Below are positions 1 to 64,000 of a DNA stretch of 64,000 nt, one piece after another; the first letter of the stretch is position 1, and the number at the start of each line of letters is the position of its first letter. The notes under the pieces were generated by a model, which was not told where the DNA came from, did not search any database, and saw nothing but the letters and a program-made list of their open reading frames with translations. Source of the DNA: Podarcis filfolensis (taxonomy: Eukaryota); assembly GCA_964270895.1 (NCBI GenBank), contig OZ185436.1; one strand, given 5' to 3'. A program made the position numbers and the translations under genes.

Positions 1-847
1 ATAGGGGTGTGGCAGAACACTGTCAGAACAATTTCCTCATTTCTAATGTGTGGGGCTAAATATATGAGTGAGATAAGAGCGCAAGAAAGGAAATTCCATG
101 CTCAGATAACTGTTAATGAAGTAACAAATTAGAGATTAATTCACTTTATTGCTACCTACTTAGTACAGGCCAGTGACTTTCTTCCCGTCACTATTGTGCC
201 AAGCATTTATTAGTGTAGGACTCGCAAATGGCCTTTTATATCTCTAGGAAGAGTGTTCACAAATATGTGTAGCAGTGCATTCTTGACTGGACCAAGTCTT
301 ACCTCCCATATCACCCCAGAGGGCTGTGAGTCAGCTTGAGCCGGAATTCACAGTGGCTGGCCAAGCACTAAGGCCTGTAGCTGACTCAGCTACCAGGCCC
401 CGAAATGAGTAGTGTCGTATCATGTCAGAGGTGTAGTACATCTGACTTGAAAGTGGACCTCACGAGAAGTCAGATCATGGCTTGATTAGGGCAAGGGAAA
501 CAAGGACTGTGCTAGCAGCCTGGATGACGCCAGATCAAAACAAATGTAGTGGCGAGAAGGAAAGGCATGTGCTTTCCTCAGTTTCCTTGTGGTGCAACAC
601 ATGTGCATGTACACACATGGGAACACATAAGCACACACACACTCACTAACAAAGTGTGTGTTGGCTCTTTTGAGACAATTATCCAGGATAATCTTTATGC
701 AGATTACGGGGATCCGATGGAGGGAGCAGATTGGACGCCTGTGTTTATTAAAATATGGATTTTGATCTCCTGTGTGGAGAGAGTGAGGCTGTGCGGGGGA
801 GAGGGTGGCACTGAGCCGGCGAGGGGGTGCTTACTGCTGTAGTTCTG

Positions 848-853
848 TATAAA
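848..853 (+). promoter_or_regulatory. TATA box upstream of putative PCP2 exon 1
   Basis: TATAAA follows a GC-rich stretch (~780-835), about 165 nt before the ATG at 1015. Confidence 0.5.
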
Positions 854-1014
854 TCACTAAGAGCAGCGGGCATCAGGACTGTCAGAGTGGCCAGAGGGCA
901 GGGAAAGTGCACAGCGCCGACAGGTCCTGTACCACCAACTCAAGGGGATAAACAGCTTTTTCGCTGGGGGAAGGAACCTATTTTGAGCAGTACTTACAGG
1001 AGGGGTGTTTCACA

Positions 1015-22941
<21,927 letters not shown>

Positions 22942-24186
22942 AGGCGCAGATCTGCAAGACCTCCTCTCCCAAATCTACCATGCTTTGCTTTAACCTCACA
23001 TTTCCTCCACGCAGCAGTAGGGATGTAATCTACAAATATTTTTGATAACGAGGTTCTTTCAATGTCCTTGCATGAGATATTTGTCAAGTCCTACTACCCA
23101 AGACACAAGCACACACCTTGTTTCTCAAATCCACTAAGCCCTGGCACTGCTTCCCCATCGGATGCAAGCAGTACTACCCACAAAGTCCCCCTCCCCACAT
23201 ACACATCAGATTCCTCTACTTCTATCCCTCTTAACATGCCTAGCAGTGTTCCCTTGGACACTGAGGCAAGTGCTGCCTCAAATGTATAAATGCAATTAAA
23301 AAAGGTTTCTCGGAACAGAGTGTAAAATGGGTAGTCATTTATGGAACAGGGTCATGTCCAGCAAGAACAGAACACTGTGAAAGTACGTTGGATTTTGAAT
23401 ATTGAACTATCAAGCTTTCAATGCACTGGGTGATTACACAATGGGACTGCCAGAATTACAGAGTTCTTGGGGGGGGGGGTGGATTGTACTTTTAGTTTTC
23501 AGAAGTCACAAGAAGTTTGACAAAATGTAAAAGAGAGATCACGGCAGGCTGTTCACCTGCAGCACCAAACTACTTTTCTCCCGTCTTCATAAAACTGCAG
23601 GATATATTCCAGGAAATCAACGGCCTGTTCATCCATCTGTTTTGCATCCATGCTTTTAGCAGCCCATTCACACTAAACAATAGTTTATTTTACTATGGTT
23701 TAATGTGATGTGCAAACCAAAGCAATGAGAGAAGAAAGCAGTGCAGAAGGACCCACCTGGATAAAACAGATCTTCAGTCCAAGGAGGACAAGTGAAATAT
23801 AACTTGCATCTCTGAAGACACCCAGATACCTTTACTGAAAGACATACAGAGATTCAGTCTTTCTATAAATAACTTTTTATTCAAAGTGACTCTCCTAAGA
23901 CAGCTGCCAAACTTGCAGACAGGGTTCAGCAGCTTCACCCAGCAAGAGCCAGAAGAACACAAAGGAAGTAGCCTATATCCTCTTCCCATTTTCCATTGAC
24001 AGCCATGGAGGCATGCACAGAACCATTATTCAGGAATACAAAGTGAAACTGCATTGCAATTCCCTTCATCTCTTAGTACAAAAAGTGTTTTAGAGGGCAT
24101 TTGTTAAGTTAAAGTAGGAGATTTGTGATGACAACTTTCTTGAGAGTGCATCAAACCCTGGGGAGAAAGGGGATGATGCTACATCA

Positions 24187-26518
24187 TTATTCCTTAGCTG
24201 ACTGCAGCATCCGCTTCTCGTGTTCCTTCCTCATTCTCTCTTTGAAGTCTTCCAGTTCTTTTCTCTGGAGAAGACAGAAGTGCCAATTTCATCATAAATG
24301 ATCTGTTCGCTTAGACCGGGGGTGGGCTACTTATGGCCCTCCAGTTGGAATCCCAATGCCCATCAGTCTTAGCCAGTATGGCCAACGGTCAGGAAAGTTG
24401 GGAGCTGCAGGCTAACATCTGGAAGGTCACAGGTTCCCCCCTCCTGGATTAGACATGCAGTATTCATTGTTGAGGCATATTTACCTGGTAATTATCTTCA
24501 GGTGGGTATATCTCTCTCTGAAGGAAAAGGATTAAAAAGGGAATCATATTATTGGAAAGTCCTGCTTTTATATTGAAACAGATTAAAACCATGCCACCTA
24601 AATTTCCACTGCTGTACAAGCAGAAAGCAGGCAAATTTGTCAAAAACACCAAGAGGGCAGGGAAAATACAGCCAGCTTGAGTGAGCGAACAAACTAAAAT
24701 TCTATGAGAACTGAAAAGTCTTCCTAATTTTCAAGAGACTGTCACTGGGGGATAGAATCAGAATTGTAGAGTTGGAAGGGAACACTAAAGTCATCTAGTA
24801 CAACCCCCTGAAATGCAGAGATCTTTTGTCCAACCTGGGGCTCAAACCTAAGACCCTGAGATTAAGAATCTCATGCCTAAGAAGAACATTTACCTAGGAA
24901 AGAAAGAGATAAGTCCTGGCCTCTTAACACAGTTGAGAAAATCTTGTTTATTCTCCTAATAGTTCAGGTATCAAGTACAGACAGTAGCATAACCCAAATG
25001 GGGCCACCAAGGAACAGCATCAGAATGCTTGGGGTAACCCTGATAGTGGCAGAAGTGGGAGGGGTCTTTAAAACTAAAACTGAAAGAGGCAATGCCCCCC
25101 ACAAATAGCCCAGGGTTAAGAATGCTCATAGAAAATAGACTGAGAGCGGAAAAATTAAAAAGGAAGAGGAGAGAAGTGGAAAGCCCTCCTTGAAGGGAAT
25201 GGCTGACTGGAACCCTGAACAGGAAGCCTCCTTTTAGGAGAGAATATATGCTGCAACATTTTGCTGCAGGTTCCACTTATTATTATTAATTTTGTTTATT
25301 TACAGACCAATGACTCCTGCTAAACAGCAGACCAGAAGCAACTAGATGCATTGTGTGCAATGCCAGCTTTTGCATACAGTACTTGCTTGTAGAAGCCAGG
25401 CTCCCAGCATATGGCTGTTGAGTAAAATGCAATAAAAGGAAGCCTGGGTTTTTCTTTTCCAGTTCCGGAGGTGAAATCAGCATGAGAATTAAAAAAAACA
25501 GATAAAACCTCACAGGAAAGGTTTGGAAATGATTTCATTACTCCACCCTGTTCTTCCCTTTCTAATTACATGGCAAAACTGACCTTCCGCTTGATAACAT
25601 ATTCTTCAAAATAATCTGCCTGATTTGAAATCCAGAACATAGCAACAGGAAAAGATAAATACAGCATCATCTGCAAGAGAAAGGAGATAGGAAGTCAGAT
25701 GGTAATACAGGTGCATTGGGACACTTTGCAGGGTTTTATTAGATTTTGCCCAATCTGGCCCTTAACGGCAGAAGCTTCCTCTCATCCCTTGCTAAAAGGT
25801 CAGGAGGACGACCATCATATGGCAGAGGTAACGGTAGAAAGGAGAAATGGCATAAAGGAAAAGAAACACATCTAGGTTGCAGGACAAGTTATTTTGCACC
25901 AGGATGCGGAGGGAGAGAAGGAAGGGATCACTGGCAACACTAAGGGCTGTGCTTCTAGGGCGAAGGAAGACGCAGGGCGCAGCGGCACCTCGGGCCCATT
26001 AACGAGCAGCGCATTTCACCAGTTTCCGCATTGGAATTGTAACCACCCGACCTGCTCTTCGGAGAGGACAGACGGCATTTCCCTGCAGATACCCGCGAGT
26101 AAGGGCAACCTGATCTTTCCTACGTGCTTCCCAACATTATGCATGTATGAAACCTAACAGATATTCAAAACTACATCTATTGCCTTGAAAATAAGATCGA
26201 GCGATCGAGCTGCCTGCCCTTCCAGTTATATATTTTAACCCATAAAACCGAAGCTCTCCGAGGCACGTGAAGGGCTCCAAGGGGGGAGGATCTTATCTTA
26301 AACTCGTATGTTGGCCAGCGAGCCCCCAAGAGCGAAAAGAGAGCCTGCCGGGGAGGAGGTTTTTGCCCCGGGGGGAGCTGCACAAGACTTTTTGCCCCGG
26401 GGTTTTTGCCCCGGGGGAGCTGCACAAGACTTTCTGTCTGCGAAAGAGAAATCCCCATTCCCACCCCAGGAGGACCCCGCTTGCCACAGACCCGGAACAC
26501 CTCCAGCTTCACCCCCAT
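24187..26518 (-). CDS. PET100: PET100 cytochrome c oxidase assembly chaperone, 4 exons, 74 aa
   Basis: complement(join(24187..24264, 24485..24517, 25584..25670, 26492..26518)) gives MGVKLEVFR/MMLYLSFPVAMFWISNQADYFEEYVIKRK/REIYPPEDNYQ/RKELEDFKERMRKEHEKRMLQSAKE*. All introns GT-AG, phase 0. Minus-strand AATAAA at 23876-23881 and 23684-23689. Confidence 0.97.
24317..24446. mobile_element. Short palindromic hAT MITE in PET100 intron 3
   Basis: TSD GCTTAGAC/GATTAGAC (7 of 8); termini ggggtggg...tggccctccag and ctggaaggtcacaggttcccc...ctg. Confidence 0.75.
24752..24876 (-). mobile_element. tRNA-derived SINE with CR1-type 3' tail
   Basis: The reverse complement has a tRNA-like head (cttaatctcagggtc..ggtttgagcccc) and the tail gggttgtactagatgac...ccttccaactctacaattctgattctat. 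Confidence 0.8.
26360..26433. repeat. Short tandem duplication in PET100 intron 1
   Basis: tttttgccccggggg(g)agctgcacaagac twice, with a partial tttttgccccgggg unit between the copies. Confidence 0.85.
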
Positions 26519-26793
26519 GGCGCCGCTTGGCCGATGCTGAACGGGGCCCCGCCCTCCCTCTGGCACCGCCCACCCTCGCCATATGCCACGCCCCTAAAGT
26601 CTTCCGAAGATGGCGCCCGCAAGCAACATGGCGGCTGGAAGGCGGAAAGGAAACGTCCTCCCTGTCGGATGACCAATAGGACTGTTGCTGGCCAAGTGAC
26701 GCAAGCGGAGGAGAGAGCCCGAGCTCTGAACCGCAGCTGTCCTTGTGCGTCATTGCCGTGCGCCTCGCTCGCTCGGAGTGGGAAGCGTCCAAG
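26519..26793. promoter_or_regulatory. Bidirectional PET100/XAB2 promoter within a CpG island (~25950-27150)
   Basis: Head-to-head ATGs 275 bp apart. KLF/Sp box GCCACGCCCC at 26585-26594, YY1-type AAGATGGCG at 26607-26615 and AACATGGCGGC at 26625-26635, CCAAT at 26673-26677, high CpG density. Confidence 0.85.
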
Positions 26794-29700
26794 ATGCCGG
26801 AGCTGGAGACGGTGTTGGGGAAGCGGGAGCTCTTTTTCGTGAGTAGGGCCCGGTGGGAAGGTGTCGGGGGGTGAAATGCTCGGACGGGTCCTCCCTAGGC
26901 CGAGCTCCCTTTCGCCCACAGAACTTAATTCTCCCCCCCCCCCGCGCCGGTGAAATAAAAGGCGAGGCTTGCTTCGAACATGTGCAGAGTTCTTTCCCCT
27001 CAAGATTGAACCAAGTCAAGGAAAAGCGATGTAATCATTCTAATAGGGAGTCGCTGGGTGATAGCCTTGCACAATAATTCTACTTTGCATTCGTGCAGCG
27101 AATTTTAAGTGTTCAAAATGTCCCGTGTACCGTATGGTATTTCATGGCCAGGGCAAGTGTTGTTACAATAGAACCGCTGTCTCTTTGTGCCCTTTGACTC
27201 AATCCTTCTTGTAACATTTAATACCAAAAAATATTTTGATATGACATCATCATACTGCTTCTGCTAGCCTATGATGTTAAAGTGGGGTGCTTATTATGAT
27301 GTCACTATGTTATTTTAAGTAGACATTTAAAAAGGAAGAGGCTTAGAGTGACAGCTGTTGTATGATTCTTTGTAACAGCCTTTCTCAACCTTGGGCTCCC
27401 AGATGTCATTGGACTACAATTCCTGTCATTTCTCGCTAGCAGGACCAGTGGTCAGGGATGATGGGACTTGTGGTTCAGCAGTATTGGGGACCCAGGATTG
27501 AGAAATGCTGCTCTGTAATATCTGCTTTGGTCGTTACTAACTTACAGTAGTCCTGTAAGGTAAGATTGTACACTCACACCTCAATATTTGAGCTTAGAGC
27601 TGGGACCAGAGACTTGCTAAAGATTACTTAGTGAATTTGTGGCTGCAGTAAAATATGAAGTGATGATTTTTTGGTTCATTTTTCATATGCTCACATGTAA
27701 AATTAGGTAGCATTTTTCAAAAGCCTGAAGATAGCATTGGGGTGCGTAAGTTATAACGGTGCTGCACAAAGAAATATAATAGTACATCCTCTCTCTAAAT
27801 TTATATTGCCTTGCTCCTCACCCCTACACAGGAAGAGGAAGACTTGCAATATGAAGAAGAAATATTGCGCAACCCCTTCTCTGTCAAGTGCTGGATCCGC
27901 TACATTGAGTTCAAGCAAAATGCTCCCAAGCATATCTTGAATCTGATCTATGAGAGAGCTCTTAAGGAATTGCCAGGCAGGTATGCGCTTGTGTCTCTTT
28001 CTTTTATGTAAAGTTCTTTAGCAAACTGCATGAAGGTAGTAGGGGAACCCTTTTCAATCCAGATTTTCATAAGGCATTGTTGTATAAAAAATGTAAATGA
28101 AAGGCTAACTCTTAACTTCTTCAGAATTGAGGGGAGTTTCTTATGATCTGTTTTCTGGTCTCTTCTGAAAGCAGACAGGAATACCCTCAACAGATGGAAC
28201 CCCTTGCTGTCCCTGTTGATGTTTCCCTGGTTTATTTCAGGAGCAAGGCACTATGATCACCCAACTCCCCTCGTAATGAGAGCTGGGAGCAACATGGCAA
28301 AATCTTTTACTTTAATGTTAATAGTTGCCCCCTTTGTGTTTTGCAGCTACAAGCTATGGTATAATTATCTTAAGCAGCGACGGAAGCAGGTAAAGAGCAA
28401 GTGTGTAACGGATCCCAGCTATGAAGAAGTGAACAACTGTCATGAGCGTGCCCTTGTCTTCATGCACAAGGTACAGTGGTTGGTGATATGCTTAGAGGGC
28501 TGGTAATGCCTGGGAAAAGTGAGTCAATCATAATGGCTGCTATTATGGCTGGTTATGACGATGTCTATCTGAAGGCCTCACATATGTTTTCATTTCAGAG
28601 CTGTATCTCAGATGTGTGCATATGTGGAATGCAATAATGGCTTTAGTATACCACTTTCAGCTCTCTTAAAAACAACAATCTTTAGCCTAAATCTGTGAGT
28701 TTGTCTCAGAAACTGTTGTAGATGCCACATAGCAATGGGAAGGAAATGATAAAAATAACGGGGGAGCTCCTTCCTTAAGAAGAAAGCCTTAATGAAAATC
28801 ACTGAAGGGTTTGTAAACTGATGAGCCATTCTGTAGAGAATTTTTTATTCAAAACACTAGCACTTGAGTCTCCTAGTGAAATTAGAGATGTGTATAAGAT
28901 GCCCCCAAATTTTGGACATTATTTTTTAGGGGGGAAACCTAGTCTTATACACAGAAAAATATGTTAATTGATTGCAATAGTCAAAACAAAAAAATTTTTT
29001 TCCTTCCAGTAGCACCTTAAAGACCAACTAAGTTAGTTCTTGGTATGAGCTTTCGTGTGCATGCACACTTCTTCAGATACAGAAGAAGTGTATCTGAAGA
29101 AGTGTGCATGCACACGAAAGCTCATACCAAGAACTAACTTAGTTGGTCTTTAAGGTGCTACTGGAAGGAAAAAAATTTTTTTGTTTTGACTATGGCAGAC
29201 CAACACGGCTACCTATCTGTAACTGATTGCAATAGGTTTAGGATAAGCAAAAAGCAAACACACAAAATTTGTTGGACACTGTTTCGGACTACTGAATGCT
29301 GGTTATGTCCGGGAAATTCCAGACGCATGGCAACCCTAGTATTACAAAGTGTGGAGTTTGCAAGTACCGGTAAGTTCATTGGCTTTTTGAATAAAGAAAT
29401 AGATAAATTAGTGGAGTCCATTAAGCAGAATTTCTTAAAATGGAACAGCTGTATTCAGAGGCAGTGACTTGCTTGACTGCTGCATGCTAGATGCAAGCCA
29501 CTGTTGTTGTCATAGCCCACTTGCGAACTTCCTAGTCACATATGTGTAGCCACTATTAGAAGCTGGCTGTGGGACAGTGTTAACCTTTGGTCAGATCCCC
29601 AAAGGGAGTTGCTATTTTCTTATTATTTGTCTGATTGTAGATGCCTCGGATATGGCTAGATTACTGCCAGTTTCTTATGGACCAGTGTCGGATCACCCGC

Positions 29701-32700
29701 ACCCGTAGGACCTTTGACCGAGCACTCCGGGCCCTGCCCATCACACAGCACCATCGTATCTGGCCACTCTACCTGAAGTTTGTGCGCCTGTATCCATTAC
29801 CCGAGACAGCTGTGCGGGTCTACCGCAGGTACCTGAAGGTAAGGGAACCCATATGTCCCCAACTAATTTGTCTTACCAAACTCTTCCACCTCTGAGCCAT
29901 CTGCGTAATCTTTGTAGAGAAAGTGTTGTCTTCCTTGTGCAATGACTGCCTAAATGGGTTTCTTCTCTTTTAGGCTCCTTTTCATTATTAGCACTGAATG
30001 AATTCTTGTCCTACTTTTAGTCTCGTGCATAGCCCTTGCAAAACTTCTACTGGAATATTATACTGTATTTGAGTTGGGTACTCATAGTGTTTGGAAGTGG
30101 CTAGAGAGGGTACAGAGAGATCAGAAGGCTGTGGAACAAATTCTTCAATAGCACCAAAATATTTGATTGATTTCATTTATGACAGAGAACAATAAAATTG
30201 CTTTTTCAGCAAAGAGAAATCCCTTCTCAAAGGGAGAGTATTGGACAAAAGTGTTATTTAATTGGGTACCTCTCTAGATTAGATCAGGGAGATTTTCCAG
30301 AAATACTAATGCACCGAGGGCCTTCTCGGTAGTGGCGCCCACCCTGTGGAACACCCTCCCTTCAGATGTGAAGGAAATAAGCAGCTATTGTATCTTTAAA
30401 AGACATCTGAAGGCAGCCCTGTTTAGGGAAGTTTTTAATATTTAATGCTGTATTGTTTTTTACACTTGATTGGGAGCCGCCCAGAATATTCTTATTCATT
30501 ATGTTAACTCAAGAACTGTCCTTCTGCTGGGAGTTGAGATGCAGAAACTTGTTGTAAATTACATCAGTGGCGCCCAGTAATTTTCTTTTTTCTGTTATTT
30601 TTAAAGAAACCGAGACACCAGATGCAAAGGAAGCCACAATCCCTTAACCTTCCGTAGTTTCGCAGAACAGGAAATTTCAGCAGGGACATGTTTTTTGCAG
30701 CCCTACATGACAAATTCCAACTTTTACAACTCCCTCTTATATACATCTGGTAAAGATGCAAGGTGCTTGTACTTTTTTTGCACCTGAACACCCTACAGCG
30801 AGGATAAATGAACATATGCCAACTCTTAAGTCGATCCTGCATTGCAGATGGACTTAAAGAGGGGTTCTGGGTCTGAAACCCTTTGCTTAGGACTCCTGAA
30901 CTAGGACACCTCTTTACAAAATGTTGTCTGCTCTAAATCTGTGGATAGTAGTCTGTTTAATCTGCTGTTTTTTATTTTAATTTTGGAATAAGTGAAAATT
31001 TTGTCATGTTGCCTAAAAGAAATCACACTTGTTCCCCCTGACAAATCTTAAATAGCTATAACACACTATGCACAAAGGGTTGTAAGCTACTCCTTGTATT
31101 CTTAGCTAACCTTGAGTTGGCACTTCTAGCAGTGCTGCAATTAATCTACATTAGCTCTTCTACTGCCACTGTTTTGGTCTTGTCAGCATTCTGGTGGATT
31201 CTGAGCTGTACGCGTTTTTATGTTGCAGCTGAGCCCGGAGAATGCTGAGGAATATATTGAGTACCTGCGCTCCATTGACCGCCTGGATGAGGCTGCTGTC
31301 CGCCTTGCCGCTGTGGTGAATGATGAACGCTTCATCTCCAAGGAGGGGAAATCCAACTATCAAGTGAGGCTCATGGTAGCTGGCAGTCAGCCCTCCAAAA
31401 TTATGTGGAGGATCTCTCTTCTCCTTCATCCAAAGATGCCTGCTGCAGAACAACCTGTACACTTGATGCTTTTCCTGCCTCTCAGCGTTGCCAAGATCTC
31501 TCTGACACCTTGTCCTCTCCGTTACAGCTGTGGCACGAGCTCTGTGACCTCATCTCGCAGAATCCGGACAAGGTGAAGTCGCTCAATGTGGGGGCCATAA
31601 TCCGGGGCGGCCTGACTCGCTTCACCGACCAGCTGGGCAAGCTGTGGTGTTCCTTGGCAGACTACTACATCCGCAGTGGGCATTTTGAGAAGGTAGTCAC
31701 CTGGGCCTGAGGGTTTGTGCTGTGATGCAGGGACTTGGCTGGAGTCATATCCCAATCCCAGGGGGAACTTCAAAATGGCACAGAGTGTAACGTTCAAGTC
31801 TTTCAGCTATTTCCTCTTAAATTCCTTATTCATCTGGTCTGAGCAAGACCTCACCTTTATTTGGTGAAAATCTTGGGTTGGAGACAGACATTAATTTTTA
31901 TGAAGGGCTGAAGACAGTTTGAACAAAAGTCTGCTAGTAATGGTAAATACGTGCCACCCTCATGTACCCCTACTAAGCAGACTTTATAGGTGTTTCTATT
32001 GTTCTGAAAACCTTTTTCACCAGAAGGGAAGCCTCTTTTAGATCACTTTGAACTCACTTAAAAAGAGCTATTGTCTGTCTCCACTCTTCTCCTAATTCAC
32101 TCTTTTAAATAAGGCGTTTACTGAGCTTGTAGGGATCAGATAAGGAACAGTCAGCAAAATAACCAACAGAAATCCTTACAAGCCACCAAACAAAAATGGA
32201 AATAGAAGAATCTGGAAGATTGGCAGTAGAGGAAAGTTACCTAGCATAGAGGAGGGACAAAGGATAGGGGGAAGTATCTCCTATGATTTTCTTCTTTTAT
32301 TATATTATTTCTGTTCTGTTCTCTCCCCATCAGAAGAATTCATAGTGTCTCATAATACATGAAGTGTTCCAAGTTTGTGAAAAGTCACTAGGGAAAACAA
32401 ATAAGAATCCTAGTGCTTTCTGGGGTGACTGTACATAACAAGCAGGATTTTCATGTCTTAATGTCATGCCGAGTAGATTTTTAGAAATCATTGTTTGTTT
32501 GCTTTTTTTAATTGGTACCGAGGTCAGCAAACCGGTGAAAAAAATGTGATGTATGGACAGCTGGAGGAGACTGAGAATTAGTACTCAATAACGTGTTTCC
32601 TCCTTTGGGACATCTGAACAAGCCCTCAGTTGTTCAGGTTTAAACTTCTGGGTGATCCTGTAACTTGATTCCTCCTCAAATTAGAATCAAAGGCAAAGGC

Positions 32701-35700
32701 ATTTAGCCCAGAGGCTTTCAACCTTTTTGAGTCCACGACTCCCTTGACCAACTGCATTCTTTCCGCAGCACCCATGTAGGGCTCAGGAGCCCAGTTATGT
32801 CACCCCTTGCCTGCAGATGTGGCAACCTCTCACCCTTTTTCGAACACCCTCCCTTGTGGAGTGTTCCCTCAGCCTCCTCTCCTCTCCCCTGGGCAGCTGC
32901 AGCTGCTGCCCCTGGTCTCTGAGTTGCCCCCCCCCCCAAGAGAGATGCCTCCTCCTCAAACTGCCCCACAGGGGCCTGGGAAGCAACCCCTGGCTGGCCC
33001 CAGAGGCACCATTCACCTGAGGAGCTTGTAGCAAGGACTGCTGCAACAAACAGCTGTGCAAGCCTTTGGGAGGCAGAGACACAAGAGGGCATCAGGAGGG
33101 AGGGAAGGAAAGAGAGATAGAGGCCAGTGTTGCCCACGGTACCCTGACCATCATTCAAGGCACCCCAGGTTGAAAACTACTGATTTAGCCAATAGACTTT
33201 GGATTTGATGGGCAACCTAGTGCGTGATTTTCCCCGGCCTGAACATCCCTGTTAAATATAGGGTTGAGCTCTGAAAGCTGTTAGAATGCAGTTGTCACTT
33301 TGGACTGAGTTGCGGGTACCTGCTCTTTCTTGGCATAGGAAGTTTATGTTGCCTGTTCCAAATAACCTATTTGTAGATCAATTTCATCCCAGAGGCAGTT
33401 CCTTTTGGCACACTGTTTCCTCCCACAATAAGGAAAAGCTTTGAGTTCCGTATAAGTGGATACGTCTTGAGTGGTGATCTGTGCTTTCTTAAGAGCATTT
33501 CCCATGAAAACCATTAGAGAAGTCGAAGCTGCCTTGGTAGCCGGCCGTGGGAACAGAGACCACAGGCATTGCTTTGCAGACTGGAACAGTAATCCCTTCA
33601 CTCTCTCTGTCTTAGGCTCGCGATGTCTACGAAGAAGCCATACAGACTGTGATGACAGTGCGGGATTTCACTCAGGTGTTCGACAGCTACGCCCAGTTTG
33701 AGGAGAGCATGATCGCTGCCAAGATGGAGACCAGCTCTGAGATGGGACGTGAGGAGGAGGGTAAGAGCAGCTCAGGTGGTAGGAAGCAGGGGCTGCTCCT
33801 CCTTCCCTTTCGGAAGAGAAGAAATTCTTCTCCAGACTGCATCTAGGAGAATGCATGCCACAGTTGCTGAGACTCCTGACGATGTCTCAGTTCTCCCTAA
33901 ACTTTTTCAAGTTGTGATGGATGTTTCTCCCTGGGGTTGCATCATTGATAAAGCCTTATATTAAAAGAGCTTCCCTCTCCTAAAGGAACCCAGGGCATAG
34001 CTATAGGTATGGAATGTGTAGGTGAGAAAATAGAGGGGGAATTTCAGCTGCAAGTAGCTGCCTTCCTGCACCATCTCTCATTCCTGCTCTTTTGCCCCCC
34101 CCCCCCCGGGGAAACAGATGATGTGGACCTGGAGCTGCGCCTGGCTCGCTTTGAGCAGCTGATCACACGCCGGCCCTTGCTTCTTAACAGTGTCCTCTTG
34201 CGCCAGAATCCTCACAACGTCCACGAGTGGCACAAGCGGGTGAAGCTGTATGAAGGCAAACCTCGCGAGGTAAGGAAATCCCCACAGTAGGGATCGCATG
34301 AGCAGACCCAGCGCTGGGAACGAGGGAGCTGCTGGACTTTCAGGCTAGCGTGTTCCCCTTCTATTAAACACTGGATTTCAGCATCAGTGATGAATGGCGA
34401 AGTTTTGGGTATGGAGCTGAATCTGAATACCCTCCAAGGAGTTGCTGCCACCCAACGTTGGTCGTGTCACTGATGGAAGTTGACACAGCATTTCGTCCAC
34501 TGGGGCTCCCTCCACCCCAAGCAAATTTCATGAAGTTTCAAAAAGCTTCTGTCTACTAATGGGTGCTCAGCACATTGGAGTTTCCACATTTGCTCAGAAG
34601 GGCATTCATAGACGGGTACTCATGCCGGTCTAATTAAGCTGCTGCCTGGAAGGCAGGGCTGAGCTGGAAATGGAGAGCCAGTTCTCCCACTTGTCACCAT
34701 CTAGTAGCCTTCTAGATCTGCTGAGAAGCAGGCTGTTTTCCAGAATAAAAACTTCATTGGGATTGTACTAGTTGGCACTTCTCACTTCCTCTGTGTTGTG
34801 CTTCGCAGCTACAGCCACCAAACCGTACAGGAAGGAAGGAACCTAGGAACCTGCCAGAGCTCAATCTTTTCTTTTCCTCTACCTCTCTCCCTGCTTCCTC
34901 CAGATCATCAACACATACACAGAAGCGGTGCAGACTGTCGACCCCTTTAAAGCCACCGGAAAGACACATACGCTCTGGGTTTCTTTTGCCAAATTCTACG
35001 AGGTCAATGGACAGATCGAAGACGTGAGTGATGCATGGGTTTGGGAGGCTGACGCTGCTCTGTCCTTGCCTTTCAAAATGTTTCCTGCCTTACTTTCCTA
35101 GCTGCTGCCCAGAAGCACAACAGAGACTCGGGTTCTGTGTTGCGAATGCCCTTCACCACAGCTGCCTCAGGCTTAACTCCATGCATTTTTGTTACTGTGT
35201 TTCATTCTTCTTGTAAATTGATTCAGGGATTTTCGTTGTGGTGAGCGAGTCTTATATTCAGTCAACCTAACCCAAACTCCGGGAAGCCACCATCCTTGGT
35301 GATGCAGTATTACTCGGATGACCTGCCCCACCACATAGCCTAGTCCAAGGAGAGGAGATGCTGAAACTGGGGGCTCTTTCTGGCCCTGCTTTCCCCCTCA
35401 CCTTGCCTACCTCACCTTACTTGTTCCCAGGCCAGAACCATTTTTGAAAAGGCTACCAAGGTCAACTTCAAGCAAGTGGATGAGCTGGCCAGCGTGTGGT
35501 GCGAATATGGCGAGATGGAGTTGCGGCACGAGAACTATGACCAAGCGCTGCGCATCCTGCGGGTGAGCAGAAACAGGGCGGCAGGCATCTGATAATCCAG
35601 AAGTGTTGCTTTTTGGGTTCCCAGACGATTACTTCGGAGTTAAGGGCATATAGTCATGCAATCAAAAACAAGACTCCTTTCTTCTGTCCACATCACCCTG

Positions 35701-38700
35701 AATGGAGTTGGAGCTCTAGTGGTTGAATCACAGGGGAGCACTGTTATTAGCTGAATGGTGCGGTGTGGCTAAATAAGAAAGCAGGAAACCAAGATTTCTA
35801 AGCTTTTGTATTTCTAACAATGTGAGGCCACCCAGTTTCCTGTCTGCAGAGATAATTTATATCTAAAGAGAGAGATACATTCTAAGGGTGGGATTCAACC
35901 AAGTTGTTGCAAGCGCAAAGCGAGGTCTGTTCTCACAACAGGATTCCTCTGCACGCACACGCACGCGCGCGCACACACACACACCCCAAAAGAAATTCTG
36001 CTCTGGAAGTTAGAGGATCCTCAGAACAGGTTTAGAGGGCACACGGGGAGAACGGGGGACATCTTCTTGCTTGAGCAGGCCTTGTTCCCCATGTGCATAC
36101 CCTACTTAGTGCTATGTGAATTCTACCCTTAATCATGTTTTCTCTTGTTCCTTCAGAAAGCCACAGCCATCCCAGCTAAGAAAGCAGAGTATTTTGATTC
36201 CTCAGAACCTGTGCAGAACCGTGTCTACAAGTCCCTCAAGGTTTGGTCAATGTTGGCTGACCTGGAAGAAAGTCTTGGCACCTTCAAGGTAAGTGGCCTT
36301 TCCTGGCCTCCATTGTCTGCCAGAGCCTTCTGGAGTTGTGGAAAGGGCAAGCGCCAACTTTTCCTGTCTGGAACAGCCATAGAAGCCTGCCTCATCCAGA
36401 CACGAAAAGCATTAGCTTTGGGTTTCTGTTCTTCTTTCCTATCATGGCACTTCTCTCTGGCTGTTTTAAGTATTATTCAATCAGCTTTAATCGCCTTCTG
36501 TCCAGAAGTGTCTGAGAAGTATCCAAGGAAGCAAGTACTGTGGGCAGTAAATGTCTCCTTGAGCTAGCAGGGAGAGACAGAATAAGGGTCAACATCTGGG
36601 AATTAGACTAAAGACAAATTAGAAACCCGGCTCCAGTTTAGCAGGCAAAAGGATTAACCACTGGGACAAGCTGTGCAGAAAGTGAATGACTTTTTGCCAC
36701 TTCAGCAGCCCTCCCAAAACAGTCGTCTTCTTTTTTTAAAAAAGCTTTAGCTAGGCACAAATGAGCTGGTTTTTGAATTGGCATTCCTTGGCTTCTGAGT
36801 GGCACAAAATCAGTGGTTAGGTATTCCGTGGACTTCTTGGTTTGCTAGCTAATGCTATACTTGGAGATCTTCTGAACACCCAAAACGACAGACCCTCACT
36901 GTTTCCTAGTCATCTTTAAGCTATTCTAGAGACTGTACCCTCCTCTCCTCCCCTTTCACCATGGCTTTGGCTTTGAAATAGTATGATGCTGACGCACGGA
37001 GAGGGAGGCTGTCATGCTCCATCAACTGCTTCCTGTGCCTGTCTAGAGAGTAACATTAGGGCCCAGAGAACTGGCTCTGTTTCATGGAGCTGTTGTAAGT
37101 TGGTAGCAGAGCAGCCTTGCACAACTCAAGCCCCTGACTTTCCGTTCCCTGAAGCGAAGTCTCTACTTCAAGAAACTGAGTGGGTTTTGGTACCCATAGC
37201 TTCTTTCAGCATATTTATCTGTGCTCTCCTGACTTCTTTCCTGCCTTCAATGTTTCCCCCTTTTATTCATGATTATTTCTAGCTAGCCTTTTAGAAGCGG
37301 CTGGGATATTTTTAATGCATTTCCCTTTTCTCTTGGTTTTAATGTATCTATGTGAGGTTTATTGTCTGGGGTTTGGTTGCAAGTCGCTGTGGATTGCCTT
37401 GGACAAGATAAAGTAGTTGACAGATTTAATCGATAAATAAAACTATGTGAAGCACACAGCAGTAGTACACTACATGTGAAGTAGTACACTACGTGAGAAG
37501 CACTACAGTTCTTGCTCCCATCTTTTCTGACAATCCAGTTGGGGCCTGCTGATTCCCTTTGACGGTAATACGGAGGCTTGTTTACCGCTTGCCTTGAGCA
37601 GCTGTGGGCAGCAGCCCTGCCAGCTCTGCATTAAAAGGCCTGTATTGACCACAGGGACTTGTTTCCTCCCTCCTGATCTCCTCCCTCTATATCTCTGGGC
37701 ATAGCTGGGGAAGGGACAGTGACTGAGGGCCCCAAGCTGTCTCTGTAACTCGGCTGTCGCTTTGTGGTTCAGCCTAATATTGAAGTTTCTTTATGTCACC
37801 ACCCCTAGTCTACTAAAGCCGTGTATGACCGCATTCTGGACCTGCGCATTGCCACCCCACAAATCATCATTAACTATGGCCTCTTCCTGGAAGAGCACAG
37901 CTACTTTGAAGAGAGCTTCAAGGTGAGTTGGCCGTATCAATACCTCTGTCTGCTCTCACAGCAGCTGGGGGAGTGGGAAGTTGCCCATCTGGTTGGTTTG
38001 GGAGCCACAGAATCGCAAAAGCTGCCTGCTGCAAGCTGTGGAGCTTGAGAGGGAGGACCTTGGGCTCAAAATATCTACAGTGTGTGGTGTACTTCTTAGG
38101 TAGCAGAGCGGAACTCTGCAGATCCTACATCTCTGTAACCTTTGGAAAGATTAGCATGAAGGGTAGGATTCAGCTAATGGGTCCCGTGATTCATTCCTTG
38201 GCATCTCCGGTTTAAAAGACCCTCAGGTAGCAAAGCTGGGAAAAGGTTTATCTATTTTGGAGATATTGGGTTGCTGCTGTCAGCCAGAGCAGATAGTACT
38301 GGACTGCATAGACCACAATCACCTGGCTCAATATGGTGGTTTTCATATAGGCAAGAGTATACCAACTAGAAGAAAGCTTTTGCTGTCTTTTTCATACCAT
38401 TCCTTCTCTCCGGCAGGCGTATGAGAGGGGCATCTCATTGTTCAAGTGGCCAAACGTGTATGACATTTGGAACACCTATCTTACCAAATTCACCGACCGC
38501 TATGGTGGCAAGAAGTTGGAGCGTGCACGGGACCTCTTTGAACAGGCTCTAGATGGCTGCCCCCAGAAATACGCTAAAAGTAAGCGGAACTGTGCTGTGT
38601 TGCAAGGGAGCAGAGGCAGTAAAAGCCTGGGGGTGGGAGCTGATAAATAATGGGAAAAGACCAGTCCTGTTTTCCTGGGCAATGGAAGCTGAGATACAGG

Positions 38701-41700
38701 AAACAGCAAGGCCAAATCTAGAGGACTTGCTCCCAAAGCAAGCCAGAGGGCACCTGCATCCATAACCCAGTGGTTGCCATCGTGGTGTTCTCCAGAGGTT
38801 GTGGATTGCAGTTCCCATCTGTCTCAACTGGGCTGGCTTAGCCAGTAGTCTGAGATCATGGGAGTTGTAGTTCAAAACATCTGAATGGCACCCCCCTAGG
38901 GTAGCCAATCTGTTTGAGGCCTGATAAGTTCCTCTCCAGCAGGAGCCATTGAGATGGAGAGAACATCTCTGTCACATCCTCTTCAGTGCAAGAGGGCAAT
39001 CTGAATAATTCTCCCTTGGGGCAGTGCTTATTTAAAACTTTTCCTATGGTATCTGGAGTGTCACTAACGTAGTCCATACAGGGCCAAAATATCTTGGTGA
39101 GAAGAGTTGACCCAAAGATTGGGGGTGGGGGAGGAATGTAGTTTTGCTTTAATTTCTTCTCTGTTCACAGCTATCTACTTGCTGTATGCCAAACTGGAGG
39201 AAGAATATGGGCTGGCACGCCATGCCATGGCCGTGTATGAGAGGGCCACTCAGGCTGTGCAGCCTTCGGAGCAGTATGACATGTACAATATCTACATCAA
39301 GAGAGCAGCTGAAATCTATGGGGTCACACACACACGTAGCATCTACGAGAAGGCTATTGAGGTTAGTTCCTTCTTTCCAAATAAATAATGCTGTGTTTAA
39401 AACTCCAGGATGAGTCTCTTGCTCTCGCCTAGAGAGGAACTAGTCTGCTAGGTAATGGCTGAAGAGGATTGTGTTCCCTTATATGTTATGGGGTAAATGC
39501 AAATACAGCTTCTGTAATCACTATTACAACTATGAGGATATTGTGCAATATGCTGTTTTTGCTATTATTCAGCACAGGTCAAAGGTTGAGTGCCACCTTT
39601 TTATAAAGCCCTATATAGCTTGGGACACTTCCCAGAGATACCTGCTTGTGCCCTGAGGTCCACTTCAGAAACAGGGCTGATGGATAGCAGAGAGTGAGCC
39701 AGTCCCTTTGATCGCAACCCCCAACCTTCGGAAGGCTGCCTTTGGGGAGGCTCACTTGGTGTCCACACAAATCTTTGTCATCATGCATCAGGACTGCTTG
39801 ACATCAATTCAACTTGTGTCTTTTTCTGCTGCTGTGCTCTTATTGCGCCCCTTTTGGTTTGCAATATGTGTTTGGATGCTTTTGTTTTTAACTCGTTAGC
39901 CATTTTAGAAGCATTGACGGTCAGGATGCAATTTTAACACGTATCCCCATTGCAGGTGCTGACAGATGAACACGCTCGGGAGATGTGCCTGCGCTTTGCC
40001 GACATGGAGTGCAAGCTGGGCGAAATAGACCGAGCTCGGGCCATCTATTCCTACTGTTCGCAGATGTGTGATCCCCGAGTAAGTCACCTGGTGGGCTCTC
40101 CTTTGTGAGAAGTTTCTAATTAAATTGGATGGCCATCTGTCAGGGGTTCTTTAGCTGCGATTCCTGCGTTGCAGGGGGTTGGACTAGTTGACCCTCAGGG
40201 ACCCTTCCAACTCTACAATTCTATGATCTCTCCCACACACTAGACTAGAGAACTAGTCATACACCTGCCTGAGCATGGCCTTTCAGGACCCAGTGTGGGA
40301 AGGTGAGAAAAGCTAGCTCTCCATTATGTTCAAGGATAACTCTATCAGCATTATTATTGTTTATTATAACAACTTATTTATCGCAAAGATTCAAGGATTT
40401 TAATTTGTGGTGCAGAAGATACACTGCACAACTCATCTCTGTACACAGACACACCTCCATGTTGCTTTTCCCATAGCAGAGCTCAGGGGAAAGACTAGTG
40501 AAGCAGGAAGGAGAAGTTCCGCTTGATCTGTTGAACTTCGCAGTGACTGCCTTCTTTCCCACCCCACCCCTCAAAACACTTTTTCTTCTCCTGCCAGACT
40601 ACTGCCAATTTCTGGCAGACATGGAAGGAATTTGAGATCCGGCATGGGAACGAAGACACTATCCGGGAGATGCTTCGCATTAAACGAAGCGTGCAAGCAA
40701 CCTACAACACACAAGTCAATTTCATGGCCTCTCAGATGCTGAAGGTGTACAGCAATGCCACGGGCACAGGTAGGTCTCCCCCCCCCCCCCCCCCCGCACA
40801 GGTACCAGCAGAGAGGGGTGTCTGCCACTACATCTCCTTTTCCGTTCTAACCCTTCCTCTGCCCTTCCCTCCTGCTTGTCTTTTGGTTTCAGTGTCTGAC
40901 CTGGCACCTGGGCAGAGTGGCATGGATGACATGAAACTGTTAGAGCAGCGGGCAGAGCAGTTGGCAGCTGAAGCGGAGCGAGATCAGCCCCAAGCTAAGG
41001 AGAAGATCCTGTTTGTCAGGTGAGTGTACTGCAGGCCAGGGAGACTTGCTTAACCTCTTTGCTGTAGGTCACCACCCAGCATGCAATACACCAGGGGTCA
41101 TATTTCAGGTTGGGCAAGAACCAAGCTGTTTGTCGTAAGCTTGGAGAGTTGTAGAAGTAGGGATGGCCGCACAAGGTGGCTGCTGTTGGAAATGGGAAAA
41201 CATGCAGTGTTCTTGCCATGAGAAACTAGGCAGTAGACAGAATCTATTTAATGTGCAGTGTACATTACTTTTTATCTTAATGCATGTATGTTCTGGTTAG
41301 AGGTTTTAAAAATATTTCCCCCTGGAATTTGGGTAGTAGAAGAGACACAGAAGTATAGCCAGGGCCACAGAAACCACCTTGTGCCTACTGTCTCCACTAC
41401 TTCAAAGGTTTTTTTGTGGTGGTTGGGCGGGGGAAGAGACATTTTTAAACAACTGCTCAGTTTGTCCATCAGCTGTGTTAAAATTCTGTATGTGTCCACG
41501 TGTACTCAAGTTGGATAGCTAGTGGAATTCTAGTTCTTATCATGATTAAACTTGTGTCTCTGTTGGGTAGTGGCAGGCACACACTATCAGACCCAAGCTG
41601 GGCTTTGTCGCTACATGACTTGATCCTAGAGTCGAAGATCTTGACATTAGACTAAAGCCTGAAACTAACACAAAACAGGATTAAGAGAGTTTGCATTTCA

Positions 41701-42577
41701 GGGTAGAGGGAGGAGTGTAGCAATGGTGTGACTTATGTTTTAACCTCCATTGGCCCCTTCACTATGCATTTTTGTTCTGTTTTGCCTTGATGGTTGTTAC
41801 AGTGAAGCCTAATGCATTTATGATCATGCGGATAGTGAAGCTGTAGAGTTGAGTCAACACTGCAGGTTCTAATAGTTGGTGTAGCTTATCTAGTGGCTTT
41901 CAGTTGCAGCTTGCAGTGGAGAAGAGACATGTGAACCTGTAAAGCCAGCTTGATCTTCTCAGGATGGACCTGTTTCCTGCAGTATAGGCATGGGGCAGTC
42001 ACTGTGTGAATAATACTGTGCTGGCTCCTGTACGATTCACCAGTTTCTTGTTCCTTATTTCTAGGAGTGATGCTTCCCGCAGTGAGCTGGCTGAACTCTC
42101 CAAACAGGCTAATCCTGATGAGATAGACATTGATTTGGATGATGGAGATGAGAGTGAGGATAATGAGCCTGACGGTAAGTAAGAGACGGTGCTGTATGGT
42201 CTAGTTTTTGAAGCGAATAGGCACAAAGTAGACTAGGGTTTAGCAGTAGATCTCTAGATGATTTGCAACAGAGCAGCAAGTGTTTCTGATCTGCCAGGTC
42301 TCTAAAAAGTCCCCACACATGAAAAAGAGGGATTGCTGAAAATATTTTTGGCAAAACTAAGAGTATATTTTTATGTGAAAAAGAGAGTTCAGCTTAGTTC
42401 TGGCACAAATCAGAAATGGTTGCTAGAATGCTGAGGTTCAACCCAGCAAAGTCATTTCTCTAAGCCTGACATGTGACTGTTCTTGCTTGATTATCCCAAA
42501 TCTTCTCTCCTACAGAGGTGCAGCTGGAGCAGAAGAGTGTTCCTTCCGCTGTGTTTGGAGGCCTTAAGGATGATTGA
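26794..42577 (+). CDS. XAB2: XPA-binding protein 2 / pre-mRNA splicing factor SYF1 (HAT repeats), 19 exons, 852 aa
   Basis: join(26794..26838, 27832..27980, 28347..28470, 29641..29838, 31229..31363, 31528..31692, 33616..33760, 34118..34269, 34904..35023, 35431..35562, 36157..36288, 37809..37922, 38417..38579, 39171..39361, 39956..40078, 40598..40769, 40893..41019, 42065..42174, 42516..42577) = 2559 nt, all GT-AG with consistent phases. Peptides [36 protein letters not shown] and C-terminal [13 protein letters not shown] are diagnostic. AATAAA at 43005-43010. Confidence 0.98.
27376..27510. mobile_element. Short palindromic hAT MITE in XAB2 intron 1
   Basis: TIRs CAGCCTTTCTCAA and CAGCATTTCTCAA; TSD CTTTGTAA/CTCTGTAA (7 of 8); core ggactacaattcc...gatgatggga. 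Confidence 0.8.
28977..29220. mobile_element. Penelope-like element terminal remnant forming a perfect inverted repeat
   Basis: Arms 28977-29081 and 29089-29193 checked base by base as exact reverse complements (105 bp, 7-nt loop). GTAGCACCTTAAAGACCAAC and ...GACTATGGCAGACCAACACGGCTACC are typical of reptile Penelope-like ends. Confidence 0.8.
29090..29127 (+). ncRNA. Minimal type-I hammerhead ribozyme motif (mirror copy at 29043-29080 on the minus strand)
   Basis: GTAT-CTGAAGA-A-GTGTG(CATG)CACAC-GAAA-GCTC-ATAC: stem I GUAU/AUAC, core CUGANGA, stem II GUGUG/CACAC, GAAA, palindromic AGCU stem III, CUC cleavage triplet. Confidence 0.75.
30312..30485 (+). mobile_element. L2 3' fragment in XAB2 intron 4
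   Basis: gagggccttctcggtagtggcgcccaccctgtggaacaccctccc...gcagccctgtttagggaag matches the reverse complement of the 18500-18620 L2 end. Confidence 0.75.
32709..33182. mobile_element. Non-autonomous hAT (Charlie-type) DNA transposon, 474 bp
   Basis: TIRs CAGAGGCTTTCAACCT and (reverse complement) CAGTAGTTTTCAACCT; exact 8-bp TSD ATTTAGCC at 32701-32708 and 33183-33190. Confidence 0.88.
35885..36110. repeat. Interspersed MITE-like family, with related copies at ~9850-10045 and ~63830-64000
   Basis: Shared ...gcacaac.gg...cccc...ggaacaccccc/ctcagaacaggtttagagggcac..ggggaga... motifs in three places. Confidence 0.45.
40154..40227 (+). mobile_element. CR1/SINE 3' tail fragment (another at ~3050-3092)
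   Basis: gggggttggactagttgaccctcagggacccttccaactctacaattctatga. Confidence 0.7.
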
Positions 42578-42737
42578 GCAGCTGCAGATGGATGAACTGC
42601 TTTTGAGCTACAAGTGTCATATCTGTTTAAGCTGGGCTTGGTGTAATTTGTTTGTTTTCCTTGATAGTATCCTTTTCTATTCTGTCATGTTGCTATTTAT
42701 AAAATCTTTTTATCAAATGTCTGGTTTAGGTCTGTAT

Positions 42738-42876
42738 GGGAAACTAGCTCAATTGATTAGAGCATGGTGTTGGCAACACCAGGGTTGCAGTTTCAATCCC
42801 CGTAAGGGACAGCTACAAATTTGTGCATTGCAAGGGGTTGGACTGGATGATCCGCAGGGTCCCTTCCAGCTCTATG
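42738..42876 (+). mobile_element. tRNA-derived SINE with CR1-type tail in the XAB2 3'UTR
   Basis: A-box-like TAGCTCAATTGATT, B-box-like GGTTGCAGTTTCAATCCC, tail ggggttggactggatga...ccttccagctctatga. Confidence 0.8.
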
Positions 42877-44704
42877 AGAAAAGGTGGGCAACAATGCCAG
42901 CTGCTGTATACATGAATAAGTAACCTGCACTGCCAGCTGCTAGTTTGGCATACTTTCATACTTTTCATTACTGAAACTCTAACTCTCCTAAGCTTAAAAA
43001 GTATAATAAAAGGGGCTTCTTCCAGTTCAGTGGCATGTTCAATACAATGGAGTGCTTAATCCCCACCTTCCTAATGGAATTTCCTTAACTGTGCTGCTGA
43101 TAAGAATTCATCCTCTCTCACTAGCTTAACTGTTGTGACAACAGTTACTTCATAAGATCCTGGCAGCTTAAAACAGACATGTCAATAAGCTCTTGATGTT
43201 TAGGAACAATGAACATTAAGGAAAGGGGGTTAAGCAGTAGTGATGAGGTTGTTACCACATACTTTCCGTGAATGCCAATTTGTCTTTCCTGCTATAGCAG
43301 TTTCTCCCAAGTCCTGTTCTTAAGTGTATTCCTGTCCTGCTTGGTCATGCTCATGGGGGAAAGTCCAACAAATAGCTGGGTGGAACAAGGAGAATGACCT
43401 TACTTCCTTCTACCAACCAGCTGAACACCTACCAAACCTCCACTGCTTTCAAGGAAGCAACGCTTAATTAAACCCAAACAAGGAAACAGCAGCTGGTCAC
43501 ACCCCAGTAGTTCTAACCCTGCATTAAACATGGAACAAGTCCACAAACATCCACAAACAAAAAAGGCTTTAAAATGGCTAGACTCCTATCTTGCCCGTGC
43601 CTCTGCCCTGCTATCCAAAACAGCTGAGTAATGGGCACAGGCTAAAGTTGAAGGCAGACACTTGCAACATAAACATAGAGAGAAAGGAAAGGCAGGCTTT
43701 CAAAACCAGAGACACAATCTGCCTCCAGTGTCTTTTTATTCACCCCACTCTGTGTGGAATGGAAGTACACCAAGTAATGACCAGCAAAGAGTTCATTTAA
43801 GTTACTTTATTAAGCAGCCAGGGACAAAGTTCCCACCTGCCCTTTTAATTTTTTTTAACACCAACCCTGCACTATACTGTATCCCCAAACACCTACATGA
43901 CATTCGGTCATCAACAAGCAACCACGAGAGACCTGGAATAAAGTTGAACAAGACAGAACCCCAAGCTGAACAGGATTGGCTTCCCCCAGCTCCCTCCTGC
44001 ACTCTGCCTTGAGAGCAACTGCTACCCCAAAAGAGCAGGAGGCGGAGGAAAAGACCCAGACAGCAAGTGGGCCGGGTAGGGGGTGGGGGAGAAGAGAAAG
44101 AAAAGAGGGTAGAAGCCCCTCAGTGCCCAGGCCTCCTCTGGCTCTTGGGGAGGACAACTGAAGGAGCAGCCTACATTCACTGCCTGCTACAGCCCAGAGG
44201 TGCAGCTCTAAACTGGTAAGGAAGGAAGGAAAGAAGAGGCTGGAGCCTGATCTCTTCCTAGAGCAGGTAGGAGTTTGCTTTTTCCATTTGGCAGCTCAGT
44301 TCAGGATCCACAGAGGCCTGCTCTGTGACTACAGCAACTCCCAGCTTCCAAATATTTTGAATGAGAATGGCCAGCTGAAGCTTGCCAAATTCGCAGGCTC
44401 CCTGCCATCCCCCAAAATGCCTGCTAAAAAGTTATTACATGTAAACAGCCCTTGCCCATCCCTACACCAAATAGCCCTTGTGAACAAGGGAGCAAGAAAA
44501 AAAAGCCCAAAGGGGAAGTGGGGAAGGAAGGAAGACAAAACGCCAAAGGAGGAAACATCCATCCACACACACACACCTTGTTCTGTGCTACCCTCCCCCC
44601 ACCATGCCTATCTCCATATACAAATTCACCCTGCCCCACTGTTCCAAATGCAATTTGTTCCTTTTTATATACAAATAATTGAAAAATCATTAAATAGCTC
44701 CAAG

Positions 44705-44752
44705 ATATATATATATATATCTATATATATATGTATAAGTATGTATAAATAT
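44705..44752. repeat. Imperfect (TA)n tract in the CAMSAP3 3'UTR
   Basis: Directly visible. Confidence 0.85.
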
Positions 44753-45288
44753 AAACAGGGGCACCCAGGGAAACAAGAAACCCCGAATAGAACCAAGGAA
44801 GGCCTGGGCCCCGTTCCCCAGGCAAGCAGAAGTCAGAAAGAGAGACCCTTCATTGCTGTGGTGGTGGACCAACATTCAGGTGGTGGCTGGAGGCAGAGAG
44901 AGCATGCAGGAGCCCAGACGAGCGCACACAGGCCGCATGTAGGGCAGTGTCACTATGGCAACTCTGAGCCTCTAGATTATCATGGGATTTGGCAGTTTCC
45001 AGAGCATCTGTCAACAACCCCCCCCCCAAAAAAAAGTAGTCTCCTCCTTTGAGCAGGCATCAGAACTATGCACAAGACTCCTGTGTGGCTCTGATCCAGC
45101 CAGAGATAACGCTGGTCCAGTACAAGATGTAGCCCCCTGCTTAACAGACCCATCTACACAAGCCCCCCATTTTGGAAGGTTATGTGTAGGGTTCCATATA
45201 TCCAACTTGGGCTGGCAACCTAACACGTAGCAGCTCTAAAGTCCAGGCAGAGAAAAGCAGTAGACGGACTGAGGTTGGAAAGGCCTGG

Positions 45289-48200
45289 CTATTTTGGTGT
45301 GCCTGGCTTCTTGGGGGTGCCTGGCTTCTTGGTCTGCCAGAGGTGTCCTTGGATGGTGAAGGCATCCACACTCATGGACATGGTCTTGCTGGGAATCTGC
45401 GTGAAGCGCTTACGGTCAGAGCTGTACTTGTAGATGCCCTCGATCATGGCCAGAGTGATGGTGCGTGGCCCGTAGCCTGCCAGGCGCGTCAGTTCCTCCG
45501 TCTCTGGCGACAGGGTGTACAGCGCCCGGAACTGGCAGCTCGAATCACGGAACAGGATGAGGAAGTGATTGGCTTTGCTCTTCTCCACTTCCTAAAATGG
45601 AGGGGGGGGCAGGGAGGAAGATGCGTGTAAAACAGGAGTAAGAATCAAGTCAAGACACATAAAACATTCCAACATTAGAAATGTCTGCAGAACCAACAAC
45701 AAACACGTACAGTTCTAAGTTCTTGTGAGCCAGCAGCTGTCACACATGATTTTCTTCATCTCCACTGAGAAAAGGGAGACTTCTTCAGAGGGTAGGGGGC
45801 TCTCCTACCTTCTGACAGTACGGTTCAACCGCCACTAGGCTCACAGCCAATGAAGATGACCAAACACCTTTGCACATGGGGTTCTATGATTAACATCTCT
45901 CAGTGGTGCAGCCAGTGTGATGCTTTTATGCCACTATTTTCTAACAGCGGAAGATGAGGCCTTGCTGTATTAAGCAAAGGCAAACGTCTATAGCTACAAA
46001 GCCCATGCAGAGTCAGGAGCTGGAGCCAACATGATGTTCTTCAAAATTCACAGAGATCAGAGGAGGATATCTACATGATGTGCACAGTTCAGCAAGACAA
46101 GGGCGAAGGATGCACCTTGCCCAGCCCACAGCCATTTAACAACCTGCCATCCCACCCCATGTTATTGCCTCCTCAGCTTACCTCTAGGATGCGATTTTTC
46201 TGGGGTTCATTGACTTTGCCAGCAAGGCAGCAGTGAGACAGTGCATTGTGAATAATGTACTTATTGGACTTGGCACTGGGCTCCTTGTACAGCTTGGGCC
46301 CTGCAGAGAGAAGAAGAGTTCAGCAGAGAAGACAGGCTCACAAGGCTCCCTAAAGAAGGCAGCCCTGGCAAGACAAGCAGAGATGCTTCACAAGGCAAAA
46401 GATCTGGAGGTCTCTTGATGCCCTTGCAGAGCAGAGCAGGCACCAGATCAAGACACTTTGCCAGTGCATTTGGAGAAGGAGATCTAGCAGAGCCCCCTCT
46501 GTAGTGTCACAGGGGGAAAGCTGGAATTTTCTGGAAGGGAGGACTGAGACAGCAAGAGGTTTACCTGTGTACTCTGGAATGGAGGCTGGCGAGGAGGCGG
46601 TCGATGCGTTCTCCCAGTCACGCTCCCGGTTCTGGTTGGACAGCAACCGGCTGGGGGACATTGGCCCAGAAGGAGATGCAGCTCTGCAAAACAGAAGTGC
46701 TCACCCTTAACTTCTGAAAGCGCAGCACAAACCCATTTTCCTTGGGCCTACTACTAGCTAGAAGGCCAACCCAAATCCCACCCACCCTAGAGCACACTGC
46801 CAGGGTTTTTGCATCTCCCCTATACCCTCTTAATGCTTTAGAGTAACAAGTAGAAGTACTACAAACTCACCGAGAAGACCTCTTGATGGAGAGTGAGTTG
46901 CCAGGATCATTGGCCACCGTAGAAAGCGAGAGAGTCGACTGGGAATACACCTTGCTGAGCTTGGAGCCTAGGAATAGGCAAGCACATGATCAGGAGATGG
47001 GGGCAAAGTTTACATGGCCACAGCTGTCCCTTTCCTGAACCACGGTCCCTTTGCATTCTAGCGCCACCATGACACATGGCAGCTGCGTTTACAAGTTTTC
47101 CGCCGCCCTGCAGAGCGTGCCCAGCTCCTCTCCCAACTAGCCACAGCTCTTACCCAGGAGGCCTTTCACGGGGCTGCGCGCGAGGGCAGAGTCGTCACAG
47201 AAGACGGTCTTGGGCCGCCCCTTCTTGAGGGCGCGCACAGTGGTGGGCTTCTGCCGCAGCACCTTGTCCAGGTCCTCCATCAGCTTGAGCTGATGGCGCC
47301 GCTGGTATTCCAGGCGGGTGAAGTCACCGCGCCTCGGCCCCACCACTTCCTCCTCTTGCCGGGGCTGCTCCTCTGCCTGCCGCTGTCTGGAGAAGCACAG
47401 TCAAGAATACAGCCAGAGGTTAAAAGTGACTACAAGCCCAGCAGACATTTTGTAGTTACAGGAGGAAGGATTCAACATCATACTAAAGTGCACTGCAGCT
47501 CAACAAGTGGGCTGATCTCTCCAGTTTTAGGGTGTGCAGGGGGTTGGAAACCCTGGAAGAGTGAGTGAAAAGGGCCCCATTCACACAAGGCCCCACTGTG
47601 ACATGAGAGCCATTTCCACACAATGGGAAATCCCAGTGCATCAGAACCAATACAAAACAAATGAAGCAGTAGTTATAGATGTATAAAGCATTACTTGAGT
47701 GACCCATTTTTTGTAAGTGTCGGTGTAGCATGTGAACTGGAGAAACCAAATAGAGCTATTGGGGGGGGGTGGAATACTGGAAGCACAAGGCCTCCCACCA
47801 CAGCAGAAGCACCTACCATGGCCATGCCTACAAAGAGGGCCAAGAATGAGAAGGACCCTGTGGCTTCCCCCATCCCAACCTCACCTTGCCTCCTCCTCTT
47901 TCTTCTCCTTCTCCGCCTCCTGCCATTGCTTCCTGCGCTTCGCCTCCTCAGTGCGTCGCTGCTGCCTCTCTAGGAAGCTTGCGCGCTTCTGCGCCATTTC
48001 CTCCTCAGCCATCGCCTCATCCTGAACAAACGCAGCGAGTCAGTAGAGAGAAAGGGTGGGTGAGTCCTCTAAGATGCAGGGTCACTTTTCACTTTCAGGA
48101 CAGGAGTCACACAGCAGCCAGGCCTGTCCTTATGGTTGGCTACAATGACAACTGGATGCTGAACTATATTGGTCGGATCCAGCAGAGCTCTTAGGTTCTT

Positions 48201-51200
48201 TTTCTACCTTCCTCTGGACTGGAGCCAACTGCTCTCAACCCCTCTGGAAATGCCACTCCATGTATCCTGTGTGATCCTGCCAGCTATAGATAGGGCTTGC
48301 CCAAAATGGGGTTCCTAGCACCTACAGATAGGATCAGAATCCCAAAGGTGGGTGATAGAGAGAAGGAAAAAACTTCATGTGATTTACCGATGCCTGGAGG
48401 TCCCAGGATTATCAAGCCTCAGAATGAGGTCCAAAACTGGCAGAAAGCTCAGGAACTGAGACCTCGAACTCCCACTGCAAATCCCAAGTCAACCTGGCAG
48501 AGGTCATTCTGTACATGATCCACACTCCATCCTCTCTTCATTTGAGGCTGAGTTCTGCTTCTGGAGCTTATGCTTATGGTCCTATCTTTGGGCCAGTCCA
48601 AGATGCTGCAGAGATCTGCATCGCCACTAGAGAGCAGCAGCAGCTGGTGTGATTTAAGCCGGCGCAGTAGAAAAACACGTCTGAAAAAAGATCTTCCCTG
48701 ACCCACAAGGATCTCAGAAAGGAGATGTCCGTTTTAAGTTGGACACACGCACACAGTGTCTTTGTTCAAGCACTTGGCTTCAGCAACCCCACCTGCACTT
48801 TCTGCATACGCTCCTGCCAGTCAAAAGGGGCCCCTTGGAATCCCTGTCCCACTGCAGGCCGCCTACTCCCGTTACCTTGAGCCAGCCAAGAAAGAGCGAA
48901 GCAGCACAGCCACCTGAAGCCCAGCCTAGCCCTGGCTGGCTCCAAGGGCCTAGCCATACCCAGCTCCCTCTTGCCCATGCTCCAAAAGCTCTTCTATAGA
49001 AAGTGCAGAATGCCCGCCATGAGTGTTAGCAGTCTCCGCTTCAAGCGCTTACCTTGAAGTAGAAGCCCATGCCAGCCCGGGCTGGCTCGGAGTCCAGGGC
49101 CTCGGTGATGGATCCCTCCAGCGAGTCGTTGCCATCTGCATCGTCATCTTCCTCCTCCCCCTTCAGGCTGGACAAGGGGATTTCAATCAGGCTGCTGCGC
49201 CGGTCGCTGGGCGAGGAGACGTCACTGGTGCCATCCCCCGAGACACGGCCATTGCCTCCCTGAGGGGGCACTGAGGCCACAGGCCGCAAGTTCCCCTGGG
49301 CCTCCGGGACAGGCAGCTCCTCGTCCTCGGCAAAATGGATGGAGGAGCGGGTCTGCATGGGCACCTGGCTGGGGGAAAACTTGCGGAGGTGTGGGAGGGT
49401 GTCCACGTTGTGGGGAGGTGTCAGGACCCGCGTGAGGGGGGGCAGCTTCAGCTCCACTGGCCGGGCGTGCCGGGGGCTCTTGGGCGGAGCCGGGACAGGA
49501 GACTTCTTAGGGGTGGGCTGAGGGGAGCGGGACTTGCGGGAAGGGGAGGGCGACGGCGATGGGGAGGACAGCTCCAGGGAGGAGCGGGGAGGAGCCCCCT
49601 CACGGCCGGTCCTTGGGGCTGGGATCACCCAGGCCTGCACACTAGGCTTCTTATCCAGCAGGAGGCGCTGCTGCTGATCGCTCAGACGCTGCATGTCCAG
49701 CTGCAGGGAGCTCAGGGCGGTATTCAGTTTGGCCACCGCCCGGTTGTAGTCGCCCAGGTTCTCGTCCAACGCTCCGCCCTTAGTGATTTCCGGGGAAAAG
49801 GTCACCTGCTTGTTGTCTAGGCGGGCCCGAGGGCTTCCGGCCTCTTCCTCTGCCTCCAGCTGGGCAAGCCGCTCCTCGAGAGCGAGCCGGCCATCCTCCG
49901 ACTGGCCCTGGGCGTCGGGGGCCTTCTGTAGCTGCAGGAAGGCACTCTTGCCCAGGCGCTGGCGGTGCCGGGTGAAGATGGCCTCAATGCGCTTCTTCTG
50001 AGCCTCAATGGCCCGGCGCTTCTCCTCCAGCCGCGCCCCCAGCTGGCTCATCTCTGAGCTGAGGGCGGGGCTCTGGGCGGGGCTCTCGTCTGGTGGGACA
50101 GGCCCAACCTCAGAGCCCTCAGAGCTGATCCCACTGGACTTGCTGTCTGTCGCCGCCAGCTTCTTCTTGCGCTCCGCGAAGCTGGTCATGCGCACACCAG
50201 AGGCAGACGAAGCTGTGCTATCGGGCTGCGAGCTCAGCGAACTGACGCACGAGGTGGAGTCGTCTGGGCCGCCAGGGGCCCGCGTGGGCTCCTCTGCGTC
50301 TGAGTCTAGGCTGCCGTCCTGGGCTGGCTCGGCCCCATTGGGGGGGCCATTGTGGCAGCGGTAAACAGTAGCCATGGGTGCCTTTTCTGGCACAGAAGTT
50401 TTCGGTGGCTCCGGAGAGTGCAGGTAAAAGCCATCGGGCGCTCCCTCGGGGAGCAGGCGTTCACTGCTGTGGATGATCTGCAGGGCCTCCTCGATGGTAG
50501 GCAGGTCGGGGTAGCCGTCGCTCAGCCCGTTTTCCAGGGCCAGCCCCTCCTGGGCCTTGGGTCCAGCCCCATGGAGCGGTGTTGTCACTAAGCCATTGGG
50601 GGCCTCAACCACGTCAGTGGACCGTGGGCGCGGGGAGCGAGGCAAGGAGGAATAGAGGGCAGGGGCCAGGCTGTCTGAGCTGACAGAGCGCAGCATGCCC
50701 ACCGGGTTCCCCATCACAATGTCCACATCGCTGTCCAAGCCAAAGGGGATGCTGAAGGAGACCGCCTGCGACAATGGGTGGCTAGGGAAGCGGAGCAAAG
50801 CGATAAGATTAGGAGCAAAAGAAGGACGGACAAGCTAGGACATTCCAAGCCCACCTTCCACTCACAACCTGCTGGTACTGCTTCTCACAACTCTGTATCC
50901 TAAGTCGGTGGATAAGCAGAGGTCTGGGAAATTGTCCCCTCCTCTGGCCATATGAAATCCACCCCCCGTGCTCCTCACCTGAGCTGCTTCTTGCTCCATG
51001 GTTTACCAAAACCCTCAACATGGGACATGGATGTGGAGTGATGCAGGGAGCCTAAGGACACAAAAAGGACCCAAATCAGAGAAACAAGAGAGCCGAGGAA
51101 CAAGAAGATACAGCGGGGTTGTCCTAGAGACTTGGTGGCAGGAGTCAAGGCCCTCAACTCAAGGGGTGGGAGGAATTCAAGCAGCTTGCCAGATGTTTCC

Positions 51201-54200
51201 GACTCCAGCTCCCATCCCTCCCTGACCATTGTCCATGCTTGCTCTGGCTGATGGGAGTGACAACCCAAAACATCTGGAGGGTTCCAAGTTGGCCCAGGCT
51301 GTCCTTGGGGGATAGTATCCTCCATGTCAAAATAAGGAGAAGCAAGCACACAAAAGGAGAGCCGCTCTACTTTGACAAGGATCCTTCACAAAGCATGTGT
51401 TTGAAAGGACACCAAAGGCCCATGAGGGCACGACGTCATCAGCACAAACTCCGATGACGTCAGATATATCTCAGGCTGTCTAGGGCCATCTCTTGAGGTG
51501 AGATGTAGATTAAAACCTGCCTTCTCAGAATGATCTTTTCCCATGATAGGACAGTTTACACAGTACAATTTTGTGCATGCCTATTCACAAGCAAAGTTCC
51601 AGGTGTAAACCAGGAAGGAGGAACCTGCAGCCCTCCAGACATAACTGGACTACAACTCCCATCGTCCTTGGCCTTGGGCTATGCCAGCTGGGCCGGATGG
51701 AAGTTAGGAGATTCAAAGCACCCAGAAGGGCAGAGCTTTCCCCTCTCTGGCTGCACAGGGTTGCAGCCCTTATTGCCTTACAAGAGGTTCAACAGAGCTC
51801 ACCCTTACTCATGCAATGAATCTAGCATACTGCGCCTTTACCAAAGCATCTTAAAATTGTGCCATCTAAGGCAGGCATACTATGGCTCTGTTGCTCTTGA
51901 GAAATGTGCAGCAGCTGCTGGGTGAAGCTGAACAGCTATCCAGGACCAAGAGCTTGGGAAACCACAGAAACAAGCCCCTGGGGATGCCGACAGTCATGAT
52001 CATGACGCCTTAAGAAGGACCTCCAAGAGACTTACATGTGTTTTGCTTAACCTTTTACCCCCAACAGAACTGAAGGACTCCTTTTCTTCCCCCACAGCTT
52101 GTATGCGGTTTGTATTGGTGGGGGGTGGGAGAGACTAGACAAAGCAGCAGCACCTTACCTAAAGAACCACAGAGCGGAGACTGTGCCTGCCCTCCAGGTA
52201 GCAGTGGGTGGCGGAAGCTGAAAACTGGGGAGCTACTGGGGGAGATAAGAGATGAGATCAGATTAAGAACATTGCTACAAAACTTGTTGTCACACAGAGA
52301 GAAGCAGATGCTGCTGCACACTGGTTAGGCCTCCAGCCACAATCCTCTGGCAGCACCAACACAGACCGCACTCACACAAGCGAAGTCAGCAGAGGGAAAC
52401 TGGGTGCTGAAAGCTAGTCCTTTGAGGAAATAGGATTAGTTTGGTGTGGGTTGTTGCGTTTTGTTTTTTTAAAGGGGAGGGGTGCTAGAAACCCAAGAAG
52501 GAATTTGCACAACACTAGAATCACTGCATTACATTATACGTGGAACATGTAGGCACTCTGCTAAGTGTTGATTCCACTCATTCGTTTGGCAAATGAAGTG
52601 AACAGACTTGCAGGAACAAGTTCCTTTAATTTGCTGCCTAAAGGCATTCCCATAACTTGCACATGGGAGGAAAGCTGTGCCTACCTTAAAGATCAGAAGC
52701 TTGCCCAGTCACACCCCCACCCACCCACCTGCCCTGCAAGAAGAACTACAATTTCTGCTGGCCTGGAGCAAAGGGAGAGCAGCTGCTCTGGCCAAAAGTG
52801 CTTTCCCCTTTACTCCACCAGTGCAACTCAATCCAGGTAAACCACGAAGACTCCCCTGATCAGCTGCTACAGCTGATCAGGGGAAGGGAGCACCCGACCC
52901 ACACACTGACAGTGCCAGGGACACAGTTTTCTCCCCAGAGCAAAGGAAGGCCCAAGCCTCCTGAAACATAAGGAGGCACTGAGCCACCACAAAAAACATA
53001 AGGAGCTCTCCCCACCCTGATTACAGGAATAACTCCTTCCAGATCACGTTTCCCCAAAGACTGTCTAATATTAATATGTGGAGAGGCCCCCTAGGCAAGC
53101 AGAGAGGGGGAAAGTCAAGCTGTGGCACTTCGGAGTACAGTACTAACACATCTGAAGAGCAAGTTGCTGAGTGGAGGGTTTTTTTAAGGAAAGCAAGGAC
53201 TCTTATGTCAACAGCACTGAAATCATGAAGGACCTCAAGGACTCTCCCAGACCTCTGCCAGCTGCAACAGCAACATTGCCCCTTTGAAGTGACAATAGTT
53301 AACTATTCCTAAAGGGATTCACGGTTTTTGAGCACTACTGGGAAGGGCACAGTTAAGCCACCAGCAGCGTACAACTCCCATCATTCCTGACCAGCAGCCA
53401 CATTGGTTGTTGCTGGTTGGAGTCCAGCAACATTTTGAGAGCCACTGGCTCCTTGCCTGGAGTCATCTGTCAGCAACATCATGGCTTGTGGACTTGCAGG
53501 TAGCAGTCTGGACATGACTCCCGTCTAAGGCTTCCCAACAGCTTTGATTCATACACGGGAGACTGGCTAGCCACGCTGCCAGACAGGGAAGCTAGTGATA
53601 GCAACACACTCAGGCTAAAGCAGCTTCGTTTTATAAGCTGGAACTGGAGCTGACATGGCAGAATGCAGGGACCGTCCTCTTGGTGGGTGGAAAGGTAGGG
53701 AACTGGTGCCCTGGAGAAGGCAATCCCTGGCATCTCTAGGTAGGGCTGGGAGAGGCTCCCTGTCTGAAACTACAGCTCCCATCATTCCTGACCAGATTCT
53801 GATAGCTAGGGATGATGGGAGTTGTAGTCTGAAAACGGCTGGAGACCCAAGTTTGGGAAACCCTGGTGTAGACAACATTGAGAGAGGTGGGTCAGTGGGG
53901 TCTGGTTCAGCATAAGGCAATTTCTCATGCTCCTACATCATCATCCATTAACAAAATCCTAGCTCTGGAATGAGGCACCAGAGAGAAAGAGCAGCCCACA
54001 GACACCTTCCTTGCAAAGCACAGCATCCAAATCTGACTCTCAGCATGGGCAAGAGAGGGCAAGCCTGGTTTCAGGCTCCAAGTGGCGGTGGTGAGAGTAG
54101 CAGAGGCTCCCTTACCTGCTGTTGTTCCCACTGTTGGGCGTCAGGGAGTCATTCAGCCCAGGGGAATCTGGAAGAGAACAGCCACTTTACTGAACAAGCT

Positions 54201-57200
54201 GAGAGGGGAAGGGAGCAGAGAGCTCACGCTGAGGATTAAGTCACTAGAAGGTCAGGAAAGGGTGGGAATGCCAACCACGTGTACCAAAGGGCAGGAGAGG
54301 AACCTGCTCCCATCTCGGCTCACACAGGAGGCCATTGTTCCAAGGCTGGAGCATGCCAGCTCCCAGCAGCCCATGCCTCTGCTCCACTTACTCAGTGGGA
54401 CAACTGATTTAGGGCGGCGGGGGAAGTGTGACAGTGATAGGCTGCTATCAAATACCTGTGTGCACAGACAGGCTTTATAGCACAGCCTTTACTTTTCCTT
54501 ATTTTTCAGGCATGCAATTTACCACCTGATGTACAGAATGCACAATGGGGATTAAAGGTATCTTTTCTTGCAGCAAGACCAGAAAAGCGTTCGCAACATC
54601 AAAATGCAAACTTTCCAGGAAGGGCCAAGGTTTTAACAAGTATTTGGAAAAGCCGTGAACGCTGGTCAAGATAAAGCCAAGGCAAGCACAATCTAAATCC
54701 TGCAACAGGATCCATTGATGCTCCACAGACAGAATATGTTTGCTCAATTAATCAGATAAAAGTGACTACAAGGTGTGAAACAAAAATACCAGTCACCTTT
54801 GGTTTATACCACGTAATATGGGAGGCATATGCTATACCCTCTTTCCATCTCCCCCTTAAAAGGAAGGGAGGACCTGATTGCCAATTATCTAGTTCAAAAC
54901 ATTGTACGAACTGTAACAGATAACTTGTGGAAGACAAATTTCCTAAGGCTTTAAGAGAAGCTTTTCATTCTCAAAAATAAGAAAAAGCAGGCGCGTGGGC
55001 CCCAGATTTGCAAAATGTCTGGAAAGCATGCAACTAGTAATAATGTCTTCAGAAACAATTAGATACAGCTGCAATTAAGATGTTCTGCGCTTCTTCCTTT
55101 CTCTCCCCATGTCGACTGTGCTCCCTCCTCTACTCTAATTATCCCACCAGCATTCCATATACTTCAAAAATCATAATTCTTGTGTTCACATGTATACAAA
55201 CAATTTTTTTTTTGCCATATATGCTACAATTATTAAATGGGGGTGGGTGTTAAGTTATTCGGGCGGGGGGGGAGGTAGTTTGGGTTTTTCTGCCTGCTCA
55301 GCACAATGGAAATTATCAGCACATAGTATACCAAATATAAGAGTCTGCCCATAATGAATGTACCGACAAATATCTTGCAATACTACATACCCAAAACAGC
55401 ACAGCTCTGCAGGCTGGGAATGGACTGCCTCACTCCTATCCTGGGTTAGTTGCTCCTCAAGCTAACTGCTACCACTAAGGTATGGAGGGTGAGGGGAACC
55501 ATACCTTAGACTCCAGCATCCTTGGCATCTTCAGGTAGGTCAGGGGGAAAGGCTCTGGACCTGAAACCCCAGAGAGGCACTAGCAGCCAGTTTACACACA
55601 ACAAGGAGCAAGCCAAAGCAGTGCGAGCCCGTGAACCTGGGCAGCTTCCTGGGTGCCACAGACATACAAGCACACCTGCCACCTTCTTACCTTGAAGTCC
55701 AGGCAGCTCCTTTGGGTGCACAAAGTCAGGCTTAAGCACCTCAAAGCACAGGAACAACTCTGCCAGGAACACCCCGACGTTTATCTGGGGATGAAGGGCA
55801 ATGAGTTAGCCAAATAGTCTCTGGAGGAAGCAGCCTTCATTCCCCTCACTTAGCCAGAGTTGGGTCCAGAAAACAAGGGGGAGGAGAGAACCTAGTCTCT
55901 GCTCCACCATCTCCATCTGCAGGTAGCACTCCTGAGAAGAACTCTTCCTGGTGCCTACAACGTCTCTCTTCTGACCCACCGCAATCCCCGCCCCCAGCAC
56001 TGCCCTGCCACCCACTGCAGAAGGGCCTCATTGTTCTTGCACGATCAGCCTCCAATTAGTGCAGCCAGAGGCCCCAGCCAAGACTCATTAGGGCCAAGGC
56101 AGGCTGGACGCTCAGACCAAACACTAATCCCCACTTGCTCCACATGAGCAGCCACACGGGGCACGGAGCAAGGCTTCCTTCTGCCATGCCAGGGCTCCTT
56201 CCAAGCAGCTCCTCGGCCCTGAAGCTCTGAGGGCTTCCCTTACTGCAGCCAGGGCAGCCATGTTTTTATCTCTAGAGGTACAGAGGGGCTGGAGGACTGC
56301 CCCACCTCCTGCCCAGTCCCAGCACTCACCCTCAGCATAGGCGGCATGTACAGCAGGTCCTCCAAGGAGAGGAAGCAGGAGCCACCCAAATAGTCCGCAG
56401 AGAAGCCCTGGATCAGCTGCAGGTTGTACAGGCTGTCTGCCACCGACATGGTCTCCTTCAGGCACACGTCTACAGGGCAAGGGAAGCACACAATAGCCAT
56501 CAGCGTGCGGGGTGCATTCGTGTGCACACACACGTGCGAGTGGAAGCAATGCACACACAGCGGCTGCAAGCTCCGAGCAGCTGCCCCATCCCTCCACCCA
56601 GGACCCAGAGCACCGACTTACCCTCGAGGCGCACAATCTGGGGGCAGTAGTAGTGGATGGTGGCAGCAATGGCGCCCCCGCTGGCCAGGTCCTTCATGCC
56701 AGTGATGGCAGGGAAGCAGGGAGTCTGCTTGGGCAGCGCCTTGTCCTTCCGATAGCGGATCTGTGCAGGGCAGAAACGCAGGAGGAAGTCAACACAGAGA
56801 CGGAAGGAGCTGGTCCCCACACAAGGGACACTTGAAAAAGCCTAAAGAATGCACCCCCGCCTCCTCTCGGTCCAGGGCCTCACACTCTAAGCTCCTCCAT
56901 CCCACCCTCAGCTTCACCACCATGCAGAAGCCCTCATGAAATTCTTCCTGGGAATACCCAGGGGGTGAAGAACCAACCAAGATTAACACCCTCTTTCCCA
57001 CCCCAAGAATATGTGTGCACAAAATATGACACCTCCCCCACCCTGCCCCAATACCAAGAGCAAAGTGCATGCTGGGAGGGAGGCAAAGGATATAAAGCGG
57101 GGGGGGGGGGGGGGCGCAAGCGAGTCCCTCGAAGGCACAAGTCCCTCTGTGTCAGCCAAGGAGGAGAAAAGCAGGAGGGAAGTGAGGAGGAAGCAGCCAG

Positions 57201-60200
57201 CATAGGAGGAGAAAAGGAGACACTCTCCCTTCTGTAGCAGCTCTGAGTGACCCCCAAGACCAGCTGCCAGCTCCCCTCACTCTCCCCACCACACAAATGT
57301 TCCAAGGGGAGGTTCTGGCCTAGTGCTAGGTCCAGTGGGCTGCAGCGCCACAATGGCTGTGAGGGGATGCTAAATGGGGGGGTTGGGGGTCTGCCCTGGG
57401 TAGGAGAGAAGACAGAGGAGCCAGCAAGTCAGTCCTGCAAAATAACTGCATTTCCCACTCCAAGGAAACATGCTTGTCCTCACCCCAGGACACAGCAGAC
57501 AAGACAACAAAAGGCAGCCCCCACACCAGAGACACACACAGAGCAGGGCAGGCCGTGCGCAGACATTGCACAGGGCAAAGGGAGGGGGAGGGGGTGCACA
57601 GACAGACAAACAGGCACAGACACCCAGCAGGCCAGCAAAAAATAAAAAAGGGTGGGGAGAAAAAAAAGAGAGAGGCAAATGGGGCACCTCCATTCCTGCT
57701 GCAATGAGCTGGAGGGAGGCTTCAGAGGGAAAGGGCCATGTCCCTGGGGGTGGGAAAGAGTTGGCCGTAGACAGCAAGCTCTGGAGACCAGCTTGACAGA
57801 TGCTCTACCCCTTCCTCCACCACTGCTGAAGCCAGGAATTAATGGAGCAAGCCTTCCCCCCCACTCACCACCTGCCAGCCCAGGAGAGACCCCAAAGGAA
57901 CCAAGGGAGGAGGTGGTCACCTGGCCCCAGAGGCCAAAACAGGTCAACTCTCGACACAGCAGGAGTTTTGGTGGGCAGTGGTGGTAATGAGAGGGTTTGT
58001 GCTGATGGCTGCACCCACATCTTTCCTTTCCTGACACCTTACAGCTCTAGAGAGAAAAGTCGGTAGATGCCCCCACACTAAACGTCCTAAAATAGAACAA
58101 AAACCAGAGTGTCTAACAAAAACAAGAAATGCAACCCCGGATTTCTGCAGGCTCTGGAAAGGCGAGGGGCTGATTGTGTTTGGAGGGTGAGCAATGAGAT
58201 GAGGCGAACTCCCAAGAACTGAGGGCAAATGGCAGGTCTCTTGTGGGCATTGGAGGCGGCTGTTGGTTGCTCTGAACGTGGAGGGAGGAGGACCCTGGAA
58301 AATGTCCACAGCGGAGAGGGAAGCTCGCCTCTCCAAGCCCCAGGCAAGTTGGCAGCTTGTGGGGCAGGGGAGAAAGGCGGCCCAGGCCCATTGCAGCAGG
58401 AACGGCCCGAAGTCCTACAAAACAGCAACCCAGGTGGATGGCAAGGTGGTGCAGGCGGGCGGTGGGAGGCACGCGCCGACGGATACATTACCACAGGAGG
58501 CTTATTCCCCGACTCCTTCAAACAAAAAGCGATGGCATGCTGGATGCAATAGCAAAGAAAAGAGAGAGCCTGATCAATGCACCCGCAAGGAGGGAGGAGA
58601 GAGGAGGAAAGGGCTGCTGCTGCTGCCTTGCAAGGCTGGGGAACAGGGTAGGGGTAGGGGGTTGCAGGGAAGGCCTAGCCAAGGCCTAGCTTTCTGCCTG
58701 GGGTGATTAAAGCCTCCCCAGCATGCACCTGGGGCTCCCGAGAGAGCCCTCTCTCCCTTCCGGAGCACCCCACACTCCTGAACACTAAACGCAATGTAGC
58801 ATCCAGGCCTAAGTTCGGACTAGTCCGCACTCTGGGCTGCACTGAGTACAGCTGGGCAGCAAGCAAATGGCGGGTTGAGGGGGAGGGGGACAGAAGGCAA
58901 CACAGAAGGGGGGAATACAGGAATGTCGTGTAACTAGCATGCTGTTCCTACTTGGCAGCTCCAGGCATGAGCTGCCCTGCTCTGGCTGTCTCTTAACCCC
59001 TCTGCACAAATGAAAACCGGGGCTTCTCGGTTGATCTCTGAGGCAGTCCCTCTTGCCTGTCCGTTAGACCCCAGGGCACCTGTAACCCCAAGGAGGTTGA
59101 GTTATTCAGGGCAGGAAGAAGAGATCCGTTAAGCACCCACCGCCACCGCCAGAACCCAACCCTCATGTGCCCCAACACGCGGAGCTAAGAGAGAGCAAAG
59201 CAGGAGCGGGTTGCGGAGGGAAGGGAGATGAGAACAAAGGATGCTGGGATATACCAGCATCCCAGCAGCTGGTGTCTCATGTGGGAACACGCCTTCTCCT
59301 CCTCCTCCTCCTCCTCCCGGGACAGGGTCCCCTCTGCCCTCAAAGTCTCCCCAAAGTTCAGGCAGGTGCCCATCCCACAGGGAGCAGGGCAATGTCGTCC
59401 CCTCAGCCTTTCCCTCACTGAAACACACACACACACACACACTCAGGTATCTCTGCTCCAAGGTCCTAAATCCCCAGCATCCTTTGCTCTGGGTCCCCCT
59501 GGCATGCAGCGCAGGAGCCAAAAGCAGCAGGGAGATAATAAGTAAAGCCACCCACTTACAGGAACCAGTTTCCAGTACCACCTTGTGGGACACTGAAGCA
59601 GAGGAAAAGATGCAGAAAAAGACAGCTCTGTCACATAACACACCGTGACGGTATTGCACTCGCAGCACAGGAAGCCGGAGGGGCAGCTTGGGCTGGGATG
59701 AGGCCTTGTCGTTGGGCCCATCGGGAACATGAACGGGACAGCTTCTCAGGCAGGCAACCCGCCTCCGCCCCCTCAATATGGTCTGACCGCTCTGGCCAAC
59801 AGAGCCAGTGAGCCAGCCCCACAGAATGGATTTGGGGGAGAAGTCAAGGATCTCTGGTTGCCCACAAAGCAAGGACAAAGCAGACAAAGGCCACCTCACA
59901 GGAGGAGGGCGAAGCAGCAGATTTACAAGGGGGGGAGGCAGGGAATCCTTGGGGTGCAGGGAGTTCCCAAACATGAGCTAGAGTTGGGGGGCAGGGAGTC
60001 AGTCAGAAGGGAGGAAGCAAATTCTATCTTCGAAGGAAAGAGCGGGAGGGAAAGGGTGTGGCTCGTACACAGAACAAAGCCGGCATGGATAAAGCCACCC
60101 TTCCGTCGCCACGCTTTAGCAACTGGGGCAGGGCCCACAAATGGCCTCCCTCCCTCCCACTCCAGCTCCACCACAAGTCCAGACTCCCTCCCTGCTCCAT

Positions 60201-62088
60201 TCAGAAGGAAGCTGCACGAGGCAAGCAAACGCACCTTGGGACCGCTGTTGGAGGCCTGGGTCTGGCCGTCTGTTCCTGGAGCAGCCCGCTGAGTGCATTC
60301 CTGCTCGCTGCTTTGCTGTATCTTGTGGATGATCTGGAGGAAGGAAGCAAGGAGCATGCTGTTGTTTTTTGTTTTGCTTTTTATAAATACAGTCGTACCT
60401 TGGAAGTCTAACAGAATCCATTCCAGAAGTCCGTTCAACTTCCAAAACATTCAAAAACCAAAGCGTGGCTTCTGATTGTCTTCCTGCAGCCAGTCAGAAG
60501 CCCCGTTGGATGTTCAGCTTCCAAAAATAGTTTGCAAACCGGAACAGGCATTTCTGGGTTTGCGGCATTCGGGAACTACAATACTTTTCTTTCTATTAGA
60601 CGCCCCCATGTATAAGACCCCCCTATTTGGGGGGACTCAATTTTAAGAAAATGAGGGGAGATGGCTCAAAGTTGTTGAGCCTCTCCCCCCACGCAGCTGT
60701 GGGCAAGAAACACTCCCTAGATCATTTCCCACACACAGGTAGGAAGTGTTTCCCTCGCACAGCAGCATAGAGGGAAGGTGTGCTCCAGCCAGTCAGCCGG
60801 TTGGCCAAAGGGCACCTTCCCCTGATGCCGCTGTGTGTGCGGGAAATGATCCAGGGAGTACTTCCCATGCGCAGCAGCATCGGGGGAAGCTGCGTGTCGC
60901 CAGCCAGTGCCCCCAGATCGCTCCCTGTAGGCAGCAGCATCAGGAGAAGCTGCATGCCGCCACACAGCACTTCCAGATCGCGGCACTTCCAGCGGCATCT
61001 CCCCCCATGCCACTATCCATGTATTGGACGACCCCAGTTTTTTGACATGATTTTTGTGTCAAAAAACCTCATCCAATACATGGGAAAATACGGTAAGCTG
61101 TTCCAAAACCAAGGTATGACTTTATTTTTACTGATTTTTTTTTTCAGTACAGGATACAATAAAAGTCAAACTAATTTAAAGAAAAAAGCGTGTTGAGAAG
61201 ACACACACCTTACCAATCCCTGCACATCCCACCCACAGACCACTTTAAGGTGCTGGAGGTCCCTCCTCTCCTACTCTCCTCTCCTTCGCAAACAGGTCAT
61301 GTTATATGTGTCTCCAAAAACATGACTGCCTTCCTGAGTCCAGGCCAAAAAGAGATAAATGACTTGTGGCACCTTATTAAAGATGACAAATGTGTTACGG
61401 GGATAAACTTTCATGGATTAGAGATCCCTTTATCAGATGCATGAAGTTAATCCCCCACTGGCATGTGGGTGTAAAAAAACTTTTGTTGGAGAGGAAAGGG
61501 CAATGAAATGCAACTCCACTTGAGCTTAAATGTATGCAAAGTAAGCCCAGCGCCCCTTCACAACAGAAGCAAATTAGTGATAGACTGAAACAGGCCGGAA
61601 CAGAATCAAGGAACTGCCCCTTTTATTTAATATTTTATCCGAAGTTTCTATTAGGTCATATTCAAAACCAATGAAAAAACTATGTTTATTAACCTGCCCC
61701 TATCCTTTGGGCTCCAGGTGAGATTTTACAGCAATTTTTAGTAGGATAAATCTATGTCCCCAAAGGGCTCACAAATGTAAGTAATCCATCCAAACCATTT
61801 TACTCCAACCTCACATTTTCCATGTCAGAGGTTGGATAGTGCAGCTGGGCATGGACTAGTGCAGATGTGGAGAACCTCTGGCCCTCCAGATATTGCTAAA
61901 CTACAACCATGACTGGCCACTGGCTATCCTTGCAGGGGCTGATGGGAGTTGTATTTCATTGACCTCTAGAGGAGTAAAGGTTCCTGGAGTAGAGAATCAA
62001 ACAAACTTGCTGTGTGAATAAAGTGAGACGTTAACTCCCTCTATGCCCACCTAAGTAATCTGGAGGAAGCACAAATATCAAGAATAGC

Positions 62089-62136
<48 letters not shown>

Positions 62137-62286
62137 AAATAAATAAGGTACCATGTCTATCCAGTGCAGAAGTTTCTGGTCCCAGGAGATGGCTGCCAGA
62201 TCAGTGCCTGGCGTAACACTCAGTGAGCTGGTGGCTTCCAACGCAAACGCTGTCATCAGTGAGTCAATCAATGCCAGGTGCGCACC
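45289..62286 (-). CDS. CAMSAP3: Calmodulin-regulated spectrin-associated protein 3 (CH domain, coiled coils, CKK domain), 5'-partial; 17 exons visible, 1208 codons plus stop
   Basis: Exons in transcription order: 62152..62286, 60235..60333, 59560..59592, 58492..58539, 56622..56760, 56330..56469, 55691..55784, 54116..54167, 52159..52235, 50979..51051, 49053..50781, 47885..48021, 47154..47386, 46871..46967, 46565..46683, 46182..46300, 45289..45591 = 3627 nt with consistent phases. Peptides IRYRKD, SFSIPFGLDSDVD, LEEKRRAIEAQKKRIE and GPKLYKEPSAKSNK, plus the CKK domain. The first exons lie beyond 64000. Minus-strand AATAAA at 43806-43811. Confidence 0.96.
53660..53935 (+). mobile_element. Squamate SINE (Squam3-like) interrupted by a MITE remnant; older copy at ~38180-38350
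   Basis: ggcatctctaggtagggctggga...gtgtagacaacattgag...ggtctggttcagcataaggcaatt matches a common squamate SINE body. Confidence 0.55.
58492..58539 (-). CDS. CAMSAP3: CAMSAP3 48-nt alternative exon (HAIAFCLKESGNKPPV)
   Basis: Acceptor ttttctttgctattgcatccag, donor GTG|GTAATG, phase 0-0; matches the long CAMSAP3 isoform insert. Confidence 0.9.
59560..59592 (-). CDS. CAMSAP3: CAMSAP3 33-nt alternative microexon (CPTRWYWKLVP)
   Basis: Acceptor ttttcctctgcttcag, donor CCT|GTAAGT, phase 0-0; same peptide as the long mammalian CAMSAP isoforms. Confidence 0.9.
60390..61122. mobile_element. Tc1/mariner (Tigger-like) MITE, outer element of a nested pair
   Basis: TA|CAGTCGTACCTTGG...CCAAGGTATGACTT|TA terminal inverted repeats with TA target sites. 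Confidence 0.75.
60579..61093. mobile_element. Second Tc1/mariner-type MITE nested in the first
   Basis: Right end atacatgggaaaatacgg|TA, degenerate left end TA|caatacttttc...tattagacg, TA duplication at 60577-60578 and 61094-61095, internal gcagcagcatc..gaagctgc repeats. Confidence 0.7.
62089..62133. repeat. (GATT)n microsatellite
   Basis: Directly visible, about 11 units. Confidence 0.95.
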
Positions 62287-64000
62287 CTGTACGTGTGGCA
62301 AGGAAGAGAGAGACAAGTTAGGCAACCTGTGTTCAGCCATCCCCACAAATGGAGCCAGGCACATAGTTGGGGCCACCCCTAGGTGTGAGATTACACAGGA
62401 AAAGGGAGAACTATCTTCCCATTGATGCTGGGACAGGTGCAAGCAAGCGCCATAATTCCTCACGATGAATTGCCAAGTTCAGTTTACTTTTCTCCCTGCT
62501 TCCTAAAGTTCAGAGACACAGATCAACTATGTTCTGCTCTCCTGTCACAGGGCAACAGGCTAGCCCTCCATGGTATAAGCTGCTTTCTCCAGTGTAATAA
62601 AGCACATAGAGTGTCGGGGGCATGCTAGAAGGACAGCGTCTTGGCTGGGGTGAATAAGCAGGAATGACTGAATGGAGTTACCACCAGATGCAGGCTGGCA
62701 GCACATAGATGTGTTTACTCTGGAAGTGCATACTCGATTCTGACCAAACTAAGCTTCCTGATGTATATTTTGCTCTAGGGGGCTTAGTTTGGTCAGAATC
62801 TAGTATACACTTTCAGAGTTAATGCTAAATACATTACTTCTGGTAAATGAGCCACCATAGTTGCTAGAGGGCTGTGCAAATTTGTGTCCTGGGCTTTTTA
62901 GCCTCCTCTACCCATGTACTATCTGAAGCCAAAAGGGTGCATTGGTTGCCAGATGTGAAATATATTGGCATTATTTTCAGCTCTCCCACCCCACTACAAG
63001 GACTGGAGTCTTGGGCCAGATCATGGTAACACGAGAATCCCCCTTGCTGTGCCTGACTGAGCAAGCTCAGTCCCAGTCTTACACCACAGGAGAGCAGATT
63101 AGTTGCCTTAAGCTTTTAATGCTGTTAAGGAGAACCTGGATGAGAGAAGCCTGGGGGCAAAGGGAACATGTGCTAGGTGCAGATATTGGGCTTTATTACC
63201 AGCATCGTCATCATGCATGCAGTCTGCTTGCCCCCATGTTTCCCTCCAAATTCTGCATGCAAGATCTCTCAGTGCCCCAAGCCCAGGAACTATGGGTCCA
63301 GGAGCAACAGCCTCTTCTGCTTCTGGGCAGGTCTAATAGGATAGGCTACAAGCCAATTATCTCTGCGAAGACCCTAGCAACAATGCCAGCTGCCTTCTGA
63401 TATTCTAAAGTGGCAGGGGGAGATGGAAGACAGCATCTTTCTTGATAGGACCCATTTGCAGTCCACAGTGGACTTGCAGTGGTTGACAAAGGTCACAGTT
63501 GTGATGTACAGACATGGGGAGAGAAGCAGCAGATAGAACATTAGACTGGAAGACCCAAAATTGTCTGTGGTCTCTCCAAGCAAAGCTGAAATCCTTCTAG
63601 CCAAGAGGTTTAAGCAGGTGGGATAAACTTGAGCCACTTCCTATGGAAATATGAAGGAAGGTCCCAGGCCCTGAATAATGGTACTTTTGTCTGTTAAGCT
63701 CCTGAACAGAAAATGTGACAGGGAACTCTCCCTCCTACAACCTCACCCCCATGGCAGAAGCAGCACTAGAAGATTTTCTGCCAGCAGTGATCTGCTAACA
63801 AGAAATGGAAAAAAGTGAAGTCTCTGCTGAGTCAAGGGGGGAGGGGAATATCCAACACAGCATAAAGTGAATGTTCCATCAGCACGGGGATTTTTGCTTG
63901 TGCAACGGAATGTTCTTCCCCTCTCCTCCCCCTGCAAAGCTGTTCCAGGGGTTTCTCCAACCCTCTGGAGTAGATTTAGGGAGGGTGCATGGCACATGCA

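What the first reader, a model, noticed from the sequence alone, without database searches (positions are those of the whole stretch)
28977..29193. Perfect 105-bp palindrome in XAB2 intron 3 carrying a hammerhead ribozyme on each strand
Seen: zero mismatches over 105-bp arms with a 7-nt loop. The right arm reads GUAU-CUGAAGA-A-GUGUG(CAUG)CACAC-GAAA-GCUC-AUAC: stem I, catalytic core, stem II, GAAA and a CUC triplet (predicted cut between 29123 and 29124). An identical motif lies on the minus strand at 29043-29080. The loop region repeats gaagaagtgt (29082-29091 and 29096-29105), consistent with template switching. Established: Penelope-like retroelements carry minimal type-I hammerheads with a palindromic stem III that cleave as dimers, and an extra nucleotide between A9 and G10.1 occurs in natural hammerheads such as CChMVd. 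Inference: in XAB2 pre-mRNA, a co-transcriptional choice between the long dsRNA hairpin (ADAR/Dicer substrate, ribozyme sequestered) and the ribozyme fold could cut an essential splicing-factor transcript. The class is known, but I cannot tell whether this locus is described or active.
Basis: partly seen in the sequence, partly recalled or inferred. Interest (0 to 1): 0.82.

Follow-up and report, generated by a model that had tools for sequence, protein, structure and literature searches.

The report
Young palindromic Penelope-type retroelement insertion
The perfect palindrome and its hammerhead-ribozyme motif are real, but this is one very recent copy of a hugely abundant Penelope-type jumping element that landed head-to-head in an intron of the splicing-factor gene XAB2, and its ribozyme motif is almost certainly silent here.

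Summary
Arms 28977-29081 and 29089-29193 are 105/105 complementary around a 7-nt loop. Each strand carries one complete minimal hammerhead (HHR) motif, and the site lies in XAB2/SYF1 intron 3. The palindrome sits inside a 243-bp insertion (28981-29223) flanked by a perfect 12-bp target duplication. Only the right arm carries a 34-nt AC-rich "tail". This is the published anatomy of Penelope-like element (PLE) insertions: 5'-truncated copies, an adjacent inverted copy, and a 30-40-bp tail at one end. The HHR matches the PLE "min-HHR": a bulged base after A9, G10.1-C11.1, and a palindromic GC at 15.2/16.2. Rfam models miss it. My descriptor found it only in these two arms and never in 300 random windows. 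The family is very high-copy, with summed contig depth about 10^4 times the flanks. No indexed sequencing run holds this copy's loop or junction words, so it is probably very young or polymorphic, and it lacks independent read support. Cleavage of XAB2 pre-mRNA is unlikely. The hairpin beats the HHR fold by about 57 kcal/mol. Helix III needs a second sense copy that each strand lacks. Published min-HHR monomers are inactive. This scan has reported the same kind of palindrome at other loci of this genome. Verdict: ordinary and already known.

The parts
28981..29223 (+). The whole 243-bp retroelement insertion: two 5'-truncated copies head-to-head plus a tail.
   Evidence: It is bracketed by a perfect 12-bp direct repeat. 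Matches to the repeat family end at 29223/29224 in contigs of three DNA runs (table 7).
28969..28980 (.). Left copy of the target-site duplication, TGATTGCAATAG.
   Evidence: The repeat is 16 bp with one mismatch if TAAT/TAAC is included.
29224..29235 (.). Right copy of the target-site duplication, TGATTGCAATAG.
28981..29081 (-). Left arm: an inverted (antisense) 5'-truncated element copy without the tail. It carries the hammerhead motif on the minus strand (29080-29043, cut 29047/29046).
29082..29088 (.). The 7-nt centre GAAGAAG. Positions 29082-29091 duplicate 29096-29105 (GAAGAAGTGT). Positions 29087-88 (AG) also fit the family sequence.
   Evidence: table 7 shows loose ends 'before 29087' with a shared upstream consensus.
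29089..29189 (+). Right arm: a sense 5'-truncated element copy.
   Evidence: Its exact 31-mers are present in contigs of at least five related organisms.
29090..29127 (+). Minimal type-I hammerhead motif. Helix I is 29090-93/29124-27. The core CUGAAGA is 29094-100. The bulged A is 29101. Helix II is 29102-06/29111-15 with loop CAUG. GAAA is 29116-19. The palindromic GC is 29120-21. U16.1 and C17 are 29122-23, and the predicted cut is 29123|29124.
   Evidence: The descriptor scan hit only the two arms in 64 kb and nothing in 300 random windows. The features match the PLE min-HHR. There is no Rfam hit.
29190..29223 (+). A 34-nt AC-rich 'tail' (CTATGGCAGACCAACACGGCTACCTATCTGTAAC), present on the right arm only.
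   Evidence: PLE tails of 30-40 bp, often at one end only, are described in PMC8557442. An approximately 34-nt tail lies between the two RT start sites in PMC11167929.
28973..28980 (.). TGCAATAG, at the end of the left target copy. It is 7/8 complementary to the start of the tail (CTATGGCA, 29190-29197), giving microhomology at the left junction.
28471..29640 (+). XAB2/SYF1 intron 3, the host of the insertion. Without the insertion it would be about 927 nt.

Best explanation
This is a single, very recent integration of a short, extremely abundant Penelope-like (PLE-type) retroelement into an AT-rich site in intron 3 of XAB2. Two 5'-truncated cDNA copies of the element's 3' region were joined head-to-head in one event. 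One copy starts at the distal initiation site and so carries the 34-nt tail. The other starts at the proximal site, where the target end TGCAATAG can pair 7/8 with the start of the tail. Both copies run to the same 5' point (about 29088), and they are joined after a 6-7-nt slippage duplicate of GAAGAAG. The head-to-head form arises in one of two ways. Either both staggered nicks primed cDNA synthesis, or one cDNA snapped back and the end was joined by microhomology. The sequence cannot tell these apart. The hammerhead motif is inherited family sequence, the PLE min-HHR. In this arrangement it is masked by a perfect 105-bp duplex and lacks a partner for helix III, so it does not cleave XAB2 pre-mRNA. 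The anatomy, family abundance, motif and energetics are shown here. The integration mechanism, the inactivity and the young age are inferred.
For: A perfect 12-bp TSD brackets both arms, so they arrived in one event. The 3' end at 29223/4 is shared by dozens of family contigs with unrelated flanks in three DNA runs, while 5' ends and fold points vary, which is the retroposon pattern (tables 5 and 7). Summed contig depth is 1-3 million over 29001-29222 against 11-128 in the flanks. More than 200 other left-arm-to-right-arm joints appear in independent short-read contigs, so head-to-head copies recur in this family (table 5). The target is AT-rich: 0.67-0.77 against 0.53 for the window. The literature describes exactly this anatomy, namely 5' truncation, an adjacent inverted 5'-truncated copy and a 30-40-bp tail often at one end (PMC8557442). 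The Anolis Poseidon enzyme cuts and extends both strands, starts RT at two internal sites about 34 nt apart in an AC-rich region, and prefers AT-rich targets (PMC11167929). The motif has every min-HHR hallmark and is not chance. For masking, the hairpin is -194.5 against -137.1 kcal/mol for the hammerhead-constrained fold, and -88.6 against -45.9 when transcription reaches 29127. For youth, there are 0/105 arm mismatches, the arm 31-mers are identical to copies in at least five organisms, and the loop and junction words are missing from all 20 best runs. Right-flank contigs of X1, X3 and X9 all stop matching at 29224 with 29 unmatched letters beyond (table 8).
Against: No full-length element with an RT/GIY-YIG ORF was seen, so PLE membership rests on the motif plus the insertion anatomy. 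No reading frame is open across 29087-29223, unlike Poseidon_Ac, whose ORF starts inside stem II. Rfam hammerhead models do not score the motif. No independent reads confirm this particular copy, because only contigs were available and none bridges a junction. Inactivity is inferred from energetics and from published work on other PLE hammerheads, not measured.
Confidence: 0.85

Rival explanations
1. A functional or conditional ribozyme switch. The XAB2 pre-mRNA would sometimes fold the right-arm hammerhead instead of the hairpin and cut itself, regulating an essential splicing factor.
For: The catalytic core is intact: C3-A9, G12-A14, A15.1-U16.1, C17 and G10.1-C11.1. No family variant at 10% or more falls inside 29094-29122, while the cleavage-site position 29123 and 29129, 29131 and 29135 just downstream vary (table 3).
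Against: The hairpin is 57 kcal/mol more stable and nucleates first. Helix III cannot form in a monomer. There is only one sense motif per strand and no other copy in 64 kb. Min-HHR monomers are inactive, dimers are weak, and the Anolis PLE hammerhead needs its protein. The insertion seems absent from other individuals and species, so it cannot be a conserved regulator.
Confidence: 0.03
2. An assembly fold-back artefact. The palindrome would have been created by a chimeric long read or an assembler error at an ordinary single-arm insertion or an empty site.
For: No indexed run holds the loop-crossing or junction-crossing words. No contig bridges either junction. PLE structures are known to trouble assemblies (PMC8557442).
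Against: A perfect TSD brackets the whole structure. The arms differ by exactly a PLE-type tail. There is a 7/8 microhomology at the left junction. A fold-back chimera would not continue into correct unique sequence on both sides. Many other head-to-head joints of this family exist in independent short-read contigs (table 5).
Confidence: 0.07
3. A foldback/MITE-type DNA transposon with long terminal inverted repeats, not a retroelement.
For: It is a short element made almost entirely of inverted repeats and flanked by a direct repeat.
Against: The ends are asymmetric, with a 34-nt tail on one side only. Family contigs mostly carry a single arm, with a common 3' end at 29223/4 and variable 5' ends and fold points. 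It has a PLE-type hammerhead and an AC-rich tail.
Confidence: 0.03

Closest known systems
Penelope-like element insertions (Penelope/Poseidon/Neptune clades), as described by Evgen'ev & Arkhipova 2005, Arkhipova 2006 and Craig et al. 2021 (PMC8557442)
   Same: 5'-truncated copies, an inverted 5'-truncated copy directly adjacent that forms an inverted repeat, a 30-40-bp tail at one end only, a hammerhead motif in the terminal region, an AT-rich target, and a very high copy number in a non-mammalian vertebrate.
   Different: Only about 136 nt of element per arm is present. No RT/GIY-YIG ORF is present here, and no frame is open across the fragment, so the source may be a non-autonomous derivative. 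The clade was not determined.
Poseidon_Ac (PAc) of Anolis carolinensis, characterised in vitro (Frangieh et al. 2024, PMC11167929)
   Same: The same hammerhead architecture: CUGANGA, one bulged base, a long stem II, GAAA, a 2-nt palindrome and UC. An AC-rich RT-initiation region lies downstream of the hammerhead. The two start sites are about 34 nt apart (here 29189 and 29223). Both target strands are cut and extended. The target is AT-rich.
   Different: By eye I saw no sequence similarity outside the core, and I ran no alignment. The PAc ORF starts in stem II and its cut lies 26 nt after the ATG. Here the ATG in loop II runs into a stop after 9 codons. The distances from the cut to the two ends are 66 and 100 nt, against about 55 and 89 nt in PAc.
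Metazoan PLE minimal hammerheads, or min-HHRs (Cervera & de la Pena 2014, PMC4209133)
   Same: A short helix I (4 bp), a longer helix II (5 bp), an unpaired base between A9 and G10.1, a G10.1-C11.1 pair, a palindromic 15.2/16.2 (G-C), and no helix III hairpin, so a dimer is needed.
   Different: Here stem II plus its loop is itself a 14-nt perfect palindrome. Two sense RNAs are therefore predicted to pair through stem II rather than helix III. The palindromic insertion never places two sense motifs on one strand.
L1 twin priming (Ostertag & Kazazian 2001; cited from my own knowledge, not read here)
   Same: A second priming event from the other nicked strand yields an inverted segment within one insertion flanked by one TSD.
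   Different: In L1 the second primer anneals internally, giving an inversion of the 5' part. Here both copies start in the 3' region of the RNA, which gives a near-perfect palindrome.

Membership tests
Hammerhead ribozyme (Rfam Hammerhead_1 RF00163, Hammerhead_3 RF00008 and relatives) | A score at or above the family gathering threshold of the covariance model. | tested here: not met
   No hammerhead family is listed even at E<=10, on the whole hairpin, on one arm alone, or on the whole window at gathering thresholds. This is to be expected for motifs without a helix III hairpin.
Hammerhead ribozyme (catalytic core) | C3 U4 G5 A6 N7 G8 A9, G12 A13 A14, A15.1-U16.1, H17 that is not G, and three helices around the core. 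| tested here: inconclusive
   All core bases and helices I (4 bp) and II (5 bp) are present. Helix III is a single A-U pair closing a 2-nt GC, which cannot form in a monomer.
Hammerhead ribozyme | Self-cleavage 3' of position 17. | not testable with these tools
   Only assembled contigs were available, so no molecule ends could be read (table 6: none).
PLE minimal hammerhead (Cervera & de la Pena 2014) | An unpaired base between 9 and 10.1, a G10.1-C11.1 pair, a palindromic 15.2-16.2, a short helix I and a longer helix II. | tested here: met
   A29101; G29102-C29115; G29120/C29121; helix I 4 bp; helix II 5 bp. The criteria are quoted from PMC4209133. The chance expectation is 0 hits in 300 random 64-kb windows.
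Penelope-like element insertion | 5' truncation with a fixed 3' end, often an adjacent inverted 5'-truncated copy, and a 30-40-bp tail at one end. | tested here: met
   Both arms are truncated at about 29088. There is a 34-nt tail on the right arm only. The 3' end at 29223/4 is common to the family. The criteria come from PMC8557442.
Penelope-like element | An ORF with a telomerase-like RT and a GIY-YIG endonuclease in the full-length element. | not testable with these tools
   The window holds no other copy. An exact 30-mer scan of metagenome contigs found nothing. No eukaryote genome collection or repeat library was on hand.
Penelope-like element | An AT-rich target site (ATT preference of the PAc endonuclease). 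| tested here: met
   The target is 67-77% AT, against 53% for the window. The inferred bottom-strand nick lies at TCA|ATT. The criterion comes from PMC11167929.
Animal non-LTR retrozymes (tandem HHR repeats giving circRNAs) | Head-to-tail tandem units, each with a type-I hammerhead. | tested here: not met
   The two copies are head-to-head, not tandem. Sequence beyond the family 3' end has no consensus (agreement about 0.4, table 7).
MITE / foldback DNA transposon | Symmetric terminal inverted repeats as the element ends in most copies. | tested here: not met
   The ends are asymmetric, with a tail on one side. Most family contigs carry one arm, with variable fold points (tables 5, 7, 8).

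The most novel reading that the evidence does not exclude
The locus may be an in-vivo footprint of how Penelope-type elements make their characteristic head-to-head copies. On this reading, two cDNAs are made in one event, started at the two alternative RT initiation sites, and joined by microhomology. Family-wide, the preferred fold or switch point would be the GUGU/ACAC self-complementarity of hammerhead stem II. In other copies, joints 29054/29056 to 29088 with 3-4 shared letters recur at about 10-36 times single-copy depth. If so, the hammerhead's DNA palindrome, not its catalysis, shapes the insertion structure. The copy would also be a segregating 105-bp perfect palindrome in an essential gene's intron.
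Probability: 0.35. Interest if true: 0.4.

Novelty: already known. Interest (0 to 1): 0.14.

Why it matters
The finding matters little on its own. It is one more copy of a well-described kind of retroelement insertion, and its ribozyme motif is inherited baggage, not a regulator of XAB2. It has two minor uses. First, it is a very clean example (perfect TSD, tail on one arm only, microhomology at a junction, slippage duplicate at the centre) for testing models of how PLE integration produces inverted copies. Second, if it is truly polymorphic, a 105-bp perfect palindrome in an intron of an essential gene is a natural test case for palindrome instability and for intronic dsRNA effects such as editing and small RNAs. 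Neither was shown here.

Tried and rejected
1. Rfam. I searched 28500-29700 and the single arm 29086-29235 at E<=10, and the whole window at gathering thresholds. No hammerhead hit appeared. The many miRNA-family hits are generic long-hairpin matches far below their gathering scores.
2. Other copies in the window. blastn with word size 7 found none beyond the two arms.
3. Exact 30-mer of the core in metagenome contigs: 0 matches.
The 201-nt replacement gave a uniform ceiling of 0.68.
5. Read laying returned assembled contigs only. It therefore gave no molecule ends, no strand information, no usable editing signal and no contig bridging a junction. The RNA-guess run X15 covers the flanks but says nothing about this copy.
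6. I looked for a coding frame across the element, as in Poseidon_Ac. All three frames are closed.
7. I considered and rejected: a miRNA precursor (no family reaches threshold, and the locus does not appear conserved); a tandem retrozyme (the copies are not head-to-tail); and a MITE (asymmetric ends, and the family is mostly single-arm).
8. I did not align the element to the Poseidon_Ac consensus from the paper's supplement, to avoid typing long sequence. That comparison is by architecture only.
Full report
**Observation**

The window holds a perfect inverted repeat. Arms 28977-29081 and 29089-29193 match at 105 of 105 positions around a 7-nt centre, GAAGAAG (29082-29088). With one mismatch the repeat extends to 28973/29197, 109 nt in all. 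As RNA, the stretch folds into one hairpin of -194.5 kcal/mol, with z = -29 against shuffles.

The right arm reads GUAU-CUGAAGA-A-GUGUG(CAUG)CACAC-GAAA-GC-UC|AUAC at 29090-27, and the mirror copy lies on the minus strand at 29080-43. The 10-nt repeat GAAGAAGTGT at 29082-91 and 29096-105 is also present.

On the + strand:
- Exon 1 starts at the ATG at 26794.
- Exon 2 (27832-27980) matches human SYF1/XAB2 residues 18-65.
- Exon 3 (about 28347-28470) ends at K108.
- Exon 4 (29641-29838) matches residues 109-173.

Intron 3 is therefore 28471-29640, with standard GT/AG splice sites at the boundaries I printed.

- The palindrome sits between two copies of TGATTGCAATAG (28969-28980 and 29224-29235). 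This direct repeat is 16 bp with one mismatch if the preceding TAAT/TAAC is counted.
- The right arm continues for 34 nt (29190-29223, CTATGGCAGACCAACACGGCTACCTATCTGTAAC) that the left arm lacks.
- The inserted unit is therefore 28981-29223, 243 bp, and both arms arrived in one event.
- The last 8 nt of the left target copy (TGCAATAG) are 7/8 complementary to the first 8 nt of that tail. This is why the repeat finder extends the arms to 109 nt.

**Is the hammerhead motif real?**

Rfam does not report any hammerhead family. I searched the 1.2-kb context at E<=10, one arm alone at E<=10, and the whole window at gathering thresholds. The miRNA-family matches are generic hairpin matches below threshold.

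The Rfam miss is to be expected, because these motifs lack a helix III hairpin. Cervera and de la Pena (PMC4209133) found them with an RNAmotif descriptor, not with covariance models. They list these hallmarks for metazoan PLE min-HHRs:
- a base between A9 and G10.1;
- a G10.1-C11.1 pair;
- palindromic positions 15.2/16.2;
- a short helix I and a longer helix II.

All of these are met here: A29101, G29102-C29115, G29120/C29121, a 4-bp helix I and a 5-bp helix II. A descriptor I wrote on those rules hits only the two arms in the 64-kb window. It hit nothing in 300 first-order Markov random windows scanned on both strands. The motif is real and not a chance match, but it is a family feature, not something special to this locus.

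**The family**

I laid Logan contigs of three DNA runs (organisms A, B, C) and one possible RNA run on 28520-29620.
- Summed contig depth is about 1-3 million over 29001-29222, against 11-128 in the unique flanks. This is no copy number, but it points to the order of 10^4 copies.
- Dozens of contigs per run stop matching at 29224 and continue into unrelated sequence, so the family has a common 3' end.
- 5' ends and arm-to-arm joints vary. More than 200 different left-arm-to-right-arm joints were found.
- Head-to-head copies are therefore recurrent in independent short-read data.
- The core 29094-29122 shows no variant at 10% or more, whereas 29123 (C to U, still a permitted H17), 29129, 29131 and 29135 vary.
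- No frame is open across 29087-29223, so this part of the family is non-coding.

**Comparison with the literature**

Craig et al. (PMC8557442) describe PLE insertions as highly 5'-truncated. They often carry an inverted 5'-truncated copy immediately adjacent, which forms inverted repeats, and a 30-40-bp tail that is often present at one end only.

Frangieh et al. (PMC11167929) studied the Anolis Poseidon enzyme in vitro:
- It cuts and extends both DNA strands.
- It prefers AT-rich targets (ATT).
- It starts reverse transcription at two internal sites in an AC-rich stem-loop, and the approximately 34-nt tail is the stretch between them.
- Its hammerhead cleaves only when the element's protein is present, and it is not needed for insertion.
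- No RNA-seq reads begin or end at the cleavage site.

The present locus fits point by point. The target is AT-rich, 67-77% against 53% for the window, and the inferred bottom-strand nick lies at TCA|ATT. The tail is AC-rich and 34 nt long. The outer ends of the arms lie at the two sites, and the copies are inverted and 5'-truncated.

The Poseidon_Ac consensus has the same hammerhead architecture. By eye I saw no other sequence similarity, and I ran no alignment.

**Mechanism (inferred)**

Staggered nicks 12 bp apart were made in an AT-rich site. One cDNA was primed from the bottom strand at the distal site and so carries the tail. The inverted arm came about in one of two ways:
- The top-strand end, paired 7/8 with the start of the tail, primed a second cDNA.
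- Alternatively, the first cDNA snapped back, and its copy was joined to the target through the same microhomology.

Both copies stop at about 29088. This is also where many family copies begin (table 7), which suggests a defined 5' end of the template RNA or a strong stop to reverse transcription.

The centre GAAGAA(G) duplicates 29096-29101. This is what a 14-nt backward slip at the GUGU repeat (29088-91 / 29102-05) would produce. In other copies, the best-supported joints (29054 or 29056 to 29088, with 3-4 shared letters) are the signature of pairing between a cDNA end ...ACAC and the GTGT of stem II.

**Will it cut XAB2 pre-mRNA?**

Very unlikely, for four reasons.
- In the sense transcript only the right arm carries the motif, and its perfect complement has already been transcribed. 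When the 3' end reaches 29127 the hairpin is -88.6 kcal/mol against -45.9 for the best hammerhead-compatible fold. For the full insertion the figures are -194.5 against -137.1.
- Helix III is a single A-U pair closing 2 nt, so it needs a second sense copy to form AGCU/AGCU. The palindrome gives one sense motif per strand, and the window has no other copy.
- Two isolated arms are predicted to pair through the 14-nt palindromic stem II instead.
- Published monomeric min-HHRs show no cleavage, and dimers only weak cleavage.

The long intronic dsRNA could be a substrate for editing or dicing. That rests on general knowledge and was not tested here.

**Age and reality of this copy**

The arms show no differences. 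Their exact 31-mers occur in contigs of at least five related organisms. However, all 20 best runs hold exactly 13 of the 19 sampled words of 29056-29256. That is the share expected for arm-only words, so none holds the loop-crossing or junction-crossing words.

Runs that hold the flanks at 99% identity or better differ from the window at 28660 and 29268. Their right-flank contigs stop matching at 29224, with 29 unmatched letters beyond.

The simplest reading is that the insertion is absent from those individuals and species, which makes it very young or polymorphic. I could not prove an empty site. I also have no independent read support for this copy, so an assembly artefact keeps a small probability. 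The TSD, the tail asymmetry and the junction microhomology all argue against an artefact.

**Verdict**

This is an ordinary, already-described kind of Penelope-type insertion. Earlier notes of this scan report the same kind of palindrome at several other loci of this genome, and two follow-ups reached the same conclusion. Those notes call the genome a lizard's. I did not verify the species.

Noticed in passing
window 28890-28968: A different high-copy repeat ends right at the insertion site. Summed contig depth is about 49,000-63,000 against 32 in the flank for run X1, and many contigs diverge after 28961-28969. The Penelope-type element seems to have landed at the A/T-rich end of this older repeat.
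   Followed up: partly
window 29297-29370: Another moderately repeated stretch lies in the same intron. Summed depth is about 13,000 against 32 in X1. It was not identified.
   Followed up: no
window 29088-29090 (family-wide, from contigs of runs X1, X3, X9): Many family copies begin at 29088-29090, 4-6 nt upstream of the CUGAAGA box and not at the predicted ribozyme cut (29123/4). Both arms of this copy also end there. This suggests a defined 5' end of the template RNA or a strong stop to reverse transcription. It also argues that uncleaved RNA is what gets copied.
   Followed up: partly
window 29054/29056 joined to 29088 (joints in other genomic copies, table 5): A head-to-head junction with 3-4 shared letters recurs at about 10-36 times single-copy depth. 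It fits pairing of a cDNA end ...ACAC with the GTGT of hammerhead stem II. Earlier notes of this scan describe loopless palindromes folded on stem II at other loci.
   Followed up: partly
window 29102-29115: Stem II plus its loop (GTGTGCATGCACAC) is itself a perfect 14-nt palindrome. Two sense RNAs are predicted to form a 14-bp intermolecular duplex (-32.6 kcal/mol for the dimer, against 2 x -7.8 for monomers) rather than the helix III dimer.
   Followed up: partly
window 47884-48039 and 49044-50834, minus strand: A long open frame of 597 aa and a lysine/glutamate-rich coiled-coil-like exon lie downstream of XAB2 on the opposite strand. They may belong to a CAMSAP3-like neighbour, as in the human gene order. 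This is from memory and was not tested.
   Followed up: no
window 18578-19198, minus strand: A 207-aa open frame resembles the C-terminal part of a LINE-type reverse transcriptase. It was not tested and is unrelated to the finding.
   Followed up: no
window 41988-42179, plus strand: This is the C-terminal XAB2 exon (…[29 protein letters not shown]…), so the gene spans roughly 26.8-42.2 kb of the window. It was identified by eye only.
   Followed up: no
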